Shown here in pieces: positions 1-64,000 of a stretch of 64,000 nt of DNA (within the stretch, counting starts at the first letter, position 1; each line of letters begins with the position of its first letter). The notes beneath the pieces are model-generated. The model saw nothing but the letters and a program-made list of their open reading frames with translations. It was not told the origin of the DNA and did not search any database. Source of the DNA: Trypanosoma brucei. Lineage: Eukaryota. The stretch is from the NCBI GenBank assembly GCA_000002445.1, contig CM000207.1, positions 736,001-800,000 of the forward strand. The letters are read 5' to 3'. The translations under genes and the position numbers were made by a program.

Positions 1-1317
1 ATCCTGCAGTCCTTTTCCCGTCATTCATTCATTCTTTCATTCTTTTGTTCGTTTGTTTTTTCTTTGGCATCCCAGCAGCACTTGTTTATATATTTATAAA
101 TGCCTGCGCGTTTGTGGTATTGTAGTGAGCAGCAAAAATAACAGAAATACAAAGGCATCGGTTGAATGAGTTTGTACTGCAACTGCGGCCGGAAAATTTT
201 AAAAAAAAAAGAAAGAAAAAGAAGAAGAAAAAAAAAAGAAAGAAAAAGGAGGGGATTGTGTGATGCAGGCAGTTTAAAAGCAACGGAAGGGACACGGGCG
301 CTTCGGTTGCGAGGTGTAGCGACTCACATCACATTATTCGAACCAAAAAGAAAAAATAAAATAAAAGACAAAATAAAAGAAAAGAAAAGGAAAAAAAAAG
401 TGTATCGGTTTACATATTTCTGTTTTTTTTTCCTTTTCTTTTATTTTGGTTTGGTCGTGATTGATATGTTTCGTTTCACGTTGTTATTGTTCCCTCGTAC
501 TTCCTTTCTTTTTTGTTTTTTTGTTTTTTTTTTCCACTCCCTTCACTCCCTTCCCTCCCTTCCCTCCTCCTTTGGGTTTATTTCCGTTTTCGTTTTTTTT
601 TCTCCTTTTCCCACGCACGCAGTTGTTATTTCCCCTCTTTTTTTTTTTATTTACTTCATTTTTTTTTTGTGTATTTGTGCAACCTCCGCTGTGTTTGTGA
701 GGACGTATCGCTTTCAGTTGATTTTTTGTCCCCTTCTTTTCTTCTCTTTTTCTTTTTTTCTTTTTTGTTATACCGTCGTGTCGTTTTTTTTCCTTTTTTT
801 CGTTTATTTTGCTGTTCTTTTTTGCGTTTTGTGTTTTGTTTTTTATATTTTCATGTTTTTATGTTGTGAGGCATATGACAGTCGCGGTCGGCCGAACGCT
901 AAAAAAAAGAAAAACTGATCGCCAATAATCTTACATCAACAAGGCGTTTTTCTTTGTGTTTCTTCTGTGATTTTTTTTTTGTTCCCTCTTTTCACTCACT
1001 CCATTCCCATTCGTTTCAACTTCATTTTGTTTATTTTTGTGTTTCGTTTTTGTTTATTTTATTTTGTTTTTTTTTGTTGTTGTTGTTTCCTTCATTCGTG
1101 CTTCCTGTTGGTTTTTTTCCCCATATTTTATGGTATATGAAGTGTCAGAAGCAGTAAAGAACGGAAAAGAAATGAGAAATGGATCGCGTAGCAGCAGCGG
1201 CATGTAAGAATAAATAATAACGATGATGGTGAGGAGGAAAAGTAAGAGGATAATAACGTCAGTAAATAACCACAAATAACAAAATGATAATAATGTTTAT
1301 TATTATTACTATTACTT

Positions 1318-1398
1318 TTGTTGTTTTTGTTGTTACTATTATTACTATTATTATTCAACAACAATAATAATAGTAATAATAGTAACAACAAAAACAAC
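1318..1398. repeat. Perfect AT-rich inverted repeat with arms of about 36 bp and a 7 nt spacer (caacaac); potential hairpin or cruciform
   Basis: Left arm ttgttgtttttgttgttactattattactattattatt. Its reverse complement aataataatagtaataatagtaacaacaaaaacaac is present immediately after the spacer. Coordinates approximate to a few bases. Confidence 0.8.
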
Positions 1399-1639
1399 GA
1401 AAACAGTATTGATGGATATAATAATATTGGGTCTAGATAATATGTGAGTGTGAAGAATGTAAGGGGGAGATTACGCGTATGTTTACATCAAAATAAAACA
1501 AAGTGACGGAAGCACAAAAGGACAAAAAATGAAGAAGAAGAAGAAGAAAAGAAATGAAAAAAAAAGAAAGAAAGGAGGAAAGAGGGAAGAGGAGGAGGGG
1601 AGACGTACCGGTATAAAAATATGAAAACAGACACGCGCG

Positions 1640-1760
1640 CACGCACATATATCTTTTATATATATGTCTTTTATATATTTATATATATATATACATATAT
1701 TCATATATACATATATTCATATATACATATATACATATATATATATATATTGTATATATT
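1640..1760. repeat. Imperfect (TA)n and TACATATA-type microsatellite block
   Basis: Direct read of tatatatacatatattcatatatacatatat and similar units. Confidence 0.8.
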
Positions 1761-2366
1761 TAAACGAATACATGTGTTTTTTTCTTATGTTATTTTATCT
1801 ATTTAGGTGCGGGTAAGTGTACATGTTTTTTTCTTCTTTATTGTTTATTGTTTATTTGCTTTATTATTATTATTATTATGTTGAAACGATAGGGGGAGGA
1901 GGAGGGATGAGAAGGTTACTTTTCTGTCATCCATTTTTTCTCTTTATCTTTTTTTTTCTTTTAGTTTGTTTTTACTTTTTGATCCCTCCGTCACTGCGGC
2001 ATGTCCGGATGTACTCCCATTTTTCTTTTTCTTTTTTCTTTTTTGTTTCGTTTTATCTTACTCATCCGCCTCCAACCGTGCATTTTTTTTTTCCGTTTCA
2101 CTTAGTTTTGTGTTCTCCAGTTCTTTTTTTTTCTTTTTTAATTCACTTCAATTTTATTATTTTGCTTCACTTGCCTACTTTTTTTTTTCTTTTTTTTTCG
2201 CTTGTTATGTTTCCGTCATTTTATCATTGCGCTGCCATTGCGTTTTCTTTTTTTCTTTTTTTTTTTCCACACCGTTTCTCCTTTTGTTTCTTTTCTTTTT
2301 AAAAAAAAAAAAATTAGAAAAAAAAATATTGCGTTCCCCTCACTCATTTTCCTATCCCTTTTAAAA

Positions 2367-2390
2367 CATACATACATACATACATACATG
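2367..2390. repeat. (CATA)6 microsatellite
   Basis: Direct read: catacatacatacatacatacat. Confidence 0.9.
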
Positions 2391-3640
2391 CGCACGTATA
2401 TGTATATGTAATAATACAAATATATGTGTGTACAACTTATGAGCATTATGGGAGGAAAGGAAGAGGAAGGGGAGTGAAAGGAGGATAGTAAAAAAAAAAA
2501 AAAAGAAAAATGAATAATTCAAGGAATAAAATAAAAAATAAAAAAATAAAGAAAAACGAATAGTGAAAACATGTTTAAATTATGATTGTTGTTATTATGT
2601 TTTTTTTTGATATTGATATTTTACACAGTGGAGTGTTGACTGAAAGGTTTCCAAACCTCCTATTTCCCTTATTTACTATCACATACATATCACATACGCG
2701 GGCTTTTCACTCTACCTCCCCTTTCCCTCCATTACGCAAGAAATAAATAAATTAAAAAGAAAAAAAGAAAAAAAAAAAGAAACGAAGAAAAAAAAACCGA
2801 AGAGTGATCGAAGGACAAAGTATAGTTTATTATTATTATTATTATCATTTTGTTTTCAAGTTTTTAATAGCAGAAAGAAACGAAAAAGGCAGAAAAGGAA
2901 AGGAGAATCACGAGTGAAATGATTGAGAAATGTTAACGGGTGGTGAGTGGTGTGCGCGTTTTGTCGTATTTGTGCATGTGAGTTGACTGGTGGAAAAAAA
3001 AAAGGAAAGATTTAAATAGGCCATTTGTTTTACGCAGAGGATGGGAAACTAAATAAAACCAGACGAACGGCTGAAGCCGTTTTTTTTTCTTTCATTTTCT
3101 TTCATTTTTTTTTTTTTGGTGAAGACGCAAACAGCAGCAGAACACGCAAGTATGAAATTGAAGGCGCCGCTCGCGTTAAGTGGGGTTTTCATGGAGGGCA
3201 AATTCGGTTGCTGCAAAGCATAGCCTTTTAGCAGCACGTTAAGCTCAGTGGAAAACTTACATGTGTGTTCGTGTTGGGGGCGTGTTTTTGTTTTTAAGTG
3301 GGAATGGTATTTTTGAAAACAAAAACAAAAACAAACGAACAAACAAACAAACTCAAATGAGTGCTCTTGTACACGCCGATCTGGCGGCTGTGCGCAAGGG
3401 GATACAAACGTAAAGAAAGAAGTTTATTATATTTTAAAGACAGGAAGAAAGTAAAAAGAAAAGAAAAACGCAGTAATTCCTCCATTGTAGTTTACGCAGG
3501 CGCGCCTCACCGCTCTTGTTTGTGCCATTTCCCCTTCTACAAAGAGACATGTACACATATGCCGCGTAACATAACTGCTGCATGAAGTGTGTGAAATGCC
3601 GTATATTTCCACTCTTTTCTTTCATTTTATTATCTGATTG

Positions 3641-3690
3641 TACCTCCTTTCCTTTCCCTTCCCCCTCCCTTTTGCTCTTTCTTTGTTAAT
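3641..3690 (+). promoter_or_regulatory. Polypyrimidine tract, candidate trans-splicing and polyadenylation signal, upstream of ACS1
   Basis: A C/T run (tacctcctttcctttcccttccccctcccttttgctctttctttgtt) on the coding strand about 240 nt before the ATG, with AG dinucleotides downstream. Kinetoplastid polyY tracts direct spliced-leader addition. Confidence 0.4.
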
Positions 3691-3925
3691 TCATTAATAG
3701 GTAAGTTGCCGAATATTATTTGAACTACATTTTATAGACTTGACTAAACTGTTCAACAACCAGGAACAATAACAAACGCCCAACGACAGGAGGGGTATCC
3801 CAACAATACAAGGGGGAGGGTAAGGGGGGGGGAAAAAAACTTACTGAGGAGATCGTTTCAACAAACCAGGTAAACGAGAAGTGACGATAATTAAATATTA
3901 ATAGTAGTGTGGCAGTTGTGTTTCG

Positions 3926-6022
3926 ATGGGAATGTACGTCACTAAGCTTCTCTCCCTCTGGAGTCACTGGTTTGAGGTGGATGACGAGGTGATCATTGCG
4001 AGACAAAAGTTTGGGCCACTTGCTCACATTTGTGGACCAGCGGAGGGCGAAAACTGTTCACCTGTTTACCGCTCCATAGGAGTCACAGATGAGGAGCAGG
4101 CGCGCATTACGAGGGAATGGTATTACGGCGAGCACTTTCTGAAACAGTTGGAGCAAACATGCACGAGCAGAAGAGATACTCTGGCAGTTGCTTACCGCAC
4201 AATTAACAAGGTTGAAAAGGAGTGGCGCGAGGACCATAATGGGAAGAGGCGCGAATGGCAGGTTACACATCTCAACGATCCGGTCTACATGACATATGGT
4301 GAATTATGGGAGAACTCTGTGGCCTTTGGAAAGGGTTTAAGGGAGTATGGAGCAAAGGAAGGGGACCGTGTTGCCATTTACGAGGATACGCGATGGGAGT
4401 GGCTTGCCTCTGCTATTGGGGTTTGGACGCAGTTGATGGTTACTGTAACAGTTTACGCTAACCTCTGCCGGGAGGGGCTGATGCACGCGCTCAAGGAGAC
4501 GGAGTGTGCCGCTATTATTTGCAACGGCCAAAACATAAAGGATCTCATTACCTTACTGAAGGAGGTCAATCTCACCAACACCACGTTGGTCTATCTCGAC
4601 TCTCTACCAGATGGGTTAAATGATGAAGGCATGCGCTTAATACCATGGAAACAGGTGCTGGAGACGGGAATGAAGAGTAACCTGGGCTATACCATTCCTG
4701 GAAATTGTGACACAACGGCTTTGATCATGTACACAAGTGGCACAGTGGCGGCACCCAAGGGTGTCATGCACACCTTTGGTTCTCTCACCGCCAGTAAAAA
4801 TGGGCTGGCGGACCGCTTCCTTGAGTGTATTGGACCCAAGGAGGAGGGTGAGACATATGTATCTTACCTCCCCCTTGCTCACATTTTGGAGTTTATTGCT
4901 GATGTGGTGATGCTTAGCCGCGGTACCTTGGTGTGTTTTGGTTCGCCACGAACACTCACGGATGATACGGCGCGACCACGAGGTGACTTGAAGGAGTTTA
5001 AGCCAGTGTTTATCGTTGGAGTCCCACGGATCTTTGAGACAATACGGAAGGTTGTGGAAAGTCGGCTACCACCTGTGGGTAGTTTTAAGAGGACCCTCTT
5101 TGATACTGCCTATGCTGACCGACTCCGTGCTCTCAAGGAGGGGAAAGATACGCCTTTCTGGAATGAAAAGGTTTTTAAGGTCCCACGCGACATGTTCGGT
5201 GGCAGGCTGCGTGGAGTGGTATGTGGTGGCGCACCTCTCGCTGACAGGACACAAGAGTTCATGCGGGTTGTCTTCGGCCTTCCGCTGGGACAAGGCTACG
5301 GATTGACAGAAACGTGCTGCAACGGAAGCATACAACGTTTGGGTGAGTTATATCCATCAGTTGGTCAACTCCTGAAAGGGGTTGAAGGGAGGCTATTGGA
5401 TACAGATGAGTACAAGCACACTGATAAGCCATTCCCGCGAGGGGAGCTCTGCCTTCGTGGGTCGTTTATGTTCAAGGGCTACTACAAGCAGGAGGCCATG
5501 AGCAAAGAAGTGTTGATTCCAGGGGGTTGGTTCCGCACGGGGGACGTTGTGGAAATTGGTGAAGATAATGCCCTGCGAGTCATTGGCCGTGTTAAGGCAC
5601 TGGTGAAGAACCTACTCGGAGAATACATTCAGCTGGAGTACCTGGAAGTGATTTACTCACAGCATCCATTGTCTGCCCCTAATGGCGTCTGCATTCTTGT
5701 AAATCAGCGGCGGGCATACATATGTGCCCTTGTAATCACCGACGAGGAAAGGGCTAAGAAGTTTGCCCAAGAAAATGGAATTGGTGGAACGTGGCCCGAG
5801 ATACTTAAGGACCCGACTTTCCACCAACGTGCCGCCAAGTCGTTGTCGAATTTCGGCGCTTCAATTGGTAGAAAACCCTTTGAACTGCTCCGTCAGGTAC
5901 GTGTGATCGCCGATGAGTGGACGGCAAAGAATGGGATGCTCACTGTCTCGATGAAAATCCGTCGCAACAAGGTGGAAGAAAGGTACGGCGATGTCATTGA
6001 ACAACTTTTCAAGTATGAGTAA
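3926..6022 (+). CDS. ACS1: Long-chain fatty acyl-CoA synthetase, first copy of the tandem ACS array (most divergent)
   Basis: 698 aa ORF carrying the AMP-binding superfamily motifs: P-loop-like MYTSGTVAAPKG, YGLTET, WFRTGD, GRVKALVKN, and a C-terminal VSMKIRR lysine motif. About 45-50 percent identical by eye to the three downstream copies. The symbol follows the known order of the T. brucei ACS1-4 array. Confidence 0.85.
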   Translation: MGMYVTKLLSLWSHWFEVDDEVIIARQKFGPLAHICGPAEGENCSPVYRSIGVTDEEQARITREWYYGEHFLKQLEQTCTSRRDTLAVAYRTINKVEKEWREDHNGKRREWQVTHLNDPVYMTYGELWENSVAFGKGLREYGAKEGDRVAIYEDTRWEWLASAIGVWTQLMVTVTVYANLCREGLMHALKETECAAIICNGQNIKDLITLLKEVNLTNTTLVYLDSLPDGLNDEGMRLIPWKQVLETGMKSNLGYTIPGNCDTTALIMYTSGTVAAPKGVMHTFGSLTASKNGLADRFLECIGPKEEGETYVSYLPLAHILEFIADVVMLSRGTLVCFGSPRTLTDDTARPRGDLKEFKPVFIVGVPRIFETIRKVVESRLPPVGSFKRTLFDTAYADRLRALKEGKDTPFWNEKVFKVPRDMFGGRLRGVVCGGAPLADRTQEFMRVVFGLPLGQGYGLTETCCNGSIQRLGELYPSVGQLLKGVEGRLLDTDEYKHTDKPFPRGELCLRGSFMFKGYYKQEAMSKEVLIPGGWFRTGDVVEIGEDNALRVIGRVKALVKNLLGEYIQLEYLEVIYSQHPLSAPNGVCILVNQRRAYICALVITDEERAKKFAQENGIGGTWPEILKDPTFHQRAAKSLSNFGASIGRKPFELLRQVRVIADEWTAKNGMLTVSMKIRRNKVEERYGDVIEQLFKYE

Positions 6023-7435
6023 CGCGTGCGGTCAGCGAGGGATGGTGTTGTGGACCACACGTTGGGTCTGTGCTGTGGGGTTATCGCTGGGTGAATCATT
6101 TGATGGTTGCTTTTTTTTTCTTCTTTTTTTTCCCTTTTTCGACACTTTTGTGTGTCTGGGCAGTTGGTGTTGTTATGTTCTTTTTCTTTCTTTTCTTGAC
6201 TTTGGTGCCCCTCCATCCCTTATGCCCCTTGTGTTTCGTCTCTTGGTTAAATTCCGACCCTGACAGTTGTTGTTATTATTATGGTTATCACTATTTTTTT
6301 CTTTGTTGGTGACGTTGGTGGCAGGAAATGTAACACATGAAGTGAATATACCCAACAGGTAGTAAAGAAAGTGGGAGTGAGGAGCGGGGGCAGTTTCGCC
6401 AACTGCGGTGTGCACGACTGAAAATAATGGAAGAGGAAAATACAGAAAGAGAAAGTGAAAGGGGGAAAAAAAGAGGAAAACAGAAGTGTCGCTCCACTGG
6501 TGAAGTGGAACCACGAGGAAACAATATTTCTTTTCCCCCTTCCTGTCTTCAAAAAGGAGTGCGGCGCATCGAGTAGGAAATGAACGATTCAGCCACCGTG
6601 GCACCAGATGTAAAACATTGGTTTAAACAGCCGGTAGGAGACGTTTGTAAACATAATGGACGAAACATATACCTACACTACACTGATGTTAATCGTAAAC
6701 ATGGTTTGGAGTGAAGGGGTGCGTTGCATGCGGGCACAAGTTTGACAGTTATTCCTCGCTTCTTACTTTTATTTGTGTTTTCCCGCGGAGGAACGTTTTG
6801 CCGCTCAGACGGATGTTTGCGCTACTACGCGTGCGTGGCTGCATCAGTAGCAGTTATGTGAATGCCATCGATTGATTGTGTGGATTCATCGGAGTGACCC
6901 TTATGTGTGTGTGTGTCACACACTATTATTTGTGTGTGCAGTACTTCTTTGAAGTGTTTCTTGTGCTCCTCGCCCTCTGGCTTCCTTACACCCCGCTGCT
7001 TCCCCCCTTTCCCTTTCCCCTTCAACTTTTTCTTAATTCCTCTCCCGATTTGATTCTTTTTCTTTAAATATAAACGAGGGTTTTCAGTGGGTCTTACAAA
7101 CTTACCTTTTTCTTATTCCCCCCATGTCATCAGCTGTGGCCATTCGAGAATTTCGCCGTTCCCCCACTTTGTTAACTTATCTGATGTTCAGTGCCTTTCC
7201 TTCCTCGGACTTTTTTTTTTTTACAAACATTTCCTTTACATTGCCTTTAATACACGCATGCACGTTGGTATAATATGCCAACGTTCCTTTTGGTGTATGC
7301 TGCGCAACTGAACCTAGCAGAGACAAATCCAGGTCCCTTACAGCACTGCAGAAGATTGGGCAGGATTCCTCATATATATTATATATCTTACAGTATATAC
7401 GTGTATTTATTTTACACACAACACTTTTTAAAAAG

Positions 7436-9562
7436 ATGAACACCGCTTCTGCGCTGAACGAAATCGAGGTGGCGGTCCTCCAGCTTATGGATGAGGCCAA
7501 CAGCCGAGAATCGGCACCAAACGAAGACATTGTGCAGCTTCGGAGCAAAGGCTCACAGAACGAGGCGATTCCACAGACAGAAACGGAGAATATGTCGGCC
7601 ATCTACCGTCGTGCCGGAGTCAGTGGCGAAGAGCACACACGACTCTGTCGAGAGTGGTACTACGGTGTGAACATGCCACAGAAGTTCATGGCAATATGCA
7701 AGAAAGGGGGAAGTCGCAGGGCTTTCGCGTACCGGGTTCTGTCAAACATATCGAAAGAAGTGCTAAGGGACCAAAATGGGCTTGAACGTTCATACGATAT
7801 AACATACTTTAAGGAAACGTGTTATATTAACTACCGTGTCCTCTGGGAAAATATCGAGTCGTTTGGGCGAGGTCTTGTGGAGTTGGGTATTTCACCAAAC
7901 TCCCGAGTCGCCATATACGAGGAGACGCGGTGGGAGTGGTTGGCAACAATTTACGGTATCTGGTCGCAGAATATGGTTGCCACCACAGTGTACGCCAATC
8001 TTGGGGAAGATGCGCTCGCGTATGCCCTCCGGGAAACAGGATCCCGTGCAATTATATGCAACGCAACAAATGTGCCAACACTGGTCCGGTTGGTGCAGAG
8101 CAACCGCATTCCGCCCTTGGTGATCATTTACATTGGTCAGCTACCTCCGGATACAAAAAGCACACATTGCCGCATCATCTCTTGGCTTCATGTCGTGGAC
8201 AATGGTCGCCTCTCAGATGAACCACTTCGAATCCCCACTGACAATGACCAAGTTGCTTTCATCATGTATACGAGTGGTACGACGGGGGACCCCAAAGGTG
8301 TCATTCACACACATGGCTCACTGATCTCGGGTGTTACTGCTTGTGCCGACTACGTGAATGAACTGATTGGTCCTTACGAAGAGGGTGAGTCGTACTGCGC
8401 TTACCTGCCTCTTGCCCACATATTTGAATTTGGTGTCGTCAACATCTTTCTTGCTCGCGGTTCTTTTGTTGGGTTTGGAAACCCCAGAACACTTCTCGAC
8501 ACGTACACTCGTCCACACGGTGATTACAGGGAGTACAAACCGGTTTTCACAATTGGCGTGCCGCGAGTGTACGACACGATAAAGAAAACGGTCGAGTCAC
8601 AGCTGGCACCCCGAGGGACACTACAGCGCCGTATATTCGAACACGCCTTCCAAACGAGACTTCGAGCCCTCAAGAAGGGTGAGGAGACCCCGTACTGGAA
8701 CAGGTTAATTTTTTCTCCATTTCGGTCCATGCTTGGAGGTAAGATGAAAACGATGCTTTCCGCCGGAGGGCCCCTCAGCGCACCAACGCAAACATTTCTT
8801 CATGTTGTATTTGGCATCATGCCACAAGGTTGGGGCCTCACGGAGACGGTGTGTGTTGGCACAAAGCAAGTCGCAGGTGATATGGAACCGGCCGCTGCAG
8901 GCAAGCAAGAGCGCACATGTGAAATGCGACTACTGGACGTGGAAGGATACAAGCACACCGATGAGCCCGATCCTCGTGGGGAAATTCTTCTGCGTGGTCC
9001 ATTCCTCTTCAAAGGGTACTACAAGCAGGAAGAACTAACCAAGGAGGTGCTTGATGAAGATGGTTGGTTTCATACGGGTGACGTTGGCAGCATCGGCCCC
9101 AATGGAACCCTTCGCATCATTGGCCGCGTGAAGGCCTTGGCAAAGAATGTTCTTGGAGAGTATGTTGCCATGGAAGCTTTGGAATCCATGTATGCACACA
9201 ACTCGCTGAGCATGCCCAACGGTGTTTGTGTCCTCGTGCATCCTGACAGACCGTACATTTGTGCGCTTGTTCTTACTGATGAAGCGAAGGTTGTTGCGTT
9301 CACGAGGGAGCATGGATTGAAAGGTAAATACCCTGAAGTTCTGCAGGACCCCGAGTTTCAGAAGAAGGCTACAGCATCATTTCAGGAGACGGCTCGTGCA
9401 TCTGATCGACAGAAGTTTGAGATTGTACGTCACGTACGCCTACTGAGTGATGAGTGGACTCCTGAAAATGGTGTGCTGACGGCCGCAGGCAAACTGAAGC
9501 GACGCGTCATCGATGAGAAGTACACTGATACTATTGTGTCACTTTTCGTGGAGGAGTGCTGA
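7436..9562 (+). CDS. ACS2: Long-chain fatty acyl-CoA synthetase, second copy; the N-terminal two thirds are unique, one internal patch and the C-terminal third are identical to copies 3 and 4
   Basis: 708 aa with MYTSGTTGDPKGVIHTHGSL, GWGLTET, WFHTGDVG, GRVKALAKNVLGEY and AAGKLKRRV. From LLDVEGYKHTDEPDPRGEILLRG to the stop codon the protein is identical or near-identical to copies 3 and 4. Confidence 0.85.
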   Translation: MNTASALNEIEVAVLQLMDEANSRESAPNEDIVQLRSKGSQNEAIPQTETENMSAIYRRAGVSGEEHTRLCREWYYGVNMPQKFMAICKKGGSRRAFAYRVLSNISKEVLRDQNGLERSYDITYFKETCYINYRVLWENIESFGRGLVELGISPNSRVAIYEETRWEWLATIYGIWSQNMVATTVYANLGEDALAYALRETGSRAIICNATNVPTLVRLVQSNRIPPLVIIYIGQLPPDTKSTHCRIISWLHVVDNGRLSDEPLRIPTDNDQVAFIMYTSGTTGDPKGVIHTHGSLISGVTACADYVNELIGPYEEGESYCAYLPLAHIFEFGVVNIFLARGSFVGFGNPRTLLDTYTRPHGDYREYKPVFTIGVPRVYDTIKKTVESQLAPRGTLQRRIFEHAFQTRLRALKKGEETPYWNRLIFSPFRSMLGGKMKTMLSAGGPLSAPTQTFLHVVFGIMPQGWGLTETVCVGTKQVAGDMEPAAAGKQERTCEMRLLDVEGYKHTDEPDPRGEILLRGPFLFKGYYKQEELTKEVLDEDGWFHTGDVGSIGPNGTLRIIGRVKALAKNVLGEYVAMEALESMYAHNSLSMPNGVCVLVHPDRPYICALVLTDEAKVVAFTREHGLKGKYPEVLQDPEFQKKATASFQETARASDRQKFEIVRHVRLLSDEWTPENGVLTAAGKLKRRVIDEKYTDTIVSLFVEEC

Positions 9563-10612
9563 TGAATGGTGCGGATCTCCATGGGGCGGTCTATTAATTG
9601 TGTTTGTGATGTTAATCAGTTCCTATTGTCCATCTGAATTGTCCTCTCTACACGTTCCATTATCTGTTTTCCGTCGGTCCAACTTCTTGATGCTGGTGGC
9701 GACAGCTTGCACGACAGGTTGTAAGCGTTAAGGCATGCAGGGTTGGTTTTGCAGCACGGGGGAGGGTATTGAAATACGTAATTTTTCCTAGTTGATACAT
9801 TTGATTACACTTGGTTTTGTTGTAGTGACTCTGTTTATTTACTTATTTTTCGCATAGGGGGATCCGATAGTGCAGACAACACGGTGTGCAAGTCGAGAAA
9901 CCCAAGTTACACCTGTATGCTCGTTTTCACGGGGTTGTGTATGCGTGAGTGCTATTTATTGGGTAACAGAGTCACCCTGCTGTTGCCTTTTTTCTTCCGC
10001 TTCGGGTGTTGGGGATTCTTCTTTTATCATTATTATTGTTATCCTCTTTTTTACTTGTTTTTAATTTTTGGCTTACGGTCAGGAGATTACTTACCCCCCT
10101 CCCCATCCAGTGGTTTTCCACATTGTCTAACTCACCGTAGGCCTTAGGCGCTTTGACATGATTTTCCATTCGCCCCTCCTGTGCACTTATGTCCGCGTCC
10201 CGTTACTTCTCACTCGTGCACTGTGCCTCGGTGCGATTCTTCCATTGTTTGTTTTTATTGACTACAAGTTTTTGTGGAAGGTTTCTTATAACATAAGCAA
10301 CTTAGGAATCACTGAGACGCATTGGCACACATTTCCCACCGCATCCCTCCCCTTGCTGTAGTCTTGTGTTGTTACGAGTGCCAGATGTTTGACCATCCAA
10401 TATGTACGACAATGACATCTGACCGCGGCACGTACGGGATCTGAAGGGGATTATCATGACAGCTGCAACCCGTAAATGTATGCTCGCTGATCCTGGTGCG
10501 CGTGTCTGTATGTGTGTAGGTTGCGCATCCTCAATAGTTACGAACCTTCATATTTCCCATTTCTTGTCATCTCGCGAGCACAAACCCTGGAGGCCACAGG
10601 TTAACCGCGTAC

Positions 10613-10698
10613 CTGTTATTGCTTTTTTCCTCTGTTTTCCTTCTGTTCTTCCCATCTTCGTCACGCCCCTCCTCATTTCTCTATCTTGCTTGCTACGA
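10613..10698 (+). promoter_or_regulatory. Polypyrimidine tract, candidate trans-splicing signal, upstream of ACS3; an identical copy at about 14112-14197 lies upstream of ACS4
   Basis: A long C/T run (gcttttttcctctgttttccttctgttcttcccatcttcgtcacgcccctcctcatttctctatcttgcttgc) on the coding strand about 250 nt before the ATG. Confidence 0.45.
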
Positions 10699-10941
10699 TA
10701 GCCATACCAAAAGACTGTAAAGCACAACCGCTCTGCAACAAGCACTAAGGGAAGAAAGACAGGTGATTGTGGATACGGTTGAACCTGAAGGGAAGGGAAG
10801 CAATCGGGACAGCAGTGGTGCGCGCCACGTGTGTTTGTGGGAGGAAGGCTTGTTAAGGTTGGCGAAATCATCTTAAAAGCCACCATTCACACCCAGTAAG
10901 TATTGTACTTCATAGGAAGCCTTTGCTTTTAAGATCCGATA

Positions 10942-13068
10942 TTGAGAAGTGGGGGCACCATGGGGGGATGTGTGATTTCCGTCATGGACTACATGAACAA
11001 TCGCTCTGAGGTTGAGAATGAGCATGTGAAAAAATTTCGTGCGCTTGGCAAGGTTGCTGTCCCTGTGCCCGGCAGCGAAACTTCTGATTGCTCTCCCATC
11101 TACCGTCTCGTAACTGACGACGGCAAAGATATTGAAGAGGTGCGGCGGGAGTGGTACGAGGGTGAGTGCCTTCCGCAGCGCTTCGCAGCCCTTTGCAAGC
11201 GTCAACCCAAGCAGCGTGCCCTTGCCTACCGCCCAGTGGATCGGGTAGAAAAGGCTGTAATTAAGGATCTGCACACGGGAACAGAGAAGACAGTGAACGT
11301 AACACATTTCAAGGAGACGAAATACCTTGACTACGGCACCTTCTGGGACTACATCGAGTCGTTTGGGCGAGGTCTCGTGGAGTTGGGTATTTCACCAAAC
11401 TCCCGAGTCGCCATATACGAGGAGACGCGGTGGGAGTGGTTGGCAACAATTTACGGTATCTGGTCGCAGAATATGGTTGCCACCACAGTGTACGCCAATC
11501 TTGGCGAAGATGCGCTCGCGTATGCCCTCCGGGAAACAGGCTGCAAGGGGATCATTTGCAATGCGAAGAATGTGAGTGTTGTTATTAAATTCATGAGTGA
11601 AGGCATCACACCTTCCGCACCCATCATCTACAATGGGAGCCTTCCTGCCTCTGTCGACCAGGAGGCCTGCCATCTCGTATCGTGGGAGGAAGTTGTGAAA
11701 CTTGGTCGTGAGGCCCGTGACCGGCTTCCGTTGAACAACTCTGGAAGGGCAGATGACCTTGCTCTCATCATGTATACGAGTGGTACGACGGGGGACCCCA
11801 AAGGTGTCATTCACACACATGGCTCACTGATGTCGGGAGTTCATGCACTTGACCACAGGCTGAACGAGGTAATGGGTTGCCATGTTAAAGGGGAAACATA
11901 CTGCGCTTACCTGCCTCTTGCCCACATTTTGGAGTTAGGAGTCGTTAACATCTTCATTGCCCGCGGTGCACTGATATGCTTTGGAAGCCCCTTTACACTG
12001 ACTGACCTCACTGCAAGGCCCCGTGGTGACCTAGCAGAGTACAATCCATCACTTTTAATTGGCGTACCGCGCATATACGATACGCTGAAGAAGGCAATTC
12101 AGGCGAAACTGCCGGCTCCTGGCACGTTCAAGCGTCGTGCTTTTGACCATGCCTTCCAGAGCCGCTTGCGTGCCTTTAAGGATGGCAAAGATTCGCCGTA
12201 CTGGGATGCGAAGGTGTTTGCAGCTACCCGTGCCGTTTTGGGGAAGGGAATACGAATTGCTTTGTCCGGCGGAGGCCCTCTGAGTACAGCCACACAAGAT
12301 TTTGTTAATGTGGTTCTGGCTCGCACGATTCAAGGTTGGGGCCTCACGGAGACGGTGTGTGTCGGAGGTGTTCAGTTTACAGGCGATATTGAAACCGGTG
12401 CTGTTGGACCCCCGCTGCTATCGGAGGAAGTGAAACTACTGGACGTGGAAGGATACAAACACACCGATGAGCCCGATCCTCGTGGGGAAATTCTTCTGCG
12501 TGGTCCATTCCTCTTCAAAGGGTACTACAAGCAGGAAGAACTAACCAAGGAGGTGCTTGATGAAGATGGTTGGTTTCATACGGGTGACGTTGGCAGCATC
12601 GACCCCAATGGAACCCTTCGCATCATTGGCCGCGTGAAGGCCTTGGCAAAGAATGTTCTTGGAGAGTATGTTGCCATGGAAGCTTTGGAATCCATGTATG
12701 CACACAACTCGCTGAGCATGCCCAACGGTGTTTGTGTCCTCGTGCATCCTGACAGACCGTACATTTGTGCGCTTGTTCTTACTGATGAAGCGAAGGTTGT
12801 TGCGTTCACGAGGGAGCATGGATTGAAAGGTAAATACCCTGAAGTTCTGCAGGACCCCGAGTTTCAGAAGAAGGCTACAGCATCATTTCAGGAGACGGCT
12901 CGTGCATCTGATCGACAGAAGTTTGAGATTGTACGTCACGTACGCCTACTGAGTGATGAGTGGACTCCTGAAAATGGTGCGCTGACGGCTGTGGGAAAAC
13001 TGAAGCGACGCGTCATCGATGAGAGGTACACTGATATCATAGCACCACTTTTCGTGGAGGAGTGCTGA
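10942..13068 (+). CDS. ACS3: Long-chain fatty acyl-CoA synthetase, third copy
   Basis: 708 aa with the same AMP-binding motifs. Over 95 percent identical to copy 4 by eye; the differences sit in a few short patches (for example GCHVKGETYCAYLPLAHILELGVVNIFIARG). Confidence 0.85.
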   Translation: MRSGGTMGGCVISVMDYMNNRSEVENEHVKKFRALGKVAVPVPGSETSDCSPIYRLVTDDGKDIEEVRREWYEGECLPQRFAALCKRQPKQRALAYRPVDRVEKAVIKDLHTGTEKTVNVTHFKETKYLDYGTFWDYIESFGRGLVELGISPNSRVAIYEETRWEWLATIYGIWSQNMVATTVYANLGEDALAYALRETGCKGIICNAKNVSVVIKFMSEGITPSAPIIYNGSLPASVDQEACHLVSWEEVVKLGREARDRLPLNNSGRADDLALIMYTSGTTGDPKGVIHTHGSLMSGVHALDHRLNEVMGCHVKGETYCAYLPLAHILELGVVNIFIARGALICFGSPFTLTDLTARPRGDLAEYNPSLLIGVPRIYDTLKKAIQAKLPAPGTFKRRAFDHAFQSRLRAFKDGKDSPYWDAKVFAATRAVLGKGIRIALSGGGPLSTATQDFVNVVLARTIQGWGLTETVCVGGVQFTGDIETGAVGPPLLSEEVKLLDVEGYKHTDEPDPRGEILLRGPFLFKGYYKQEELTKEVLDEDGWFHTGDVGSIDPNGTLRIIGRVKALAKNVLGEYVAMEALESMYAHNSLSMPNGVCVLVHPDRPYICALVLTDEAKVVAFTREHGLKGKYPEVLQDPEFQKKATASFQETARASDRQKFEIVRHVRLLSDEWTPENGALTAVGKLKRRVIDERYTDIIAPLFVEEC

Positions 13069-14440
13069 TGAATGGTGCGGATCTCCATGGGGCGGTCTAT
13101 TAATTGTGTTTGTGATGTTAATCAGTTCCTATTGTCCATCTGAATTGTCCTCTCTACACGTTCCATTATCTGTTTTCCGTCGGTCCAACTTCTTGATGCT
13201 GGTGGCGACAGCTTGCACGACAGGTTGTAAGCGTTAAGGCATGCAGGGTTGGTTTTGCAGCACGGGGGAGGGTATTGAAATACGTAATTTTTCCTAGTTG
13301 ATACATTTGATTACACTTGGTTTTGTTGTAGTGACTCTGTTTATTGCTTTGGCTGTGCTTGTTATATTGTGCAGACAACACGGTGTGCAAGTCGAGAAAC
13401 CCAAGTTACACCTGTATGCTCGTTTTCACGGGGTTGTGTATGCGTGAGTGCTATTTATTGGGTAACAGAGTCACCCTGCTGTTGCCTTTTTTCTTCCGCT
13501 TCGGGTGTTGGGGATTCTTCTTTTATCATTATTATTGTTATCCTCTTTTTTACTTGTTTTTAATTTTTGGCTTACGGTCAGGAGATTACTTACCCCCCTC
13601 CCCATCCAGTGGTTTTCCACATTGTCTAACTCACCGTAGGCCTTAGGCGCTTTGACATGATTTTCCATTCGCCCCTCCTGTGCACTTATGTCCGCGTCCC
13701 GTTACTTCTCACTCGTGCACTGTGCCTCGGTGCGATTCTTCCATTGTTTGTTTTTATTGACTACAAGTTTTTGTGGAAGGTTTCTTATAACATAAGCAAC
13801 TTAGGAATCACTGAGACGCATTGGCACACATTTCCCACCGCATCCCTCCCCTTGCTGTAGTCTTGTGTTGTTACGAGTGCCAGATGTTTGACCATCCAAT
13901 ATGTACGACAATGACATCTGACCGCGGCACGTACGGGATCTGAAGGGGATTATCATGACAGCTGCAACCCGTAAATGTATGCTCGCTGATCCTGGTGCGC
14001 GTGTCTGTATGTGTGTAGGTTGCGCATCCTCAATAGTTACGAACCTTCATATTTCCCATTTCTTGTCATCTCGCGAGCACAAACCCTGGAGGCCACAGGT
14101 TAACCGCGTACCTGTTATTGCTTTTTTCCTCTGTTTTCCTTCTGTTCTTCCTATCTTCGTCACGCCCCTCCTCATTTCTCTATCTTGCTTGCTACGATAG
14201 CCATACCAAAAGACTGTAAAGCACAACCGCTCTGCAACAAGCACTAAGGGAAGAAAGACAGGTGATTGTGGATACGGTTGAACCTGAAGGGAAGGGAAGC
14301 AATCGGGACAGCAGTGGTGCGCGCCACGTGTGTTTGTGGGAGGAAGGCTTGTTAAGGTTGGCGAAATCATCTTAAAAGCCACCATTCACACCCAGTAAGT
14401 ATTGTACTTCATAGGAAGCCTTTGCTTTTAAGATCCGATA

Positions 14441-16567
14441 TTGAGAAGTGGGGGCACCATGGGGGGATGTGTGATTTCCGTCATGGACTACATGAACAAT
14501 CGCTCTGAGGTTGAGAATGAGCATGTGAAAAAATTTCGTGCGCTTGGCAAGGTTGCTGTCCCTGTGCCCGGCAGCGAAACTTCTGATTGCTCTCCCATCT
14601 ACCGTCTCGTAACTGACGACGGCAAAGATATTGAAGAGGTGCGGCGGGAGTGGTACGAGGGTGAGTGCCTTCCGCAGCGCTTCGCAGCCCTTTGCAAGCG
14701 TCAACCCAAGCAGCGTGCCCTTGCCTACCGCCCAGTGGATCGGGTAGAAAAGGCTGTAATTAAGGATCTGCACACGGGAACAGAAAAGATGATGAACGTA
14801 ACACATTTCAAGGAGACGAAATACCTTGACTACGGCACCTTCTGGGACTACATCGAGTCGTTTGGGCGAGGTCTCGTGGAGTTGGGTATTTCACCAAGCT
14901 CCCGAGTCGCCATATACGAGGAGACGCGGTGGGAGTGGTTGGCAACAATTTACGGTATCTGGTCGCAGAATATGGTTGCCACCACAGTGTACGCCAATCT
15001 TGGGGAAGATGCGCTCGCGTATGCCCTCCGGGAAACAGGCTGCAAGGGGATCATTTGCAATGCGAAGAATGTGAGTGTTGTTATTAAATTCATGAGTGAA
15101 GGCATCACACCTTCCGCACCCATCATCTACAATGGGAGCCTTCCTGCCTCTGTCGACCAGGAGGCCTGCCATCTCGTATCGTGGGAGGAAGTTGTGAAAC
15201 TTGGTCGTGAGGCCCGTGACCGGCTTCCGTTGAACAACTCTGGAAGGGCAGATGACCTTGCTCTCATCATGTATACGAGTGGTACGACGGGGGACCCCAA
15301 AGGTGTCATTCACACACATGGCTCACTGATGTCGGGAGTTCATGCACTTGACCACAGGCTGAATGCTGTAATGGGACCGTTGCGGGATGGAGAAACTTAC
15401 CTGTCTTACCTGCCTCTTGCCCACATTTTGGAGTTAGGAGTGCTAAGCGTATTCATTGCCCGCGGTGCACTGATATGCTTTGGAAGCCCCTTTACACTGA
15501 CTGACCTCACTGCAAGGCCCCGTGGTGACCTAGCAGAGTACAATCCATCACTTTTAATTGGCGTACCGCGCATATACGATACGCTGAAGAAGGCAATTCA
15601 GGCGAAACTGCCGGCTCCTGGCACGTTCAAGCGTCGTGCTTTTGACCATGCCTTCCAGAGCCGCTTGCGTGCCTTTAAGGATGGCAAAGATTCGCCGTAC
15701 TGGGATGCGAAGGTGTTTGCAGCTACCCGTGCCGTTTTGGGGAAGAATATGTACATGGTTTTGTCCGGCGGAGGCCCTCTGAGTACAGCCACACAAGATT
15801 TCCTCAATGTTGCAGTCGTTCGTATAATTCAAGGTTGGGGCCTCACGGAGACGGTGTGTGTCGGAGGTGTTCAACTTACAGGCGATATTGAAACCGGTGC
15901 TGTTGGACCCCCGCTGCTATCGGAGGAAGTGAAACTACTGGACGTGGAAGGATACAAACACACCGATGAGCCCGATCCTCGTGGGGAAATTCTTCTGCGT
16001 GGTCCATTCCTCTTCAAAGGGTACTACAAGCAGGAAGAACTAACCAAGGAGGCAATAGATGAGGATGGTTGGTTTCATACGGGTGACGTTGGCAGCATCG
16101 GCCCCAATGGAACCCTTCGCATCATTGGCCGCGTGAAGGCCTTGGCAAAGAATGTTCTTGGAGAGTATGTTGCCATGGAGACGTTGGAATCCATGTATGC
16201 ACACAACTCGCTGAGCATGCCCAACGGTGTTTGTGTCCTCGTGCATCCTGACAGACCGTACATTTGTGCGCTTGTTCTTACTGATGAAGCGAAGGTTGTT
16301 GCGTTCACGAGGGAGCACGGATTGAAAGGTAAATACCCTGAAGTTCTGCAGGACCCCGAGTTTCAGAAGAAGGCTACAGCATCATTTCAGGAGACGGCTC
16401 GTGCATCTGATCGACAGAAGTTTGAGATTGTACGTCACGTACGCCTACTGAGTGATGAGTGGACTCCTGAAAATGGTGTGCTGACGGCCGCAGGCAAACT
16501 GAAGCGACGCGTCATCGATGAGAAGTACACTGATACTATTGTGTCACTTTTCGTGGAGGAGTGCTGA
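14441..16567 (+). CDS. ACS4: Long-chain fatty acyl-CoA synthetase, fourth copy
   Basis: 708 aa. Its N-terminus is identical to copy 3, with variant patches GPLRDGETYLSYLPLAHILELGVLSVFIARG and LGKNMYMVLSGGG. Its last ~30 residues are identical to copy 2 rather than copy 3. Confidence 0.85.
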   Translation: MRSGGTMGGCVISVMDYMNNRSEVENEHVKKFRALGKVAVPVPGSETSDCSPIYRLVTDDGKDIEEVRREWYEGECLPQRFAALCKRQPKQRALAYRPVDRVEKAVIKDLHTGTEKMMNVTHFKETKYLDYGTFWDYIESFGRGLVELGISPSSRVAIYEETRWEWLATIYGIWSQNMVATTVYANLGEDALAYALRETGCKGIICNAKNVSVVIKFMSEGITPSAPIIYNGSLPASVDQEACHLVSWEEVVKLGREARDRLPLNNSGRADDLALIMYTSGTTGDPKGVIHTHGSLMSGVHALDHRLNAVMGPLRDGETYLSYLPLAHILELGVLSVFIARGALICFGSPFTLTDLTARPRGDLAEYNPSLLIGVPRIYDTLKKAIQAKLPAPGTFKRRAFDHAFQSRLRAFKDGKDSPYWDAKVFAATRAVLGKNMYMVLSGGGPLSTATQDFLNVAVVRIIQGWGLTETVCVGGVQLTGDIETGAVGPPLLSEEVKLLDVEGYKHTDEPDPRGEILLRGPFLFKGYYKQEELTKEAIDEDGWFHTGDVGSIGPNGTLRIIGRVKALAKNVLGEYVAMETLESMYAHNSLSMPNGVCVLVHPDRPYICALVLTDEAKVVAFTREHGLKGKYPEVLQDPEFQKKATASFQETARASDRQKFEIVRHVRLLSDEWTPENGVLTAAGKLKRRVIDEKYTDTIVSLFVEEC

Positions 16568-16572
16568 TGAAT

Positions 16573-16573
<1 letters not shown>

Positions 16574-16634
<61 letters not shown>

Positions 16635-16640
16635 CGTGTG
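16574..16640. repeat. (GT)n microsatellite of about 28 perfect units plus an imperfect GC-interrupted tail, directly after the ACS4 stop codon
   Basis: Direct read: atggtgtgtgtg...gtgtgcgtgcgtgtg. The spurious ORF 16518..16748 translates it as repeated CVCV. Confidence 0.95.
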
Positions 16641-17841
16641 TTTATTTATTTTATCATTTATCTTTGGATTTCTTTGCCTTCTGGCTTTTTGTGGTTAACA
16701 TGTAAGTTTACTGCTCTAATATCTTACATTTTAAGTATACTTTCCTAGTCTGTTTTTTTTTTGTCCTGGCAGCATTCTTATTCGGTGCCCTTATGGTTGT
16801 TAAAGTTTGGGAAGAGGAATAGGCGAAAATCTTTTGTTCACCGTAGTCACTTTATATTCAGTTGAGGAAATCGTCGCATCACCACAAATTCTCATTTTTT
16901 GTTTAACCTTGATAACCCCACCTTGTTGTCGTGGTACGTTAAAACATGTGTTTTCAATGTTTTGTTCAGGGTCGTTGCCTTTGAGAGGTGAGCCTGTACA
17001 TTTGTTGCTTGTGGGCGAATGACTGATGCTGTTGTTTTCTATATATTGGCAAACAAACGGTTTCTTCTGCATGTGCTGTGCTCTTTTCTATTACTTCTAC
17101 TGTTTGGATGTGTGTGAAGGGTTGTTTCTTCTTTTCGTTGTTGTTTTTGTCTGTGGCGCAGTCGACAGGAGGGGCTTGGTGGAAGCCGTTTTGTTTTTTT
17201 GCCTGTGAACCCTCCGCCGTTTTGTTGGTAATTGTTTTCCTTTTTTTGTGGCGTGCAGTCTGCCCGTTATTATAATTGTGACCGAGGCTTTGTCTTAACG
17301 GGCTTGCAAGTATTAGTGGAGTTTCTATTTAATGCTTCCCCCCGTTTGTTCTGTGACGATGTTTTGCCACTGTTTGTAATTAATTTCATTAACGTGAGAT
17401 CGTCTGCCTTCTTTGTGTTTTCACTTGCATGCGGCAGTGTCCGTGCTTATGATTTTGAGGCGCGCAAGGTTGTGCATTTAATGTCATTCCTTTTTTTTTT
17501 TAAACGTCGCCACCTTTCCCCGTCCTGTAACGTGTTGTCTTTCTGCAGGGTGATTAGTTATAGCTGAGCAGACGACCCTGTTTCTCAGCTGTCAAGCATC
17601 AAGGCGGAAGGAGTAGAAGCCCTTTCATTGAACAGACACGCTGCGGTGGGAGATCATTCGTTCACTGCCATATTTTTTGCTCCTATAGATTTACCCCTTC
17701 GCTTGTCTTTGCGTGCTAACGCAAGCACAGCGCTGTTGGGGGTGGGGGAGCAAGTAGTGAGAGGACTGCGGAATAATACCAGAGAAGGCGCAACAGAGGA
17801 GCACCGGGCCCATCGAAAGGTGACAACCCCAAACGATAGGA

Positions 17842-18957
17842 ATGCTTTCGACGGTTTGTGGTTCCGGAGCTGCAACTATGAACAATGGCCGGCAGAAGAA
17901 AGTTGATCATTCACGAGGACTTGATTTCTATTTGCCACCTCCAGACGATCGCGAATACCGGCGGGGGAGAATACAGCGGCTACGCGACCAAATAACCGCA
18001 TGGAAGGATCCAAGTCGACCATTTTCTGTCTCCGGCCCCAATTCTATGTTGGGGACGAAGGAGTTCAAGTGGCTGTCAACCCAAAGGAGTTGCTCTTCCG
18101 GACGCACGGCGAACAGCTGCGGCGCAGCCGCCGGAGGTGCAACAGGGTCGAAGTGCGGGAAGGCAGCACCACAACAACCGGATAATGTGTATTTCCATGA
18201 CCACATTGTTTTCTGTGTGCCCTCAGGTAAGGGTCAAACCGAGTCACGTGGTGGGGCTGACGGAATGTGTTATGGTGTTACTACGAACAAGGAAAGCATG
18301 GCTGAGTGTGAACAAGGCCTTCAGCAGACCCATGTTGGACAGCGGTCGGTGTCCACGCGCAGCATTGGGGCGAACTCTGTTGGCATTTCAAGAGCCGATG
18401 GCGACAAGCAAGGGACAATGCGTTCTGATTATCGTTCATGTGCAACTTCTCCAACACCCGTGGCCACCCTTCAAAGCATCAAGGCACAAAGCGTCGATCT
18501 CGCCTCCTCTGTTCATGAGGCTCGGATGCAATGCAGACAGGGGGACTTCCCTACACCCCATAGTTCCCAACAACAACTATTCATGCGCACAATGGAACTT
18601 CCAATTGATTGGGGGGAGTACACACGTAACTCGAAGGGCACCACTTGTGCGTCGCGTGGTGATCAATCCGTTCCAAAGTTCGATACGATTCATTCGTGCG
18701 GGCCTGATGTGAGTTCCGTCTGTTTTGTGAACACTTTTACGGGAAGTAATGCATCTTCTCTCGGATTGGAAGGCCGAGCTACAGGAATAAAAGGGGAGAG
18801 CACTCTTAGATCTGCCGCAACACTGCATAACAACGCCCGCCGGCCGTTGCGCCTTTACTCCATTCAGTTGAAGGATTTTCATCCAAGCAGGACATCGACT
18901 ATCACCCCCGGCGCGGATGCACCGCGGAACGGCATACGCGTAAAACTGAAATCATAA
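17842..18957 (+). CDS. Hypothetical protein, 371 aa, Ser/Gly/Arg-rich, no recognisable domain
   Basis: Longest ORF in a region whose GC content is raised relative to the flanking spacers. It is on the same strand as the rest of the cluster. No motifs recognised. Confidence 0.4.
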   Translation: MLSTVCGSGAATMNNGRQKKVDHSRGLDFYLPPPDDREYRRGRIQRLRDQITAWKDPSRPFSVSGPNSMLGTKEFKWLSTQRSCSSGRTANSCGAAAGGATGSKCGKAAPQQPDNVYFHDHIVFCVPSGKGQTESRGGADGMCYGVTTNKESMAECEQGLQQTHVGQRSVSTRSIGANSVGISRADGDKQGTMRSDYRSCATSPTPVATLQSIKAQSVDLASSVHEARMQCRQGDFPTPHSSQQQLFMRTMELPIDWGEYTRNSKGTTCASRGDQSVPKFDTIHSCGPDVSSVCFVNTFTGSNASSLGLEGRATGIKGESTLRSAATLHNNARRPLRLYSIQLKDFHPSRTSTITPGADAPRNGIRVKLKS

Positions 18958-20000
18958 TCTCCAGTCGTGTCTAACTGAGGAAATAAATGTGGTAGGCGAA
19001 GGCTGACAATACGGATGCAAGGTTGGGTAAGTAGATGGTATGAGAGGTGCGAGATGGGCGATGTAAATAAAATTTATTTAGTGATGTACGCAGTTGTGTG
19101 TGTGTATGCGTCTGTGTGCGGGCGTAGGCTGAGATCCCTTTGACGTGGCCATACCAAAAATATCCTCATAGCCTACCTTTGTATATGCTCCTATGGGTGT
19201 GCGTTGTATAAATGTATATTCATTTCCCATTCCTTTCTTTGATGCGATTTGAGTTACCCGTCGTCGTGATCAAGCACGTGCCACGTGTAACTTGGATTTA
19301 CCTAGACGGCAGTCTTTATAACCCAACAGATGGGAGAGCGTTGCACCTTTCTTTGACCACAGTTGAGTTTTTGTAGACTTGCCACAATTTCACCCCCTTT
19401 TTATTGTGACTAGTTTGGGTCATTTAAACTCCTTATTCACGGGATTATATATATATATATATATAATTCTTGTATTACGCAAGGGCACGTCCATTTGTGC
19501 AAGCGGCAATCATTGGCGCCCAGTGCTCCCTCTTTTTTTTCTACGGCGATTGTGAGGGAGTGTGAGGCTCGTATCCTCGTTCATTTTCTTTTATTAACTC
19601 AAACACGTATAGGCAACCAAATGATCCGCACGTATGAGAGCACTAATATCTCTGTTGCATGTCAGCTCGCCAATCCCGTTGTTGTGCTTTGCTTCTTTCC
19701 ACATTCTCTTCAACTTTCGTTTTTGTTGTTTCTTCCTCATTTCTACTTCTCGCACGTAAATGCAAATCTGCTCTCCACTTACTCAATTTAGTTTGTGGAA
19801 TATAAAAGTCCCGAAGGGCCTTTGCTGGTGAAGCACAGGAGGTCCAAGGGAAGAAGAAGAAGTTTGAGACGAGGAATTAGTCACACGTGCAGGAAAAAAA
19901 AAATTGACACTCAAAACATTGAGTGGACAGCTTAGTAGGTGATAGTAGAAGTTGACGGAGGTGTGCTTGCCCTCGTTATAACCGGCAGTGATATATTCAT

Positions 20001-20753
20001 ATGGCACACTGTTGCTTTCTCATCTATCCCCTTGCCAAAGTTGCGGATGAATCATTTCTACAACTACTGTTTGATGACTCAGTTAAGCGCTCTGCGTTTC
20101 TCGGGTATCCTCCCCGTCGTTTCGCCATAGTGGAGCTTGAAGAAAGTCAAAACGAGGCTGTTTTGCGCGCAATCGGGGCAAGAGATGACGATGGCCGCGT
20201 GGAGGCGCGTGAAGATAACGCTGATACACCGTTTGTGGATCTCTTCACACGCACTGGAGCGAAAAAAGGGACGGATCGTAATGAGCCAATAGGACTTCGG
20301 ATGGGCTGTATTCCCCACTTGTCCCAGGTTCGGTTTCGTAGGACGTATTTGCGGGTGATCGTGAGCCCGGTTACCATTGATGAGTTATTTGGTTGTGTTC
20401 AGAAGGATTCTAATCATGTCAAAAAGGAAAAGCGGTCACTGAAAAGGTCGCGTCACACTGATGAGGATGCGGGACCGTGGGTCCCTCGGTGGCCCGTTGC
20501 GAATGGCGATCCAACACTAGCTGGTAGAGTTGAGGTGGTTTCCATGACAGGTGCTTCTCGTGCTGGTTTGAGTGGTGACCCGGAGGACGAAAGGTATCGT
20601 GAACCCTACGCTGAATGTAGTGGTGGTCCTGTTTGTAATATGAGTCCACCCAAAACCTTTTTATCTGACGATAGTGCTGGTGACGCGGCTGGGCGCCGTG
20701 CGCTTGATGTCAGTGTGCAGAATCTCATTAGAGAGTTGGGGTTCGATAAATAA
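20001..20753 (+). CDS. Hypothetical protein, 250 aa
   Basis: An ORF with coding-like composition that is co-directional with the cluster. The true start may be an internal Met. Confidence 0.4.
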   Translation: MAHCCFLIYPLAKVADESFLQLLFDDSVKRSAFLGYPPRRFAIVELEESQNEAVLRAIGARDDDGRVEAREDNADTPFVDLFTRTGAKKGTDRNEPIGLRMGCIPHLSQVRFRRTYLRVIVSPVTIDELFGCVQKDSNHVKKEKRSLKRSRHTDEDAGPWVPRWPVANGDPTLAGRVEVVSMTGASRAGLSGDPEDERYREPYAECSGGPVCNMSPPKTFLSDDSAGDAAGRRALDVSVQNLIRELGFDK

Positions 20754-21201
20754 AGTAAGTGTGGCGTAATTTATGCCACTGTGAGTTACGTGAGGATAAT
20801 CTCCCCTTTGATTTGAAGGAGGATATAGGACCAATTGTGCGCTGCTGTAATACGTTCTCGACCTTGCTGAACACGTAATGGGGAGGGTGGGAAAGTATTA
20901 TAACAGTTTTTTCTTTGCTTTTTTGCTATCCCACGTACTTGTGAGCTGCACCAGTAGACTCTGAGTGGTGCTGATTGTTTTGGTGTTGCACACTCGCTAT
21001 TTGTCTTGCTTTCCACACGCACCTCTCTTCATGTGAAACAATCCTGACTTCTTTCCAATTTATTCTCTAACAAAGTGTTGTCGACTCGACAAGGTGTTGC
21101 TCTTGTCGCCGCGAGCTCGAAGGGGACACGGGTTGTAACGACGGGGAGGACCTCGTTGGCACGTGTGAGAGAGGCTTGTTTCTTCATTTCGTCGGCCGTT
21201 G

Positions 21202-21218
21202 CCCCCCCCCCCCCCCCC
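21202..21218 (+). repeat. Poly(C)17 homopolymer within the polypyrimidine region upstream of the 21331 gene
   Basis: Direct read: gccccccccccccccccccag. Confidence 0.9.
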
Positions 21219-21330
21219 AGGAGTGTACGGTTGGTTTTTGCTCAGTTGAAGTCGACGTACGGTACCAAACAGCCACTAGACTGGCATTTGTGGTTCTGGT
21301 TGCAAACAAGGAAGGGAGGACGAGGGCAAA

Positions 21331-23013
21331 ATGCCTGCGAAGCGACGGCCGGTAAACATTGATAATGATGAAGTGATTGACTTCTCTACCGTTGGCAGTT
21401 CAAACATGATGAAGACGCCGGTACCTACCACGCTTCTGAAAAGTGTTGTTGATCTGAGCTCGTCAGAGCCCCCTTCCTCAGAGGCGGTAACAACTGCCAG
21501 CGCCATGGACATGAGACTGAACGCGTACACGCATCGCCATGCACCACGTCGTCGCATAGGTTTCTGCTGTAATATAGCACCGCAACCCATTGCAGTTAGT
21601 GGGGCGTCAGCATTACCCAAATCAACAACTGCCCCCACGGCTGCATCACCATCAAGTGCCGTTTCCCATGGTAGCAACACCACCTCTATGAGTGCCGATA
21701 GCAAAGAGCAGTTGGACGCGTTCTGGCGGGAGGAGGCGGCGCGGCGCGAGGAGAAGTCCAAGCAAGTAAGCCGCCAGCAGTACGAACAGCAATTGTGCGA
21801 CCTGTTTCGTGGTGCTGCACCGTTAGTGACTCCTGACCCAAAACCTTCCGGGAATGAGGACGGAAGTCGTGACATGGTTGAGCATCGTGCATATTCTCTA
21901 CTAGAACAGTTTTTTACTGACGGTGTACCGGATGTAGAGCCGTGGGATCATTGGGCACTGACGATGCCACGTTACAGTCGATCTAACATCGCTGTGGGCA
22001 TTAGCTTGGATCGGATATATCACCCTACGTTACCACCGACACACTACTCACAACTGTACCTCCATGCACCAAACAGTGAGGAGACTGTGTTCAGACTGCC
22101 AAAAACAAGGGATGAGCTGCGTGCCGAACGCCAGGAGCGGATGCGAAAAGCGAAGGAGGAACGTGATCGTGCCAAGAAAGCGGCTAAACAAAATGAACAG
22201 CTCACCGTTGTGGAATCCACCGGTGGTGGCCCAGCAAAAGTATCAATAACAGTAAGCGCAAAGGACCGACTTAGTAACCGCAACCTGCGGTACAACCTCT
22301 TCGGCGATAGTGTGCTGAACCCGTTAGGAACTGATAACAAAGTTTTTTCACAGTACCAAGAGCGCTTTCTGGAGCACCAGCGAAGGAACCATAAACGGCA
22401 CGTAGAGGCCATTCCCCATCAAATTGAAAAGCGTAAGCAAGATATAAAGCGGCACTCGGAGGAGCGACCTGTATTCCGTGCCTACCACATCTACCCCATA
22501 TACAGCTCAGCGCACTTGGGGAAGCTTCGTAACTTTGCAAATGACGGTTTGCTTCGCGGTTTCGTTTTGTGGATTTGCCGCTGCCATGCGATTATTGTCC
22601 TGACTGGTGGTGAGGTGGCAGTGCGGCACCTGGAGCGTTGGATACTCGAAAAGATGAAGTGGGAATCGTCGGAGACGAAAGCTGTGCGCCTTATGACGTG
22701 TCCCCTACCGGATCCCGCAACCTTTTCATTTGTTCGGCAGAAATCTCGGAAGCGTGATCGGCAACAACAGGGAGACGATGGCAGCCGAGGGCGTGAAGAG
22801 AATCAACTGGAGGGAGACCGTCATGGCACCGATGGGGAGCGGGCACATGTGTACATGAATTTTGTGGAGAGTGTACAGGAGGGCGAATCGTTCATGTGCA
22901 ACATGCCAGCAGAAGGCCCTTGGCGGGACCTTACCCATGTGTGGCGCGCAGCCGTTGGGGCAGTCGTAGCTGTGGGTGGTGGTAACAATACGGAAAGTCA
23001 GTCAACTGTGTGA
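21331..23013 (+). CDS. Hypothetical protein, 560 aa, with a charged central region (ERQERMRKAKEERDRAKKAAKQ) suggesting a coiled coil
   Basis: Long ORF co-directional with the cluster. No catalytic motifs recognised. Confidence 0.55.
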   Translation: MPAKRRPVNIDNDEVIDFSTVGSSNMMKTPVPTTLLKSVVDLSSSEPPSSEAVTTASAMDMRLNAYTHRHAPRRRIGFCCNIAPQPIAVSGASALPKSTTAPTAASPSSAVSHGSNTTSMSADSKEQLDAFWREEAARREEKSKQVSRQQYEQQLCDLFRGAAPLVTPDPKPSGNEDGSRDMVEHRAYSLLEQFFTDGVPDVEPWDHWALTMPRYSRSNIAVGISLDRIYHPTLPPTHYSQLYLHAPNSEETVFRLPKTRDELRAERQERMRKAKEERDRAKKAAKQNEQLTVVESTGGGPAKVSITVSAKDRLSNRNLRYNLFGDSVLNPLGTDNKVFSQYQERFLEHQRRNHKRHVEAIPHQIEKRKQDIKRHSEERPVFRAYHIYPIYSSAHLGKLRNFANDGLLRGFVLWICRCHAIIVLTGGEVAVRHLERWILEKMKWESSETKAVRLMTCPLPDPATFSFVRQKSRKRDRQQQGDDGSRGREENQLEGDRHGTDGERAHVYMNFVESVQEGESFMCNMPAEGPWRDLTHVWRAAVGAVVAVGGGNNTESQSTV

Positions 23014-23421
23014 CATGGACCCAATCGTACTGTGAGTTGAAGCGCCGCGGGCTTTAGGCCTGTGGGGTTTTTATATTTTGTTTTGTGTATGTGCTTCGGC
23101 AGATTCGTATGTGTTTCTTCCGCTGAAGACTGTGTGGTCGTGGGTTCTGTTGTGTTAAACGCTGCTATTTGACCTTTCCACACCGCAACACGAGACTTTC
23201 CTCCCCATGGAATTATGATTTATTTTTACCTTATAGGAGAATTGAAGGGAAAAAGTTTAGATACGAGAGCAAAAGAGGAGGTACAGGAAATCGCTTGAGC
23301 AGAAAGTTATCGCATCCGCAAGAGGCCTTCCAGAGAAGAAGGAACAGAGGCCAGCAGGTAGTATCACCGCCTATTTTTCAGGAACTAAATTGTTACGGAG
23401 GACTTTATCGCTACAATAAAT

Positions 23422-24405
23422 ATGCTTCCATGTCCGTCGTTCTCTACCACAACTCCAAGGTTTGACATGGACACCTATCTGGGTCGTACTTTTTACTTTT
23501 TTTCCACCATCAACCCACTGTTGTGCTTTGAGACGTCAAACTCATTGAAGCGCCATCAGGAGCTGCTCAATCGTGTGGCAGCGGGAGAGGAAGGGGTTGC
23601 AAGCGACAGACAACTGTGGAAAGCACGCACTGCAATAGAAATATGCGTGCATCCCACCACTAAGGAAGTTATATTTCCACCTTACAGGATGTGTGCTTTC
23701 CTTCCTGTGAATAGTTTTATCGTACCCTTCATGATGTCACCGACGACCATTGCAAGCCCTGCGCTCACAATATTCATTCAGTGGTTTAACCAGAGCTATA
23801 ACTGCGCGGTGAATTATGCAAATCGCTCCTCCGATAAGCAACCGATGTCGGAACTATCTAAGGCGTACGTCGCCGCTGTTGGTGTTTCCTGCGCCGGAGC
23901 ACTAGGTGCTACAGCAATGCTGAAGAAAGTAAAAGGTGGCACATTGAAAGCCACAGCTGTTCGTGCGGGGTTACCTTTCGTGGCGGTATCTGCGGCGGCA
24001 ATTGTGAATCTTTCTCTAATGCGTAAGAATGAGTGGATTCCATCAGGCACTGGCCTACAAGTTGTTGACGAGGATGGTGAGGTGCGGGGCAGCAGTCGTG
24101 TTGCCGGCATGCAAAGTCTCATGATGTGTTCCGTCACGCGTGTTACATGGAACCTTATTTCCATGGTGTTGCCGCTTTTGATGATGCGACCACTCCTTGC
24201 CCGCTGTGCAGCTGTTCGGGCTCGACCTGTTGTGTATGAAACAGCACTGCAGATTGCCAGCCTCGGCGTCGGTGTTCCGCTTGCATTGGGTGCATTTAGC
24301 ACAACAGTGAGTGTACCTGCGAATCGGTTGGAGCCGGAACTTCGTGGGTTGAAGCGAAAGGACGGCTCGCCTGTTGAAATATTCACGTATTACAAGGGTT
24401 TGTAG
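23422..24405 (+). CDS. Sideroflexin-like mitochondrial carrier (tricarboxylate carrier / Mtc family)
   Basis: Contains FIQWFNQSYNCAVNYANRS, which matches the sideroflexin signature N-Q-S-x-N-x-x-x-N-Y-x-N-R. Several predicted transmembrane stretches are present. The true start may be the downstream Met (MDTYLG). Confidence 0.65.
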   Translation: MLPCPSFSTTTPRFDMDTYLGRTFYFFSTINPLLCFETSNSLKRHQELLNRVAAGEEGVASDRQLWKARTAIEICVHPTTKEVIFPPYRMCAFLPVNSFIVPFMMSPTTIASPALTIFIQWFNQSYNCAVNYANRSSDKQPMSELSKAYVAAVGVSCAGALGATAMLKKVKGGTLKATAVRAGLPFVAVSAAAIVNLSLMRKNEWIPSGTGLQVVDEDGEVRGSSRVAGMQSLMMCSVTRVTWNLISMVLPLLMMRPLLARCAAVRARPVVYETALQIASLGVGVPLALGAFSTTVSVPANRLEPELRGLKRKDGSPVEIFTYYKGL

Positions 24406-25177
24406 TTGGTGGGGATAATTTTTCCCGTCGCGTTTGCATGTGCATGTGTGTATATGTGTGTGTGCGTGTGCGTGAAGGGACGCTGCTGGCGTGCCACTGT
24501 GGCATTATAATTTTGTTCTGTGCTGGGAATGCGCCGAATGCGTTAGAAGATGACTCAGTTAAAGCAGAATGGGGGGAAAATTTAAAAAAATGAGGAGGGA
24601 AAGAAAGAAAGAGAAGAGAATCATTATCGTACGTGGAGGTTTGAGTTTTTTTTCTTTATTGTTCCTTATCATTCCATGAAAACGAAATCATGAGGTTTAG
24701 CGGTTTTACCCCCTACCCCTACTCCCATTCTCATCTCTTTCTCTTTGCCTCCCCTTTTCCTTTTTTCCTTTTACCTATTTTTTTTTTGTATAGGCATGTT
24801 TCGGTAAAAGCAGGGGGATGGTGGCACTTTTACTTTCCTTCGACGCGAGGCCGACTGAACTTTCCACTATGATGAAGCGGGAAGATGCGGTAAAGGGTTA
24901 AAAAACGGAGTGAACGATTTTTATTAATTTGTTTAAAAAGAATGAAAAGAGGAGGTATTAACGAATTGTGTGGATAACACGAAGCGTTTTTTTAATAAAA
25001 GGAAGAAAGAAAGGGAAAGCACCTTGTTGTGCTGTATCCTCTTCTCCACATTTTTAATGATGACTGCGTGGTTTTTCTTTCTTCCTTCTCTCTTTTTATT
25101 CCTCTCAGAAGTATGTCTACCCCCGAAAATATATAAATATCCAAATATGCAGGTGTGTCTGTATTTATGTTTATGTT

Positions 25178-25180
<3 letters not shown>

Positions 25181-25210
<30 letters not shown>
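25181..25210. repeat. (AT)15 microsatellite
   Basis: Direct read. Similar (TA)n blocks occur near 19445-19468, 25646-25666, 26349-26375, 45106-45125 and 63318-63350. Confidence 0.9.
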
Positions 25211-25214
<4 letters not shown>

Positions 25215-27642
25215 TTATTTATTCATATGTATGAATTTGTTTTTTTATTGATTTGCTCTATGCACCTGCTGTCTCTTTTGTTCATTCCCTTTGGATTCAC
25301 CGCACCACTTTGGCTACTGGTACGTCGCCGCGACGCATACAACTAAGAGAAAAACAAAATAAAAATATACGGCACCATGGCGAAAAAAAGGTGCACTGAC
25401 TCAGCAACACATGTACACGCATAATCAGACGCACACAAAATACACTTAAATGATGTGGACGACCATTTCGTGGGATCGTAGAGGACAATATACGCAAAAT
25501 AGAAACAATTAATGGGGAGGAGAAAATGTAGTCGACATTTTACGAAAAGGTGGGATTTATTTTCAGTTGTCGGGCTGTTAAATATATGCAGCTTCCACAC
25601 GACCCTCTCCCCTTGTGGGACTTGTCTCTGGATTTCACTGCCTCTTTCAATATATATATATATATATGCTTGTGTGTTTATGTGTTTTATTTTAATCGTT
25701 ATTATTTTCATCACTGTGTGTTGTGCTTTGCGACTCACACGTGGTTTTATTTGTTCCTTTTCTTACTTACTTTTTTTTTCTTGAGTTTTGTTATTATTAT
25801 TATTATTTTAATTTTTTTTTTCGTTGTTCCTCTCTCTGTTTTTTTTTTGTACTGCAGAAAACGGTAGTGAGGAATACAGTGCAAAGGATGGGTGTATATC
25901 GCATGTGACCATTTGGCGTTTTTTTTCTTTTTATTCTTTTCTTCAACATATCACTTATTTATAACGTCATGCAGGGGTAATTTTGTTTGATTCGGTTTTA
26001 TTTATGTATTTGCTTTCCTTTTTTCTTTTTTTCTTTTTTAAGGAAAAAAAATTTCCATTTCCATTTGTTTTTGTTACTTTTTTTTTTTTTCCAGACACCC
26101 TGTCTTCTTTTTTTTTTTTCATATTTTTGCTACTGTGGCAGTTTTGCTTTTTTTTCTTTTGTGAGGGAAAGGGAGAGATTCTCAGGGTTCGAAGAGAAAC
26201 ACAAGGAGCGATGAAAATGTGTGCGGCTGCGTTTTGAAGGTTTTGTTACACTTTTGTCCTCTTCTTAGTGGTTCAATCACTGAAAATAAAATAGTCCCCC
26301 CCCCAGCGCATACTCAAATATAAATATAAACAAATATAAACAAATATAAGTATATATATATATATATATATATTTATTTATTTATATACGCTAATTTCAG
26401 GTGACAATTGTCTAGAAGAAACAGACAGGTATATGTTCATATTTATTTATATTTATGTGTATGCGCAGTGGAGGTGTAATAAACTTATCTATACTGTCCA
26501 CGGGAAATGAAAGTGTGAGGGTACACTTCTTTCTTTCCTTCCCTTCGGTTTGTGTATTGTTTTCGTTTTTTCTTTTTTTTTAAAAAAAAAGAAAAGAAAG
26601 GGGGAAACATGTTGAATGTTCGATGGCTTATTATTTTTCACTCCTCGTTTGGTCTGTTCATTTGAAGGGCTTGCAAGCCAAGTTTGTGATCGCTTTTGTG
26701 TGTTTGTGTGGGTGTGTATTCATGTGCGTTCAGCAAATATTTTGTTTTTCTTTCTTTTTTTATTTTTGTTCATTTATCGGTTACGGGAAAACAAAGGTGT
26801 TGAATAGAAGGTGACAGAGGCAAAAAGCGATGAAACGATGATATCAATCCCCCCTTGCTCTTCCCAATTATTAAGAAAAAGGGAAGGGAAACTTAAAACA
26901 AAACAAACAAACACTGATTTAATCGCTAACCTCGCATCAAACGCATCCTAGGTGTGTAGCAAGTGTATCTGCACCTCTATAAAATGTTTTAAAGTATTTT
27001 TTTAAATTTAAAATAAAAAAGTGTCTTCATTGCATTTTATTTTGTTTTATCTCTTCGCTTTTCTTCTATTTTATATTAGGGTGCAGCGGCAAGGAGGAAC
27101 ACCACCACCACCACTTCCTCCACCAGGTCTCAGCAGCAACGGTAGCGTGGGAGAGAAATTGGGGGACGGGGAAGGAAAGAAGGAAACTTAAGCAAAAAAA
27201 AGAAAAGAAAAGAAAGAAAAGAAGTGAAGTGAAGTGAAGGCCATAAAGGCACAATTTATTGTACAAGAACGGAAGAAATAAAAAGCGGCGAGGGCTGTAA
27301 ACCCTCAGGGCGATAACCACAATCGCCAGCATCATATTAACACATACGTGGCCCGGTTGGCTGTGCGGTACGGCTCATTGGCGGGCCAAAGTGTCTGTGA
27401 GCAAAAGGAAAAAAATAATAAATTAATTTAATCAGTGGGAAACGCCGGGTCGTGCAGGTGTGTCCGAGGTTGAGTAAATCAAGGTTTTGAGACAGTGTCG
27501 GTGGACAGTGATTGGAAAGAAAAAAGGAGGAGAGAAAAAAAAAACGGCAATCAACAGGGGAAAGAAAGAGAGAGGGAAGGAAGGAAAAGAGGGAGGGGGG
27601 ATCTTCACAAGAGAAAAGTTAAAGCCATAGAACCAATAAAAC

Positions 27643-30288
27643 ATGACCGAATCTGAGAAAGCCCGTACCGTGACAGGGAGGGGACTCGTGGATTTACCTC
27701 AGCGGTTTAGTCAAGTGGACATAACGTACGCGGCATCCACATCCAACCAAACATCCGCTCGAACGGCTGAACCAACAGCTCCGATTCTTACTGACATTGA
27801 GATTACTGAAAAGGCTAGTCTGGTAAATGATGTCAAAGGCGCTTACGCCTCAGATGGGTATCCGATATGTTGCTCAGGAAGCAAAACGGGTGGTGCCCTA
27901 TACGGTGCTTTCGTGGAGCTTCGGAACCCTTCCCTGCATGGTGTAACGTTGCCACCAGCGGAAACTATCGTTGTTGCCAGCACTCCCAGCGACCCCGTTA
28001 AGCACTTCACTTCGGGGGGTGAAGGTGGCTCTCATTCAACTAATGGATCCGATGCTGATGGTGTGACTGCGGCGAGTAATATAGTTGACCCTCGCGCAGC
28101 CATCCTGCGTATTGTTTGGAAGCGTGGATCACATCTGCTTAATCCACATGCAGCAGAGCACTTGGATCTCCCAATGAAGGAAACACCCACCAAGACTGAG
28201 ATGTCGACATCAAGTGTAGTGCTTCCAAAACTTCCATGCTACGGGATCGAACGGCACCTGCGGCGGTTTCCCGATGGCGTGCACAGTGTGGACACTTCTC
28301 CCCGACTGAATGAACTTCTCTTGGATATTCCACCGGGTTCAGTGGGGGATACTGTGAAAACAGCACCACAAGAGCACGAGAAAAAGGCAGTTGACGATTT
28401 CCCTGATGGGGCAACCAGGGGTGCAAAGAAACGTACAAACAGTAATGGCAGCAGGAAAAGCAGAAGGAACAATAGATCGAAGGGCAATAATGCAGATATG
28501 GATGGAGATGACACATCTCCAGAGGATGGTGGCGGACGGAAGGGGGCGCCGTTACGAGAAAAGGAGCCCATGGGAAATGCACCTGTACAACTAACACTAA
28601 TAACAGCATGCAGTTTTAACCACCTCACTTTGTATGCTGTACGTCACCAGGCAGGAAATGTATTGGCGTTCGTACCACTGCAGACCATCATCGCCTCTGT
28701 AACGACGCGAAAAATTACCAGTCATTGTGTGTTTTTGCTGTCCGTTGATACATACGAGTCCTATGATTCCCCGGGTATGTGTACCTCTGGTGCTTCACCA
28801 GTATTGCACGGGGCGGAGAAGAAGGAACCGAAGAGAGGGACCGTGAAGCAAAAGCAAGGCCTTGGCGGTCAAGCGCTCAAAGGAGAAGGTGACAGCACTC
28901 CGCCATGTGAAGGGGGAAAGGAATTTTTGTTTGAACCCGTTCAAGTAGGTGGGGAGAGTTCCGGTGGTGGGGGAGTCATGCGCGTGGCGACCGTCTTTCT
29001 TGCGGTGGAGCCCTACTTGTTGCTGGGTAACCAGAGTGGGGATATTATGCTCTTCAGCGTTTTCAAGGGAAAAGTGGTGCAGCGGCTCAACCCTTCTGGA
29101 CTTCCCAGGTCAGACTCTTTCTTCAGAGGAAGCCAGGAAGATTCGACGGGGTCAAAGCAACTAGTAGGTGCAACTGTCTCGTGCATTGTGGAAATAAGCT
29201 GCGGTGCGGAGAAACGATTGACACGTTTAATTAGCAATGCGATTGCATCCCGTGTACGGGGCAGAGATCGTTTTACAGCTCCTTCTGTTGGAGCTGCGGG
29301 AACACCACCTTCTGTGTTTGCCGTCGGTTTTGATGACGGTCAGGTGCTGCTTGTGGACGTGACGGCTGAAGGAGCCTGCTTAAGTAAGCGTGTGAGCTCA
29401 TTCAGCGGGAATCCCATCCACGGGATCGCTATGCGGGCACCTCACTACTTTACAAGGGTATGGACTTCTCAGCAGTACATGAAGGGATATGAAAAGCAAC
29501 GCTCTCCCATATGCACGGTGTTTACACATGCGGATACCCTTACCTTCAACGAGGACGGTGCCATTGCCGCGGTATCTTCTAATGGCGGTGTCCTGCGTCT
29601 CCTGCGAGCACCCGAGATGGATGAGGAAGTGTGCCGATTGGCAACTCTTCACTGTGACACCGCAGGGGATTTCTTGTCTTTGCAGTGGATGTCAAGTTGT
29701 GTCGGTACAGCGCTTCTTCCTGATCTCCTCATCGCCACGAGCGAAGATGACAGTATTGGCGTTTACCAGTTTGTGCAGTCAAGGAATTGCACGACCAGCT
29801 TGGTTCGACAAGATGGTTTCACACCTGAGAGACCTAACTTTAATGCAAGTATGGATACTATACATGACAATATTACATTGATCTCACGGCGCTTCTTCCA
29901 TCACTCTTGGGTAGTTAATCTTACCACGATGCAGCGCCCCAACGGGAGTCTTCTGATCGCTACATCTTACGATGGTCGGAGTTCCTTCTGGCCAATCAGT
30001 TACGGCGGCACCACCGCCACTAATACTCCTGGCGGTTCACTCCCCCGCGGGGGAGGCTCTGAGGTGTCACTCCAAAAGTGCCTATCAGATTATCTTATAA
30101 GGGATATGGGTGCTAAGCTCCACAGTTTCGGGCACGTGTTTCCATCCCACCCAGCGGCGTCGTTTGTCCTTCACAAGGGCGACATATCGCGGTGCATCGT
30201 TGGTGGGGCTGGGAACAGTTACTTTATAGTTTCATTATGTTTGCAAGGGTTTGTGAAAGTATGGGAGGTGAAATGGAGTGGGGGATGA
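27643..30288 (+). CDS. Hypothetical protein, 881 aa, with WD40/beta-propeller-like repeats in the C-terminal half
   Basis: Blade-like motifs are present: GFDDGQVLLVDV, LLIATSEDDSIGVYQF, LLIATSYDGRSSFWPI, and C-terminal GFVKVWEV. The N-terminal half is low-complexity and basic (KKRTNSNGSRKSRRNNRSKG). Confidence 0.5.
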   Translation: MTESEKARTVTGRGLVDLPQRFSQVDITYAASTSNQTSARTAEPTAPILTDIEITEKASLVNDVKGAYASDGYPICCSGSKTGGALYGAFVELRNPSLHGVTLPPAETIVVASTPSDPVKHFTSGGEGGSHSTNGSDADGVTAASNIVDPRAAILRIVWKRGSHLLNPHAAEHLDLPMKETPTKTEMSTSSVVLPKLPCYGIERHLRRFPDGVHSVDTSPRLNELLLDIPPGSVGDTVKTAPQEHEKKAVDDFPDGATRGAKKRTNSNGSRKSRRNNRSKGNNADMDGDDTSPEDGGGRKGAPLREKEPMGNAPVQLTLITACSFNHLTLYAVRHQAGNVLAFVPLQTIIASVTTRKITSHCVFLLSVDTYESYDSPGMCTSGASPVLHGAEKKEPKRGTVKQKQGLGGQALKGEGDSTPPCEGGKEFLFEPVQVGGESSGGGGVMRVATVFLAVEPYLLLGNQSGDIMLFSVFKGKVVQRLNPSGLPRSDSFFRGSQEDSTGSKQLVGATVSCIVEISCGAEKRLTRLISNAIASRVRGRDRFTAPSVGAAGTPPSVFAVGFDDGQVLLVDVTAEGACLSKRVSSFSGNPIHGIAMRAPHYFTRVWTSQQYMKGYEKQRSPICTVFTHADTLTFNEDGAIAAVSSNGGVLRLLRAPEMDEEVCRLATLHCDTAGDFLSLQWMSSCVGTALLPDLLIATSEDDSIGVYQFVQSRNCTTSLVRQDGFTPERPNFNASMDTIHDNITLISRRFFHHSWVVNLTTMQRPNGSLLIATSYDGRSSFWPISYGGTTATNTPGGSLPRGGGSEVSLQKCLSDYLIRDMGAKLHSFGHVFPSHPAASFVLHKGDISRCIVGGAGNSYFIVSLCLQGFVKVWEVKWSGG

Positions 30289-30605
30289 GGCAGTTCATTT
30301 GTTTTCGCATGATTTATTCTTTATCGTATCGTCACTCGTTATCTTTATTTCGTTTATTCTAATTGATTAGCGTCCCCCTGTGCGCACGATTCACAGTTAC
30401 GTATATAAACTACTGTCATCTTTTTGTTCGCATTTCTCATAGTCGTTGTTGCGTGTGCGCCGCGTGTTAGTGACGGCGTGTGTATGTATGATTTCACTGT
30501 GTCATTAGATACTTTCCTTTCCACCATCATTCTGGTTTCATCTTAGGCGAGCCAGCACGCGGACACACAAATAAATATTGAGGAGAAGTGTGACGGAAGG
30601 TCGAA

Positions 30606-30656
30606 TATTTCTTTCTTCTCCATTCCTTTCCCATTCCACCAGATTTGTCTTTGTGT
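30606..30656 (+). promoter_or_regulatory. Polypyrimidine tract upstream of REL1, candidate trans-splicing signal
   Basis: ctttcttctccattcctttcccattccaccagatttgtctttgtgtaag lies about 110-160 nt before the ATG. Confidence 0.4.
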
Positions 30657-30769
30657 AAGGGTGTACTTTATCTCAAGTTACACACGACGCTTAGCTGCAT
30701 CACTGTAATTTTACCCAAGTGGTGCTGTGGAAAACGAAAAGGGAAGGAACGTAGCGGAACGAAAAAGAG

Positions 30770-32179
30770 ATGCAACTCCAAAGGTTGGGTGCTCCACTAC
30801 TTAAAAGGCTTGTGGGGGGATGCATACGCCAATCAACGGCGCCGATTATGCCATGTGTTGTTGTTAGTGGCTCGGGTGGTTTTTTGACTCCCGTGCGTAC
30901 TTACATGCCGCTCCCCAATGATCAAAGTGACTTCTCACCGTACATCGAGATTGATTTGCCAAGTGAAAGCCGCATCCAATCACTGCATAAGAGCGGACTT
31001 GCGGCACAGGAGTGGGTTGCATGTGAAAAAGTGCATGGGACAAACTTTGGTATCTACTTAATTAACCAGGGAGACCACGAGGTTGTGAGGTTTGCAAAGC
31101 GTAGTGGCATCATGGACCCAAATGAGAATTTCTTTGGTTACCACATCCTTATCGACGAGTTCACAGCACAAATTCGTATTCTAAATGACCTATTGAAACA
31201 AAAATATGGACTGAGCCGTGTTGGGCGTTTGGTGCTCAATGGAGAACTGTTTGGTGCCAAGTATAAGCACCCACTCGTTCCAAAGAGTGAGAAGTGGTGC
31301 ACGCTACCAAACGGGAAGAAGTTCCCTATCGCCGGTGTTCAAATACAGAGGGAACCCTTTCCACAATATAGTCCAGAGCTCCATTTCTTTGCATTTGACA
31401 TTAAGTACAGTGTGAGTGGCGCGGAAGAGGACTTCGTGCTGCTTGGTTACGACGAGTTCGTCGAGTTTTCTTCCAAAGTGCCCAACCTGTTATACGCGCG
31501 GGCTCTTGTTCGTGGGACGTTGGATGAGTGTTTAGCATTTGATGTGGAGAATTTCATGACACCGCTGCCCGCGTTGCTTGGCTTAGGTAATTACCCCCTT
31601 GAGGGGAATTTGGCAGAGGGTGTGGTCATTCGTCACGTACGTCGCGGGGATCCGGCGGTAGAGAAACACAACGTCTCGACTATAATCAAACTCCGCTGCT
31701 CCAGTTTCATGGAGTTGAAGCACCCCGGTAAGCAGAAGGAACTGAAGGAGACATTTATCGACACGGTACGCTCCGGAGCTCTGCGGCGGGTGCGAGGGAA
31801 TGTGACCGTTATCTCAGACTCCATGTTGCCTCAGGTGGAGGCAGCGGCCAATGATCTGTTACTAAACAATGTAAGCGATGGCAGGTTGAGCAATGTGCTA
31901 TCGAAGATTGGTCGTGAACCTCTGCTGTCTGGGGAGGTATCGCAGGTTGATGTGGCGCTTATGCTTGCTAAGGACGCACTGAAAGACTTTCTCAAGGAGG
32001 TAGATAGTTTGGTGTTGAACACAACCCTTGCTTTTCGCAAGTTGCTAATCACCAATGTCTACTTCGAGTCTAAGCGGTTAGTGGAGCAAAAGTGGAAGGA
32101 ACTCATGCAGGAAGAAGCAGCCGCGCAGTCAGAGGCTATTCCACCACTTTCACCCGCTGCCCCCACAAAGGGCGAATGA
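30770..32179 (+). CDS. REL1: Kinetoplastid RNA editing ligase 1 (mitochondrial editosome RNA ligase)
   Basis: 469 aa. The N-terminus is a basic/hydrophobic presequence. Nucleotidyltransferase motif I is CEKVHGTNFGIYL, and I counted its lysine as residue 87 from the first Met, which matches the catalytic K87 of T. brucei REL1. The length equals REL1 and the C-terminal region is the KREPA2-interacting part. Confidence 0.85.
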   Translation: MQLQRLGAPLLKRLVGGCIRQSTAPIMPCVVVSGSGGFLTPVRTYMPLPNDQSDFSPYIEIDLPSESRIQSLHKSGLAAQEWVACEKVHGTNFGIYLINQGDHEVVRFAKRSGIMDPNENFFGYHILIDEFTAQIRILNDLLKQKYGLSRVGRLVLNGELFGAKYKHPLVPKSEKWCTLPNGKKFPIAGVQIQREPFPQYSPELHFFAFDIKYSVSGAEEDFVLLGYDEFVEFSSKVPNLLYARALVRGTLDECLAFDVENFMTPLPALLGLGNYPLEGNLAEGVVIRHVRRGDPAVEKHNVSTIIKLRCSSFMELKHPGKQKELKETFIDTVRSGALRRVRGNVTVISDSMLPQVEAAANDLLLNNVSDGRLSNVLSKIGREPLLSGEVSQVDVALMLAKDALKDFLKEVDSLVLNTTLAFRKLLITNVYFESKRLVEQKWKELMQEEAAAQSEAIPPLSPAAPTKGE

Positions 32180-32687
32180 TACTGCAAATTGTTCAATTCG
32201 TGGTATCCTGCGAGCGCTCATATGCCTCCTTCCCTACTGCTTTTCAAGATGACGTCTACATCCTAATCATTGCGTGCGGTAGTGATTCACTACGCGTCAC
32301 ACAAACACATCTTTTTTGCATAAGGGTAATAAAGCCTTTCACATCGGTTGCTTGGTACTTCCGAGTCCGGGGTTTCCCCAGACCAGTGGAGAAAAAGCAC
32401 TTGTATACTTTTTTTTTGTTTTTGCTTCCACTAGTGTATTCTTCTGTGCAGTGTCATTGTTGATTACTACCCTTCATCCTCTGCGTGAAGTTGCTAGACC
32501 GGTGATAAGCTGACTTGAAGAAGGCTTGATATCTGCACCCACCGGGAGGAAGAGGGGAAAAAATACATAAAAGAGAGAATAAGGAAAGAAACAATAGGAT
32601 AGGGACGTACATAGTTCAGCTAATAACAAAACTGTTGCTACAACTCGCAACGGGGCTCCTCTGCTGTAGAGATCACCGCTTGAGGCG

Positions 32688-35600
32688 ATGCTGGTCGCCA
32701 CAGCGTCCGTTACATCTCATGGCTGTGCCACCGATCTTTCGACGAAGACAAGATCAGCGTCCGTCACGATGGAAGGTGAAAGTGTTAGGAGTGACGAACG
32801 GCATCACGTTAACGTGAGGGGAGATGAGAGCGAAGGTGTTAGTGTGTCTCTACTTTCCACACGTCACACGGTTCACGCTCTCAACAAGCAGTCATCCAGC
32901 GCGTGGGTGACGACAAAGCTAGTAGAGCAATGTGTCACGGGCTACCGAGATGCACTCTTGGTCATTCGGGAATATGGACACCGGGTTGAGGGAGAAGGTC
33001 TGCATCTGCGGTTGCAACTTGGTGAGGCCCACCGCGAACTTCAAAGTAAAGGTGGGCTGGGGGCCTCTGTTACGCATATTGTCGAGAAGCAGCTCTCGGA
33101 ACATTTGATGCAGAACGGTAACGCGAACATCTCTCCCCGTTCCGAGTCCTTACGACACCGTCAGATTTTGCGCGACATGAAACACCTAGCACACGGGCTT
33201 TTAATACCTCTCGATATCTTCCGGCATCAGCACAACTGGCTGTTAGTGCAAGAGGATGTCCAACTAAGTCTGGCCGATCGACTCCGACACTACCGTGTGG
33301 TGGTGCGACAGGCTCCACCACCCGCTTTAGTGGAACGCCTCTGGTTTGACCTCTGGGCGCTTTTGGGCGCAGCGTGGCGGCAGCGCGGACGGCTTCTAGG
33401 AGTTTATGCGGAGGGTGTTCTTCCAGTTAACGTGGATGGTGGCACCGCAGTTGTTCCACCGTCAGTTTTGAGCCCCCCATCGCACCGTGAAGCCTATCGT
33501 GAGGGGCAACGTGAATACCGCTCCAAGCGGATGGAGGGATCGCCGGCCAGTGGGGTACCGGCGGATGCCGACGATTGTTACGCATTTGGCCCAATTACGC
33601 CACATCGAGTGGGAATCATGCCATCGCGCCACTACACCATCCGATGGCCACTCATGTCAATTTTACGTTCCCTGCGTGTGCGTGTGGCTGGCAAGAAACC
33701 GGGGTCGGAGTCCGGAATAAGGATTGCAATGTCAGCAGGGTCACTAGGGGAACCGAAGGATGACCACCAAGAGGAATCTGACAAATGTGCACAGACCTCT
33801 CGTGGGTCTGATTTCTTTTCTCCGAGGGTGTCTTGCGGGTCCGTTGGTGGTAGCTCACAGGAATATCCTGCTGCCTTTTTTGACCTATCGTCAGAAGATA
33901 TCGAAACGTGCCGTGTGCCATACTTGTCCCCAGAGTGCTTCACACAAAGGTTTCGTAGCGCTGGATGCCATTCGAGTGAACCAGTGGAAGTTTCTGTGTC
34001 TCATCGGTTCTCTGATGATGTCTGGAACATAGCCGTCCTCACCATAGAATTTATGTTGACTAACTTTCCCCTCGAACAAAGTTGCTGCCACCACGCGAGT
34101 TACCAAGGTTTCAGAACAAGTTTTATATTCGATGATATTATTGAGTTGCTCGTAGTATATCACAACATACCGCTTAGAGCCGCGCAAAACTTCGTTTACG
34201 CAGCATTGCACGAGCTTTCACTGCTCGTGTCGGGGGTTGAACAAGTTGGTGTAGATTCAGGTGAAGGTAGCGTACTGACTCCGCGCTGCCTGGCCCAGCA
34301 ATGGAAGGACTATTTAAGTGAAACGTGTAGTAACAGTACTGTGCTGCGGGAGGTGGTGACAAACGGTTTGCTATGGCTGCGCCGTGAGCGGTGGGAGGTT
34401 TTTCAAACTGTTCACTCTCTTGACGATTATAAGGAGGGAGAGTGTGGCAACGGGAGCAACGGGTGTATCGGGGGTGACGACAACGAGAAGAATACCAGCA
34501 GCCGGTACGGGGACGGTGCAGCGAAGAGGGTATTGGACACTTTGGTAAGCCCTTATCTGCCGCTGAATCCGGCTCTCTGTTCCGCTGTGTTACGGGAAGG
34601 CGGGGAGGCATCTCAAGGCTCACTTAGCATCACGGGTTCGATTCAGCAGTGGTGTGAAAAAGAGGATGCGTTTTGGCATACGCAATTTGATGATCTACAA
34701 TCGACGGTGCAGAAATGGAGGAAGTGTATTGAACGCTACACGGTGCTCGGTGGTATGAGCGGTAAAGGTAATGAGGCGAGGCAAACTGTTCTTTTCAAGC
34801 GTCTCGTTCGGGTCGTACGATCGGTGCTGCAGCTTCAACTCGAGAAGGTAAAGGCTGGTGATCAAACCAAGACCATTCTCCTAAGCAGTGACAGGGAATC
34901 CCGCCGTATGCAGCGGGGGGAGGTCCTGAGTCATGCTGTGCAACAGGAGCTTTTGCGTGGCTTAACGGAGCGTGGTGCTCTTTTTATGCACATTTTGGAT
35001 CTTGTGCCGAATCAATTCGTACCCACCAATTCCACCGTTGCAGGTGATGCCCTCACCAGGGTGGTTCCGTTTTGCGGTGTCTTTATGTCCATCTCGCACA
35101 CTCTTTCGCAGCTGGAGAAGGACATGGCTCAACTTACTGAGTTGTCACCAGCGTCGACGGCGCCCTTCCGTGCCCTTGACACCATTTTGGGAGTGGAGTA
35201 CAACGCTGCACGTGTGACACACTTATCGGCCTGTCAGTTGAATGAGGAGGCGGATGAGGGGAAATTGAGTATGTTAGAAAATGTTAGGTCTGTCATTCGT
35301 CAGTTAGACCTCGACCTGAAGATGCAGGTGAAACTGGTGAAAGATATGAGGTGTCTGATGTGCACCAGCGTTCCCGTGGAAACGCGTGCTTCGCTCGTGC
35401 GACAGTACTTACTTCGCACCCAGGCGGCACATGGGACTGTAGAGGTTCCTATTCCAGCTACTCTTCGTGGTGAGATATGGGCCGTCCTTCTGTTGGTGTC
35501 CCCGGAACCTGAGGAACGAGCGTCTAGATATTTTGCGCTGGACACGGCGCGACCAACGCCGTGCAACCGTCAGTTATCTGTCGACATCCCACGTTGTCAT

Positions 35601-36881
35601 CAGTATCACCCACTACTGGCATCATCAGATGGTCACGAACGAATGTGGCGTATCATCAAGGCGTGGTTATTGCTGAATCCCGAGCTGTCGTACTGGCAGG
35701 GGTTGGATAGCGTCTGTGCTGTTCTGCTTGCCGCGTCTTTCCACGATGAGCCTCTTGTTTTAGCTCAGTTGCAGGAACTGACGCACAACTACATACCGCA
35801 CGACTTGGCATCCAGAGAGACAGATCTGCCACAGAGTATGGCTGGAAAGTTCCAGTTGTTCGCTGTGCTTCTGCGTTACTGTGATCCGCAACTTGCCACT
35901 CACCTCCTCGACACAGTTGAGTGCGGTCCCGAACTATTTGCGGTTGGATGGTTTCTCGCGCTTTTTGCACACGGCTTACCAATGGCGAAAGTGTTTCTTT
36001 TGTGGGATTTCCTCTTCGTGTATGCTGCCGTTTTCCCACACTGCCTTGCTGTCCTTTGCCTTGCCGTTCTGTTGCAGCACCGCGAGCAGTTGATGTCGCA
36101 CGACTTCTCTGTATGTGTGGGCGCGCTCAGCCGTGCGAGGGATATTGAAGTGCGGATCGTGTTGTATAACGCCTCACTATTGCTGCGAAGCACACCGCCG
36201 CTAGTCGGGGGACCGTGCGCTCCCACAGGCCAGCCCCACAGTAGCAGCAACTCCGTGCCACGCATGAGGGTGCGGACACTTCTTCAGGCATTTCGCCGCG
36301 TCCCTTTCGATGAAACGCCGTATGGGGAAGAGTGGACCCGCAACGGATTATTCCTCGTGGATCTACGGGAAACGAGGGGTGGTACAGCAAGCCTTGAGCT
36401 GGAAGGAGAGGAGCAGATGTGGTCAACGCAGCGCGAAACGGAGGAGCGTGTTGTTGGAGCTCTGCTCTTTCCACTTGTGTCTTGCCAGCAGGACGGTGCG
36501 GAAATAGATGTGATGCAGCAGGAGCTTCAAGGGCGGTTGGCTGTGCAATTGGCTTCTGAACTCTTATCACAAACACGTAACATCGCTTTAGCAGCCGTTC
36601 CACCGGTACCGTCGTCGGGGTCGCGACCGAGCGCAGGGATGAGACAGTGTGAAGAAAATCCTGCCGCTGGAACACAGCCAGAGGTCATTGCGAAACACTC
36701 AGAATGTCCTCATATTGTACTTTTTACACATTCTTCGAACCTATGTGAGGTGGCCACTTCAGAGTTGCTTGCGAGGGAATTAATGCGTTGCGGTGCACCA
36801 CATGTTTCAATTTTGCTTGGCGGCTTTGTACAGTTGAAGCGGGAGGCAGCTGATCTCATTGTGGAAATGGTCCCTACTTGA
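32688..36881 (+). CDS. TBCK-like protein: N-terminal kinase-like (probable pseudokinase) domain, central TBC RabGAP domain, C-terminal rhodanese-like domain
   Basis: Kinase C-lobe subdomains VIII and IX are visible (PYLSPECF then SDDVWNIAVLTIEFM), but no GxGxxG, VAIK or HRD motifs. The TBC domain has the arginine finger LSVDIPR (IxxDxxR) and the glutamine finger YWQGLD (YxQ). A C-terminal rhodanese-like segment (HIVLFTHSS...VSILLGGF) lacks the catalytic Cys. The start may be the internal Met (MEGESV). Confidence 0.7.
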   Translation: MLVATASVTSHGCATDLSTKTRSASVTMEGESVRSDERHHVNVRGDESEGVSVSLLSTRHTVHALNKQSSSAWVTTKLVEQCVTGYRDALLVIREYGHRVEGEGLHLRLQLGEAHRELQSKGGLGASVTHIVEKQLSEHLMQNGNANISPRSESLRHRQILRDMKHLAHGLLIPLDIFRHQHNWLLVQEDVQLSLADRLRHYRVVVRQAPPPALVERLWFDLWALLGAAWRQRGRLLGVYAEGVLPVNVDGGTAVVPPSVLSPPSHREAYREGQREYRSKRMEGSPASGVPADADDCYAFGPITPHRVGIMPSRHYTIRWPLMSILRSLRVRVAGKKPGSESGIRIAMSAGSLGEPKDDHQEESDKCAQTSRGSDFFSPRVSCGSVGGSSQEYPAAFFDLSSEDIETCRVPYLSPECFTQRFRSAGCHSSEPVEVSVSHRFSDDVWNIAVLTIEFMLTNFPLEQSCCHHASYQGFRTSFIFDDIIELLVVYHNIPLRAAQNFVYAALHELSLLVSGVEQVGVDSGEGSVLTPRCLAQQWKDYLSETCSNSTVLREVVTNGLLWLRRERWEVFQTVHSLDDYKEGECGNGSNGCIGGDDNEKNTSSRYGDGAAKRVLDTLVSPYLPLNPALCSAVLREGGEASQGSLSITGSIQQWCEKEDAFWHTQFDDLQSTVQKWRKCIERYTVLGGMSGKGNEARQTVLFKRLVRVVRSVLQLQLEKVKAGDQTKTILLSSDRESRRMQRGEVLSHAVQQELLRGLTERGALFMHILDLVPNQFVPTNSTVAGDALTRVVPFCGVFMSISHTLSQLEKDMAQLTELSPASTAPFRALDTILGVEYNAARVTHLSACQLNEEADEGKLSMLENVRSVIRQLDLDLKMQVKLVKDMRCLMCTSVPVETRASLVRQYLLRTQAAHGTVEVPIPATLRGEIWAVLLLVSPEPEERASRYFALDTARPTPCNRQLSVDIPRCHQYHPLLASSDGHERMWRIIKAWLLLNPELSYWQGLDSVCAVLLAASFHDEPLVLAQLQELTHNYIPHDLASRETDLPQSMAGKFQLFAVLLRYCDPQLATHLLDTVECGPELFAVGWFLALFAHGLPMAKVFLLWDFLFVYAAVFPHCLAVLCLAVLLQHREQLMSHDFSVCVGALSRARDIEVRIVLYNASLLLRSTPPLVGGPCAPTGQPHSSSNSVPRMRVRTLLQAFRRVPFDETPYGEEWTRNGLFLVDLRETRGGTASLELEGEEQMWSTQRETEERVVGALLFPLVSCQQDGAEIDVMQQELQGRLAVQLASELLSQTRNIALAAVPPVPSSGSRPSAGMRQCEENPAAGTQPEVIAKHSECPHIVLFTHSSNLCEVATSELLARELMRCGAPHVSILLGGFVQLKREAADLIVEMVPT

Positions 36882-37413
36882 GTGTGCCTGCGTTACCCTT
36901 TTCTGTTCCTTTTCTTTTTCTTTTCAAAGACTGCTTGTTTTGTTGCTCCGCTTGATTTTTAATTTCGAACGAAGAAGAGCGTGCACTGTTGACTGTTTCC
37001 GCCGATACGCCCCCCCCCTACTATATCTGTTTCTTCATTTGCATTTGTTGTACTCTGTTTCCACGCGTATCGCGCCACATTTAATCCTATGGTCGCAGGT
37101 GCCTCCTTGCTTTACTTTCTCACCTCTGTGCACGTTTAATTTCTTTGTGTTTGTAACCCCTATGTTGCCACTTTTACACCAAATGACGGGATCCCCCACG
37201 CCGATTCCGGCTCTTTCCCCACCCTCGGTTGGGGCGCCCTATCCATATTTCCGTTCCTACCTCTTCTCCCTTTCCAAACGACTGCGCCTGAGATGACATA
37301 CATCTGCAGCAAAAGTAAAGGACACCGCTTAGCTATTTGAACGAGGGAGGATACAGGGAACACGTTTCGTGGAGAGGGGGAGGCAAGAGTGTGCTCGTTT
37401 GGAGCATAAAGTG

Positions 37414-38550
37414 ATGAAAATTACCTGTACGGATGAAAGTGGCAATGTGTACTCAGCGGAATTGGATCCAACCGCGATGGTTGAGGACCTTTCCGTTCTT
37501 GTAGAGGTGGAGATTGGTATACCCGTGGAGGAACAGTTGCTTATGGCACCTACCGGTGCGATATTGCGTCTGGATGAAACGTTTGGGGCCCAGGGTATAA
37601 CAACTGACTGTTGTGTCACGGTGAGACGCCAGGTGTTGGGAGGAGGCTTGAAACGGCCAGCGGAAGAGCGACCAGACAGGATACCGGAAGTGCAGGCCAG
37701 TGAAGAACGATCTCACATACTGGAGCTGTACGCAACCGAACTGATGTCTGACCAGGATCAGTTGCAGCAGCTCGTGTCGCCGGAGTTTGACGAAACAGAC
37801 CCGGCCATACAGAGCAGGATATATGAGGAAATTAGTAAGCGCAACGTGGAAGAGAACTTAGCAAATGCGCTTGAGTTTGCACCAGAGGCGTTCACCCGTG
37901 TAAGCATGCTCCACGTCACGGTTGAGATTAATAAGGTAAAGGTGAAGGCCTTGGTTGATTGCGGCGCGCAAACGTCCGTCGTGAGTGCCGCCACCGCCGA
38001 GCGCTGCGGCATCAATTGGTTGGTTGACAAGAGGGCAGTGGGTACCGTTCACGGTGTTGGTGAGCAGCGTTCGCTGGGTCGAATTCATCTTACGCAGGCA
38101 AACCTAGGTGGGTTGTTTATTCCCATCTCTCTAGTTGTACTAGAAAGTGAAACTTTTGATCTCATTATTGGACTAGACCAGATGAAAAAGCACCGCATGA
38201 TCATTGACCTCAAGGACGATTGCCTGCGTGTGGGTGGTACCGCTATACCATTTCTCAGTGACTCAGAAGTATCGGAAGAACCGCATAGGGGGACACCATT
38301 TGTGCTTGGAGGTGGCGATGGCAACGAGGACAACAATGCCGCAGATGTTCCGACGGCTGGCGCAAATCAGGGCACGGCAGCGAAAAGAAGTACGGCACCT
38401 TCCGGCCCTAACATCAGCTCCGCTGAAAAGGAGCAGGCAATCGAGACATTCGTTTCTCTAACCCACCTCGAAAGACAGCAGGCCATTGCACTCCTCGAGG
38501 CTGTGAACTGGAACCCACATGCGGCCATGTCACTTCTGATGGAGGAGTGA
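37414..38550 (+). CDS. DDI1: Ddi1-like protein (DNA-damage-inducible 1 homologue): ubiquitin-like domain, retropepsin-type aspartyl protease domain, UBA domain
   Basis: The N-terminus MKITCTDESGNVYSAELDP is a UBL. The protease core VKALVDCGAQTSVVSAATAERCGI aligns with the human DDI2 block [24 protein letters not shown], with Cys in place of Ser in the D-S/T-G-A motif. The C-terminal LERQQAIALLEAVNWNPHAAMSLLME is UBA-like. An in-frame ATG at 37369 lies 15 codons upstream; I chose the Met at the start of the UBL. Confidence 0.8.
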   Translation: MKITCTDESGNVYSAELDPTAMVEDLSVLVEVEIGIPVEEQLLMAPTGAILRLDETFGAQGITTDCCVTVRRQVLGGGLKRPAEERPDRIPEVQASEERSHILELYATELMSDQDQLQQLVSPEFDETDPAIQSRIYEEISKRNVEENLANALEFAPEAFTRVSMLHVTVEINKVKVKALVDCGAQTSVVSAATAERCGINWLVDKRAVGTVHGVGEQRSLGRIHLTQANLGGLFIPISLVVLESETFDLIIGLDQMKKHRMIIDLKDDCLRVGGTAIPFLSDSEVSEEPHRGTPFVLGGGDGNEDNNAADVPTAGANQGTAAKRSTAPSGPNISSAEKEQAIETFVSLTHLERQQAIALLEAVNWNPHAAMSLLMEE

Positions 38551-39149
38551 TATGTTTGAGTTTAATGTAAAAGAGGAGGAGGGAGGAAAGGCCCCCATTC
38601 ACGTGGGCGCGGGGAATGCGAAATAAAGGCGACATTAACCCCCTTTTTTATTGCTTGTGTGTGAGAGATTGGGGGATAAGTGGACTGCCTTATATACTTG
38701 GTGGTTCTTTCCCCTCCGCCCTTTCAACTCGCGAGCGTGTGCCACGTTATGCTTTGTGAAACTTTTCACCACAATTTTTCTTGCTTGGACATTTGTTGTA
38801 ACGTGTTGTCGGTGTTTTTGTAGGCGATGATATCGTTATTAATATTACCCTGTCTCACGGGGAAAGTACCATCTAAAAAAGTGGAGGGGAGGAAATGGAT
38901 GAGTTTGGGGGAAGGATGAGCGAATATTTTGTGTTTTGCCACAGCCGCGTCACTCTCCATATTCTTTACAACATTTTAATAAACAAAGAACCACATATAT
39001 TTGTGTACACACGTTCCAAGATACTTAGGTAAATGGTGGTACATTTTTTTTTCTGTTGCTTTCCCTGCATATGTGTGTGTATGTCGTTCATTTGCATATT
39101 TTGTTTTCCCCTTTCTTACATATTGAAGCAAATACCTTAGTGGTGGAAC

Positions 39150-40415
39150 TTGTTGCAACAGTTTCTAATGTCCAAGTCTAGTCGTAAAATCACTTGCCTA
39201 TTGCCCTCCGCTTCCAACCAAAGTGGCGATAAGAGGGGAGAGCTGCAGTTGAAGAAGCAAGGACCAGGGGAGCAAACGGCCAATGAGGCTATAACGGTGC
39301 CAGATCTGAAACTAGACGAAACAGTCCGCATAAGGGAAATGTTTACGGAGTATATTAATGGTGAGTATGTAACCACACTATTTGACCTTCGCGTGCTCCT
39401 TTCAGAGCTTGGAGTATATCCCTCCGACGATGAAATGACACTTGTTATGACCGCATTTGAGAACAAAGTGAGTTTTACTAATCTCTGTAGGTACATGCGG
39501 TTTTACAAGAAAGAATTTTTGGAATCGAACAAGCAACGTCACCGTTCCAATGCCGCGCAAGATGAATGCGAGGACACGCTTCGTGCCTTTGTTTCACTTG
39601 GTGGCAACGAAGATGGAAGTGGGAGCGTCTTAGTGGAGGACTTACGGCAGGTGTGCAGAAACTTCGGCCTCACTATTGATATAAACGAGGCACTCAATGG
39701 TTTGAATGAGTCAGAGAGCCCCTTAACGTTGCGCTATATGGAATTTTGCAACCTGTGGAAACATCAAAGCCGTGAGCGAGGTGGGGAATCGGGAACAATA
39801 CGCAGCCTTTCCTTAACCGATACCCTGTATACCTCTGGAGGCTTGGATGGGGAGGCTTCAAATTACATACACTTGCTTAATTTGTTGAAGCCCCACGTGA
39901 GCAACATAAGTTATGAACAAAGTACCCCCGCCATATGTACCCCACTGTTGGCCAGAGGTGATGAAAGTGATGCCAGACATTCACTTCCCAAGTCGGATGA
40001 AAAACACCTGCAGGAGCTAAAGCGGTTTTTATTACCATCTTTGGTTGGGAGTGCGGAGGATCCGGATGCCAATTCGTATGGAGCACAGAGGGACGACGGA
40101 TATCAACTCCCAAGTTTAGTCCAACACATGACACCGCGAGCAGATGCCGAGGAACGCCAACGACCGCTCCGACAGCGGAGGACCAAAGAGGCAGCGGCTC
40201 GACGCAGTGCTGGAAATGATGATAAATCTCATCCACCGACACAAGGCGGATTCCGGGCACCGAGTCCAATGATTCTCTCGCTGCGTAACCTTGCCGCGTA
40301 TCGCCAAAGACTTCAAGCATTTGCTAAAAAGAAGGAGAAGTCAAGGAACAGGGAACGTGGGAAGGGAGGGCACGGTGTATCATCGTACTACGATGATGAC
40401 GGAGCCCGCATTTAA
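39150..40415 (+). CDS. Hypothetical protein, 421 aa, with two degenerate EF-hand-like helix-loop-helix pairs in the N-terminal half and a basic, low-complexity C-terminus
   Basis: Segments IREMFTEYINGEYVTTLFDLRVLLSELG and LRQVCRNFGLTIDINEALNGLNESESPLTLRYMEF resemble calmodulin-like EF-hand pairs with non-canonical loops. Weak. Confidence 0.4.
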   Translation: MLQQFLMSKSSRKITCLLPSASNQSGDKRGELQLKKQGPGEQTANEAITVPDLKLDETVRIREMFTEYINGEYVTTLFDLRVLLSELGVYPSDDEMTLVMTAFENKVSFTNLCRYMRFYKKEFLESNKQRHRSNAAQDECEDTLRAFVSLGGNEDGSGSVLVEDLRQVCRNFGLTIDINEALNGLNESESPLTLRYMEFCNLWKHQSRERGGESGTIRSLSLTDTLYTSGGLDGEASNYIHLLNLLKPHVSNISYEQSTPAICTPLLARGDESDARHSLPKSDEKHLQELKRFLLPSLVGSAEDPDANSYGAQRDDGYQLPSLVQHMTPRADAEERQRPLRQRRTKEAAARRSAGNDDKSHPPTQGGFRAPSPMILSLRNLAAYRQRLQAFAKKKEKSRNRERGKGGHGVSSYYDDDGARI

Positions 40416-40565
40416 TTAACTGAGTACACAAATCTGGTGTTTTTTTCTGTATCATTTGATTTTGTACAACAAAAAGAGAAGAATGGAGAATTTCCCCCTA
40501 CTAAGGAAACAAGAAAGTGTAAAGAAAGAACACCAGGATGGAAGAGGAAAACTAGAAAAAAGGGG

Positions 40566-40608
<43 letters not shown>
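40566..40608. repeat. Compound microsatellite (TA)13(GT)8
   Basis: Direct read: tatatatatatatatatatatatatatgtgtgtgtgtgtgtg. Confidence 0.9.
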
Positions 40609-41125
40609 TTCAGTGCCCCTGCGGCGGGGTATACTCTTCCAGAGCACCATAACTAATGTGTGATGGGTAACCCATGTGTTGAGAAGGAGGGAAGCGCTGT
40701 TACTGATAACCCGATGTAAAGCTGAGCGGAAATTACTGCTGCGCGGCACGTCAACGATGCATGTGGATGACGTCCTCCGTTGATGTGGTGTCGATGATGG
40801 CTGCAGGAGTTTCCCATCGCACAAGCAACCGATTTGTTTGCGAACATACGTCATAATGTACTTTACACTTGCCAGAAGTAATGTGTCTTGCCGCATTACC
40901 AAACCGCTACTTTTTGTTTTTTTCGTTGTATGGTTGGGGTCCGAAATTTGTAAACTTGGGAGTATCTATTGCGAGTCTTTTTCAGCCCTTTTCATCTGTA
41001 TCCGCCTTCCCACAGCTATTCCTTCCTATATTATTCCTGTTTTTTTTTCATACGTGGCAGGTGCCTGTCTTCCCAGTCGAAAAAACTTGACATAGCCATA
41101 TTGTTCATGCGGTAGGACCCTCCAA

Positions 41126-42421
41126 ATGTCACTCAGGTCCACAATTCAGACGCATTTTACCGTACCCACGCGACATCATAGCACGCGGCAGCGCTCTTTT
41201 AGTGGCATGTTTTCTGCACCTGCTTCAACCACAGCAGGGGCTCCAACACCGATTCGGCGGTTTCCACTCAACAACACGCAAGCGGAACCTTCGCTTGGCT
41301 CACCATGTGAACTGGACTTCCAAAAGGGTGCTTTAACTGGCGATTGTGTGTGCGCCGACCGCCAACTGGAGTGGTTACGGCGAAATCTTGTGAAGTCGGA
41401 GAAGAGGGATTTTCACGGCATGAGCAAGGTGAAGATGCCGGAAGGGAACCCATCATGGCCACGTTACCATTTTCCGCTGCGTAGCTGCTCTTACATTTAT
41501 GATCCTCCCAACGAATCTAAGCTTGCGTTTATTACTCCAGAGAACTACTGCAAACTCTGCTGTGAGCCAGTTGAGTTGCCCATTCGCCATTGCGCATGGT
41601 GGGATCATGTGACACGAATGGCGGGCCTCCGCTTGACTGCTATTTATCCACGGCGTTGGGATCCATCTGCTCTGATGCAAGAGCTGTGGGCAGGGAAGTT
41701 TCCCGTGAGGTTTATGAATACCGAACGGCCACATCCTTACCTGCGCCCATCACATGACGGTCCGTCGTGGAGCGATTTACGTCAATGCTATGTTTTTGAA
41801 AGGGAAGCGGTTGTACGACGGGGCGAATTAAGAGCAATTTTGCACATACTATCCACAGATGTTAGTGGCGGTAGGCGGGTGCTGCGGGAATCTTTAGTGC
41901 TCTCACCCGACGGAAGCTACGCAGCAAACGTTGGTGAGCGCACTTTCCGGGCCTTCATCAGCAGACACATCACACCCTTGCTACCACCCATGGGCCCTGA
42001 GCCAACTACAAGGTTGCAACAGCGTTGCTGGGGCCGAAAAAACCTCGAGGCAATGTTTGATCTTTTGGGAGTAGAGGCGTTACAGAGACTTAGTGGTGTT
42101 GAGGAGGTGGCAGTAACCAAGAATGAGAAGGCTACTGTGATGCGCCAAATAGTTTATGAACTGACAACCGTGTTGTCCGAATGCGATGCTAGAGAGCTGT
42201 CGGCGAGCAACGAACATGCCAATGAAGGTGCGCATAGCGTAAAAATCGCGAAAGATGAAACTCACATGCAAGTCCGGCTGTTGGTGGAGTTGGCACTGCA
42301 GCGTTTGTCACATGAACTGATCCATCTTCACATGATGTTGCTCATAGAACGTGTGTGGAATGCGTATGCGAACCTGGGATACCCAGGTGAAGAAGCGTTT
42401 GAGGAAAGCACCTTTTGCTGA
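41126..42421 (+). CDS. Hypothetical protein, 431 aa, with an Arg/Ser/Thr-rich N-terminus consistent with a mitochondrial presequence
   Basis: Long ORF co-directional with the cluster. The N-terminus is MSLRSTIQTHFTVPTRHHSTRQRSF. No catalytic motif recognised. Confidence 0.5.
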   Translation: MSLRSTIQTHFTVPTRHHSTRQRSFSGMFSAPASTTAGAPTPIRRFPLNNTQAEPSLGSPCELDFQKGALTGDCVCADRQLEWLRRNLVKSEKRDFHGMSKVKMPEGNPSWPRYHFPLRSCSYIYDPPNESKLAFITPENYCKLCCEPVELPIRHCAWWDHVTRMAGLRLTAIYPRRWDPSALMQELWAGKFPVRFMNTERPHPYLRPSHDGPSWSDLRQCYVFEREAVVRRGELRAILHILSTDVSGGRRVLRESLVLSPDGSYAANVGERTFRAFISRHITPLLPPMGPEPTTRLQQRCWGRKNLEAMFDLLGVEALQRLSGVEEVAVTKNEKATVMRQIVYELTTVLSECDARELSASNEHANEGAHSVKIAKDETHMQVRLLVELALQRLSHELIHLHMMLLIERVWNAYANLGYPGEEAFEESTFC

Positions 42422-42568
42422 GGTTTATACTCGGAGGAACGAGTGTAGCGCGTCCGAGAATGTATTAATCGTTGTTTCACCTCGCATCAAGGGCTACTTT
42501 GTGGATACTGCTGCGAAAGCAGCGCCTGTTTTAAAAGTTAAGGTGCGGACCAAGGTGCCGTCCAATCG

Positions 42569-44971
42569 TTGTGCTGCCAAGGTTTGATAGTTTATGTCAA
42601 TTTCTTTCCTCAACAAGAGCTTCAAAGAAGAAGTCGCTTTGTTTTCAAAGGCCGTGACACCCGACAACGAAAGTTGGGTGGTGGACGGTTTGTTGCAGAG
42701 GTGTTAAACGAAGCATGCTTGTTCTCTGCTGTTTCTCTCTCTCTCTCATGTCATTACTGCAGTCCCCATCCGTGGCGCGTGCAGAAAAAAAGGATCTGTG
42801 GAAAAATGAATGACCAGGACCGTTTTCACTCTCCCCTCTGGTGTGTGAATTACCCAATCGAGTTATGCTATTCTTCTAGCTGTCTAACACATCCCCTCTC
42901 ATCTAATTATTGCTGTTGTTTTCAATGCACATATCTTTCCCTCAAATTGTGTGGCATGAACGAAGATACAGTTGTTTCTTGGAGAAACTCCTTTTGTACG
43001 ATGGAAAACGCAAGGAATCTGGAGCAAACGATCCCACCAGTTAGTGTCCCTTGTCAAGCTGAAGACTCTGCTCATCCCTCGCTGCAGCAGGGCTCATTGT
43101 TCCCCTCTCGATTTTCTCGGTGCGTGAGTCCAGGCTCCATGCCGCTCCAACCAGATGCAGTTGTAGACGACCAGGCGGAGCCCACTTCGCCGCCGATATC
43201 ACACAACCAAAATGATGCCACATCGAACCCGAATGCTCCTGACGCATCCGTAGCACCGCGACCGGTGGAAGCCTGTGCCATAAGCACATTGGTTAATGAC
43301 GATTCCTCTACCTTCCATCGGTCGCTGGATGCGCCTGAAGTTGTAAAGTCACCCGCGCTAACAGTAAGGAGACGTAAGATTGTCGCGGGAAGTAATTCCT
43401 TCCGCGGCTCAACTCAACTTGCCCAGAACTCTGTCAGTGATTTTAGCCTATCCAGGCAACACGTCGACGATTTTTCACTTACCGATGCGGAGAGCAAACA
43501 TACTAATGGAATGTCCTTCAGCTCTCATGTTGCTGCGATCCCCATGCATGCGGTTGCGAGCTTGCTGTTCACAACACAGAGGAGGTCATTGATGGGACAT
43601 TACTTCCACACGTGGTGGAGGTGCGCCTTGCTCGCTCGCCAAATTGGGGCTAATTTCAGAAGTCCCGAATCATCAAGAGAGGCTGCATCGACAGATTTGA
43701 GGAAGGCAGTGAGTGTCGCGCAAGCGAACCAGTTGTTAGGCAGGACGGAGATCCCTCACTTGAACCGGCCCGCGCTAATGTCATGCGACAGTTCCGTAAA
43801 CGCCTCGCCATTCACTTCGCCCGTAAAAAGAGGGATCTCAACGGGAAAGTGTGTACCCAGCTGCTGCGCCCCGTCGTCGAGAGCTTCGTCTGCTCACCGG
43901 AGCCCTGGAATGCTGCTGGTCCCATTTGGCCCCACGAGAGGCCAGTCCCCAGCCGTGCGGGGGCTTCAAAGGTTGAGCATAGGAAATTTGCAATGTTCAA
44001 GAGATTTCTGCACGGGTATGACAAGGGAGACCCGATCCGACAGTGGAAGTAGCGGCACCGACCAACGCCCACCAGCGATTTCAGTAGATATGCTCCACGT
44101 TTATACGAGCATATTAACGGAAGAGGAGTGGGGGGCTCGCACCACAGTTATGCGAGAAGAGGCTTCCGAACGCTACAAAATTCAAACGCTCACAAGTGAG
44201 GTATTAGATCGAGATTTTAAGGAAGCTTTGTGTAGGAGGAGGGCTGTCATGCTTCGTGGATGCCCGCAATCGGATGGTTTGCGAAGAGCAAAAGGTGGCG
44301 GTAAAAGGGAAGCTTGTGTTGACCGCCACCACTTACCGGGGCGGCCGGAGGGTTCGAGTGAGCGTCAAGGGTGTGCTCCGTTACCAAACTCAGCGGCCGC
44401 GATATGCGTGCTGCCGGAAGCTGCAAATGCTCCGAAAAGCGAAAGTAAAGATGACCCCTTAAACGGCCTCATGGCGTGTACTTCTCCTCCATCGTCTCAC
44501 GGCTGCAACCCACTAACAGCCGGGCCCGTAGGCAATACAGCGGGTGTGTCTCATGGAATACTACCCAACTCGTGCGCTTCTTTAGCAAGCAGTGGCGCTC
44601 ACGCAGAGAACAGCATCTCCATTTGCATATCCAACTGTTCCGAAAACACGGTGGAATCAGGTCGACCTCACAATCCCTCCGAAGCCCCAAAAGGGGACAC
44701 AACAGAGCCGATCAGGGAGCCGTTGGGATCGTCCAAACCCCAAAAAGATGATACGACCGCTGCAGACTGCACGGAAGCCAAAAAATTATTGGACGACTCA
44801 TTGGAGCTTGACCTTCAGAGGTATTTGCAGCTGGATTTAGTGGATAGGGAACGTGAGGATAGGCTTCGCATCGTAAAGAAGTACCGCAATGGTCTACAGC
44901 AACTGTTAAACATTTTCTTTGGGAAGAAGCACTGTCGAACACGTCCTAATGATACTAGTAATCAAAATTAA
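42569..44971 (+). CDS. Hypothetical protein; the annotated ORF is 800 aa but the true start is probably near 42956 (MNEDTVVSW), giving about 671 aa
   Basis: The first ~130 codons of the ORF translate low-complexity UTR-like sequence (tctctctc gives SLSLS). Downstream is a Ser/Pro/Ala-rich, probably disordered protein with a C-terminal acidic/coiled segment. Confidence 0.45.
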   Translation: MCCQGLIVYVNFFPQQELQRRSRFVFKGRDTRQRKLGGGRFVAEVLNEACLFSAVSLSLSCHYCSPHPWRVQKKRICGKMNDQDRFHSPLWCVNYPIELCYSSSCLTHPLSSNYCCCFQCTYLSLKLCGMNEDTVVSWRNSFCTMENARNLEQTIPPVSVPCQAEDSAHPSLQQGSLFPSRFSRCVSPGSMPLQPDAVVDDQAEPTSPPISHNQNDATSNPNAPDASVAPRPVEACAISTLVNDDSSTFHRSLDAPEVVKSPALTVRRRKIVAGSNSFRGSTQLAQNSVSDFSLSRQHVDDFSLTDAESKHTNGMSFSSHVAAIPMHAVASLLFTTQRRSLMGHYFHTWWRCALLARQIGANFRSPESSREAASTDLRKAVSVAQANQLLGRTEIPHLNRPALMSCDSSVNASPFTSPVKRGISTGKCVPSCCAPSSRASSAHRSPGMLLVPFGPTRGQSPAVRGLQRLSIGNLQCSRDFCTGMTRETRSDSGSSGTDQRPPAISVDMLHVYTSILTEEEWGARTTVMREEASERYKIQTLTSEVLDRDFKEALCRRRAVMLRGCPQSDGLRRAKGGGKREACVDRHHLPGRPEGSSERQGCAPLPNSAAAICVLPEAANAPKSESKDDPLNGLMACTSPPSSHGCNPLTAGPVGNTAGVSHGILPNSCASLASSGAHAENSISICISNCSENTVESGRPHNPSEAPKGDTTEPIREPLGSSKPQKDDTTAADCTEAKKLLDDSLELDLQRYLQLDLVDREREDRLRIVKKYRNGLQQLLNIFFGKKHCRTRPNDTSNQN

Positions 44972-46659
44972 GTGAACGAAGAGATCGGTAACACATTGAC
45001 CCTTGTAATATTTGTGCGTCTACGTTTGTGCCCACTTGTTCAGTGTATCAGTGGGGCGGCGTGTATTTCTTGCCGTTGGCAGGTGCGCGCAGAGCTTACC
45101 GCGTCTATATATATATATATATATAACATACATATGTGTGAAGTTGTACCTTTTGTTTTCCCCCTTTCATCCCGTCTCATTATGAGCTATTTTGTCTCTC
45201 TCTTGTTTTAGTTCTCCCCCCTTTTGCGCTTACATGTTTTTTTTCTCGTGCCGCTTATGCATGACCACCGCAACGGATCGGGCAAAGGGAGAAAATAGGA
45301 GAGGGGGCTGTTCCTCCCCTTCCTTTCGGATTTTCTTTGTTTTTACACGTCTATTTCTGACCGATTTCTTTTTGTATCTGCTTTTCGGTGCGGCCTCGTT
45401 CCGTACCATTACTTCCCCTCTGTTTCTGCCGTCACGACATTTGTCTTGTGTTTTATCTTTCCCTTGAGCCTTTTGTTTTGTACCCGTGCCTGTATTACCT
45501 GCTTTGTTTATTGCCTCCTTTCTCAGTAAAGGCTACCACCACGCAGTTCCTCCCTTTGATTTTCGTTCTCTCCTCTTCTTTTCCCCCATTTTTTCTTCAT
45601 TTTTGTTACTTCTCACTACTATTAATTTTCTTCCGATGTTTTTTTTGTGGTTGATATAATTAAAGGAATATTATGTGCGTGCGGCAGCGCTCCATCTCAC
45701 GTTCCATCATTTATGCTTGATATTCCTATCTCTGCTCTCAATTTTCCTCATTTACCTTTTCCATTTGAGGATGTTGTGAAACAGACATGTTTAAAAAATC
45801 GATTCATTGAAGGAATGGTGAGTTGGGGAATAGAACGAGTTAAGGCAGCAAAACGAAACAAAAAAAGTGAAAGGAGGAAATACAAATGAAAATGGGGGAA
45901 AAGGAAAATGTGAGGTGCTTAAAATAAGATGAGAGAGCGCAACCACATATTCGGGTTGGATTGGATAAGAGCTTAAGAAACATCTGAAACTTACCACCTG
46001 AAGGAGAATCCTCCAGTACACATATTCATCACATGTCTTGATATATTTATTTATTAATATTTGTGTGTGTGTGTGATTTTGTATTTGTGTGCATTTTTGT
46101 GTGTGTATGTGCCAAAAACCTTTTAGCTGTGCTTACATTTAATGCTCCCACACCATATGGTTTACGCCCGTTAACGCCTTCCAACATGCAAGTGCCAGTT
46201 TTTACTCAAACATCAAGGCCTTCGCATATTCATATTGAATTACGAGTGCTTGTACGTTCATCAACACGGGTCATATTAGCAGATGAGAGTAATATTGTGC
46301 ATATTTTATGTATATATGCATGTACATATGCTTTAATATTTACATGTTTTTCTTTCCTCTTTTTAGCTCTGTTAAACCCTTTGACCCGATTTCTGTTTCT
46401 CCTTTTACTTTCTCCCTTCTTCCCCGTCACTCATATCTTATCTCATAAAGTGGTGCCGAACCTCCTTTTTTTTAAAAAAAAAGTACAATACCCACCGCAG
46501 CGCTCATCATTATCAGGCGCGACTTCCAAGCCTAGCGAGGACTGCCTTGGTCGGCCAACTCCGTGCTTTTTGTTCTTTTAAGTTACTTTTCACTTCCCGT
46601 TAGGGTGGAATGTTCAAAACGAAAATAGCAGGAAAAACTGAAAAGAATATTGTTGTTAG

Positions 46660-46663
<4 letters not shown>

Positions 46664-46697
<34 letters not shown>
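46664..46697. repeat. (AT)17 microsatellite with an imperfect extension to about 46730
   Basis: Direct read. Confidence 0.9.
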
Positions 46698-46700
<3 letters not shown>

Positions 46701-47198
46701 TATATGTTATATGCATATATAACGTAATAGTAGAGGTACCCCAGTTTAGTTCCTTTTGACTCTCTCAATGGTTAACGACGAAGTTTCTCTGCTTGTTTTC
46801 CTCCCTCTGTCTTTTTTTTTTTGAAAATTCTTTCTTCGTATCTCCAACCCTTTCACGAAGTCGTGATAACCATATCTATGGGGCAAAACTACATCCAAAA
46901 AGTATAGTTCTTCTTCAACTTACGTGGAGAAATGAGAGTGTAGACAAAGATGTAAGGTAACCCTTCTTTCATACATTTCTTTATTTATGTTATTCTACCC
47001 CCTTTTTTTCACTTCTTATCACTCTTCTCCTGCGCTGTCACGCCCACACGAGGGTGGTTGTTTTCCAGTAACCAAGGGACAAGTTGGGTTCGCTTTCATT
47101 AAAAGACCGGTTAAGCATTTCCTTTCTGTGGAAAAGAATCTATCGCGCAGAGAGGGCAGCTGCAGGCGTTTGAGCGCCCTAACGCACACGTTGCCGTC

Positions 47199-49706
47199 AT
47201 GTCCATGCTCTGTTTGGCACAGTGGGCACTACTGTTGGTGTTGTGTCTGGTTGGTTGTTGCTGCACCGTGAGTGGAGGATCAGAAGTTTTGGCCGTAGAC
47301 ATTGGAGCTGACTGGGCGAAGGGTGCCACACGTGTGATTGGAGGCAGCACCGCCCCGCGGGCCAGCATAGTACTCAATGATCAGACAAACCGTAAGAGCC
47401 CACAATGTATCGCCTTTCGTATTGTGCCCAACGCCGGAAACGACACGTTGCGCAGCGTCGAGCGCTTATTTGCAGAGGAGGCTCGTTCTTTGGAACCACG
47501 CTTCCCCCAGCAGTCCATTTGCGGCCCTTCGCTACTCGCAGGACTGATCGTTTCGAAGGAAATCTCTGCGGGACAGAAACATCACGAACAAACAGGTAAT
47601 CAAAGGTCGGAACGTGAAGGTGTCATCTCTTTTAGTGATACCGATAGGTTTACGTATGTGGTTGTGCCGCAAATTCGCCGCAAGTCTGCGGTGGTTCGTA
47701 TCACTCCGGGTGGTAGCAGCGAAGGTACAACCACCGCACCAATAGAGTTCACTGTGGAGGAGTTGATTGGAATGATTTTGGGACACATGAAACGGTCTGC
47801 GGAACGTTCGCTGGATGGTGCGCCGGTGCGACACCTTGTGTTGGTTGTGCCGACCTCCTCCAGTTTGGCGTACCGTCAAGCCATGGTTGACGCTGCTGCC
47901 GTGGTGGGTTTGCGAACTATCCGCCTCGTGCATGGTTCTGCAGCAGCGGCAACGCAGCTTGCACACCTCAATACAGAGACTTTATTTCGTGGTCATCCCT
48001 CCAACACAACTGAGAGAAAATATGCAATGATATACGACATGGGTAGTTCCAAAACCGAGGTGGCCGTGTTTCGTTTTACCCCTGCTACCGCACGTGACGA
48101 CTTTGGGACAGTTACTCTGGTGGCTTCCGCTACAAACCATACGCTAGGAGGCAGGTCGTTCGACCGCTGTCTTGCACGTTATGTGGAGAGAAATTTGTTC
48201 CCCGCCGCGAAGCCAACACCGGTCACGCCAGTACTAGACAGAAAACCGGTTACAGCCACCACTCGGCGCGCAGTGGTTAGCCTGCTACGCGCCGTCAACG
48301 CGGCGAGGGAGCGGTTGTCGGTAAATCAAAATGTTCCTTTTGTTGTGCCCGGCGTTCGTGAAGACGGGGGCGACTTCATCGCAAATATTTCTCGTGCGCA
48401 GTTCGAAGAAGCCTGTGGTGAATTGTTTAACGAGGCAGTACGGCTTCGTGACCACGCCATTACGCAGACGAATGGTACGGTGCGGTCACTCAATGAGTTG
48501 GTGCGCCTTGAACTAATTGGTGGTGCCACACGTATGCCAAAACTGCAGGAACGGTTGAGTGAAGGTTACGGTAAACCGGCGGATAGAACTCTTAACAGTG
48601 ATGAGGCAGTTGTCTCAGGAGCGGCACTGATGATCCACGACACCCTCAGCCGAATTCGCGTTATGGAGTCCTTGACAAATGATATCTACTTCACTGCTTC
48701 ACCCCCGATTAAGGAATCAAATGAAACCAAGCCTCATCGTAACCTTCTGTTCGCCAAGCGGAACACCACCGTTCCGGCAGCCCGGTCGCTAATATTTCCA
48801 AACCGCACAGCCGACTTCACACTAACGCTTCATGACGGTAACGGACGCTACTCGCGTTCTGTGCTAGTGAGTGGTGTGAGTGGGAGCATGAATGCTGCGC
48901 GCGAGAAGGAAAAGGAAATGAGTACCGAAAGAGCGAACAAAGTTACCAAAACTTCTGTGGTCCTCCGCCAGGTAGAGGTGGTGGTGGAGGTGGTGCTCAG
49001 TAGAAGCGGGCTGCCCTATGTGGCCGGTTCGTACGTCCACGCTAGATACGCGGAGCAGGTGACTGTGCTACCTTCGGTGAAAAAGACTGGGGATAACGAA
49101 ACTACGGCACAAAAGGACGAGAACAACAATCCGTCTCAAAACGAAACTGACACGACGAGTACCATTAGCCCCGGGAGGGAAAAGAGAAGTGGGGGTTCTC
49201 CGTCTGCAGCAAACTCTAATAGCGCGAAAATGCAAAACTCCAGAGCAGATGAAGCAAAAGAGAATGAGACCCCAACCGGTGACGAAATCCTGGAAGTCAA
49301 TGAGAGGGATGCAGGAACTGGTGGGAAGAATAACAATGCAAAAGTGAGGCATTTTGCACTTCGCTTTCCGTTGAACAACACTCCAGCACCTTCCTCAACT
49401 TCGCAAGGCGGTGTGAACATGAACAAAGAGGAGGCCCTTGCAGCGCGGAACCGCCTTCGTGCACTTCAGCGCCTTGACGACGAGCGGTTGCGGCGTAGTG
49501 GTCTGCTTAATGACGTCGAGTCCCTGCTCCTTCATTACAAGTCCCTTGATGCCTGGTCTGCGCAGCAAAGCGATGATAACTCGAATGACTGGCGGTCCGT
49601 TGTGAAGGACGTATCACGGTGGTTTGAAGAAGTTGGGGGCGACGTTAACGTGACAGAGTTGCAGAAGCAATATCAACGTCTGAAGGACCTAAAGCTCGGT
49701 GAGTGA
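47199..49706 (+). CDS. Hsp70-superfamily large chaperone, Grp170/ORP150 (Hsp110-type) like, with an N-terminal signal peptide
   Basis: N-terminus MSMLCLAQWALLLVLCLVGCCCTVSGG is a signal peptide. VLAVDIGADWAKGA and IVLNDQTNRKSPQCIAF match the Grp170 and Hsp70 N-terminal phosphate-1 region. RLVHGSAAAATQLAH and ELIGGATRMPKLQERL match the Hsp70 connect and adenosine motifs. It has a long acidic, low-complexity C-terminal extension and ends in KLGE with no KDEL/MDDL-type motif. Confidence 0.7.
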   Translation: MSMLCLAQWALLLVLCLVGCCCTVSGGSEVLAVDIGADWAKGATRVIGGSTAPRASIVLNDQTNRKSPQCIAFRIVPNAGNDTLRSVERLFAEEARSLEPRFPQQSICGPSLLAGLIVSKEISAGQKHHEQTGNQRSEREGVISFSDTDRFTYVVVPQIRRKSAVVRITPGGSSEGTTTAPIEFTVEELIGMILGHMKRSAERSLDGAPVRHLVLVVPTSSSLAYRQAMVDAAAVVGLRTIRLVHGSAAAATQLAHLNTETLFRGHPSNTTERKYAMIYDMGSSKTEVAVFRFTPATARDDFGTVTLVASATNHTLGGRSFDRCLARYVERNLFPAAKPTPVTPVLDRKPVTATTRRAVVSLLRAVNAARERLSVNQNVPFVVPGVREDGGDFIANISRAQFEEACGELFNEAVRLRDHAITQTNGTVRSLNELVRLELIGGATRMPKLQERLSEGYGKPADRTLNSDEAVVSGAALMIHDTLSRIRVMESLTNDIYFTASPPIKESNETKPHRNLLFAKRNTTVPAARSLIFPNRTADFTLTLHDGNGRYSRSVLVSGVSGSMNAAREKEKEMSTERANKVTKTSVVLRQVEVVVEVVLSRSGLPYVAGSYVHARYAEQVTVLPSVKKTGDNETTAQKDENNNPSQNETDTTSTISPGREKRSGGSPSAANSNSAKMQNSRADEAKENETPTGDEILEVNERDAGTGGKNNNAKVRHFALRFPLNNTPAPSSTSQGGVNMNKEEALAARNRLRALQRLDDERLRRSGLLNDVESLLLHYKSLDAWSAQQSDDNSNDWRSVVKDVSRWFEEVGGDVNVTELQKQYQRLKDLKLGE

Positions 49707-50574
49707 GCCCCCTACACACACACACTCACTCACTCTGTTCACTTTTCAGGGACCTTTCGTGTGCCAGCCTCAGTGACGTACTTACGAAAGAAGGGAAGTG
49801 TCGGACTTCATGCTGATATTATTGGTAGAGCTTGCTAGCATGGTACATGACAGGACGGCATATGTCCCTTGCGATCGTTAGGTGAGGGGAGGAAAAAAAA
49901 AAAATGGAGTAACAAAGGTTTTTACTATGTGGGAATCTCGGGCTCTAGCATTTGCTTGGTTCCTACATTTGTATTATGCGTGTTGGCTCCGTTGCTTCTC
50001 CCCGCTTGCACTTTAATTCTCAAGTATCCTCCCTGAGTTTGGGTCATGCTTAAGTGTTTTTTAAGCAGCAGTTTGCCATAGAAGCTGGTTATGTTGTGCG
50101 TTTTTTTCTTTTCATTCAATTAACCAGCTCCCATGGACCCATAACTTCTACTGTGTCTTACTGTTTCACATACTTTAAAAACACCCTATATTCCACCCAC
50201 GCTGCCCAACGCCAGTTACAATGTTTCTTTTTTGCGTCTTTTGATTTCATTACTGCTAAACTGTCATTGTTGAAACCCTCTCTCTTTTCGCTTTTTTTTT
50301 GTGTGTGTGTATGTTTGCAGATTACCGGAAATAGGTGGGAAGAAGCAGGCACAAACAGGAGGTGGCCAAAGAAAAGATTAGGAAACATCTCCTCATCGCA
50401 GCTCTTTATTACTGTCTTTTCTTTTGAGCCGCAGTTTACACCTGTATTCCTCTGTTTTTGTTTAACTCCGGAGGTAACACAGGCGTGTCATTAGATTCGG
50501 AAAGAGGCAAAACTAGTACGTGTCCGTAGCGGCAATTTTTTTTTTGTGTGTGTGCGAGGGCCTAACAACAACAA

Positions 50575-52008
50575 ATGCTTCGTCCATCCTTTTGCAGATG
50601 TCTTCCCGTGCTGAACTGCACGCTGAGCGCTCCTCAATGTGCTGCTGCGATTGACCGTTGCACACCGGTTGTTTACTCTTCACTTCCCAACGGATGTCGT
50701 GTGGCCACCGAATATTTGCCAAATTGTCAGTTTGCCACCGTTGGGGTGTGGATTGACGCAGGCAGTCGCTTCGAGGATATTAACAACAACGGCGTTGCGC
50801 ACTTTCTTGAACACATGAACTTCAAAGGCACTGCAAAGTACTCCAAGCGTGCCGTGGAAGATCTCTTCGAGCATAGGGGGGCCCACTTCAATGCATACAC
50901 TTCGCGTGACCGAACAGCATATTACGTGAAGGCGTTCAAATATGATGTGGAGAAAATGATTGATGTTGTCTCGGATTTACTGCAAAACGGCAGATACGAC
51001 CCAAGCGATGTCGAGTTGGAGAGGCCGACAATCCTAGCCGAGATGCGGGAGGTGGAGGAGCTGGTGGATGAAGTGCTCATGGATAACCTCCATCAGGCAG
51101 CTTATGACCCGGCACACTGCGGGCTTCCGCTCACTATTCTAGGCCCTGTGGAAAACATTTCCTCCCGCATAAACCGTGACATGATACAGGAGTTTGTTCG
51201 GGTGCACTACACCGGCCCGCGCATGTCTTTCATTAGTTCCGGTGGCATCCATCCAGAAGAAGCACATAGGCTTGCCGAGAAGTTCTTTGGAAACCTCCCT
51301 GCAGCGAACAACTCCCCACTGCTGCAGTCACAATACCGGGGTGGTTACACCGTGATGTGGAACGAACAAATGGCCACGGCAAATACCGCTTTCGCGTATC
51401 CTATATGCGGGGCCATACACGACGACAGCTACGCACTACAGTTAGTTCATAACGTTATTGGGCAAGTGCGTGAAGGACAACATGACCAATTTGCTCATCA
51501 GCGACTGAACCCGCGGCTCCCGTGGGAAAAGTTGTCAAACCTGGTCCAGCTGCGACCTTTCTATACTCCATACAAAGAGACTAGTCTCCTTGGGTATCAG
51601 TTAGTTACTATGCGCACGGCAGTCGCTGACGCCAACGGCGGTGTTCAGCGAGATGAGAGCCAGACTGTGTTGCTGGATCACATGCTAAAGTTGTTTAATG
51701 AGCTGTCTACCAAAGCTGTTGACGCTGCACTCCTCGAGGAGGCAAAAAGTGAGTATAAGTCATCGGTTATGATGATGCGAGACAGCACAACAAATAGCGC
51801 GGAGGACTTGGGTCGGCAGATGATTCACCTTGGCCGACGCGTGCCTCTGCGGGAGGTGTTCGAGCGAGTGGATGCCGTCACTCCAGCAGTGTTTCGTGAC
51901 ACATTAGCGAAGTACGTACAAGCGGTTCAACCTACAGTTTCGTACATTGGTTCGGCCTCCGCTGTCCCTCGATTTGACGCCCTCACACAAGTAAAGCACA
52001 TACTTTGA
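50575..52008 (+). CDS. Mitochondrial processing peptidase beta subunit (M16 metallopeptidase)
   Basis: Inverted zinc-binding motif HFLEHMNFKGT (HxxEH). The blocks HFNAYTSRDRTAYYVKAF and ERPTILAEMREVEE match MPP-beta. The N-terminal presequence is MLRPSFCRCLPVLNCTLS. Confidence 0.85.
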   Translation: MLRPSFCRCLPVLNCTLSAPQCAAAIDRCTPVVYSSLPNGCRVATEYLPNCQFATVGVWIDAGSRFEDINNNGVAHFLEHMNFKGTAKYSKRAVEDLFEHRGAHFNAYTSRDRTAYYVKAFKYDVEKMIDVVSDLLQNGRYDPSDVELERPTILAEMREVEELVDEVLMDNLHQAAYDPAHCGLPLTILGPVENISSRINRDMIQEFVRVHYTGPRMSFISSGGIHPEEAHRLAEKFFGNLPAANNSPLLQSQYRGGYTVMWNEQMATANTAFAYPICGAIHDDSYALQLVHNVIGQVREGQHDQFAHQRLNPRLPWEKLSNLVQLRPFYTPYKETSLLGYQLVTMRTAVADANGGVQRDESQTVLLDHMLKLFNELSTKAVDAALLEEAKSEYKSSVMMMRDSTTNSAEDLGRQMIHLGRRVPLREVFERVDAVTPAVFRDTLAKYVQAVQPTVSYIGSASAVPRFDALTQVKHIL

Positions 52009-52839
52009 TGGAATCGGCGCCGCTGAATGAGGCGGTATGAGCCTGACTTCGAGGTGGAAAAGGTGAGGGAAAGGAAAATGATGAAATAAGGTGCGGAAGA
52101 ACGAATAATAGCAACTGTGGTGTTGTAAAGGATGGTGGAAGAAAGCCGCACACGTGGACAAGTACGTGGGTTTGCCTTGTGACGTGGCAGAACAACTACG
52201 AAGGCTGATAATTAGGTATTTTGGTGTCTGTGAAGAAGTGAGACGGCAACGGTGGCAAAACTGCGGCTGAAGGAAGGGGAATGAGTTGAATATCAGTGGA
52301 GGTGGAGGAGAAAGAGGAGCCCCGGTCCGGTTGCGCACAGTTTTCTTTTGAAGGAACACTAACATATGTTGAACCACCTTGTCTGGTTACTAACGTCATC
52401 TCTTGGTGGTTCCTCGTTACTGCGTTAAAGCGGCACCCCGTCTGCCAGACCCTGTACCTCTTGTTTTCGTTCGAACTGAATTTATAGCGGCCTACAGCTC
52501 AGTTTTATTTACTAGTAGGCTACCGTGCGATTTCCATAACTTTTCTTTTTTTTTTAAAAAAAAGTTCTTTCAGTCATATTGATACACTCGTTGCATCTCC
52601 TTCCACATTCTGGCCATTCTGTGTGCTCGTGTGGGGAAGTTGGGTTACATGTTGAGTTAGCTGGATCAGCTCTCACAGACTAGCACTTTTTTCATCGACA
52701 AAAAGAGCAGTGTAGGCTCCACATTGTGTAAAAATATAGCAGAAAGGTGCTTACACCAAGGAGAAAGGACGGGATAGGCGAGACACCGTAAAAGCTGGGA
52801 AGTGTAAGGAGATAAGGAAAGCCTAGCCGCCGTGCATGT

Positions 52840-55800
52840 ATGAAGCGGGATGAACTGTTTGCTGCTTTGCAGGAAATACCGTGGGTTCCATGCCCGGAAA
52901 GTGAGGGTCGTCCATGCTACCGAGCAGCAGAAGCATTTCACTGCACATTTTGTGCATACACTGTTTGCGCTCGGTGTTATGACGCCATTCCGTCGTCCCT
53001 TCTCTCATTGGCAACCACAACAACTAGTGGCGGCACCGGCGGTGAAGGTGGCGCTGCGACAAACTCAGAAAAGAGTCTTGCCGACAGGACACCCACCCAA
53101 GCGTTTACTCCAAACTCACGCGGGAGTGACACACCTAACAGTGCCGACGACTTCATGAAACCCCGCTGTTTTTTGTGTCGCTCGGGGGTTCTCGAGAAGG
53201 AATCTGTGCCCGTGTTCGAATGGACATGTGAGGGTCCACGTCCTCCACGTCGACTCACTCGAGGTCAAGGGGCATCGTATGATGTGGATGTGGTTCAGCG
53301 TTACTACACCATGAAGGAGCAACGTGAGAAGAGAGCCCAATCGCAAGCACCGCTAACGGCTCAGTTTCTCGGCACAGAACCGTCGCCCACCGAGTTTGGT
53401 GGCAACATCGGTGTGCCTCCGGAGGCATCTCGCACTGGAGTGTTGGGTCGGCGGCCGTTCTGTGAGGAGGGTTGTAGTTTTTCGTGTGTTGTGCAGAACC
53501 CAAGGTTGGAGCAATCGCTAGTATGGTGTGGCGTGAATCGGCAGCTGCGGGAGTCCCACCCCTCCATCACAGGGGAAGAGACCATTACACCGTTGCACAC
53601 GATTCGCTGTCCACCTACTCTCCCAGGGTTACCTCCGCATAGGCTCCGGGTGCACATTCCATATGGCTCGTATGGCATTCATAAGATCCATGCAGTGGCG
53701 CTGTACGTCACCGAGGACATCTACCGGAGAGCTACGGCGAGGTCGGGGTCGCCTCGACCTGTTGTCAAATCACCAGGAGGTCGACGGATGGAACAGGGAC
53801 ACCCACAGCGAGATGGGCAGTTGATGGCGGTTAAGGAGCTGCCACGCAACACCGTACGCCCGTTGCTCGTTGTCGACGTACTGCATCGTACCGCCACCAG
53901 CGATCCGGTGAGGAATCTTTTGCCAACGCAATGGCTTCCGGAGCATATGCGACGTCCACCTAGCAGAATCTGCTCGCCTAGAAGAGAAAATAGTATCACG
54001 GAGACGGCGGGGTGTGTTGGCTCAGGTGTGACAAAGGGGAACGAAGGTGAGGGTCAGAATAATGGAACTGAAACTAAAGGCAACGCAGAGCCTCCTGTTA
54101 TGGGGGAAGGTGAACCCCACTTGACGTGGCCAGAGGGGATCCGATGCGAGGAACTGTTGCTAGCGGTTGACTATCTGCTACAGGGCCGTTCCGTAGCTGT
54201 GTACGGAATTGCATCAAAATACTTTTTTCTTCACCACGTTGCGCAATCCGCCGAGTTAAGAAATTTGGGAGTAGCCTTTGTGGATGGCTACCGCTCTTCT
54301 GCAAACCGTGTGACTCGGCAGCTGCGGGAAATTAGCAAGCAATTGCAGGAACAGCGTCATATCGTAGAAAAGGAGGTGCTGCGCAACCTCGTTTTTCGTG
54401 GAGGGGACTGTGATCCGTTTCTGCGTATCAGTCGTTCGCAAGCACCGTCGCGGGATGAATGCGGAAACCCGTCTGATCAATGTTATTTGGTGGTTTCCTC
54501 CTCAACATCCTCGGAGTCGTCGCGAAGTCGCTCTTACCGCTCCCCTGTGAGAGACGTTTCGGTCGCGATGATGGGCGGTTCCACCGAAAAAAGGCGAGAA
54601 AATATGGGACTAAAAGTGGGAGATCCTGGTTGTTGTGACTTAACTGCAGCCAAAACATTAAAGGCGACTACCCCACAGCGCAAGGAGAGCATGACTGTGT
54701 GTTCCCCCGCACCCATTACTATGAAGCGAGAACGGTCCGTGATGCTTGTGCAGGATGGTGGGCACTCTGATATTAAGAGAACTACTCAGCAAACTGCGCA
54801 GGGTTCGAAAAGACGGTGCGGAGAAAAAGTGTGTGACGCTGCCGGAACGGGTGGGTGGCGCCAAACTCATCCTGAGGCTATGGAAACCAGCAGAAAAGTG
54901 CGGTTGTGGCTGCGACGGTATTACCTGAGCGAGGTATCAGACTGGAATTACAGCGTACCTTTATATGAAACTCCTTGTGAGCGGCGATGCCGGGAAACGG
55001 AAACGGCCGTAACGTCGGTTCCGCTATCGGAGAGTGAAAACACTTGCCTGCAACCACGGTATACGGTTTCATCTCCAGACATCATGCGCCGGCTTCGTGT
55101 CGAATGCGGCGCTCCCCTCCGTTCGTGCGTGCAGTGGAAGTCGCTTCCATCCTACACAGCTCAGATGCTCACGGGGGGACTTGCTGCACAATCTGCCAAT
55201 CCTCCAGTTCATTATAGCGACTATGTTCCGAGGTTGATCCTAGTAGTGCATGGTATAGACGAACTCGACCCACCACTTCTGGTAGAGCTTCAGAACATTG
55301 CACGTGACCATCCCAATCGTGTAATGTTGCTATGCTCATTCGACGACCCAAACTGGGCCATGTCAAACAGTGCGGCGCAGTTGGAGCCGTTTCGATTGGC
55401 GTATGTACACCTCCGCTCGATGTTGCTCCCACGGGTGCATGAAATGGCATGTGTTAAAAGTCTCACGTTGCTCACAGACCTTGAGGCAGCAGCAGCAGGG
55501 GGGAAAAGGTTTGGTCATCACGGGTTAAGAGGAAGTCTTGGCCCTGGGACCTCTTTACCACTTCAAGACACCATTAGACGTATACTTTTTAGTCTTCCCG
55601 CCACGTTTACTGATGTCTTACGATGCATGATTGAGCGACAGGAAGCGTCGGGCGAAAATGTCTTCGTTCCCATGAGTCTCCACCAGCAACACTTCGACGA
55701 TCGAGGAATGATGATTTCAGTGGGCCGCCTCAGAGCGATTGAACGGGAACTAACATCCAATCGGCTGGCTGTGTTTGATGCAGCAGAAAATAAATTGATG

Positions 55801-55896
55801 ATTCCTCAACACAAAAAACTGCTGCGGGTGTTGGAGGAAGTCGCGGGACAGAGACAAAACACTCGGTCAAACGGTGGAGCTCCAGTGGAGGCATAG
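52840..55896 (+). CDS. Divergent ORC2-like protein (candidate origin recognition complex subunit 2), 1018 aa, with an N-terminal Cys-rich zinc-finger-like segment
   Basis: GRSVAVYGIASKYFFL resembles the ORC2-family block N-I-L-L-Y-G-L-G-S-K. LILVVHGIDELDPPLLVELQNIARDHPNRVMLLCSFDDPNW resembles the ORC2 block I-H-N-I-D-G...L-I-A-S-I-D-H-L-N-A-P-L-M-W-D. The N-terminus CPESEGRPCYRAAEAFHCTFCAYTVCARCYD is Cys/His-rich. Recognition is by eye only. Confidence 0.45.
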   Translation: MKRDELFAALQEIPWVPCPESEGRPCYRAAEAFHCTFCAYTVCARCYDAIPSSLLSLATTTTSGGTGGEGGAATNSEKSLADRTPTQAFTPNSRGSDTPNSADDFMKPRCFLCRSGVLEKESVPVFEWTCEGPRPPRRLTRGQGASYDVDVVQRYYTMKEQREKRAQSQAPLTAQFLGTEPSPTEFGGNIGVPPEASRTGVLGRRPFCEEGCSFSCVVQNPRLEQSLVWCGVNRQLRESHPSITGEETITPLHTIRCPPTLPGLPPHRLRVHIPYGSYGIHKIHAVALYVTEDIYRRATARSGSPRPVVKSPGGRRMEQGHPQRDGQLMAVKELPRNTVRPLLVVDVLHRTATSDPVRNLLPTQWLPEHMRRPPSRICSPRRENSITETAGCVGSGVTKGNEGEGQNNGTETKGNAEPPVMGEGEPHLTWPEGIRCEELLLAVDYLLQGRSVAVYGIASKYFFLHHVAQSAELRNLGVAFVDGYRSSANRVTRQLREISKQLQEQRHIVEKEVLRNLVFRGGDCDPFLRISRSQAPSRDECGNPSDQCYLVVSSSTSSESSRSRSYRSPVRDVSVAMMGGSTEKRRENMGLKVGDPGCCDLTAAKTLKATTPQRKESMTVCSPAPITMKRERSVMLVQDGGHSDIKRTTQQTAQGSKRRCGEKVCDAAGTGGWRQTHPEAMETSRKVRLWLRRYYLSEVSDWNYSVPLYETPCERRCRETETAVTSVPLSESENTCLQPRYTVSSPDIMRRLRVECGAPLRSCVQWKSLPSYTAQMLTGGLAAQSANPPVHYSDYVPRLILVVHGIDELDPPLLVELQNIARDHPNRVMLLCSFDDPNWAMSNSAAQLEPFRLAYVHLRSMLLPRVHEMACVKSLTLLTDLEAAAAGGKRFGHHGLRGSLGPGTSLPLQDTIRRILFSLPATFTDVLRCMIERQEASGENVFVPMSLHQQHFDDRGMMISVGRLRAIERELTSNRLAVFDAAENKLMIPQHKKLLRVLEEVAGQRQNTRSNGGAPVEA

Positions 55897-56384
55897 GTTG
55901 ATCATTTGTTGTACCGTCCCCAATGGTTCCCAACAGCTTTACCAACATACGTTTTCCATATGAATAACCAAAAGCACCCACAGATACATGTTCATCTATA
56001 TATCCATATATACACATATGTGCATATATAGGTGTTTGTATCCATCACGCCTATCACTGAGTCGTCACGTACCCCTCAGCGTATCGCAATTTATTTTTAT
56101 TTTTTTTGCTCCCTGGTGGGGCATTTGTTCGCAGCGAGCTGTTTTCCGTCACCATTTACTCCTCTTTTTGTTCTCGTCTTTTCTTTTTCCCCCTACACGA
56201 AACTTTGTCTTTCATGTGTAAACGTACAAACGTGAGGAGTTGATTAAATAAAAGGTTCACTACCCTGAACAAAGTGAGAAAGCACCCGTATAAGGAAGAC
56301 CGCAACGGGGGGAAACGGGGTACATTTCTGGTGAGAGGGATATTATATATATATATATTTTTTTTTTTTAATTTATTTTTTGAA

Positions 56385-56765
56385 ATGTTTGTAATGAAGT
56401 TACTGGATGCACTAGCAGACGCAGCCGTTCTGCTAATGTTCAACGTTAGCCCAACCAACTCAGGAAGTGATAACGACGAAGAAGAGGAAACCGTCGAACA
56501 CCACTTTGTTGAACCAAACAATATAAGTCATATGGAGCGTCACACGGCATATGCAACGGGACCATTGGATATCGACGGCGGCAGCAGCGATAGCAATTGC
56601 GTTTTAACAGCACCAAGTATGACAGTGACGACGTCAGCAGATGGCAGTAGCTTCGTCCAACTGACGGAAGAGGATATGCAACTTATGCCCGAGGAGCAGT
56701 CAATCAGTGGCGGGAGCTATGACGAGACACGCACCCCCGAATCGGTCAATGTGGTAAACTCTTGA
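56385..56765 (+). CDS. Small acidic hypothetical protein of about 126 aa; the ORF-track start at 56274 runs through a TA repeat, so I chose an internal Met
   Basis: Asp/Glu/Ser-rich, short, co-directional with the cluster. Weak. Confidence 0.25.
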   Translation: MFVMKLLDALADAAVLLMFNVSPTNSGSDNDEEEETVEHHFVEPNNISHMERHTAYATGPLDIDGGSSDSNCVLTAPSMTVTTSADGSSFVQLTEEDMQLMPEEQSISGGSYDETRTPESVNVVNS

Positions 56766-56888
56766 TTCTTGAAGCTCCGACGAGTCACGTTCCTCCTAAA
56801 ATTTACTGTTTCGTTTTTTAAATCTATTTTATTTATTTATTTTTGTAGGTGCCAATTTTTATTCAATTGCCTATCGTTGTGACGAATG

Positions 56889-56890
<2 letters not shown>

Positions 56891-56928
<38 letters not shown>
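56891..56928. repeat. (AT)19 microsatellite
   Basis: Direct read. Confidence 0.9.
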
Positions 56929-56930
<2 letters not shown>

Positions 56931-57741
56931 CTCTTTCTCCCCTGTAAAAGACCGGCATGACATGACCGCAAGTAACGAGATGACAGTTGTGGTGTCATCA
57001 TTTGTTACAACGAACGAGGGGAGCCACATATAAGTCTTTTTCCCATTGAACCTTCTCCGTGATGTAAAGTGTTGATGTGCAACACAGTAAAGGAGGACTG
57101 GTGTTGGGGTTGAGGGTACCGAGGCAGTTATTTTTTTCTTTTATATATATATTTTTTACTTTTCTTCCGTTGTTTACCTAATGCGTTTATGGGGTGTACA
57201 CTCTGTCTCCAACAACATTACTAATATTATCACCGTCATTATTATCTCGCTTTCAATATTTCCTCTGTATTTTATTTGCTTTCCAGTAACTTACCTCAGT
57301 TGCATGTGGGCTCCATCACGTAGCCGAGGATAGTCACAAGGAGGCGTGCCTTCCTTCCTTTTTCCTTTTTTCCTTTTTTTTTTCGTAATGTGCGCGTGTG
57401 TGTCTCTCTATGTTCCCTTTCCCTTTCGCCTTCAGGCTGTGAATATATGATAACGCGCTCCAAGCTGTCTTGGGATTGGAGAGGAGCAGTGGTGTCGTGT
57501 GTGACTGTATTGGCGGTAGAGAAGTGTTAAGAGCGGTATTCTCTGAACCTCTTCAGGCGCCATAGTGTAGACATGAAGACATCTAATTCCTTTCTTCTGG
57601 ACTACACCTGAGGTAGCCGCTTCCATTATAAGCGTATGCCTGCAACCATGTAGTACCACTTCGCCGTCTCCTTCGTTCTTACCTTTTTTTTCTCTCTCTA
57701 ATTTGCCACTATACATTTAACAGATAACCCCATTAAACAAT

Positions 57742-60700
57742 ATGTATTTCCCGCGTCACCAACATGAAAAAGAGCCCCGGGGTAGGTTCAATCCACAGGC
57801 ATTGGATTGGCTTCCGGGTATGGTACAAATGGCCACATTACCCCCTGCGCCCGTTGCCACGTACCCGCAACATTTCCCTTCCGTGCATTATAACAATATG
57901 ACTGACGGCCCTGCAACTCTTCCTTGTTTCCCAGACTTATTTCGAGATTGGTTGCATGGTGGTGTGATGTTCCCTCCATTTCCTTTCGCTGGTGGGCCTT
58001 CTGATGGAGCATATTACCCGACGGGACCCCAGCACCCTCAATTATGTCCACAGAGTGCAGAAGGCTGGATGGAAGCTGAACAACGTTACTACAAATACTT
58101 TCATCCGTTTTGGTGTGCATATCAACGGTTTTTGAGGGATTGTTATACACGACCTGTGACGAACGATTTATACTCTGCAGTTCCCACGAGTCACCAAACC
58201 CAACCACCAGCGGTGGCAACAGCAGATATCGCCACGTTTACCCGTGAAGGGACCCCATGGACGCAAAATTGGGGGTGTGACGCCCAGCACAAAGAGAATA
58301 CGGTTTCCAACAAGTGTGACAGCTGCGTGAAGTTAGCAGCCCCCACACATGCCGGAGGTGAGGTGTTACCTGGGGATTGCGAGACCACTGCAGGCGAGTG
58401 GAGGGAAATTTCGTCTCTTGCACTCTCCTCGTGCTTGTTGTGTGGCGACACGGGCCATCGTTACACCGCATGCCGCTTTTTTGACGGGAAGACATTATGC
58501 TTGGTACACATCGCCGACTCATACATCTACGCGATGCACCACAAGAACTGGGTTGAGAAGGCAACGTTGCTAGACGTGTGTTCCTTTGTCCACGTGGCCG
58601 TAGGCATCTTGCCAAAGAACTTGTTGTTGTACATTGGCGATCACGTACTTGACGTTACGTCTTACGAGACTGACGCTCGTTGCTGTGACTTGGATCTTCT
58701 TCCCGGTGCGGTGGTTGGTGTTGCCACTCGGCATGAGGCTGTCCCGGAGATGGAAAGCAAGGGACCTGCAGAACAATTCTCTGAGCCACGTGTTGAAGAT
58801 CAATGTTTGAAGGTCTCGCCTATATCAAAGGCCTCGGCATCGTCTACCTCACTCCACACATCGGAAACGCAGGAAGGGCTCCTTGGGCGCAACGAGAGCC
58901 GAGAGGGAGACAACAATGAGTCACCAGGTGTTGACGATATTGAAGCAGACAGAAGGAAGGCGGATGCAGTGAGGCAGCGGCAGAGTCCTGTTGCTGCGCC
59001 ATATTTAGGCACTACAGATGGTGATTTAAACTCCACTCAAACACGGGCACAACAGCAAACTGCGAGCATCCCCACTTGTGACCGGCCAGAACCGCAAGGA
59101 GGGTTGGAAGGAAAGGCATGTGACGAAATAGAGAGTCACAATGACATTGTAGACTCCGCGCAAGGAGAAGAGGTAAGTGACGCTCCCGTGGAGAGTAACG
59201 GCAAGACAGAGAGCGATGGACGCCGTCGCCGAACGGTTCACGTGAGGTTCATACCAGTGTCCATGGCATTTTCTGACATCCGGGCTCTTCTCTGGTCATG
59301 TGGAGAGGTCTACAAGGTCCGACTTGTGAAGCCAAAAACGACCCCGAACCCTGATAAGATGTTTTATGTTTGTTTCGTTGAGTACGCTGAGGAGCAGGCA
59401 GCCCTGAAAATGTTGGAGATGCATGGTCACCGTATCGCCGCATCTTTTCACCTCGCGGTAGAAATCAGCAAACACGCCATTCTTGGGGGCTATGTGACAG
59501 ACCGTGACGTGGGTACTGGTAAACCCTGCACATTTGGGCTAACTGACACTGAGCGCTGGGCTATAGAGCAGCGCCACAAACGTCCCGGAGCTGGTTCTGC
59601 TGGTAGCGGTAACGGTGAATGTGCTGAGGAAGGGGGCTATGAAGGCGAAGGAAAAGGAGGAAGGCGGTGTCGTCGCGGTGGCCGAAAACATCGAGGTAGA
59701 GCTCGCCAATCTACCCCTACTTCAGGGGAAACTCCCAATGGTTTGGGTGAGGCGGGGAAACAATGTACCGGCGGACCCTATTCACTGCAAATCGTTGCTG
59801 AAGACTCGAAACGGAAGAGCTGTCGCGGCAGCCACCGCATTACCGATGCGAAAAGTGGAAATGGAACTACCGGTGCGGTGGGTGAGTTACCACAAACCAC
59901 GCTGGCAAACTCTGATTTAAGCACTAAACCAATACAGTCTACGGTGTCAACGCCTCGTGAGGTGGTGGGGCATATCTCAGTGACTGCGGAGGAAAGTAAG
60001 CTTCTCGAGCATCTCCGCAACGCTACCATATCGTACCTCCGGTGCCCTTCCAAACGAAGCTTTTACGAGGTACTCACTGTGCTTGAAGACGTTAAGTTGT
60101 GTTCCCCTTCCCCTCTGTGCTGCCTCCACCTCACCAAAGCTGAGGTGGCGCTGCTTTTCCTTCACAGGTCTTCGGGGTTTGTGGAAGCGGCCGCAACGGC
60201 TGCCAATGGAGCGGTGCGCGCAGGGGAGGAACTGTCGCATCTGATGGCGAGAGATGCGAGCAGCCAAGACCACATCGGTGCTTCGTGGAGTTCCTTCTTC
60301 ACCGCATCTCATCCATCCCTCTGTGGCCACTGGAAAAATTGGCGAGACATGGTGTACGGTGATGAAGAGGAAAGTGGTGAGGGATCGCGAAATACCAAGT
60401 CAGATGGAGGCACAGCAACCGCATCATATCCGCGAGTCGGCAGAGTGTTGTGTTTCGTTGAGAGCCTCCTCCACATTGCGTTGTTGTGTGACAGCCTCTT
60501 AATGCATGAGCTGGAGAAGGACTGCGAAGGGAAATTTGTCATGCGAAACATTGATGCAGATTCACCAGGGGTCGGAAAAGTTATGTGGAAACTTGTTTGT
60601 TGTATCCGTCGCCTCCTCCAGAGGCTCCGAGCATTTGCTACAGAAAGTGATGGAAGCGGGCGGGAGGATCGGACAGTTTTGTCACCGCGGTGGCTCACCA

Positions 60701-60837
60701 CTGTTGCCCGCGTTTTGGTGCTTCTTCCTTCAGAAGCTGAGTGGCACGTGGGAAACCTACTTGACGCATTTGTTCCTTGCGCGTCGGACTTGCCGGTCGC
60801 AATTTTGGAAGATTTAGCGGGTATTCGGTTGTTCTAA
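57742..60837 (+). CDS. Putative RNA-binding protein with a CCHC zinc knuckle and an RRM-like domain, 1031 aa
   Basis: Zinc knuckle CLLCGDTGHRYTAC (C-x2-C-x4-H-x4-C). RRM-like segment TVHVRFIPVSMAFSDIRALLWSCGEVYKVRLVKPK...FYVCFVEYAEEQAALKMLEMHGHRIA. A Gly/Arg-rich stretch (GGRRCRRGGRKHRGRAR) is present, and the C-terminal third is Leu-rich. Confidence 0.55.
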   Translation: MYFPRHQHEKEPRGRFNPQALDWLPGMVQMATLPPAPVATYPQHFPSVHYNNMTDGPATLPCFPDLFRDWLHGGVMFPPFPFAGGPSDGAYYPTGPQHPQLCPQSAEGWMEAEQRYYKYFHPFWCAYQRFLRDCYTRPVTNDLYSAVPTSHQTQPPAVATADIATFTREGTPWTQNWGCDAQHKENTVSNKCDSCVKLAAPTHAGGEVLPGDCETTAGEWREISSLALSSCLLCGDTGHRYTACRFFDGKTLCLVHIADSYIYAMHHKNWVEKATLLDVCSFVHVAVGILPKNLLLYIGDHVLDVTSYETDARCCDLDLLPGAVVGVATRHEAVPEMESKGPAEQFSEPRVEDQCLKVSPISKASASSTSLHTSETQEGLLGRNESREGDNNESPGVDDIEADRRKADAVRQRQSPVAAPYLGTTDGDLNSTQTRAQQQTASIPTCDRPEPQGGLEGKACDEIESHNDIVDSAQGEEVSDAPVESNGKTESDGRRRRTVHVRFIPVSMAFSDIRALLWSCGEVYKVRLVKPKTTPNPDKMFYVCFVEYAEEQAALKMLEMHGHRIAASFHLAVEISKHAILGGYVTDRDVGTGKPCTFGLTDTERWAIEQRHKRPGAGSAGSGNGECAEEGGYEGEGKGGRRCRRGGRKHRGRARQSTPTSGETPNGLGEAGKQCTGGPYSLQIVAEDSKRKSCRGSHRITDAKSGNGTTGAVGELPQTTLANSDLSTKPIQSTVSTPREVVGHISVTAEESKLLEHLRNATISYLRCPSKRSFYEVLTVLEDVKLCSPSPLCCLHLTKAEVALLFLHRSSGFVEAAATAANGAVRAGEELSHLMARDASSQDHIGASWSSFFTASHPSLCGHWKNWRDMVYGDEEESGEGSRNTKSDGGTATASYPRVGRVLCFVESLLHIALLCDSLLMHELEKDCEGKFVMRNIDADSPGVGKVMWKLVCCIRRLLQRLRAFATESDGSGREDRTVLSPRWLTTVARVLVLLPSEAEWHVGNLLDAFVPCASDLPVAILEDLAGIRLF

Positions 60838-62000
60838 CCTGGCACGTCTCTTCTATGCTCCCCCCTCATCTGTTATTCATTCACGCGCTAATGATCAATT
60901 GCGCATCTCACCTTCTTATCACTTTATGACTACCAGTGACACACGACTTTTGACTTTTTTGCAGGAATCGGGTAAACGCTTTGGTCGGATTGCGTAGTCT
61001 CCGTTCCGCTTGGCAGAGCCTTAGATGAGGAGCGGGACAGAAAACAGAAATGGAAGATAAGACAGATAAAGCTTCTCAAGTTGAAGCACGGGATTATTTT
61101 ATTTTATTATTTTTTTTTTAATCCACTTATTATGATTGTTATTTATTTTTGTTTTTCGCTTTGACTTTCACCCTGCACCAATTTCCCCCTTCCGTTGTTT
61201 ATCCGAACGATGGGTTTCATGGGACTATTTTGCATCTATTTATTTTTTGATTCCCTCTCTCGTTTATGACACATTTTTTTCTTTATTTAGCCCCTACCCC
61301 GAGCATTCTCTCTATTTAATTTCTGCTTTTAAACTTTTGGTTTCAGTAAACGTAACACCATTATGGTGGACGCTATTTGATTTGTTTCAACTGCGTCCTA
61401 TCCTCTCCTCTCCCAATTTTTATTTTTTATATGTTTTAAAGATATTACGCCCTTACTTATTTTTGTTTCTTTTATTTGTTTCTTTGCTTTAACCCGAAGC
61501 ACAAACAGCTCTGCGTAAATGACGCTTTGACTGTTGTCACTTGCAGAAAGCAGTAACGACGTCAAACGTGCGGGTTGGCAAGCAGAAAAGGATTTTTCGA
61601 CCTCCAGAAGGCGAAGTGCCCGCAACAATACGAAGCTGTCTCATTCATTTTTTCTTTGGGTTTTATTAATTGGGTGCCTCACCTGGTATCCCCTTTCTGC
61701 AACATATACAGATGAATATAAAGATAAATAAATAAATATATATATTACATGTCCGATTATTACCTGTCACTAAACGCTATTTGGGGTTTCGTGTGCGCTT
61801 CGACACCCTTACCGTCGTCGTTCTCATCTTTGTTATCTTCCTATCCCCCTCTCTCTGGCGCTAACAAAGTTGTAGTGCGCAGGAATTGTTGGCGTTGCCT
61901 ATTTGCCTTTGTATATCCCTGTGGGAGCATCCGTCCCCCCAGGGTGCTTTAAAGGGACTTCCATAGGCCTCCTCCATTTCCCTCAGCAGCCCACAGACCG

Positions 62001-62660
62001 ATGACGGATTATGAGGAATTGCGGCAGAGGTTGTGGAGGGACATTGGGAAGAGTGCAAGAAGAAGGTCGAGGCGGAGGTCTCGGAGCTGTGGCCCCAGTT
62101 CCACAGTCACATCTCGTCAACCGCAGTCTACTGAAATGTCCCTCCGGTCTCTATGCAAAGGGGCCAGCCCTCGTCGATGTGCCTCCGGGAGAATTTCTTC
62201 AGCGTATGATCCACTCAGTGGGTCGCGAGGCAGAGAAGTGGAATATGACAGCTGCTTAGTGCATGCCTTACTGAGCTTGGTGGAGGAAATGGATGAAAAG
62301 AGTTCCTGTAGGTCGTCAAGTAGCCCCAAACGGAGGGCATCCCCTCTTCGGTCAGGAGCTAGAGACAGACAGGCTACGAGAACGGGAATATTGCCATCAG
62401 GCATCAACGCTCCCCCACGCACGAGGTTGGGAAGCACGTATGGTAGAGGCAGGAGATCACGTACTCGGGAAATGACATCACGTCACAGGACTCATGTTGA
62501 TTGTGAACACGGAATGGATCCAAGGAAGCTAGCGGAAGCCTTTTACGTCAACAACACCAGTTGGAAACTAGCAGAAGCAGTGTACTTGCACTTCGTGGCT
62601 GAAACAAACAAACAACAACTTCCAGGCATCTGTCATGAGCAACGCGGACGGCGGGGGTAG
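62001..62660 (+). CDS. Hypothetical Arg/Ser-rich protein, 219 aa
   Basis: ORF co-directional with the cluster, containing an RS-like stretch RRRSRRRSRS. Weak. Confidence 0.3.
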   Translation: MTDYEELRQRLWRDIGKSARRRSRRRSRSCGPSSTVTSRQPQSTEMSLRSLCKGASPRRCASGRISSAYDPLSGSRGREVEYDSCLVHALLSLVEEMDEKSSCRSSSSPKRRASPLRSGARDRQATRTGILPSGINAPPRTRLGSTYGRGRRSRTREMTSRHRTHVDCEHGMDPRKLAEAFYVNNTSWKLAEAVYLHFVAETNKQQLPGICHEQRGRRG

Positions 62661-64000
62661 TGAACCGGTGGCATTACGCCAAGTACGTTTTACTTATGTG
62701 TGTGTGTATGTGTGGGACAAAATCTCACTTCTCTCTTCTTTCAAATGCTGTATGTATGTAACAAATGTTTGTACAGTGTCTGTCCGCATTATCATGCGTT
62801 GTTCTCAGCGTGTTTCCCTTTGTTTTCTTTATCTTGAACATGTTTATTTTTCCTTTTCAACGTTTGAGACCTGTGAGAGCCGCAAATGGTTGGAGGGGCA
62901 TGTTTGTGTGTATTTACACTTTTGGTTGTCTTGTTTATGCTTACCGAGAGGTTTATGAGTCCTTCTGTAAGTTGATGATTGGTGTTTCTGCTTTTCCCCA
63001 TAATATCGTTTGCAGTGGATTCTTTAATCAAAACTGATCGGTGGGTTTCTTGTCTTAGTCAACTAATTCAATGTCCTTTTTTTGTTATTTTTACTGTATG
63101 TGCGTTATTATGTTTTTTCTTCGACTTGTGTACATTTACGAGTTCAGTATTGTTGTTACCATCATTTATTTTGTCTTAATTGCCTTGCTGGTGTTTTACT
63201 TATTTCTCCGGAGGAAGGGGAGTGGGACGGGAGGTGTTCGTAGGCTTCTCAGCGCAAACGGAAACGCAATTTGTGGGGTTTGAAGGGAGGTGTGTGTGTG
63301 GGGAGAGTATATATATGTAGATATATATATATATATATATATAGAAAACAAACTTCTCTCTTCTGTTAGAGGCAGTGCCCCTTCTTCGTCCCTTCGGGAT
63401 AAGAGCAGCGTGTGCAATAATGACATCTTGTTGTATCCGCGTGTGTCGAGGTGTGTGTGTTGAGGTGACGAAGGGTGAAGAAGAAAAGGAGGGGAAGTTT
63501 AGTTTGGTCGATGAAGTGTTGTGCGAGCACTCCTGATCCAAGTCAGTTGTGGGAAAGGAGTGAAGGGGCGGGGGGGGGAGTTGTTTGAGATTTTACTTCT
63601 CCGTTGCCTTAAACGATATTCATAGTAGTAGTAGCGTGCAGAGGAAGCTTCGCTGAGAGGAGCGACATCGCCACGCGTATACTGCGTTCATATTGCCGTA
63701 GTGAAACCGTGAAAGAGTCGACCGGAAGGTGTAAGAGAAGGATAGGGTGCCGGTCGTATTCGGATCTTGTATGGGGCCCCACATATCTTTTTTTGGTTGT
63801 GGTGGCTATGTCAAAAATTTGGGAAAGCTCTTTTTATTCTACGAGTTTTTCATTTCTACTCCTTTTTTTGTTCCTAACGTCAAGGTTGTATCGAAGTGGA
63901 AGTGGTTGAGCGGTCGATGCGTTGCCATAATCGTTGGGTTTGGTGCTAATTGGATTTACAAAGGGTAGTGAGGAAATAAGGCGTGCCGGTGCAGTGCGTT

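Follow-up and report, generated by a model that had tools for sequence, protein, structure and literature searches.

The four tandem acyl-CoA synthetase genes of Trypanosoma brucei (ACS1–4) form a mosaic which, judging from sequence comparison, very probably arose by recurrent non-allelic gene conversion in two segments, combined with duplication of one unit by unequal crossing-over. Comparison with orthologous arrays, suggested as a check when the initial annotation described this mosaic, found the same two blocks homogenised in every Trypanosoma species examined; such segment-restricted concerted evolution, with boundaries conserved across these species, is a new result. The annotation had argued for recurrent, patchy gene conversion rather than simple duplication followed by divergence, and third codon positions, a flip in tree topology and SNPs and indels shared among paralogues within strains all agree with it; the process appears to be much older and more regular than a single sequence could reveal.

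The array is located on chromosome 9 of T. brucei brucei TREU927. Within the window (the whole stretch of DNA analysed, 64,000 nt, to which all coordinates refer) four open reading frames, all on the + strand, correspond to ACS1–4 (Tb927.9.4190–4230):

3926..6022, + strand: ACS1 coding sequence (Tb927.9.4190), an open reading frame matching EAN76500 exactly; the divergent 5′ member of the array
7436..9562, + strand: ACS2 coding sequence (Tb927.9.4200), an open reading frame; the mosaic gene
10960..13068, + strand: ACS3 coding sequence (Tb927.9.4210), from the first ATG; the frame is open from a TTG at 10942
14459..16567, + strand: ACS4 coding sequence (Tb927.9.4230), from the first ATG

The start-to-start distances between successive genes are 3510, 3524 and 3499 bp, in keeping with the spacing of about 3.5 kb noted for the four paralogues at the outset. 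The deposited ACS1–4 are identical in protein and order (EAN76500–76503; AAF19437–40, with exact look-up hits to AAF19437, AAF19439 and AAF19440), which bears out the statement that a tandem four-gene ACS array is known from T. brucei; the ACS2 protein is also identical to that of T. b. gambiense DAL972. All four proteins match Pfam PF00501 (AMP-binding) with E = 1e-69 to 6e-75 and 235–253 bits (cut-off 29.9; E = 1.4e-69 for ACS1), their homologues in the PDB are adenylate-forming enzymes, and the alignment contains in all copies the core motifs (Y)TSGTTG.PKG, GWGLTE, GWFHTGD and a C-terminal Lys motif. In the ANL family, (Y)TSGTTG.PKG is the P-loop, GWFHTGD the hinge/FACS signature and the C-terminal Lys the catalytic one. 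By domain and motif criteria, the four proteins are ANL-superfamily long-chain fatty acyl-CoA synthetases. The array was described in 2000 (Jiang et al. 2000 Exp Parasitol 96:16, as cited in PMC9719944) and recombinant ACS1–4 were reported to have acyl-CoA synthetase activity (Jiang & Englund 2001, Biochem J 358:757, as summarised in PMC9719944); the locus belongs to those fatty-acid activation loci of this human and livestock pathogen that have been characterised biochemically. PMC9719944 places the four tandem genes on chromosome 9 and gives 95% identity between ACS3 and ACS4. Neither the segmental conversion pattern nor its conservation across species is described in the accessible literature on ACS1–4, which covers gene order, identity and enzyme specificities; Jiang et al. 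2000 may already note the mosaic in T. brucei.

Over their coding sequences ACS3 and ACS4, rightly called near-identical before, share 96.3% of nucleotides; ACS2 is 72.3% identical to either, and ACS1 53% identical to the others. The value for ACS2 is a composite of about 40–60% nucleotide identity to ACS3/4 over most of its length and 98–100% in a few tracts:

7842..8040 (199 nt), + strand: patch 1, a putative conversion tract of ACS2 delimited by BLAST; equals 11342–11540 in ACS3 and 14841–15039 in ACS4
8259..8325, + strand: 67-nt exact tract at the P-loop/AMP-binding motif (IMYTSGTTGDPKGVIHTHGSL); equals 11765–11831 and 15264–15330
8825..8856, + strand: 32-nt exact tract at the motif GWGLTETV; equals 12331–12362 and 15830–15861, with a comparable short tract called in all species
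8929..9571, + strand: homogenised 3′ block of ACS2, from codon ~498 to the stop codon plus 9 nt; the first, partial copy at the boundary of the 3.5-kb tandem unit
12435..13077, + strand: homogenised 3′ block of ACS3
15934..16576, + strand: homogenised 3′ block of ACS4, whose identity with the ACS2 and ACS3 copies ends 9 nt past the stop codon

Patch 1 corresponds to ACS2 codons ~140–202, of which 188 nt were called as a tract with 2 mismatches; exact runs comprise 128 and 35 nt with ACS3 and 141 nt with ACS4. Full identity of this internal patch in copies 2, 3 and 4 had been asserted; the patch is real, and the wording slightly overstated, as ACS4 carries one amino-acid change, N to S. The 3′ block of ACS2 (643 bp) is 98.4–98.8% identical to its ACS3 and ACS4 counterparts (631 nt with 8–10 mismatches). 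Sequence peculiar to ACS2, with orthologues throughout the genus, makes up the N-terminal and middle parts of the gene. The 67-nt and 32-nt tracts do not figure in the earlier list of shared tracts. The former may be a short conversion tract or else a motif under extreme conservation, its third-position identity being 1.00 in T. brucei, 0.95 in T. vivax and 0.60–0.75 in other species. When the breakpoint check proposed in the initial annotation was carried out as a GENECONV-style permutation (1176 polymorphic sites, 10,000 permutations), the longest concordant run of ACS2 with ACS3 was 174 against a permuted maximum of 23 (p<=1e-4); identity is blocky and sharply bounded, as claimed, and divergence is not smooth. 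The same test detected no significant concordant tract of ACS1 with ACS2, ACS3 or ACS4.

Downstream of the coding sequences, the identity has a different distribution:

9563..10959, + strand: ACS2–ACS3 spacer (3′ UTR, intergenic region and 5′ UTR), a duplicate of the ACS3–ACS4 spacer
13069..14458, + strand: ACS3–ACS4 spacer, a duplicate of the ACS2–ACS3 spacer
16574..16641, + strand: (GT)34 microsatellite (TRF); borders the repeated region on its 3′ side, immediately following the last shared base

The two spacers are 98.8% identical, the exceptions being a replaced patch of 30 nt (9839–9869) and one SNP, and those upstream of ACS2 and downstream of ACS4 are unrelated to them. Of the earlier claim that copy 2 equals copies 3 and 4 over its 3′ third and the downstream spacer, the first part stands and the second does not, the spacer being common to ACS2 and ACS3 only. 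In a self-BLAST 8244–13077 aligns with 11753–16576, and the tandem units (8929–12434, 12435–15933 and a partial one, 15934–16576) are in register, include the spacer and have their boundaries inside the homology tract. Identity of the spacers downstream of ACS2 and ACS3 is better explained by tandem duplication of 3.5 kb via unequal crossing-over than by a conversion tract. The T. vivax array is built in the same way, from a unit of 3.69 kb, and contains three or more identical ACS4-type copies.

Short patches that distinguish ACS3 from ACS4 are the following:

12980..13045, + strand: ACS3-specific tail patch with 12 substitutions relative to ACS2 = ACS4; encodes GALTAV...ERY...IIAP
11865..11952, + strand: ACS3/ACS4 divergence island 1; ACS4 counterpart 15364–15451
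12247..12327, + strand: ACS3/ACS4 divergence island 2; ACS4 counterpart 15746–15826

That the last 30 codons of copy 2 match copy 4 and not copy 3 had been seen in the first reading; the match concerns the last ~23 codons, where ACS2 agrees with ACS4 at all 12 sites at which ACS3 differs. The ACS3 tail matches the tail of T. congolense ACS2, the tail of ACS2/4 that of T. congolense ACS4, and the ACS3 tail patch is therefore likely a relic of the ancestral ACS2 tail. Island 1, which is kept in both TREU927 and DAL972, accounts for 27 of the 78 differences between ACS3 and ACS4 (~40% local divergence). No donor for the two islands was found within the array, so that a part of the mosaic is unexplained. 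The unlinked gene ACS5 resembles the ACS4 island at the protein level.

In T. brucei, T. vivax, T. cruzi, T. conorhini, T. melophagium and T. theileri the third-position identity between ACS2 and ACS4-type genes is ~1.0 in both main blocks and 0.2–0.5 outside them, compared with 0.3–0.85 between orthologues of different species in the same blocks. For T. congolense, compared at the protein level only, the two blocks give 95% and 99% identity between ACS2 and ACS4, and 86% between orthologues of T. brucei and T. congolense. Neighbour-joining trees change accordingly: with the N-terminal and middle blocks the ACS2 orthologues are monophyletic with 100% bootstrap and the ACS4-type genes with 99%; with the C block ACS2 and ACS4 of the same species form a clade with 100% bootstrap in six of six species, and with patch 1 the within-species clade receives 100% in four species, 45% in T. 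melophagium and 35% in T. theileri. Paralogues also have species-specific substitutions in common (LLDVEGYKHTDEPDP in T. brucei; ...DQPEP in T. congolense; ...DTPEP in T. vivax and T. cruzi; ...DKPEP in T. melophagium). At the strain level, TREU927 and DAL972 each have SNPs and indels of their own that recur in paralogues and in both spacers of the one strain, which is consistent with ongoing exchange; some of them could be allelic, since both assemblies are haploid consensus sequences of diploids. Indirect clues to direction come from the C-termini, which in salivarian ACS3/4 (LFVEEC) are of the ACS2 type and in ACS4 of T. cruzi and T. melophagium read LF(A/Q)DP, and from patch 1, which is nearer to the MGGC-type paralogue of Leptomonas (73–76%) than to its ACS2-type (58–64%). 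GC3 revealed no consistent signature of GC-biased conversion across the species.

The mechanism that best explains these data is that ACS2 and the downstream ACS4-type gene(s), as well as ACS-X where present, repeatedly overwrite one another, limited to two main segments, ACS2 codons ~140–200 and everything from codon ~498 onwards. The latter covers the last part of the adenylation domain and, judging from the ANL superfamily, presumably also the C-terminal lid domain; the N-terminal ~135 and middle ~300 codons remain paralogue-specific and evolve as ordinary orthologues. Conversion has probably gone on separately in each lineage from a time before salivarian and stercorarian trypanosomes diverged. 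The boundaries of the blocks may be fixed because recombination needs long, nearly mismatch-free homology: heteroduplex would be unable to enter the specificity-bearing segments once these had diverged, and conversions spreading further would erase paralogue-specific function and be removed by selection. Published work on T. brucei found homologous recombination to be strictly dependent on the length of the substrate and hindered by mismatches, which are corrected by short-patch repair (PMC1904282). In the lineage leading to T. brucei, ACS2 and the ancestral ACS4-type gene would have crossed over within their homogenised 3′ block, duplicating a 3.5-kb unit (3′ block, spacer and the 5′ two-thirds of the ACS4-type gene) and yielding ACS3, which would account for the spacer common to ACS2 and ACS3, for the unrelated one after ACS4 and for the ACS3 tail with the variant of T. 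congolense ACS2. Later short conversions would have replaced the ACS2 tail by that of ACS4 and kept ACS3, ACS4 and both spacers nearly identical, sparing the few divergent islands; the reverse reaction would yield a three-gene array as in one T. equiperdum assembly.

Identical blocks might also be the most constrained parts of the enzyme, in which purifying selection has kept ancient paralogues alike with no conversion at all, and conserved ANL motifs indeed lie within them; universal motifs coincide exactly with the 67-nt and 32-nt tracts, and ACS1 and ACS-X are 51–69% identical to ACS2/4 in patch 1 and 52–77% in the C block, compared with ~30–55% outside. This account is already contradicted and scarcely credible, because selection on the protein cannot yield third positions that are 95–100% identical between paralogues within species and 30–65% between orthologues of T. 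brucei and T. vivax or T. cruzi in the same blocks, nor block trees clustering by species with 100% bootstrap, nor species-specific amino-acid substitutions common to paralogues. Hardly any weight falls on false identical tracts or a wrong copy number caused by merged reads of paralogues, the artefact named as a danger in the initial annotation. Tandem repeats of 3.5 kb are hard to assemble, the T. vivax copies are 100% identical and the gene count varies, with four genes in TREU927 and DAL972 and three in T. equiperdum IVM-t1, where the array consists of ACS1, ACS2, a 2–3-type spacer and one ACS4-like gene and assembly collapse is possible. However, the same mosaic is present in the independent assemblies of DAL972 and T. 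equiperdum, and is therefore not an artefact of this record; mosaic and boundaries recur in three T. brucei-group assemblies and five other species with separate assembly records, the patches diagnostic of ACS3 and ACS4 are found again in DAL972, and collapse would delete copies instead of creating sharp mosaics within divergent flanks.

A history consisting of a single ancient domain exchange and one recent duplication, with no recurrent process, has a slim chance of being correct: duplication by unequal crossing-over alone accounts for the identity of ACS2 and ACS3 in the 3′ third and spacer, and boundary positions are alike everywhere, as if inherited from one event, but divergence of paralogues within species should then be at least as large in the blocks as that of orthologues between species, and the opposite holds in every species. 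Moreover, paralogues diverge within the blocks by anything between 0 mismatches over 678 nt in T. vivax and ~4% in T. conorhini, the sub-tracts differ in age, three-way patchworks exist (in T. cruzi, X = 4 over codons 500–616, then 2 = 4), and variants common to paralogues occur even at the strain level. Slightly more plausible, and still improbable, is that the boundaries are set by a sequence-specific hotspot, break or termination site such as (GT)n and not by a homology threshold or selection. The 3′ limit of the shared sequence in T. brucei abuts (GT)34, the length of which varies among TREU927, DAL972 and T. equiperdum, and in every species the C block begins within a span of ~10 codons (codons 496–505 in HMM tracts, those of ACS-X included); yet (GT)n is absent from the equivalent position in the other species, the stercorarian tract ends before the stop codon, and no shared nucleotide motif is evident at the block edges. 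Immediately before the 5′ edge lies a loop that each paralogue lineage keeps in a form of its own, (K/Q)QER.CE(M/L) in ACS2 and Q.EP..E in ACS4-type genes, which fits a selective or homology barrier.

Recurrent conversion could itself be adaptive, the fixed conversion domains being a selected architecture and not a passive by-product of homology, in which the catalytic and C-terminal “engine” is kept identical among ACS-X, ACS2 and ACS4; we regard this as doubtful. A common partner, mixed oligomers or co-evolution with one interacting factor may be the reason, and freedom to diverge may be restricted to the targeting part at the N-terminus and the substrate-tunnel part in the middle, while the ACS3/ACS4 islands may be selected specificity determinants, maybe imported from the unlinked ACS5. 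If so, conversion would be a genus-wide, roughly 100-million-year-old mechanism of modular enzyme evolution.

Knowing which parts are interchangeable and which are lineage-specific points to the N-terminal and middle segments as the likely seat of substrate specificity and, for ACS3 versus ACS4, to two islands of ~80 nt each; the map can guide the design of chimeras and inhibitors. In practice, probes, RNAi fragments, CRISPR guides and short reads directed at the 3′ third or patch 1 do not distinguish the genes, and ACS2 and ACS3 have their 3′ UTR in common. As a natural case, the locus shows cleanly that conversion tracts can keep their boundaries in place throughout a genus, and it lends itself to asking whether conversion is delimited by homology thresholds or by selection.

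In a whole-gene survey of tandem arrays (Jackson 2007, BMC Evol Biol 7:54; PMC1855330) the array was included as “Tb82, fatty acyl CoA syntetase”, rejected both scenarios and was classed as retaining orthology, and partial or regional conversion was documented for other arrays, for example Tb17. The block-wise split applied here uncovers strong concerted evolution in ~40% of the coding sequence alongside orthology in the remainder, a mixture that explains the rejection of both whole-gene topologies and corrects the published classification of the array as not evolving in concert. Segmental (mosaic) gene conversion is known in T. brucei from the VSG genes (PMC3708902, PMC13233330). As in those, short, patchy, homology-guided and non-reciprocal transfers between paralogues, presumably by the same recombination machinery, would generate mosaic genes; however, VSG mosaics diversify antigens and are selected for novelty, whereas conversion in the ACS array homogenises fixed modules of housekeeping enzymes. 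The array also lies in a core chromosome and its conversion is conserved across the genus, and a link to antigenic variation is not expected. Bounded interlocus conversion in tandem duplicates is familiar from the human fetal γ-globin genes, with a (TG)n boundary, and the red and green opsin genes, where, as here, adjacent paralogues are partly identical with sharp boundaries, a simple-sequence run lies at one edge and functionally distinct segments escape. The ACS array differs from both in organism and gene family, and also in that its boundaries are common to many species over a much deeper timescale and that three paralogue types (X, 2 and 4) take part; it is a new example of a known process, interlocus conversion.

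Four same-strand open reading frames of 698-708 aa lie in the 64-kb window; an exact-sequence look-up returns them as the fatty acyl-CoA synthetases ACS1, ACS2, ACS3 and ACS4 of Trypanosoma brucei brucei TREU927 (EAN76500-76503), with the original clones AAF19437, AAF19439 and AAF19440 given for ACS1, ACS3 and ACS4. All four proteins match the Pfam AMP-binding domain PF00501 with scores well over threshold, the domain spanning aa 125-529 of ACS2, and the closest solved structures are adenylate-forming enzymes.

3926-6022, + strand: ACS1 ORF
7436-9562, + strand: ACS2 ORF
10942/10960-13068, + strand: ACS3 ORF
14441/14459-16567, + strand: ACS4 ORF

Successive starts are 3510, 3524 and 3499 bp apart; the coding sequences of ACS3 and ACS4 are 96.3% identical at the nucleotide level, ACS2 is 72.3% identical to either, and ACS1 ~53% to the rest. 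Jiang et al. 2000 and Jiang & Englund 2001, according to the passages on them in PMC9719944, had already described four tandem ACS genes on chromosome 9, with ACS3 and ACS4 95% identical, and the chain-length specificities of the enzymes, so the existence of the array is not new. As to its surroundings, all ORFs of at least 200 aa in the window (21 of 21) are on the + strand, fitting one polycistronic unit; the two 250-aa ORFs on either side of the array (166-918 and 20001-20753) are unrelated, and Rfam gives zero matches in the window. AT-rich stretches (GC 0.32-0.40) occupy 1-4000 and 24000-28000, the former with an 87-bp near-perfect palindrome (1316-1402), a (TA)52 run (1657-1759) and A-rich repeats.

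In 90-nt windows, identity between ACS2 and ACS3/4 is mostly 40-60% and rises to 99-100% in a few; a site-pattern map together with a two-state HMM delimits the following tracts in ACS2:

inside 7842-8040 (BLAST tract), + strand: patch 1, codons 140-202, 188 nt with 2 mismatches
8259-8325, + strand: P-loop motif tract, codons 275-297, 67 nt, exact
8825-8856, + strand: GWGLTETV motif tract, codons 464-474, 32 nt, exact
8929-9571, + strand: 3' block (C block), codons 498-708, 631 nt with 8-10 mismatches, the identity extending 9 nt beyond the stop codon

Patch 1 is in register with 11342-11540 in ACS3 and 14841-15039 in ACS4, the 3' block with 12435-13077 and 15934-16576. A GENECONV-style test on 1176 polymorphic sites (10,000 permutations) gave longest concordant runs of 174 for ACS2/ACS3 (permutation maximum 23) and 119 for ACS2/ACS4 (permutation maximum 22); ACS1 gave no concordant-run signal with the other copies. 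Site-pattern map, HMM tracts and permutation test thus confirm the blocky identity that the initial annotation had described, with one correction of detail: the internal patch, described as fully identical, has its quoted peptide exact in ACS2 and ACS3 and with one substitution in ACS4. The ACS2 tail does follow copy 4 and not copy 3, at 12 of 12 sites at which ACS3 and ACS4 differ, within the last ~23 codons.

The tracts recur in the other assemblies of the T. brucei group. Chromosome 9 of T. b. gambiense DAL972, which matches the window at 98.3% over 19.6 kb, carries all four genes with the same tracts and the same ACS3/ACS4 diagnostic patches. The T. equiperdum IVM-t1 assembly (GCA_003543875.1, 6484-15627) holds three ACS genes only, namely ACS1, ACS2 and one ACS4-like gene behind a spacer of the type between ACS2 and ACS3, with the same tracts between the latter two genes, whose 3' blocks have a single mismatch in 631 nt; this shorter array is due either to deletion of a unit by unequal crossover or to assembly collapse. 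Eight further assembly records show the mosaic as well, which rules out an assembly artefact as its source.

Protein searches found orthologues of both ACS2 and the ACS3/4 type (ACS4-type hereafter) across Trypanosoma, and arrays were compared from T. cruzi Dm28c, T. vivax, T. melophagium, T. conorhini and T. theileri, with T. congolense included as protein only. Gene content differs. In T. cruzi, T. melophagium and T. conorhini the array reads ACS1, ACS-X, ACS2, ACS4, ACS-X being a further paralogue of 698-699 aa located between ACS1 and ACS2; in T. theileri it likewise lies directly upstream of ACS2, the locus reading ACS-X, ACS2, ACS4 behind a cut-off ORF of 699 aa. T. brucei lacks ACS-X and has two ACS4-type genes, and tblastn found no remnant of ACS-X between ACS1 and ACS2 of the window (6023-7435); the four-gene arrays of T. 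brucei (1, 2, 3, 4) and T. cruzi (1, X, 2, 4) are therefore not one-to-one orthologous. In T. vivax (10001-22166 of the locus record), ACS2 precedes at least three ACS4-type copies (from 13709, 17399 and 21089 onward; period 3.69 kb), the first two 100% identical, with neither ACS1 nor ACS-X within 10 kb upstream. Downstream of ACS4 in T. conorhini lies a fifth, divergent ACS-like gene (15357-18261, ~40% identity to the others), whose split into 439- and 450-aa ORFs suggests a pseudogene or a sequencing frameshift.

In every species, third-position identity between ACS2 and the ACS4-type gene reaches ~1.0 in two blocks, codons ~139-198 and ~495-700, and is 0.2-0.5 outside them; between orthologues of different species it is 0.3-0.85 in the same two blocks. 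The T. congolense proteins agree with this, the ACS2/ACS4 paralogues being 95% and 99% identical in the two blocks and 26-52% in the N-terminal and middle ones, as against 86% between T. brucei and T. congolense orthologues in the two blocks. Codon trees (200 bootstraps) change with the block: the N-terminal plus middle part gives monophyletic ACS2 orthologues (100%) and ACS4-type genes (99%), and codons 500-700 unite ACS2 and ACS4 within the species at 100% in six of six species. For codons 140-198 such within-species clades reach 100% in four species; in T. melophagium and T. theileri their support is 35-45%. By eye, the alignment also displays species-specific substitutions common to the paralogues, and in T. 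vivax an added C-terminal stretch of 13 residues is common to ACS2 and the ACS4-type genes. In all species the C block has its 5' edge at codons 496-505, and ACS-X, where present, has a tract with the same start that reaches codon 553-616. Three paralogues form a patchwork in the three T. cruzi assemblies: ACS-X equals ACS4 over codons ~500-616, after which ACS-X diverges and ACS2 equals ACS4 from ~616; ACS2, though located between the two, differs from both at codons 553-559, and ACS4 has a patch of its own at codons ~657-671. These three assemblies are nearly identical, hence uninformative on strain-level turnover.

Purifying selection alone could keep two protein segments alike, yet it is ruled out by the species-specific identity at third, synonymous positions and by the block trees; a single ancient exchange fails too, the paralogues being closer than the orthologues in every lineage. 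Because both readings fail on this evidence, the sequences support recurrent, segment-restricted gene conversion between ACS2 and ACS4-type genes, and the preference of the initial annotation for conversion over smooth divergence is upheld by third-position identity and block-wise trees across species. A signature of GC-biased conversion consistent across species was not found: GC3 in homogenised versus other blocks is 0.74 vs 0.51 in T. vivax and 0.65 vs 0.56 in T. cruzi, with no difference in T. brucei and the opposite order in T. melophagium. At the protein level, the two-block mosaic was not seen in Leishmaniinae and Phytomonas; paralogue pairs of the arrays of Phytomonas EM1 (proteins P0073/P0097) and Novymonas (P0056/P0064) have 98-100% identity over aa ~520-600 as against 30-70% in the rest of the protein, and this region may be a conversion hotspot beyond Trypanosoma.

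T. brucei has a further layer. In self-comparison 8244-13077 aligns with 11753-16576, and the array therefore contains a 3.5-kb tandem unit, which begins within the ACS2 3' block and stops 9 nt beyond the ACS4 stop:

8929-12434: tandem unit, copy 1
12435-15933: tandem unit, copy 2
15934-16576: tandem unit, partial third copy

Such a unit would arise if the 3' blocks of ACS2 and of an ancestral ACS4-type gene, homogenised beforehand, underwent unequal crossover; the resulting middle gene, ACS3, would combine the 5' two-thirds of the ACS4 type with the 3' end and downstream spacer of ACS2. The tails support this model: that of ACS3 (12980-13045, GALTAV...ERY) is the variant seen in the T. congolense ACS2 tail, and those of T. 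brucei ACS2 and ACS4 (GVLTAAG) are the T. congolense ACS4 variant, so that ACS3 appears to keep the old ACS2 tail, the ACS2 tail having probably been overwritten later from ACS4. The ACS3 tail of DAL972 is partly converted (GV...AV).

A downstream spacer shared by the three copies had also been proposed. This stands for the ACS2-ACS3 (9563-10959) and ACS3-ACS4 (13069-14458) spacers, which are 98.8% identical, and fails for the sequence following ACS4, unrelated from 9 nt beyond the stop; the ACS1-ACS2 spacer (6023-7435) is likewise unrelated to the others. The twin 1.4-kb spacers differ by a wholly swapped 30-nt stretch (9839-9869 vs 13344-13368; 22 differences including a 7-nt indel), of which both versions occur in DAL972 and the ACS2-ACS3 version in T. 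equiperdum. Strain-private variants are common to both spacers (~14 sites and indels) and to the 3' blocks within a strain, the pattern expected if exchange went on after the brucei/gambiense split, hidden alleles in haploid consensus assemblies being the alternative. Reverse unequal crossover, within the identical spacer and the 5' region, would be expected to leave an array like that of T. equiperdum. A (GT)34 microsatellite (16574-16641) follows directly on the last base common to the 3' ends of ACS2, ACS3 and ACS4 (TGAATGGTG). In DAL972 the run is shorter and in T. equiperdum shorter by far; other species have no equivalent at the corresponding position.

A remainder of the mosaic lies between ACS3 and ACS4, whose 78 nucleotide and 34 residue differences cluster in a few islands of ~40% local nucleotide divergence, conserved between TREU927 and DAL972:

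11865-11952 and 12247-12327, + strand: ACS3 islands
15364-15451 and 15746-15826, + strand: ACS4 counterparts

The islands may be old differences shielded from homogenisation by selection, given the distinct specificities that the literature attributes to ACS3 and ACS4, or they may be imports from an unlinked paralogue. ACS1 and ACS2 match neither version and are ruled out as donors; the unlinked ACS5 of chromosome 10, Tb927.10.3260, shares several ACS4-specific island residues at the protein level (RD..ETY.SY and VLS), which hints at ectopic conversion or convergent selection.

[quoted passage not shown] The tracts with their boundaries, the recurrence and the repeat unit are shown by the sequences; this reason for the stability of the boundaries is inferred. 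A loop just upstream of the C-block edge, '(K/Q)QER.CE(M/L)' in ACS2 and 'Q.EP..E' in the ACS4 type, is conserved within and different between the lineages, which fits a barrier kept by selection on paralogue-specific function. The C block covers the end of the PF00501 domain and everything C-terminal of it; in ANL enzymes this part includes the hinge and the mobile C-terminal domain. Outside the homogenised blocks lie the N-terminus and the central part of the large domain, and it is to these that the differences in specificity published for ACS2 and ACS3/4 must therefore, judged from sequence, be assigned. Among the N-termini (window starts 3926, 7436, 10960 and 14459; arrays of T. cruzi Dm28c, T. 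melophagium, T. conorhini and T. theileri), those of ACS3/4, ACS-X and most ACS1 orthologues begin with MGGC/MGxx, a putative signal for dual acylation (N-myristoylation/palmitoylation). T. brucei ACS1 has MGMY; proteins of the ACS2 lineage open with MNT... in all Trypanosoma species and with MD... in Leishmaniinae. The non-converted N-terminus may, as these starts suggest, encode paralogue-specific membrane targeting. Some indication of the direction of conversion, albeit partial, may come from the salivarian ACS3/4 C-terminus, which is of the ACS2 type (LFVEEC; the ACS4 of T. cruzi and T. melophagium ends LF(A/Q)DP), and from patch 1, which is nearer to the Leptomonas MGGC-type paralogue than to the ACS2 type.

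On gene conversion or concerted evolution of trypanosome ACS genes, full-text literature searches yielded nothing besides PMC1855330; the mosaic in T. brucei may already have been noted in the 2000/2001 papers. The locus is known and the process is of a known kind; what appears to be new are conversion domains positionally conserved across the genus and involving three paralogue types, contrary to the whole-gene classification in print. Jackson 2007 analysed the array as 'Tb82' by whole-gene trees and rejected both the 'orthologous' and the 'concerted' topology (PMC1855330); the block-wise trees explain this double rejection and change the conclusion, in that concerted evolution affects ~40% of the coding sequence and not the remainder.

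Follow-up and report, generated by a model that had tools for sequence, protein, structure and literature searches.

In Trypanosoma brucei TREU927, the tandem genes ACS3 and ACS4 differ mainly in two short islands, at codons 302-331 and 430-456, which lie within coding sequences that are otherwise nearly identical. The action of gene conversion, with these islands retained, is well supported, and both islands are old. The most probable reading, to which we assign a probability of roughly 55%, is that the two paralogues evolve in concert while selection for different fatty-acid handling holds the islands apart. Neither the genes nor their similarity are new, and the island structure is a modest refinement: a review (PMC9719944) relates that their 95% identity, tandem layout and recombinant specificities have been published (a paper of 2000; Jiang & Englund 2001; Jiang et al. 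2004). In the literature examined, no description was found of two old islands, at the Gate domain and the pocket strands, in a conversion mosaic; the 2000 T. brucei ACS paper may mention them.

The ACS gene array

The window analyzed here is a 64,000-nucleotide stretch of T. brucei DNA, in which the TREU927 tandem array ACS1-ACS4 is present as four forward-strand open reading frames, with all four proteins matching database records exactly (Table 1). The listed ACS3 reading frame reaches upstream to a TTG at 10942, and the ATG is at 10960. ACS3 and ACS4 are long-chain acyl-CoA synthetases of the ANL superfamily, as established by Pfam family, fold and motifs. Both match PF00501 (ACS3, E 5.8e-75, 252.9 bits; ACS4, E 6.3e-75, 252.8 bits; curated cut-off 29.9), and the AF2 model of ACS3 (pLDDT 91.8) has the two-domain ANL fold, with CAR A-domains, FadD13, 4CL and luciferase as the best Foldseek matches (E 1e-40 to 1e-30). 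In PDB sequence and fold searches, the closest solved relative was the bacterial CAR A-domains, at ~22% identity. Both proteins contain the P-loop YTSGTTGDPKG at 272-282, the A5/adenine motif QGWGLTET at 458-465, and the FACS signature DGWFHTGDVGSI(D/G)PNGTLRIIGRVKA at 536-561, within which the D548G difference falls.

Table 1. Genes, islands and exchanged blocks of the ACS array (positions in the window; nt, nucleotide; aa, amino acid)
Feature	Position	Strand	Remarks
ACS1	3926-6022	+	Exact TREU927 match; diverged first array member, 45-46% aa identity
ACS2	7436-9562	+	Exact TREU927 match; exchange partner for C-terminal third and 199-bp block
ACS3, Tb927.9.4210, 702 aa	10960-13068	+	Exact match to XP_803725.1 / AAF19439.1
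ACS4, Tb927.9.4230, 702 aa	14459-16567	+	Exact match to XP_803726.1 / AAF19440.1
199-bp tract	11342-11540 (ACS3), 14841-15039 (ACS4), 7842-8040 (ACS2)	+	97.5% identical to ACS2
Island 1, ACS3, codons 302-331	11863-11952	+	27 nt differences in 90 nt; dS 0.80, dN 0.29
Island 1, ACS4	15362-15451	+	A303, PLRD, LS, LSV; offset +3499 from ACS3
Island 2, ACS3, codons 430-456	12247-12327	+	21 nt differences in 81 nt; dS 0.46, dN 0.27
Island 2, ACS4	15746-15826	+	NMYMV; L449, A452, V453, V454, I456
Isolated difference F473 (ACS3) / L473 (ACS4)	12376-12378 (ACS3), 15875-15877 (ACS4)	+	5 residues past post-A5 pocket positions 467-468
C-terminal block	12435-13077 (ACS3), 8929-9571 (ACS2), 15934-16576 (ACS4)	+	~98% identical; differences alternately ACS2-like
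ACS3-ACS4 intergenic region	13069-14440	+	98.6% identical to ACS2-ACS3 intergenic region 9563-10941
ACS4 unique 3' flank	16577-17841	+	Unlike ACS2 and ACS3 3' flanks

Distribution and age of the differences

The two genes align without gaps and differ at 78 of 2109 nucleotides (96.3% identity), and their proteins at 34 of 702 amino acids (95.2%). The original prediction, which was made from the sequence and quoted the diverged peptides correctly (GCHVKGETYCAYLPLAHILELGVVNIFIARG versus GPLRDGETYLSYLPLAHILELGVLSVFIARG, and GKGIRIALSGG...FVNVVLARTIQ versus GKNMYMVLSGG...FLNVAVVRIIQ), had the differences confined to a few short patches within 11850-12360. Strong clustering was indeed found, with 48 of the 78 nucleotide differences in this interval (18.9 expected), a count reached in none of 5000 permutations; the maximum count per 511-nt window, the coefficient of variation of the gaps and the number of gaps of ≤3 nt likewise each gave 0/5000. 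Confinement is too strong a word, however, as 30 nucleotide and 11 amino acid differences lie outside the interval, the latter falling at residues 111-112, 147, 532-533, 548, 575 and 674-696.

Synonymous divergence is 0.012 in codons 1-301 and 0 across the 98 codons between the islands; beside the islands it is 0-0.018, and inside them it is 25-65 times that of the flanks. The island omega of 0.36-0.59 indicates that synonymous changes have been kept there too, and, being below 1, gives no signal of positive selection in the islands. Amino acids 1-130 and 200-260, where the paralogues vary most, show ~100% identity between ACS3 and ACS4 (with 111-112 listed as differing), so the retained islands do not merely represent the segments that evolve fastest. 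When T. congolense serves as outgroup, compared at the protein level, both copies are derived (15 versus 11 changes, 8 ambiguous).

Gene conversion within the array

The proposal that gene conversion homogenizes the paralogues and leaves short islands is borne out by the heterogeneity of dS and by strain variants present in both copies. At positions 11226 and 11376, both TREU927 copies have C, whereas T is found in both copies of T. b. gambiense DAL972 and in T. equiperdum; such strain-specific flank variants common to both copies indicate that conversion is ongoing. By contrast, 63 sites are fixed as ACS3-type versus ACS4-type in T. b. brucei, T. b. gambiense and T. equiperdum (ACS3 from two of these only), a weak test of stability given subspecies that are only ~0.4% diverged. 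The T. equiperdum assembly has a single ACS3/4 gene.

Exchange with ACS2 is recognized by block identities that jump from 41-72% to 97-100%, as at the 199-bp tract, around which the sequence is only 41-72% identical to ACS2. In the C-terminal block, ACS3 equals ACS2 at most of the differing codons of 12553-12817 (not at 12601), while ACS4 equals ACS2 at every differing codon of 12979-13045. Beyond the islands, the remaining differences are attributed to exchange with this gene. In comparisons within the array, no converted tracts were detected in ACS1. The near identity of the two intergenic regions means that ACS3 and ACS4 have common 5' flanks, and ACS2 and ACS3 common 3' flanks; the ACS3/ACS4 alignment stops 9 nt past the stop codon. 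In T. congolense, ACS2 and ACS4 have common species-specific C-terminal residues in the same blocks, indicating independent concerted evolution.

Island 1 and the Gate domain

The original prediction placed the patches in the substrate-gate region. For island 1 the motif agrees, as the fatty-acid Gate consensus D-x4-(Y/F)-LPLAH-x2-E reads E312-TYCA/TYLS-Y317-LPLAH-IL-E325, of the Y type in both copies and with a conservative E in place of the first D. However, no canonical position differs, and the residues Y-LPLAH-IL-E-L-G-V are invariant within the island. The ACS3 variant residues comprise E303 at a predicted helix end, CHVK at 307-310 in a loop, CA at 315-316 in a strand and VNI at 329-331 in a helix. 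The densest sub-cluster, 307-310, is a predicted loop (AF2 secondary structure), and corresponds to what precedes the Gate motif within the alternative exon of mammals, the first half of which has been termed its least conserved part (PMC1543647). Residues 329-331 come right after V328, which aligns with ACSL4 A329 and L236 of the Thermus thermophilus enzyme ttLC-FACS, at the fatty-acid tunnel's distal end (PMC12051732).

Over the 48 nt at the core of island 1, identity between ACS3 and ACS4 is 56%, which leaves them as distant from each other as either is from ACS1 or ACS2, and no second copy of the ACS4 island's 33-nt core is present in the window at ≤3 mismatches, so that no donor is found there. 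The resemblance claimed between copies 3 and 2 is real at 315-316 and 328-331, where ACS2 likewise has CA and VVNI and five of six codons are identical, but this state is ancestral, being also found in the T. congolense orthologue and in outgroups. The resemblance claimed between copies 4 and 1 is weak, extending to three of 13 island-1 positions (P307, S316, V331), all of them common family states.

Island 2 and the acyl pocket

In island 2, ACS3 has GIRIA before LSGGGPLS, followed by V449, V452, L453, A454 and T456 before IQGWGLTET. The structure is predicted to comprise a strand (433-436), a helix (443-452) and a second strand (456-460), and in alignments to luciferase and 4CL these strands and helix run up to the Gly-rich loop and to the GWGLTET motif. 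In the five-codon sub-island 2a, dN is much greater than dS.

Acyl-pocket positions were mapped by motif alignment via FadD13, luciferase, 4CL and a published ACSL4 peptide (316-IGYLPLAHVLEL-327, with tunnel residues V324, L325 and A329; PMC12051732), and ttLC-FACS (1ULT) was aligned by phmmer over its C-terminal part only. Residues G301, Y324, G325 and T327 of ttLC-FACS, which line the myristoyl pocket, correspond in the motif alignment to G437, W460, G461 and T463. ACS3 and ACS4 agree at every canonical pocket or gate position (H322, I323, L324, L326, V328, L435, G437, G459-T463, C467 and V468); in primary sequence, the islands appear to adjoin these invariant positions. Within ±5 residues of acyl-pocket positions lie 11 of the 34 amino acid differences (2.4 expected; circular-shift p ~0.03, with anchors of our own choosing), suggesting a moderate enrichment. 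Residue 329 of ACS3 is probably within one residue of the Trp of FadD10 that contacts the omega-carbon (index 381, PMC6122825), a placement no finer than this because the histidine columns of that source are offset by 1-2 in this helix.

Persistence of the islands

According to the favored reading, ACS3 and ACS4 are tandem paralogues in concerted evolution, in which recurrent gene conversion or unequal exchange between them, and also with ACS2 in the C-terminal domain, has brought ~90% of both genes, along with their 5' flanks, to near identity, even at synonymous sites. Amino acids 302-331 and 430-456, together with residue 473, have escaped homogenization and retained their old divergence. 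Island 2 leads into the LSGGGPL loop and GWGLTET, and in homologues the acyl pocket is lined by their glycines and aromatic residue. Removal by selection of conversions that cross the islands is the likeliest cause of their persistence, and the two variants would then give somewhat different fatty-acid handling, through tunnel shape, gating or kinetics. The data establish which genes these are, how their differences cluster, the conversion mosaic, and the age of the islands, their stability across subspecies and their place relative to motifs; we infer that the variant side chains may contact the acyl chain, that selection is the probable cause and that some difference in specificity may exist; selection for different chain-length specificity, as originally predicted, is plausible but unproven. 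A more specific version, with two swappable 'tunnel cassettes' carried as separate genes, in which selection holds ~23 residues at the Gate domain and the two pocket strands apart and conversion resets the rest, is put forward tentatively, and we think it less likely than not.

The islands could instead be neutral relics, with no function under selection: heteroduplex over a ~45%-mismatched patch would be rejected or restored by mismatch repair, and conversion tracts would stop at the patch or skip it. This is the best-surviving rival, although we regard it as rather unlikely. The islands concentrate synonymous differences no less than non-synonymous ones, with omega at 0.36-0.59; the canonical pocket residues are unchanged, and the reported specificities overlap. 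In addition, position 11865, at the edge of island 1, is T in TREU927 ACS4 and C in gambiense ACS4, as in ACS3, and strain variation of this kind is expected of tract ends abutting the patch. On the other hand, random erosion should leave relics anywhere, yet the N-terminus and amino acids 200-260 are homogenized, and the differences that remain adjoin catalytic and pocket motifs. The 98 codons between the islands are homogenized as well, though tracts had to end there on both sides.

A different origin would be a very recent ACS3/ACS4 duplication followed by import of the islands through short-tract ectopic conversion, from ACS2, from LACS5 on chromosome 10 or from other paralogues. Exchange with ACS2 clearly gave rise to the C-terminal differences, the ACS3 codons at 315-316 and 328-331 match those of ACS2 as described above, and ACS4 island 1 has R309, D310, S316, L329 and S330 in common with LACS5 (P0028), a comparison made at the protein level. 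These likenesses are offset by the lack of an in-window donor for ACS4 island 1, by sub-islands 1a, 2a and 2b that are only 24-63% identical to ACS1 and ACS2, with no donor seen, and by the ancestral nature of the states common to ACS3 and ACS2. Furthermore, both copies have unique derived states (CHVK, GIRIA and T456; PLRD, LS, Y432 and AVV), so that at least two unknown donors would be needed, and we consider import improbable.

Still less credible are bursts of adaptive point substitution in young copies under recent positive selection. The dN excess in sub-island 2a, and the derived state of both lineages relative to T. congolense, would fit such bursts. They do not account for the elevated island dS, nor for the many codons that differ at two or three positions, some of them purely synonymous, as point mutation in a young duplicate would not cluster silent changes in the same 30 codons. 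An assembly artefact or a chimera of collapsed repeats, a concern raised at the outset, is conceivable for mis-assembly-prone 3.5 kb repeats at 97% identity, and the single gene in the T. equiperdum assembly would suit it, but its probability is negligible, as the two island haplotypes are found, with gene order unchanged, in T. b. gambiense DAL972, which was assembled independently, and also in AAF19439 and AAF19440.

Two further origins of the islands were rejected. A compensated frameshift brings little gain in gapped alignment, and the alternative frames give stops or unrelated peptides; for a micro-inversion, reverse complements match worse than the forward strand. The GTTGC pentamer that the two copies share in island 1a, offset by 4 nt, is no more than chance would give.

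Comparison with related enzymes and arrays

In the mammalian enzymes ACSL1 and ACSL6, which belong to the same family, the same segment is a variable cassette encoded by 26-residue Gate exons (PMC1543647, PMC2868784). The exon layout, a poorly conserved stretch followed by x4-(Y/F)-LPLAH-x2-E, is as in ACS3/ACS4. Exchange of the Gate-domain exon alters ACSL6 activity ~10-fold (PMC2868784), and Soupene and Kuypers noted that in other organisms separate genes can encode the two Gate versions (PMC1543647, PMC2868784). Whereas the ACSL1/ACSL6 exons are mutually exclusive, the ACS3/ACS4 variants are two genes. Both are Y-gates (Y317 is invariant) with no F/Y switch, and the first motif residue is E. 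Island 2 has no counterpart in the ACSL1/ACSL6 exon swap.

We take the neighborhoods of the islands (the A4 helix, the strand before the Gly-rich loop and the strand before A5) to be those that carry the NRPS Stachelhaus and 4CL 12-residue code positions. Unlike in these ANL specificity codes, the aligned code positions are invariant in ACS3/ACS4, and the differences lie 1-6 residues away; they could be second-shell or deeper-tunnel residues. In Thermus thermophilus LC-FACS (1ULT/1V25/1V26), gate residue W234 corresponds by motif alignment to L326, and L236 (ACSL4 A329) to V328. In place of the Thermus Trp gate, ACS3 and ACS4 have Leu, as in eukaryotic ACSLs. These mapped positions are identical in both copies, and the differences are at their neighbors 329-331, 431-434 and 452-456.

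As for activity, Jiang and Englund reportedly found ACS3 and ACS4 to be similar in specificity (C14-C17). The recombinant specificities of ACS1, ACS3 and ACS4 are described as 'distinct but overlapping' in a review (PMC9719944), which also attributes ATP- and CoA-dependent activation of C14-C17 fatty acids to proteins identical to these (Jiang & Englund 2001).

Concerted evolution of trypanosome tandem arrays was surveyed by Jackson (2007; PMC1855330). In the parts of that text consulted, array 82, 'fatty acyl CoA syntetase', is among the arrays with partial conversion and shared or unshared UTRs, array-wide figures are Ks 1.20 and Ka 0.36, and the model is that duplicates evolve in concert yet diverge within the array. 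The statistics in those parts are array-wide only, with no island-level structure or relation to the active site.

Implications

If the islands are functional, they would be a small natural set of substitutions that tunes fatty-acid handling in a eukaryotic long-chain acyl-CoA synthetase, consisting of 13 Gate-region substitutions, a further 10 near the Gly-rich and A5 strands, and F473L. Long-chain acyl-CoA synthetases matter to the supply of myristate for GPI anchors in bloodstream trypanosomes. Such a substitution map would be useful because the closest solved relatives are CAR A-domains of such low identity; should the tunnel-cassette version be true, the ACS3/ACS4 pair would chart, naturally and in minimal form, what determines fatty-acid preference or gating in eukaryotic long-chain acyl-CoA synthetases. 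As neutral relics, the islands would do no more than illustrate the resistance of mismatched patches to conversion. If they are held by selection, the ACS3/ACS4 pair would be a gene-level counterpart of the mutually exclusive Gate exons of ACSL1/ACSL6, and functional islands would make it a clean case of a trypanosome tandem array in which selection opposes gene conversion.

Array organization and gene identity

Every long ORF of the window lies on the + strand, as in a trypanosomatid polycistron. The proteins of the four tandem acyl-CoA synthetase genes exactly match XP_803723 to XP_803726 (T. brucei brucei TREU927 fatty acyl-CoA synthetases 1-4), and GenBank AAF19437, AAF19439 and AAF19440 likewise match ACS1, ACS3 and ACS4. 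In the ORF calls both ACS3 and ACS4 begin earlier, at a TTG upstream of the ATG from which residues are numbered here (702 aa). Already published are the genes, their tandem order, recombinant enzyme activities and the finding that ACS3 and ACS4 are 95% identical (review PMC9719944), and a survey covering gene conversion in the tandem arrays of T. brucei lists the ACS array as array 82 (Jackson 2007, PMC1855330). The N-terminus MGGCV, found in ACS3 (10960-10974), ACS4 (14459-14473) and the T. congolense orthologue (MNTAS in ACS2), is by its sequence a candidate N-myristoylation (Gly2) and palmitoylation (Cys4) signal, which would agree with a report that ACS3 was purified from membranes of bloodstream forms.

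Features of the ACS array, with ACS3/ACS4 divergence per segment and AF2 structural elements
Feature	Window position	Strand	Codons/residues	dS	dN	Content (variants as ACS3 / ACS4)
ACS1	3926-6022	+				AMP-binding enzyme ORF
ACS2	7436-9562	+				AMP-binding enzyme ORF
ACS3	10960-13068	+				AMP-binding enzyme ORF
ACS4	14459-16567	+				AMP-binding enzyme ORF
Segment			1-301	0.012	0.005	
Island 1	11863-11952 in ACS3	+	302-331	0.80	0.29	sub-clusters 303, 307-310, 315-316, 329-331
Segment			332-429	0	0	zero differences across 98 codons
Island 2	12247-12327 in ACS3	+	430-456	0.46	0.27	sub-clusters 430-434, 449-456; plus F473L
Segment			457-531	0.018	0.006	
C-terminal domain			532-702	0.108	0.026	ACS2 mosaic
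Helix (AF2)			287-305			E303A at helix end
Loop (AF2)			306-312			CHVK / PLRD, 307-310
Strand (AF2)			313-316			CA / LS, 315-316
Loop (AF2)			317-322			YLPLAH, no variants
Helix (AF2)			323-335			VNI / LSV, 329-331
Strand (AF2)			433-436			433, 434
Helix (AF2)			443-452			449, 452
Strand (AF2)			456-460			456

Clustering of the ACS3/ACS4 differences

In a gapless alignment, ACS3 and ACS4 differ at 78 nucleotides (96.3% identity) and 34 amino acids (95.2%). The original prediction placed these differences in short patches within 11850-12360; 48 of the 78 do fall there, against 19 expected, and the peptides cited for the patches are correct. None of 5000 random placements matched the observed maximum per 511 nt, gap dispersion or number of adjacent differences. 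The other 30 nucleotide differences, absent from that account, lie mostly in the C-terminal domain, where the differences are plainly exchanges with ACS2: ACS3 matches ACS2 at the majority of the codons that differ in 12553-12817 (12601 excepted), and ACS4 does so at all of those in 12979-13045.

Residue 548 (12601-12603 in ACS3, 16100-16102 in ACS4), outside the predicted range, is D in ACS3 and G in ACS4, ACS2 and ACS1, and falls within the FACS signature motif (DGWFHTGDVGSI-D/G-PNGTLRIIGRVK), reported to modulate fatty-acid specificity in E. coli FadD. A small N-terminal cluster at residues 107-112 (11278-11293) differs among copies and strains, reading TGTEKTV in ACS3, TGTEKMM in TREU927 ACS4, and TRAEKMM in gambiense ACS4 and T. 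equiperdum; AF2 confidence dips near it (block 101-110, pLDDT 76).

Gene conversion and the age of the islands

The proposal that gene conversion homogenizes the paralogues is supported by three near-identical tracts joining ACS2, ACS3 and ACS4: the final ~640 nt of coding sequence (98-100% identical), the 1.38-kb intergenic regions 3' of ACS2 (9563-10941) and ACS3 (13069-14440) (98.6%), and an internal 199-bp tract (7842-8040, 11342-11540 and 14841-15039; 97.5%) in surroundings of 41-72% identity. The 3.5-kb ACS3/ACS4 unit is 97.4% identical and stops 9 nt past the stop codon, so that the 5' flanks are common and the 3' flanks are not; the ACS4 3' flank (16577-17841) is unique. Conversion between ACS3 and ACS4 appears to be ongoing: TREU927 has C in both copies at sites 11226 and 11376, where the two T. 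b. gambiense copies, like the gene of T. equiperdum, have T. T. congolense ACS2 and ACS4 (P0009 and P0002) have common species-specific residues, e.g. RVTESFQETARLAERQKFEC, in the blocks homogenized in T. brucei (alignment columns ~200-260 and 560-765), indicating independent homogenization there and recurrent C-terminal concerted evolution in both species. ACS3 and ACS4 have thus very probably evolved in concert, apart from two islands that survived.

Nei-Gojobori comparison of ACS3 with ACS4 (Table) gives omega of 0.36-0.59 in the islands, with silent and replacement changes concentrated in the same codons, which speaks against adaptive point mutations having accumulated in a burst after a recent duplication. 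Identity between ACS3 and ACS4 falls to 56% over the 48-nt core of island 1, where each copy is as distant from the other as from ACS1 or ACS2. The islands fit old divergence retained while the rest was recently overwritten. Neither a compensated frameshift nor a micro-inversion explains their origin by sequence comparison. The comparison covered ACS4-type sequences of each of the three subspecies and ACS3 of two of them; 63 sites, nearly all island sites among them, are fixed as ACS3-type versus ACS4-type, so the islands are real and not an assembly chimera. The T. equiperdum OVI locus (CM010680.1, 2966-12109; cf. window 3926-16567) has ACS1, ACS2 and a single ACS3/4-type gene, through either unequal-crossover copy loss or a collapsed repeat; this gene has ACS4-type islands, yet ACS3/ACS2-type states at 12554-12558 and 12681-12684.

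Polarized against the single T. congolense orthologue, ACS3 and ACS4 have both acquired derived states (15 ACS3-specific, 11 ACS4-specific and 8 ambiguous changes). ACS3 kept the ancestral CA and N330 and gained CHVK, GIRIA and T456; ACS4 gained LS, S330, Y432 and the L449/V453/V454 changes, the polarity of A452 being ambiguous. The claimed likeness of copy 3 to copy 2 exists, but reflects shared ancestry, since ACS3 retains states also found in the outgroup; that of copy 4 to copy 1 is weak, its basis being three common residues. R432Y in ACS4 (12253-12255 / 15752-15754) echoes an alternation between R and Y in kinetoplastid ACS clades (of 117 sequences, 76 have R and 24 have Y). At residue 454 (12319-12321 / 15818-15820), 110 of 117 family members have Gly, ACS3 and T. 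congolense have Ala, and ACS4 has Val.

Position of the islands in the enzyme

Confidence in the AF2 model is high (pLDDT 91.8), and its top structural neighbours are ANL enzymes. Island 1 (E312-TYCA/TYLS-Y317-LPLAH-IL-E325) fits the Gate-domain consensus of long-chain ACSs, D-x4-(Y/F)-LPLAH-x2-E (PMC1543647), with the alignment register set by the published ACSL4 peptide 316-IGYLPLAHVLEL-327 (PMC12051732). The 307-310 loop, probably outside the tunnel lining, precedes the Gate motif, much as in the mammalian Gate exon, whose first half is called 'least conserved' (PMC1543647). By motif alignment, I323, L324 and V328 are counterparts of ACSL4 tunnel residues V324, L325 and A329, and L326 is that of the Thermus gate Trp234, in agreement with the FadD13 alignment. 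ACSL4 A329, equivalent to L236 of the Thermus enzyme, is described as lying at the distal tunnel end (PMC12051732). None of these four differs between ACS3 and ACS4; the variable residues 329-331 come directly after V328 on the same helix, I331V being one turn (i+3) past it.

The register of island 2 was taken from an alignment with luciferase and 4CL, and positions 452-456 run into the A5 strand. L435 falls at the Stachelhaus-299 / 4CL K303 code position; 431 and 433, four and two residues before it (i-4 and i-2) on one strand, probably point to the same side. G437 aligns with G301 of the Thermus thermophilus enzyme ttLC-FACS, and W460, G461 and T463 with its myristoyl-pocket residues Y324, G325 and T327 (PMC6122825). 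Eleven of the 34 differences are within +/-5 residues of pocket anchors, against 2.4 expected, a moderate enrichment (circular-shift p ~0.03); variant residues may touch the acyl chain.

Persistence of the islands

The favoured reading of why the islands survive, given a probability of about 0.5, is that selection would remove conversions crossing them. The chief alternative is neutral, the ~45% mismatched patches persisting because heteroduplex across them would be rejected. Selection is favoured because the islands lie at the Gate domain and at strands of the pocket, because the segments that truly evolve fastest in this family (N-terminus, aa 200-260) are homogenized, and because swapping the cassette equivalent to island 1 in human ACSL6 alters activity ~10-fold (PMC2868784). 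Most sub-islands are unlikely to be cassettes imported from another paralogue, and no donor for ACS4 island 1 was found within the window.

Maintenance of distinct chain-length specificities, as originally proposed, is a weaker claim than selection itself and appears doubtful. In a 2001 abstract, ACS3 and ACS4 reportedly have similar preferences, C14-C17. The specificities of ACS1, 3 and 4 are described as 'distinct but overlapping' (review PMC9719944). The ACS3/ACS4 difference could instead concern the handling of unsaturated substrates, the Km, gating, or enzyme stability. Trypanosome gene expression is largely set by 3' UTRs, and since their 3' flanks differ, these near-identical enzymes may be differently regulated, a separate and non-exclusive reason to retain both.

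The genes, their identity and biochemistry, mammalian Gate-domain swapping, and divergence islands inside gene-converted paralogues were known beforehand. A description tying the ACS3/ACS4 differences to island age and Gate/pocket elements was not found in the accessible literature, and the ACS3/ACS4 islands are a new, modest example of divergence islands in gene-converted paralogues.

What the first reader, a model, noticed from the sequence alone, without database searches (positions are those of the whole stretch)
32688..36881. TBCK-like protein with a degenerate kinase N-lobe and an apparently catalytically competent RabGAP domain
The N-terminal domain keeps the kinase C-lobe hallmarks (an APE-like YLSPE and a DxW-type subdomain IX SDDVWNIAVLTIEF). 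I cannot find a glycine loop, a VAIK lysine or an HRD motif, so it is probably a pseudokinase, as in metazoan TBCK. The TBC domain retains both catalytic fingers (LSVDIPR and YWQ), which predicts real GAP activity. The C-terminal rhodanese-like fold lacks the active Cys. A TBCK-type protein in a trypanosome would be a deep-branching member of this family and a candidate regulator of endocytic or flagellar-pocket Rab traffic.
Basis: partly seen in the sequence, partly recalled or inferred. Interest (0 to 1): 0.55.

Follow-up and report, generated by a model that had tools for sequence, protein, structure and literature searches.

The report
Trypanosome TBCK-type Rab GTPase-activating protein
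This Trypanosoma brucei gene encodes the parasite's version of TBCK, a Rab-switch inactivator with an intact catalytic centre flanked by a barely recognisable dead-kinase remnant and a non-catalytic rhodanese-like domain. The reading is largely correct, but this class of protein has already been described in trypanosomes.

Summary
The 1397-aa ORF at 32688-36881(+) is real. It is conserved full-length across kinetoplastids and is annotated "GTPase activating protein" in T. brucei, probably Tb927.9.4370.

TBC domain (aa 925-1136): confirmed. Both catalytic fingers (R969 in LSVDIPR, Q1004 in YWQ) are correctly aligned and invariant. It is TBCK-class: 33% identity over 275 aa to a named ctenophore TBCK (E 2e-44), against about 51 bits to any solved TBC domain.

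N-terminal "kinase": standard searches (Pfam, profile HMMs against the PDB) find nothing, and its AlphaFold model failed (pLDDT 36). A profile-profile comparison of the objectively insert-trimmed conserved core with a kinase profile gives hhalign probability 80% (P 1.3e-5). That is far above shuffled and real-protein controls, and it is centred on the APE-alphaF stretch. A very degenerate pseudokinase remnant is therefore probable, not proven.

Kinetoplastid "TBC-G" (kinase+TBC) proteins were published in 2013 and 2017, so the finding is sound but not new.

The parts
32688..36881 (+). Complete ORF, 1397 aa plus stop: TBCK/TBC-G-class RabGAP (inferred Tb927.9.4370)
   Evidence: ORF; near-identical T. 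brucei protein, full-length orthologs in 9 Trypanosoma species plus Leishmaniinae; gene-ID inference from the neighbouring REL1 = Tb927.9.4360
32688..32834 (+). Poorly conserved N-terminal leader (aa 1-49)
   Evidence: the ortholog alignment only begins to be conserved at about aa 50
32835..34427 (+). Conserved N-terminal module (aa 50-580), in the position of the TBCK pseudokinase domain. It is a probable, highly degenerate kinase-fold remnant with large insertions
   Evidence: conserved in 22 proteins found by an exhaustive HMMER search, and in every full-length one examined a TBC domain follows it; no Pfam or PDB kinase hit; hhalign of the trimmed core against a kinase profile gives probability 80.5%, P 1.3e-5, with controls <=28.9 against 42.6
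33141..33296 (+). Block aa 152-203 (SESLRH...LLIPLDIFRHQHNWLLVQEDVQLSLADRL): candidate alphaC/beta4-beta5/hinge equivalent
   Evidence: collinear but individually non-significant hhalign match to the TBCK/kinase alphaC-beta5 region; D163, M164, W184, E189, D190, V191 are invariant
33327..33416 (+). Block aa 214-243 (LVERLWFDLWALLGAAWRQRGRLLGVYAEG): candidate alphaE plus degenerate catalytic-loop region, with no HRD Asp
   Evidence: greedy hhalign alignment (low column confidence); W230, R231, Q232, R233 are invariant
33573..33686 (+). Block aa 296-333 (DCYAFGPITPHRVGI...LRSLRVRV); AFG 299-301 is a candidate degenerate DFG (Asp replaced by Ala)
   Evidence: greedy hhalign places AFG on DFG (low confidence); G301 and P302 are invariant, A299 and F300 nearly so
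33918..33935 (+). PYLSPE (aa 411-416): APE-like motif of kinase subdomain VIII
   Evidence: aligned to APE of TBCK and kinases in the only confident part of the hhalign match; P411, Y412, P415 are invariant; also invariant in the 9-sequence divergent set
34011..34058 (+). SDDVWNIAVLTIEFML (aa 442-457): alphaF / subdomain IX DxW motif
   Evidence: the top local match to the TBCK kinase domain in every comparison; the trimmed core gives Pfam Pkinase E 0.044 at profile positions 161-220
34365..34415 (+). GLLWLRRERWEVFQTVH (aa 560-576): candidate subdomain XI, with R568 as the conserved Arg
   Evidence: R568, W569, F572, H576 are invariant; the distant relative P0033 has the canonical-looking LLTEDPTMRW here; greedy hhalign pairs R568 with the kinase subdomain XI Arg (low confidence)
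34428..35387 (+). Middle region (aa 581-900): weakly conserved linker or helical region, not characterised
   Evidence: few invariant columns (E761, R762, L765, L830, Q880, R888, L890); no Pfam family above threshold
35460..36095 (+). RabGAP-TBC domain (aa 925-1136; similarity to TBCK extends over aa 897-1170)
   Evidence: Pfam PF00566 E 5.8e-32, covering profile positions 2-216 of 216; PDB TBC domains at E 3e-13; named TBCK at 33% identity over 275 aa, E 2e-44
35466..35480 (+). RGEIW (aa 927-931): TBC motif A (RxxxW)
   Evidence: R927, G928, W931 are invariant
35574..35594 (+). LSVDIPR (aa 963-969): IxxDxxR motif, with Arg finger R969
   Evidence: aligned with IxxDxxR of TBC1D1 and RabGAP1; D966-H971 are invariant
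35691..35699 (+). YWQ (aa 1002-1004): YxQ motif, with Gln finger Q1004
   Evidence: aligned with YCQ of TBC1D1 and RabGAP1; Y1002-G1005 are invariant
36258..36869 (+). C-terminal rhodanese-like domain (about aa 1191-1394), with a ~75-aa insertion (aa 1263-1338). Non-catalytic
36708..36749 (+). PHIVLFTHSSNLCE (aa 1341-1354): central beta-strand plus the 'active-site' loop. Thr1347 occupies the catalytic-Cys position
   Evidence: alignments; T is nearly invariant there; C1340 and C1353 are not conserved among orthologs

Best explanation
The ORF encodes the kinetoplastid ortholog of TBCK, which is class 'TBC-G' in the Gabernet-Castello classification. It is a three-module Rab GTPase-activating protein.

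Shown: it has a complete TBC domain of the TBCK subtype, and both catalytic fingers are intact and invariant. It also has a C-terminal rhodanese fold that lacks the catalytic Cys.

Inferred from the established dual-finger mechanism of TBC domains: the protein binds a GTP-loaded Rab and inserts Arg969 and Gln1004 in trans into the nucleotide pocket. This accelerates GTP hydrolysis and switches the Rab off.

Probable but not proven: the conserved ~530-aa N-terminal module descends from the TBCK pseudokinase domain. It has lost every catalytic motif and most detectable sequence similarity. It keeps mainly the structural C-lobe signature (APE-like SPE, alphaF DxW, subdomain XI Arg) and has acquired large insertions.

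On this reading the N-module and the rhodanese-like domain are non-enzymatic scaffold or targeting modules, as proposed for metazoan TBCK. The substrate Rab and the cellular location are unknown. The animal FERRY partners are not expected to exist in trypanosomes.
For: - TBC domain: Pfam E 5.8e-32 with full profile coverage. The fingers align with solved TBC domains. R927/W931, D966-H971 and Y1002-G1005 are invariant in 15 orthologs.
- TBCK subtype: a search of 5.8 billion proteins with the TBC domain returned, outside kinetoplastids, only a TBC+rhodanese protein, a TBC fragment that ends just as a rhodanese-like stretch seems to begin, and a named TBCK with Pfam Pkinase+TBC+Rhodanese. BLASTP against that TBCK gives 161 bits, E 2e-44, including the extended signature DIPRCHQY...YWQGLDS. 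Both proteins score only about 51-54 bits against the best solved TBC domain.
- N-module: always found together with a downstream TBC domain, even in very distant relatives. The conserved core against a 7-sequence kinase profile scores 42.6, P 1.3e-5, probability 80.5%. Shuffled nulls reach at most 28.9 (0 of 300) and real unrelated proteins or profiles at most 22.9. For the trimmed core, Pfam's only sub-threshold hits are Pkinase and PK_Tyr. The genuine TBCK retains exactly the same two kinase motifs and lacks the same four.
- Literature: human TBCK is a class I pseudokinase without G-loop, VAIK, HRD or DFG (bioRxiv 10.64898/2026.04.02.716191). TBC-G, with an N-terminal kinase domain, is reported in excavates (PMC3655817) and in kinetoplastids (PMC5399786).
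Against: - No standard method detects a kinase: Pfam on the protein, on 14 orthologs and on 9 C-lobe fragments, and family HMMs against the PDB at E<=10.
- Untrimmed profile-profile comparisons stay at 2-17% probability.
- The significant signal is essentially one stretch of about 55 residues (APE-alphaF). The alignment of the N-lobe, catalytic loop and DFG has negligible column confidence.
- In the trimmed-core Pfam test, only 1 of 10 orthologs showed the kinase hit.
- The AF2 model of the N-module failed (pLDDT 36), so there is no structural evidence.
Pfam verified them as full kinase domains.
- GAP activity, substrate Rab and localisation were not tested, and could not be tested here.
- No explicit phylogeny of TBC classes was built.
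- I could not read the supplementary table that says which T. brucei gene the 2013 paper called TbTBC-G.
Confidence: 0.72

Rival explanations
1. Domain replacement. The TBC and rhodanese parts are TBCK-derived, but the N-terminal module is a kinetoplastid-specific, non-kinase, largely helical domain that replaced or overwrote the ancestral pseudokinase. The APE-like and DxW motifs would then be a short convergent or residual resemblance.
For: There are no Pfam or PDB kinase hits at any permissive threshold. The low-confidence model predicts mostly helices and no N-lobe beta-sheet. Similarity is confined to about 55 residues, and 9 of 10 trimmed orthologs give no Pfam kinase hit. The module is about twice the length of a kinase domain.
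Against: The core-versus-kinase hhalign score is a strong outlier against shuffled and real-protein controls. The invariant residues of the module are those that define the kinase C-lobe core: APE, the alphaF D/W/E, and the subdomain XI Arg. They occur in the right order and in the right place relative to a TBCK-type TBC domain. A compact relative (P0033) has more canonical versions of the same motifs.
Confidence: 0.2
2. The protein belongs to the TBC1D23 (TBC-I) class, the other eukaryotic TBC+rhodanese architecture. On this reading it acts as a non-catalytic tethering adaptor rather than a GAP.
Against: TBC-I members characteristically lack the Arg and/or Gln finger (PMC3655817), whereas this protein has both and they are invariant. 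Sequence similarity to TBCK (161 bits) greatly exceeds that to TBC1D23 (21.7 bits). The extended DIPRCHQY...YWQGLDS signature is shared with TBCK.
Confidence: 0.03
3. The N-terminal module is an active but highly atypical protein kinase that uses non-canonical catalytic residues.
For: Some annotated pseudokinases retain unexpected activity. The module has invariant charged residues: R231, R233, D443, D444, E454, R568.
Against: There is no G-loop, VAIK Lys, HRD or DFG, and no recognisable N-lobe. Human TBCK does not bind nucleotide.
Confidence: 0.03

Closest known systems
Metazoan TBCK (TBC1 domain-containing kinase; FERRY subunit Fy-1), represented here by the Bolinopsis microptera protein P0022 and by literature on human TBCK
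   Same: The module order is the same: N-terminal module, TBC domain, rhodanese-like domain. The TBC domain shares 33% identity over 275 aa, including the extended DIPRCHQY...YWQGLDS signature, with both fingers present. Both have a non-catalytic rhodanese domain without Cys. [quoted passage not shown]
   Different: TBCK's pseudokinase is easily recognised (Pfam 7e-31; more than 1000 PDB kinase hits), while the trypanosome module is invisible to those methods. The trypanosome protein is about 530 aa longer, with large inserts in the N-module and a ~75-aa insert in the rhodanese domain. The FERRY partners Fy-2 to Fy-5 are animal innovations, so it presumably works outside a FERRY complex.
TBC-G class of Gabernet-Castello et al. 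2013 (PMC3655817) and Venkatesh et al. 2017 (PMC5399786)
   Same: The class is defined as TBC proteins with an N-terminal kinase domain, found in Opisthokonta, Amoebozoa and Excavata. It is reported present across most kinetoplastids. It is not among the classes that have lost the R/Q fingers.
   Different: I could not read the supplementary tables, so the identity of this ORF with 'TbTBC-G' is inferred from sequence, not read from the paper. [quoted passage not shown]
TBC1D23 (TBC-I class)
   Different: TBC1D23 lacks the catalytic fingers and has no N-terminal kinase-like module. Its sequence similarity to this protein is marginal.

Membership tests
TBCK / TBC-G RabGAP | A TBC domain more similar to TBCK than to other TBC classes | tested here: met
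   161 bits, E 2e-44, 33% identity over 275 aa to a named TBCK, against at most 51 bits to any solved TBC domain. The TBCK likewise scores at most 54 bits to solved TBC domains. The only non-kinetoplastid hits of the TBC domain among 5.8 billion proteins were TBCK-like. No formal phylogeny was built.
TBCK / TBC-G RabGAP | Catalytic Arg (IxxDxxR) and Gln (YxQ) fingers present | tested here: met
   R969 and Q1004 align with the fingers of TBC1D1, RabGAP1 and RabGAP1L and are invariant in 15 orthologs.
TBCK / TBC-G RabGAP | An N-terminal protein-kinase-like (pseudokinase) domain | tested here: inconclusive
   Pfam and PDB-HMM searches are negative. The AF2 model is unusable. hhalign of the insert-trimmed core against a kinase profile gives probability 80.5%, P 1.3e-5, with clean controls. 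Untrimmed, the probability is only 12-17%.
TBCK / TBC-G RabGAP | A C-terminal rhodanese-like domain without the catalytic Cys | tested here: met
TBCK / TBC-G RabGAP | Assembly into the FERRY complex through PPP1R21 (Fy-2) | not testable with these tools
   The literature says Fy-2 to Fy-5 arose within animals, so this is not expected in trypanosomes. This is a feature of animal TBCK rather than of the whole class.
TBCK / TBC-G RabGAP | Measured RabGAP activity on a defined Rab | not testable with these tools
   This needs biochemistry. I found no defined substrate Rab for TBCK in the papers consulted.
TBC1D23 / TBC-I | A degenerate TBC domain lacking the R and/or Q finger | tested here: not met
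   Both fingers are present and invariant. The class definition comes from PMC3655817.
Active eukaryotic protein kinase | Gly-rich loop, VAIK Lys, HRD Asp and DFG Asp | tested here: not met
   A regex audit finds none within the conserved module. There are no Pfam kinase hits.
Catalytic rhodanese / Cdc25-type enzyme | An active-site Cys at the start of the loop that follows the central beta-strand | tested here: not met
   The sequence there is IVLF-T(1347)-HSSNL. Thr is nearly invariant, and the neighbouring Cys residues are not conserved.

The most novel reading that the evidence does not exclude
The TBCK pseudokinase may have been catalytically dead already in the last eukaryotic common ancestor. 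A ctenophore TBCK, human TBCK and the kinetoplastid module all lack the same four catalytic motifs (G-loop, VAIK, HRD, DFG), and all keep the same structural C-lobe motifs (APE-like, DxW). If the kinetoplastid module really is homologous, TBCK would be one of the oldest pseudokinases. It would have been kept for well over a billion years purely as a scaffold next to an active RabGAP, and in trypanosomes it would have eroded almost to the limit of detectability. A second, independent possibility comes from the reported transient up-regulation of Tb927.9.4370 at the slender-to-stumpy transition: the protein could be a stage-specific Rab switch in parasite differentiation.
Probability: 0.3. Interest if true: 0.5.

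Novelty: already known. Interest (0 to 1): 0.25.

Why it matters
This protein is the only TBCK-type regulator in a parasite whose surface biology depends on very rapid Rab-controlled endocytosis and recycling. It has an apparently functional GAP centre, so it is a reasonable candidate for reverse genetics. That case is stronger if it is Tb927.9.4370, which one proteomic study found transiently up-regulated during slender-to-stumpy differentiation.

For the TBCK field, a lineage that lacks the animal FERRY partners could show what the ancestral, FERRY-independent job of TBCK is. It could also show what a pseudokinase module does once it has been stripped down to its structural core.

These are incremental gains. 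The class, its architecture and its presence in kinetoplastids are already in the literature.

Tried and rejected
1. Pfam and NCBIfam on the whole protein, Pfam on 15 orthologs and on 9 C-lobe fragments at E<=10: no kinase and no rhodanese.
2. Family HMMs against PDB sequences: N-module, C-lobe and C-terminus. Only noise came back (matrilysin, vWF, GAPDH at E about 1).
4. Direct phmmer, hmmsearch and hhalign against the single TBCK sequence: always the same DxW spot, never significant.
5. Looking for a 'bridge' homolog with a Pfam-detectable kinase among the distant N-module relatives P0028-P0033: none.
6. Global hhalign mode: uninformative.
7. The supplementary tables of the two TBC evolution papers, to read the TbTBC-G accession, and of the proteomics paper: not held, or no match.
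8. afdb50 fold search: the library was unavailable.
9. The TBC1D23-class assignment and the active-kinase reading were considered and rejected (see rivals).
10. Gene neighbourhood: unrelated housekeeping genes in one polycistron, so not informative for function.


Full report
**1. The observation**

The window is Trypanosoma brucei chromosomal DNA. All 20 ORFs of at least 250 aa lie on the + strand, as expected for one polycistronic unit. The ORF upstream of the finding is RNA-editing ligase REL1/MP52, essentially identical to PDB 1XDN at 628 bits.

The ORF 32688-36881(+) is 1397 aa, exactly as stated. It differs at five residues from a T. brucei equiperdum protein annotated 'GTPase activating protein'. 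Full-length orthologs exist in nine other Trypanosoma species at 42-56% identity. Longer versions (1600-2200 aa) occur in Leishmania, Porcisia, Angomonas and unnamed assemblies.

The key residues are invariant across 15 orthologs that share only about 28-56% identity. A regex audit confirms that the N-terminal part has no VAIK, HRD, catalytic-loop or DFG motif.

**2. The TBC domain**

Pfam RabGAP-TBC matches aa 925-1136 over the whole profile, E 5.8e-32. In phmmer alignments to solved TBC domains (TBC1D1, RabGAP1, RabGAP1L), LSVDIPR lines up with the IxxDxxR arginine-finger motif and YWQG with the YxQ glutamine-finger motif. RGEIW supplies the RxxxW motif. All three motifs are invariant in the family. 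The fingers are therefore not misaligned, and nothing in the sequence argues against catalytic competence. Activity itself is an inference from the established dual-finger mechanism of TBC GAPs.

**3. Which TBC class**

I searched 5.8 billion proteins with the TBC domain alone, and then with a small profile. Outside kinetoplastids this returned only three proteins:
- a 373-aa fragment with Pfam TBC plus Rhodanese;
- a fungal TBC fragment that ends just as a rhodanese-like stretch seems to begin;
- a protein named 'TBC domain-containing protein kinase-like protein' from the ctenophore Bolinopsis, with Pfam Pkinase 7e-31, TBC 5e-37 and Rhodanese 4e-5.

BLASTP of the trypanosome protein against that TBCK gives 161 bits, E 2e-44, 33% identity over 275 aa. 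The match includes the long shared signature DIPRCHQY..L.S..GH....R..KAW.....L.YWQGLDS. Each of the two proteins scores only about 51-54 bits against the best solved TBC domain of any other class. The TBC domain is therefore TBCK-type.

The alternative TBC+rhodanese class, TBC1D23 or 'TBC-I', is excluded. That class characteristically lacks the fingers (PMC3655817), and its sequence similarity here is marginal (21.7 bits).

**4. The C-terminus**

The hallmark strands are LFLVDLR, VVGALLFP, PHIVLF and VSILLGG. A ~75-aa insertion (aa 1263-1338) separates the second and third strands, which probably explains why Pfam fails. The residue after the central strand, where catalytic rhodaneses and Cdc25 carry Cys, is Thr1347. 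It is nearly invariant. The nearby Cys residues are not conserved, and TBCK also lacks Cys there.

**5. The N-terminal module: negative results**

This is the crux, and the evidence is mixed. Residues 50-580 are strongly conserved. An exhaustive HMMER search of 1.84 billion representatives with the N-module profile found 22 proteins. In every full-length one that I scanned, a TBC domain lies downstream. The module and the TBC domain therefore form an old, fixed pair.

Standard detection of a kinase fails completely:
- Pfam at E<=10 on the protein.
- Pfam at E<=1 on 15 orthologs.
- Pfam at E<=10 on nine C-lobe fragments.
- HMMs of the whole module and of the C-lobe region against all PDB sequences at E<=10.

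By contrast, the genuine ctenophore TBCK, which is itself a pseudokinase, hits more than 1000 PDB kinases at E<1e-5 as a single sequence.

**6. The N-terminal module: positive results**

In every pairwise or profile comparison with the TBCK kinase domain, the single best local match was the same spot. SDDVWNIAVL aligned to KSDIWSLAVL, which is subdomain IX or alphaF. That match was never significant on its own.

A compact, distant relative (P0033, 1181 aa, same three-module order) shows more canonical versions of the motifs: APYLSPE, TDLWSIGAILLETML and LLTEDPTMRW. Across nine divergent family members the invariant columns are P-Y-x-S-P, D-x-W, a helix Glu and R-W. By the kinase alignments, these correspond to APE, the alphaF D/W/E and the subdomain XI Arg.

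I then built kinase profiles:
- A 3-sequence profile: the TBCK kinase domain plus MARK3 and CDPK3 segments harvested.
- A 7-sequence profile: the same three plus CDK2, PKA, ERK2 and Src.

Against the untrimmed 28-sequence family alignment, hhalign joins PYLSPE to APE and DVWN to DxWS in one alignment with a 16-aa insertion. Probability stays at 12-17%.

I then cut the family alignment down to its conserved blocks. The criterion was objective and blind to kinases: smoothed column conservation of at least 0.5, which gave nine blocks and 211 columns. On this core:
- The score rises to 36.3 (P 1.1e-4, probability 57%) with three kinases.
- The score rises to 42.6 (P 1.3e-5, probability 80.5%) with seven kinases.

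Controls for the 7-sequence profile:
- Column-shuffled kinase profiles: 13.0 +/- 2.6, maximum 28.9, none of 150 reaching the real score.
- Column-shuffled cores: 13.7 +/- 2.5, maximum 22.7, none of 150.
- The kinase profile against 17 other real ORFs of this window: 10.3-22.9.
- The kinase profile against the rest of this protein: 11.4.
- The core against the 17 ORFs: 12.4-18.8.

In an independent check, the trimmed core of this protein gave only two sub-threshold hits among Pfam's 24,736 families. These were Pkinase (E 0.044, profile positions 161-220) and PK_Tyr_Ser-Thr (E 0.1). The trimmed cores of nine orthologs gave no kinase hit.

The greedy alignment is collinear from the alphaC/beta4-beta5 region to subdomain XI. 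It pairs AFG(299-301) with DFG and R568 with the subdomain XI Arg. Column confidence is meaningful only around APE-alphaF.

My reading is that the module is probably (about 0.75) a heavily eroded, insert-laden descendant of the TBCK pseudokinase. Mainly the structural C-lobe core remains recognisable, and the N-lobe is not demonstrable.

One further point fits this reading. The genuine TBCK lacks exactly the same four catalytic motifs and retains exactly the same two, APE and DxW[SN]xA. [quoted passage not shown]

**7. Mechanism**

Shown: a complete TBCK-type TBC domain with both fingers, and a non-catalytic rhodanese fold.

Inferred: the protein inactivates one or more Rabs by supplying Arg969 and Gln1004 in trans. 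The N-module and the rhodanese-like domain act as non-enzymatic interaction or targeting modules.

The substrate Rab is unknown. In animals TBCK is subunit Fy-1 of the Rab5 effector complex FERRY. Rab5 binding goes through Fy-2, and Fy-2 to Fy-5 arose within animals, with Fy-1 'the most ancestral subunit'. A FERRY-like context is therefore not expected here.

**8. What is already known**

Gabernet-Castello et al. 2013 defined class TBC-G as TBC proteins with an N-terminal kinase domain. They found it in Opisthokonta, Amoebozoa and Excavata. They included T. brucei, T. cruzi and L. major in the survey and ran a Rab yeast two-hybrid screen on all T. brucei TBCs. Venkatesh et al. 2017 traced TBC-G across 18 euglenozoan genomes, noting its loss only in some Phytomonas. 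A TBCK-type protein in trypanosomes is therefore not new.

I could not read the supplementary tables, so the equation of this ORF with TbTBC-G rests on my sequence evidence.

REL1 is Tb927.9.4360 and lies immediately upstream. This ORF is therefore very probably Tb927.9.4370. Dejung et al. [quoted passage not shown] That link is an inference from gene order and description.

**9. Verdict**

The protein is an already described kind of protein in an already surveyed lineage. The modest additions here are three:
- The kinetoplastid pseudokinase module is degenerate almost beyond detection.
- The rhodanese-like domain is present, non-catalytic and interrupted by an insertion.
- The same kinase motifs are lost and kept in ctenophore, human and trypanosome, which hints that the TBCK kinase was dead very early.

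Interest is low to moderate (0.25).

Noticed in passing
window 3926-16567 (+): ORFs 3926-6022, 7436-9562, 10942-13068, 14441-16567: A tandem array of four similar ORFs of about 700 aa (698, 708, 708, 708 aa). The two that were scanned are AMP-binding enzymes (Pfam PF00501, E 1e-69 to 2e-73), which suggests a tandem acyl-CoA synthetase gene family. The last two ORFs are listed with TTG starts, so their true ATG starts probably lie further in.
   Followed up: partly
window 30770-32179 (+): The gene immediately upstream is RNA-editing ligase REL1/MP52. It is essentially identical to PDB 1XDN (628 bits) and has Pfam RNA_ligase plus T4_Rnl2_C. It served as the anchor for inferring the gene ID of the finding (REL1 = Tb927.9.4360).
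   Followed up: yes
window 37369-38550 (+): The gene immediately downstream is DDI1-like, with a retropepsin-type aspartyl protease (PF09668, 7e-40) and a C-terminal UBA domain. The listed GTG start is probably wrong; an in-frame ATG (MKITC...) 15 codons further in looks like the real start, ahead of what by eye looks like a ubiquitin-like N-terminus.
   Followed up: partly
window 52840-55896 (+): A 1018-aa ORF with a weak match, above the curated cut-off, to the ORC2 RecA-like domain (PF04084, 31.3 bits against a cut-off of 25.1, E 1.6e-7). It may be a divergent origin-recognition-complex-related protein. No other domain was found.
   Followed up: no
window 36127-36675 (-): A 182-aa antisense ORF (GTG start) lies entirely inside the TBC/rhodanese coding region of the finding. 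It is most likely a spurious ORF in GC-balanced coding sequence.
   Followed up: no
window 27643-30288, 39150-40415, 41126-42421, 42569-44971, 57742-60837 (+): Five sizeable ORFs (421-1031 aa) have no Pfam family at E<=0.001. These are typical kinetoplastid 'hypothetical conserved' genes and were not examined further.
   Followed up: no
window 21331-24405 and 47199-52008 (+): Other neighbours are ordinary housekeeping genes: PRP3-like splicing factor (21331-23013), sideroflexin (23422-24405), a long HSP70-family protein (47199-49706) and an M16 insulinase-type peptidase (50575-52008). All ORFs of at least 250 aa in the window are on the + strand, consistent with one polycistronic transcription unit.
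   Followed up: partly
window 1-4000 and 24001-28000: Two AT-rich stretches (GC 0.32-0.35 and about 0.40, against about 0.50 elsewhere). They are presumably long intergenic or UTR regions and were not examined.
   Followed up: no
protein P0033 (ENA assembly, 37-kb contig; not in the window): A compact (1181 aa), unnamed distant relative with the same N-module/TBC/rhodanese order and noticeably more canonical kinase C-lobe motifs (APYLSPE, TDLWSIGAILLETML, LLTEDPTMRW). Its source organism is unknown. It would be the best starting point for a structure prediction of the N-module.
   Followed up: partly

What the first reader, a model, noticed from the sequence alone, without database searches (positions are those of the whole stretch)
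37414..38550. Ddi1-like retropepsin with a D-C-G-A active-site motif
The protease core aligns residue-for-residue with human DDI2, but the canonical D-S/T-G-A signature reads VDCGAQ. The catalytic Asp is intact, so the protein is probably an active homodimeric aspartyl protease. A Cys next to the catalytic Asp could alter flap hydrogen bonding or confer redox sensitivity. Ddi1 of trypanosomatids has been discussed as the off-target of HIV protease inhibitors, which makes active-site variants worth noting.
Basis: partly seen in the sequence, partly recalled or inferred. Interest (0 to 1): 0.5.

Follow-up and report, generated by a model that had tools for sequence, protein, structure and literature searches.

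The report
Trypanosome Ddi1 protease, Asp-Cys-Gly-Ala motif
This is the already annotated Ddi1-like ubiquitin-shuttle aspartyl protease of Trypanosoma brucei; the cysteine beside its catalytic aspartate is real and inherited, but it is a rare, recurrent and probably conservative replacement of the usual serine, not a sign of a new kind of enzyme.

Summary
Window 37414-38550 (+) encodes a 378-aa protein reading V-D-C-G-A-Q at residues 181-186 (Cys183 = TGC, 37960-37962). It is identical to the annotated T. brucei brucei TREU927 "DDI1-like protein". It has the full Ddi1 layout: ubiquitin-like domain, helical region, retropepsin domain, disordered linker, UBA domain.

The Cys is not a sequencing error. 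It is present in T. b. gambiense, T. equiperdum, T. congolense and T. grayi. T. vivax has D-T-G-T. T. theileri, T. melophagium, T. cruzi, T. rangeli, T. conorhini and Leishmania have D-S-G-A. Synteny shows that the three orthologues whose contigs have flanks (T. grayi, T. vivax, T. theileri) are true orthologues.

Across about 280 Ddi1 homologues this column holds only Ser, Thr or Cys. An unbiased top-150 sample has Cys in 4. D-C-G-A also recurs in at least four unrelated metagenomic Ddi1s.

The position after the catalytic Asp makes the "fireman's grip" at the dimer interface, not flap contacts.

My best reading is an active homodimeric protease whose grip uses a thiol instead of a hydroxyl. 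This is a near-neutral variant. A redox-switch role is not excluded but has no support. Interest is low.

The parts
37414..38550 (+). Complete coding sequence of the T. brucei Ddi1-like protein (378 aa plus stop)
   Evidence: ORF list and translation. Exact identity to XP_803743.1 of T. b. brucei TREU927.
37414..37629 (+). N-terminal ubiquitin-like (beta-grasp) domain, aa 1-72
   Evidence: AF2 model pLDDT 92-95 with beta-grasp secondary structure. Foldseek matches to ubiquitin/NEDD8 with target TM about 0.9. Weak sequence hits to ubiquitin. Not detected by Pfam in this species.
37696..37878 (+). Helical region preceding the protease domain, aa 95-155 (position of the Ddi1 helical domain)
   Evidence: Two long predicted helices, 95-119 and 130-155. 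The second aligns with the helix preceding the RVP domain in the DDI2 and yeast Ddi1 structures.
37882..38268 (+). Retropepsin-like (RVP) protease domain, aa 157-285
   Evidence: PF09668 at E = 6.8e-40. PDB Ddi1 RVP structures at 1e-36 to 1e-38. Model superposes on L. major Ddi1 RVP 5YQ8 with target TM 0.93 and rmsd 1.4 A.
37954..37971 (+). Active-site loop V-D-C-G-A-Q (aa 181-186); catalytic Asp182 at 37957-37959, variant Cys183 (TGC) at 37960-37962
   Evidence: Sequence read directly. Column statistics: Ser 258, Thr 14, Cys 8 of 280.
38281..38406 (+). Disordered linker, aa 290-331
   Evidence: pLDDT below 50. Poorly alignable between species.
38419..38544 (+). C-terminal UBA domain, aa 336-377
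   Evidence: Pfam UBA_4 PF14555 at E = 6.2e-07, residues 340-374. Three-helix bundle with pLDDT about 90.

Best explanation
The gene encodes the single-copy Ddi1 orthologue of Trypanosoma brucei. It is a UBL-helical-RVP-UBA ubiquitin-shuttle protein whose retropepsin domain dimerises to form one aspartyl-protease active site from two Asp182 residues. The Cys at D+1 occupies the 'fireman's grip' position. There its thiol most likely replaces the Ser/Thr hydroxyl in the reciprocal hydrogen bonds between the two active-site loops. The enzyme would therefore stay dimeric and catalytically competent, perhaps with a somewhat looser dimer. The substitution is one nucleotide away from the TCC member of the ancestral TCN Ser codon family (TCC to TGC) and behaves as a tolerated, near-neutral variant. 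What is shown: identity, domain architecture, fold, orthology, conservation of all other catalytic-core residues, and the phylogenetic spread of Cys. What is inferred: that the thiol makes the grip, that the protein dimerises, and that it is active.
For: 1) Identity and family: exact match to the annotated TREU927 DDI1-like protein; PF09668 at 6.8e-40 and UBA; Ddi1 RVP crystal structures are the best PDB hits; AF2 model with pLDDT 90-98 over the RVP superposes on L. major Ddi1 at target TM 0.93.
2) Not an error: Cys is present in T. b. brucei, T. b. gambiense, T. equiperdum, T. congolense and T. grayi, with a TGC codon in both T. brucei and T. grayi.
3) Orthology: the order RabGAP-TBC gene, then Ddi1, then a gene of 421-454 aa (T. 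grayi's, at 327 aa, is cut by the contig end) is shared by the window, T. grayi, T. vivax and T. theileri.
4) Constraint: across 280 homologues the column holds only Ser (258), Thr (14) or Cys (8), all small side chains able to hydrogen-bond. All 13 invariant columns of the 137-sequence alignment are kept in T. brucei: L166, A179, D182, G184, Q186, A195, L203, G214, G222, H225, G253, L254, D255.
5) Recurrence: D-C-G-A also occurs in P0148, P0196, P0209/P0228 and P0221. Their nearest relatives, apart from one another (P0209, P0228 and P0221), are non-kinetoplastid D-S-G-A Ddi1s.
6) The D+1 residue is the fireman's-grip residue, and Ser and Thr are interchangeable there (PMC7072860).
7) The gene is functional in vivo: T. 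brucei DDI1-like is reported essential in procyclic forms (PMC6329875).
8) From my own knowledge, not retrievable here: Strisovsky et al. 2000, Protein Sci 9:1631, reported that HIV-1 protease T26C keeps near wild-type activity whereas T26A is monomeric and inactive.
Against: No biochemical data exist for the T. brucei enzyme. A 2013 review states that no aspartic peptidase of African trypanosomes had been studied (PMC3837538). A thiol is a weaker hydrogen-bond donor and acceptor than a hydroxyl, so dimer stability could be noticeably lower. Trypanosoma RVP domains are unusually divergent: T. brucei deviates at 7 of 45 columns that are at least 90% conserved, against a median of 1 and a 95th percentile of 5. 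Some relaxation or change of function in the genus therefore cannot be excluded. The dimer could not be modelled and no coordinates were available to measure the geometry.
Confidence: 0.7

Rival explanations
1. Cys183 is an adaptive redox or thiol switch. In the monomer the cysteine is exposed. Oxidation, trypanothionylation or an inter-subunit disulfide would then block or lock dimerisation, making protease activity respond to oxidative stress.
For: The residue sits on the dimer dyad next to the catalytic Asp (PMC7072860). Cys has been kept across the T. brucei / T. congolense split and in T. grayi. The reference list of PMC7072860 cites a study of reversible oxidative regulation of retroviral protease dimerisation through cysteines (reference 58).
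Against: The distribution is patchy. T. vivax has Thr and T. cruzi, T. rangeli, T. theileri and Leishmania have Ser. It does not track life style or host, and unrelated eukaryotes also carry Cys. This pattern is what a neutral, nearly isosteric swap would give. The apparent co-variation at positions 190, 264 and 278 is confounded by shared ancestry and by the word-seeded search. No geometry could be computed.
Confidence: 0.12
2. The protease function is decaying in Trypanosoma. The protein works only as a UBL/UBA ubiquitin shuttle, and the Ser-to-Cys change is one symptom of relaxed constraint on a pseudo-protease.
For: Trypanosoma RVP domains deviate at 4-13 of the 45 highly conserved columns, against 0-1 in Leishmania. 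The T. vivax orthologue also changes D-S-G-A to D-T-G-T and has lost the UBA domain.
Against: The catalytic Asp, the Gly-Ala-Gln of the loop, the flap G-V-G / G-R-I-H and the G-L-D helix are all retained. The RVP is the best conserved part of the protein among trypanosomes. The variant column admits only Ser, Thr or Cys and never a residue unable to make the grip.
Confidence: 0.12
3. The Cys codon is a sequencing or assembly error in this window.
For: None beyond the rarity of the residue at this position.
Against: The same residue appears in three Trypanozoon protein sequences held under six or more accessions from T. b. brucei, T. b. gambiense and T. equiperdum, in T. congolense IL3000 and in T. 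grayi.
Confidence: 0.01

Closest known systems
Leishmania major Ddi1-like protein (RVP domain structures 5YQ8 / 5YS4; MEROPS family A28)
   Same: Same family and same UBL-RVP-UBA layout. The RVP is 49-51% identical, and the model superposes at target TM 0.93 and rmsd 1.4 A. The fireman's grip is described as conserved in that structure (PMC6120238).
   Different: Leishmania has D-S-G-A and shows 0-1 deviations at highly conserved RVP columns. T. brucei has D-C-G-A and 7 deviations. The Leishmania protein has been reported proteolytically active and linked to HIV protease inhibitors; the T. brucei protein has not been studied.
Human DDI2 / yeast Ddi1 (4RGH, 2I1A, 4Z2Z)
   Same: The retropepsin core and the preceding helix align over about 145 residues at E about 1e-35. 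The ubiquitin-shuttle architecture is shared.
   Different: Human DDI2 reads D-S-G-A and yeast Ddi1 D-T-G-A. DDI2 lacks a UBA domain (my own knowledge). The Pfam Ddi1 helical-domain model PF24669 hits the plant and metazoan homologues in the precomputed lists but no Trypanosoma orthologue, and was not matched by this protein.
HIV-1 protease Thr26 'fireman's grip' and its T26S/T26C/T26A mutants
   Same: Equivalent position (D25-T26-G27-A28 against D182-C183-G184-A185) and the same homodimeric retropepsin fold. The engineered T26C enzyme is the laboratory analogue of this natural variant.
   Different: It is a viral enzyme with Thr in nature, and the Cys form is artificial. The T26C result rests on my recollection of Strisovsky et al. 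2000; the paper is not in the held library.

Membership tests
Ddi1 / MEROPS A28 retropepsin-like ubiquitin shuttle | Retropepsin-like domain matching the Ddi1-type Asp_protease profile (PF09668) | tested here: met
   E = 6.8e-40, 136 bits against a cutoff of 26, full profile 1-109. Best PDB hits are all Ddi1 RVP domains. Fold match at target TM 0.93.
Ddi1 / MEROPS A28 retropepsin-like ubiquitin shuttle | Catalytic Asp in the Asp-x-Gly-Ala active-site loop, plus the flap G-V-G and the G-L-D helix motif | tested here: met
   D182, G184, A185, Q186, G214-V215-G216, G222-R223-I224-H225 and G253-L254-D255 are all present.
Ddi1 / MEROPS A28 retropepsin-like ubiquitin shuttle | Residue after the catalytic Asp able to make the fireman's-grip hydrogen bonds (Ser/Thr in the textbook signature) | tested here: inconclusive
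   The residue is Cys, not Ser or Thr. The column holds only Ser, Thr or Cys in 280 homologues, and syntenic orthologues alternate between the three. Ser/Thr is therefore a consensus, not a condition of membership. Whether the thiol forms the grip cannot be tested with these tools.
Ddi1 / MEROPS A28 retropepsin-like ubiquitin shuttle | N-terminal ubiquitin-like domain | tested here: met
   Not found by Pfam. However, the model has a confident beta-grasp at residues 1-72 that matches ubiquitin/NEDD8 at target TM about 0.9, and phmmer gives weak ubiquitin hits.
Ddi1 / MEROPS A28 retropepsin-like ubiquitin shuttle | C-terminal UBA domain (present in many but not all Ddi1s) | tested here: met
   UBA_4 at E = 6.2e-07, residues 340-374. 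Three-helix bundle at 336-377 with pLDDT about 90.
Ddi1 / MEROPS A28 retropepsin-like ubiquitin shuttle | Orthology with characterised trypanosomatid Ddi1 genes (conserved genomic position) | tested here: met
   The upstream RabGAP-TBC gene and a downstream gene of 421-454 aa (T. grayi's is cut by the contig end) are shared with T. grayi, T. vivax and T. theileri. The protein is listed as A28 MER242469 for T. brucei in PMC3837538.
Ddi1 / MEROPS A28 retropepsin-like ubiquitin shuttle | Homodimerisation and Asp-dependent proteolysis | not testable with these tools
   Only a monomer could be predicted, and no coordinates were returned. No biochemical data for the T. brucei enzyme were found.

The most novel reading that the evidence does not exclude
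Cys183 at the dimer dyad is a selected thiol switch. Oxidation or trypanothionylation of the exposed monomer, or a Cys183-Cys183' disulfide, would couple Ddi1 dimerisation and protease activity to the parasite's redox state. It would also offer a covalent, parasite-selective handle at the active site, because the Ddi1/DDI2 structures from human, yeast, Leishmania, Toxoplasma and Cryptosporidium all have Ser or Thr at this position.
Probability: 0.1. Interest if true: 0.55.

Novelty: already known. Interest (0 to 1): 0.2.

Why it matters
The gene is an annotated member of a well-studied family, so nothing new is added at the level of what the system is. The small added value is a natural-history point. 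Surveys of retropepsin and Ddi active sites describe the grip residue as Ser or Thr only (PMC7072860). Here Cys is shown to be a third naturally occurring option, stable over trypanosome speciation and recurrent in other eukaryotes. That agrees with the old HIV-1 T26C mutagenesis result. Practically, anyone modelling or screening T. brucei Ddi1 as a drug target should know two things. The active-site loop carries a cysteine, a possible covalent handle and a possible source of redox artefacts in assays. And the side chain faces the dimer interface, not the substrate pockets, so it should not by itself change binding of HIV protease inhibitors (this last point is an inference from retropepsin structures).

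Tried and rejected
1) Sequencing error: rejected, because the same Cys appears in three Trypanozoon protein sequences from T. b. brucei, T. b. gambiense and T. equiperdum and in two other species.

2) 'Flap hydrogen bonding': rejected, because the D+1 residue is the fireman's-grip residue.

3) Literature search for the motif: 'DCGA' plus 'aspartic' returned only unrelated chemistry papers. 'T26C' plus 'protease' returned nothing relevant. The two key Protein Science papers (PMC2144712, PMC2366921) are not held, so the T26C evidence is from memory only.

4) Independent origin of Cys within Trypanosoma: this could not be settled. In an NJ tree of the protein the T. theileri and T. cruzi clades group together, but the position of T. 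grayi is unresolved. Two gains, or one old gain with one reversal, are about equally parsimonious on the gene tree. The published species tree, as I remember it, favours two gains.

5) Co-variation with Cys: Fisher tests picked out positions 190, 278 and 264. I discard these as evidence. The eight Cys-bearing sequences are not independent, and four of them were retrieved by a search seeded with words from the Cys-bearing queries.

6) Distances from Cys183 to its dyad mate and to the conserved Cys198 and Cys270: not computable, because no model coordinates are exposed.

7) T. congolense codon: no DNA on record for that protein.

Full report
**What is there**

The window is trypanosomatid DNA: every ORF of 200 aa or more lies on the + strand, in polycistronic style. 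The longest ORF over the finding runs 37369-38550 from a GTG. The first ATG, at 37414, gives a 378-aa protein. Its N-terminus lines up with those of its homologues. It is identical over its whole length to XP_803743.1/EAN76518.1, the 'DNA-damage inducible protein DDI1-like protein' of Trypanosoma brucei brucei TREU927, and to a T. equiperdum entry. It is 99% identical to the T. b. gambiense DAL972 protein.

The motif is as stated: residues 181-186 read V-D-C-G-A-Q. Asp182 is GAT at 37957-37959 and Cys183 is TGC at 37960-37962.

**Family and architecture**

- Pfam gives Asp_protease PF09668 over residues 157-265 (E = 6.8e-40). Weaker hits fall on related retropepsin models. A UBA-like domain lies at 340-374.
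- The best solved structures by sequence are all Ddi1 retropepsin domains: L. major 5YS4/5YQ8 (about 1e-37), human DDI2 4RGH (5.8e-36) and yeast Ddi1 2I1A/4Z2Z (about 1e-35). The alignment to L. major is ungapped; those to DDI2 and yeast Ddi1 have one short gap each.
- An AlphaFold2 model built on a 137-sequence alignment has mean pLDDT 82. It shows a confident beta-grasp at 1-72, long helices at 95-155, the retropepsin domain at about 160-285 (pLDDT 90-98), a disordered linker at 290-331, and a three-helix bundle at 336-377.
- Foldseek superposes the protease domain on L. major Ddi1 (5YQ8) at target TM 0.93 and rmsd 1.4 A. It superposes the N-terminal domain on ubiquitin at target TM about 0.9.

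This is the canonical UBL-helical-RVP-UBA Ddi1 layout.

**Is the Cys real and inherited?**

Yes. D-C-G-A-Q occurs in the following:
- three Trypanozoon protein sequences (T. b. brucei/T. equiperdum, T. b. gambiense, T. b. equiperdum), held under six or more accessions
- T. congolense IL3000
- T. grayi

DNA fetched for the orthologues gives these codons at the position:

| Species | Codon | Residue |
|---|---|---|
| T. brucei | TGC | Cys |
| T. grayi | TGC | Cys |
| T. vivax | ACT | Thr (motif D-T-G-T, two assemblies) |
| T. theileri | TCG | Ser |
| T. rangeli | TCC | Ser |
| unnamed Logan contig (L006) | TCT | Ser |

T. cruzi, T. cruzi marinkellei, T. conorhini and a second T. rangeli strain read D-S-G-A-Q, as does T. 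melophagium. The T. cruzi Asp is at residue 248, as in PMC6249910.

The genes are true orthologues, not paralogues, where flanks could be read. In the window and in T. grayi, T. vivax and T. theileri, the gene follows a RabGAP-TBC gene of about 1,370-1,400 aa and precedes a gene of 421-454 aa (T. grayi's, at 327 aa, is cut by the contig end).

Cys and Thr are each one nucleotide away from a member of the TCN Ser codon family.

**How unusual is it?**

An exhaustive HMMER search of 1.84 billion cluster representatives found 2,467 homologues, of which the best 150 could be read. In that unbiased sample D-C-G-A appears four times: three Trypanosoma and one unrelated metagenomic protein, P0148.

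A second search was deliberately seeded with the Cys-bearing domains. It pulled out four more Cys-bearing proteins: P0196, P0209, P0221 and P0228. The nearest relatives of the five non-trypanosome Cys bearers, apart from one another (P0209, P0228 and P0221), are non-kinetoplastid D-S-G-A Ddi1s, so the change has arisen several times.

Over 280 HMM-aligned homologues the column holds Ser 258, Thr 14, Cys 8 and nothing else. The Cys count is inflated by the seeded search. All 13 invariant columns of the 137-sequence alignment are kept in T. brucei.

Within Trypanosoma, an NJ tree of the protein groups the T. theileri and T. cruzi clades and leaves T. grayi unresolved. Cys was therefore gained either twice, or once early and then reverted. 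Either way it has been maintained through speciation.

**What the residue does**

In retropepsins the Ser/Thr of D-S/T-G-A makes the 'fireman's grip'. These are reciprocal hydrogen bonds between the two active-site loops at the dimer interface. Ser and Thr are interchangeable there, with Ser giving a looser dimer. A comparative study of retroviral and Ddi proteases describes the position in Ddi proteins as 'mainly Ser' or Thr and does not mention cysteine (PMC7072860). The grip is conserved in the L. major Ddi1 structure (PMC6120238).

From my own knowledge, Strisovsky et al. (Protein Sci 2000, 9:1631) reported that HIV-1 protease T26C retains near wild-type activity whereas T26A is monomeric and inactive. 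I could not retrieve that paper here, so this point is recalled, not verified.

The strict Ser/Thr/Cys restriction of the column fits this picture. So does the report that T. brucei DDI1-like is essential in procyclic cells (PMC6329875). The most likely reading is an active homodimeric protease with a thiol-based grip, that is, a tolerated conservative variant.

**Rival explanations**

- *Redox switch.* This is structurally conceivable because the residue lies on the dyad. But the patchy distribution looks neutral: Cys, Ser and Thr occur among closely related parasites and Cys also occurs in unrelated eukaryotes. The apparent co-varying positions are confounded by ancestry and by search bias.
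- *Decaying pseudo-protease.* Some support comes from the unusual divergence of Trypanosoma RVP domains. T. brucei deviates at 7 of 45 highly conserved columns, against a median of 1 and 0-1 in Leishmania. T. vivax has D-T-G-T and has lost the UBA domain. Against this, all catalytic and structural hallmarks remain.
- *Sequencing error.* Excluded.

**Novelty and verdict**

The gene is already annotated and is listed in MEROPS family A28 for T. brucei (PMC3837538). I found no paper in the held library that mentions the D-C-G-A variant. A 2013 review says no aspartic peptidase of African trypanosomes had been studied.

The finding is a correct observation of a minor active-site variant in a known protein. 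The variant is rare (about 3% of representatives), recurrent and probably conservative. Interest is low unless the cysteine proves redox-active or can be exploited for covalent inhibition.

Noticed in passing
L002/L003 4001-4951 (T. vivax orthologue, protein P0025): The T. vivax Ddi1 orthologue is only 316 aa in two independent assemblies. It reads D-T-G-T-Q instead of D-S-G-A-Q, deviates at 13 of 45 highly conserved RVP columns, and has no UBA domain in any downstream reading frame. It is the most derived Ddi1 of the genus.
   Followed up: partly
window 3926-16567 (+): Four tandem genes of about 700 aa (3926-6022, 7436-9562, 10942-13068, 14441-16567), spaced about 3.5 kb apart. The three scanned all match the AMP-binding enzyme family PF00501 (E 1e-69 to 1e-75); the fourth was not scanned. 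They look like a tandem array of acyl-CoA-synthetase-like genes.
   Followed up: partly
window 30770-32179 (+): A 469-aa ORF with an RNA_ligase domain (PF09414, 3e-18) and a weak T4 Rnl2 C-terminal domain, two genes upstream of Ddi1. It is presumably a kinetoplastid RNA-editing ligase.
   Followed up: no
window 166-918 and 20001-20753 (+): Two ORFs of exactly 250 aa each with no Pfam match, about 20 kb apart and flanking the AMP-binding gene array. They may be duplicated genes; I did not compare them.
   Followed up: no
window 1-4000 and 24001-28000: Markedly lower G+C (0.32-0.40) than the rest of the window (about 0.45-0.53). These stretches largely fall between ORFs of 200 aa or more.
   Followed up: no
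window 37882-38268 (RVP domain) and its Trypanosoma orthologues: The whole genus Trypanosoma has an unusually divergent Ddi1 protease domain: 4-13 deviations at columns that are at least 90% conserved, against 0-1 in Leishmania and a median of 1 overall. One of them is L257M, which by my own mapping of the two sequences corresponds to HIV-1 protease Leu90.
   Followed up: partly
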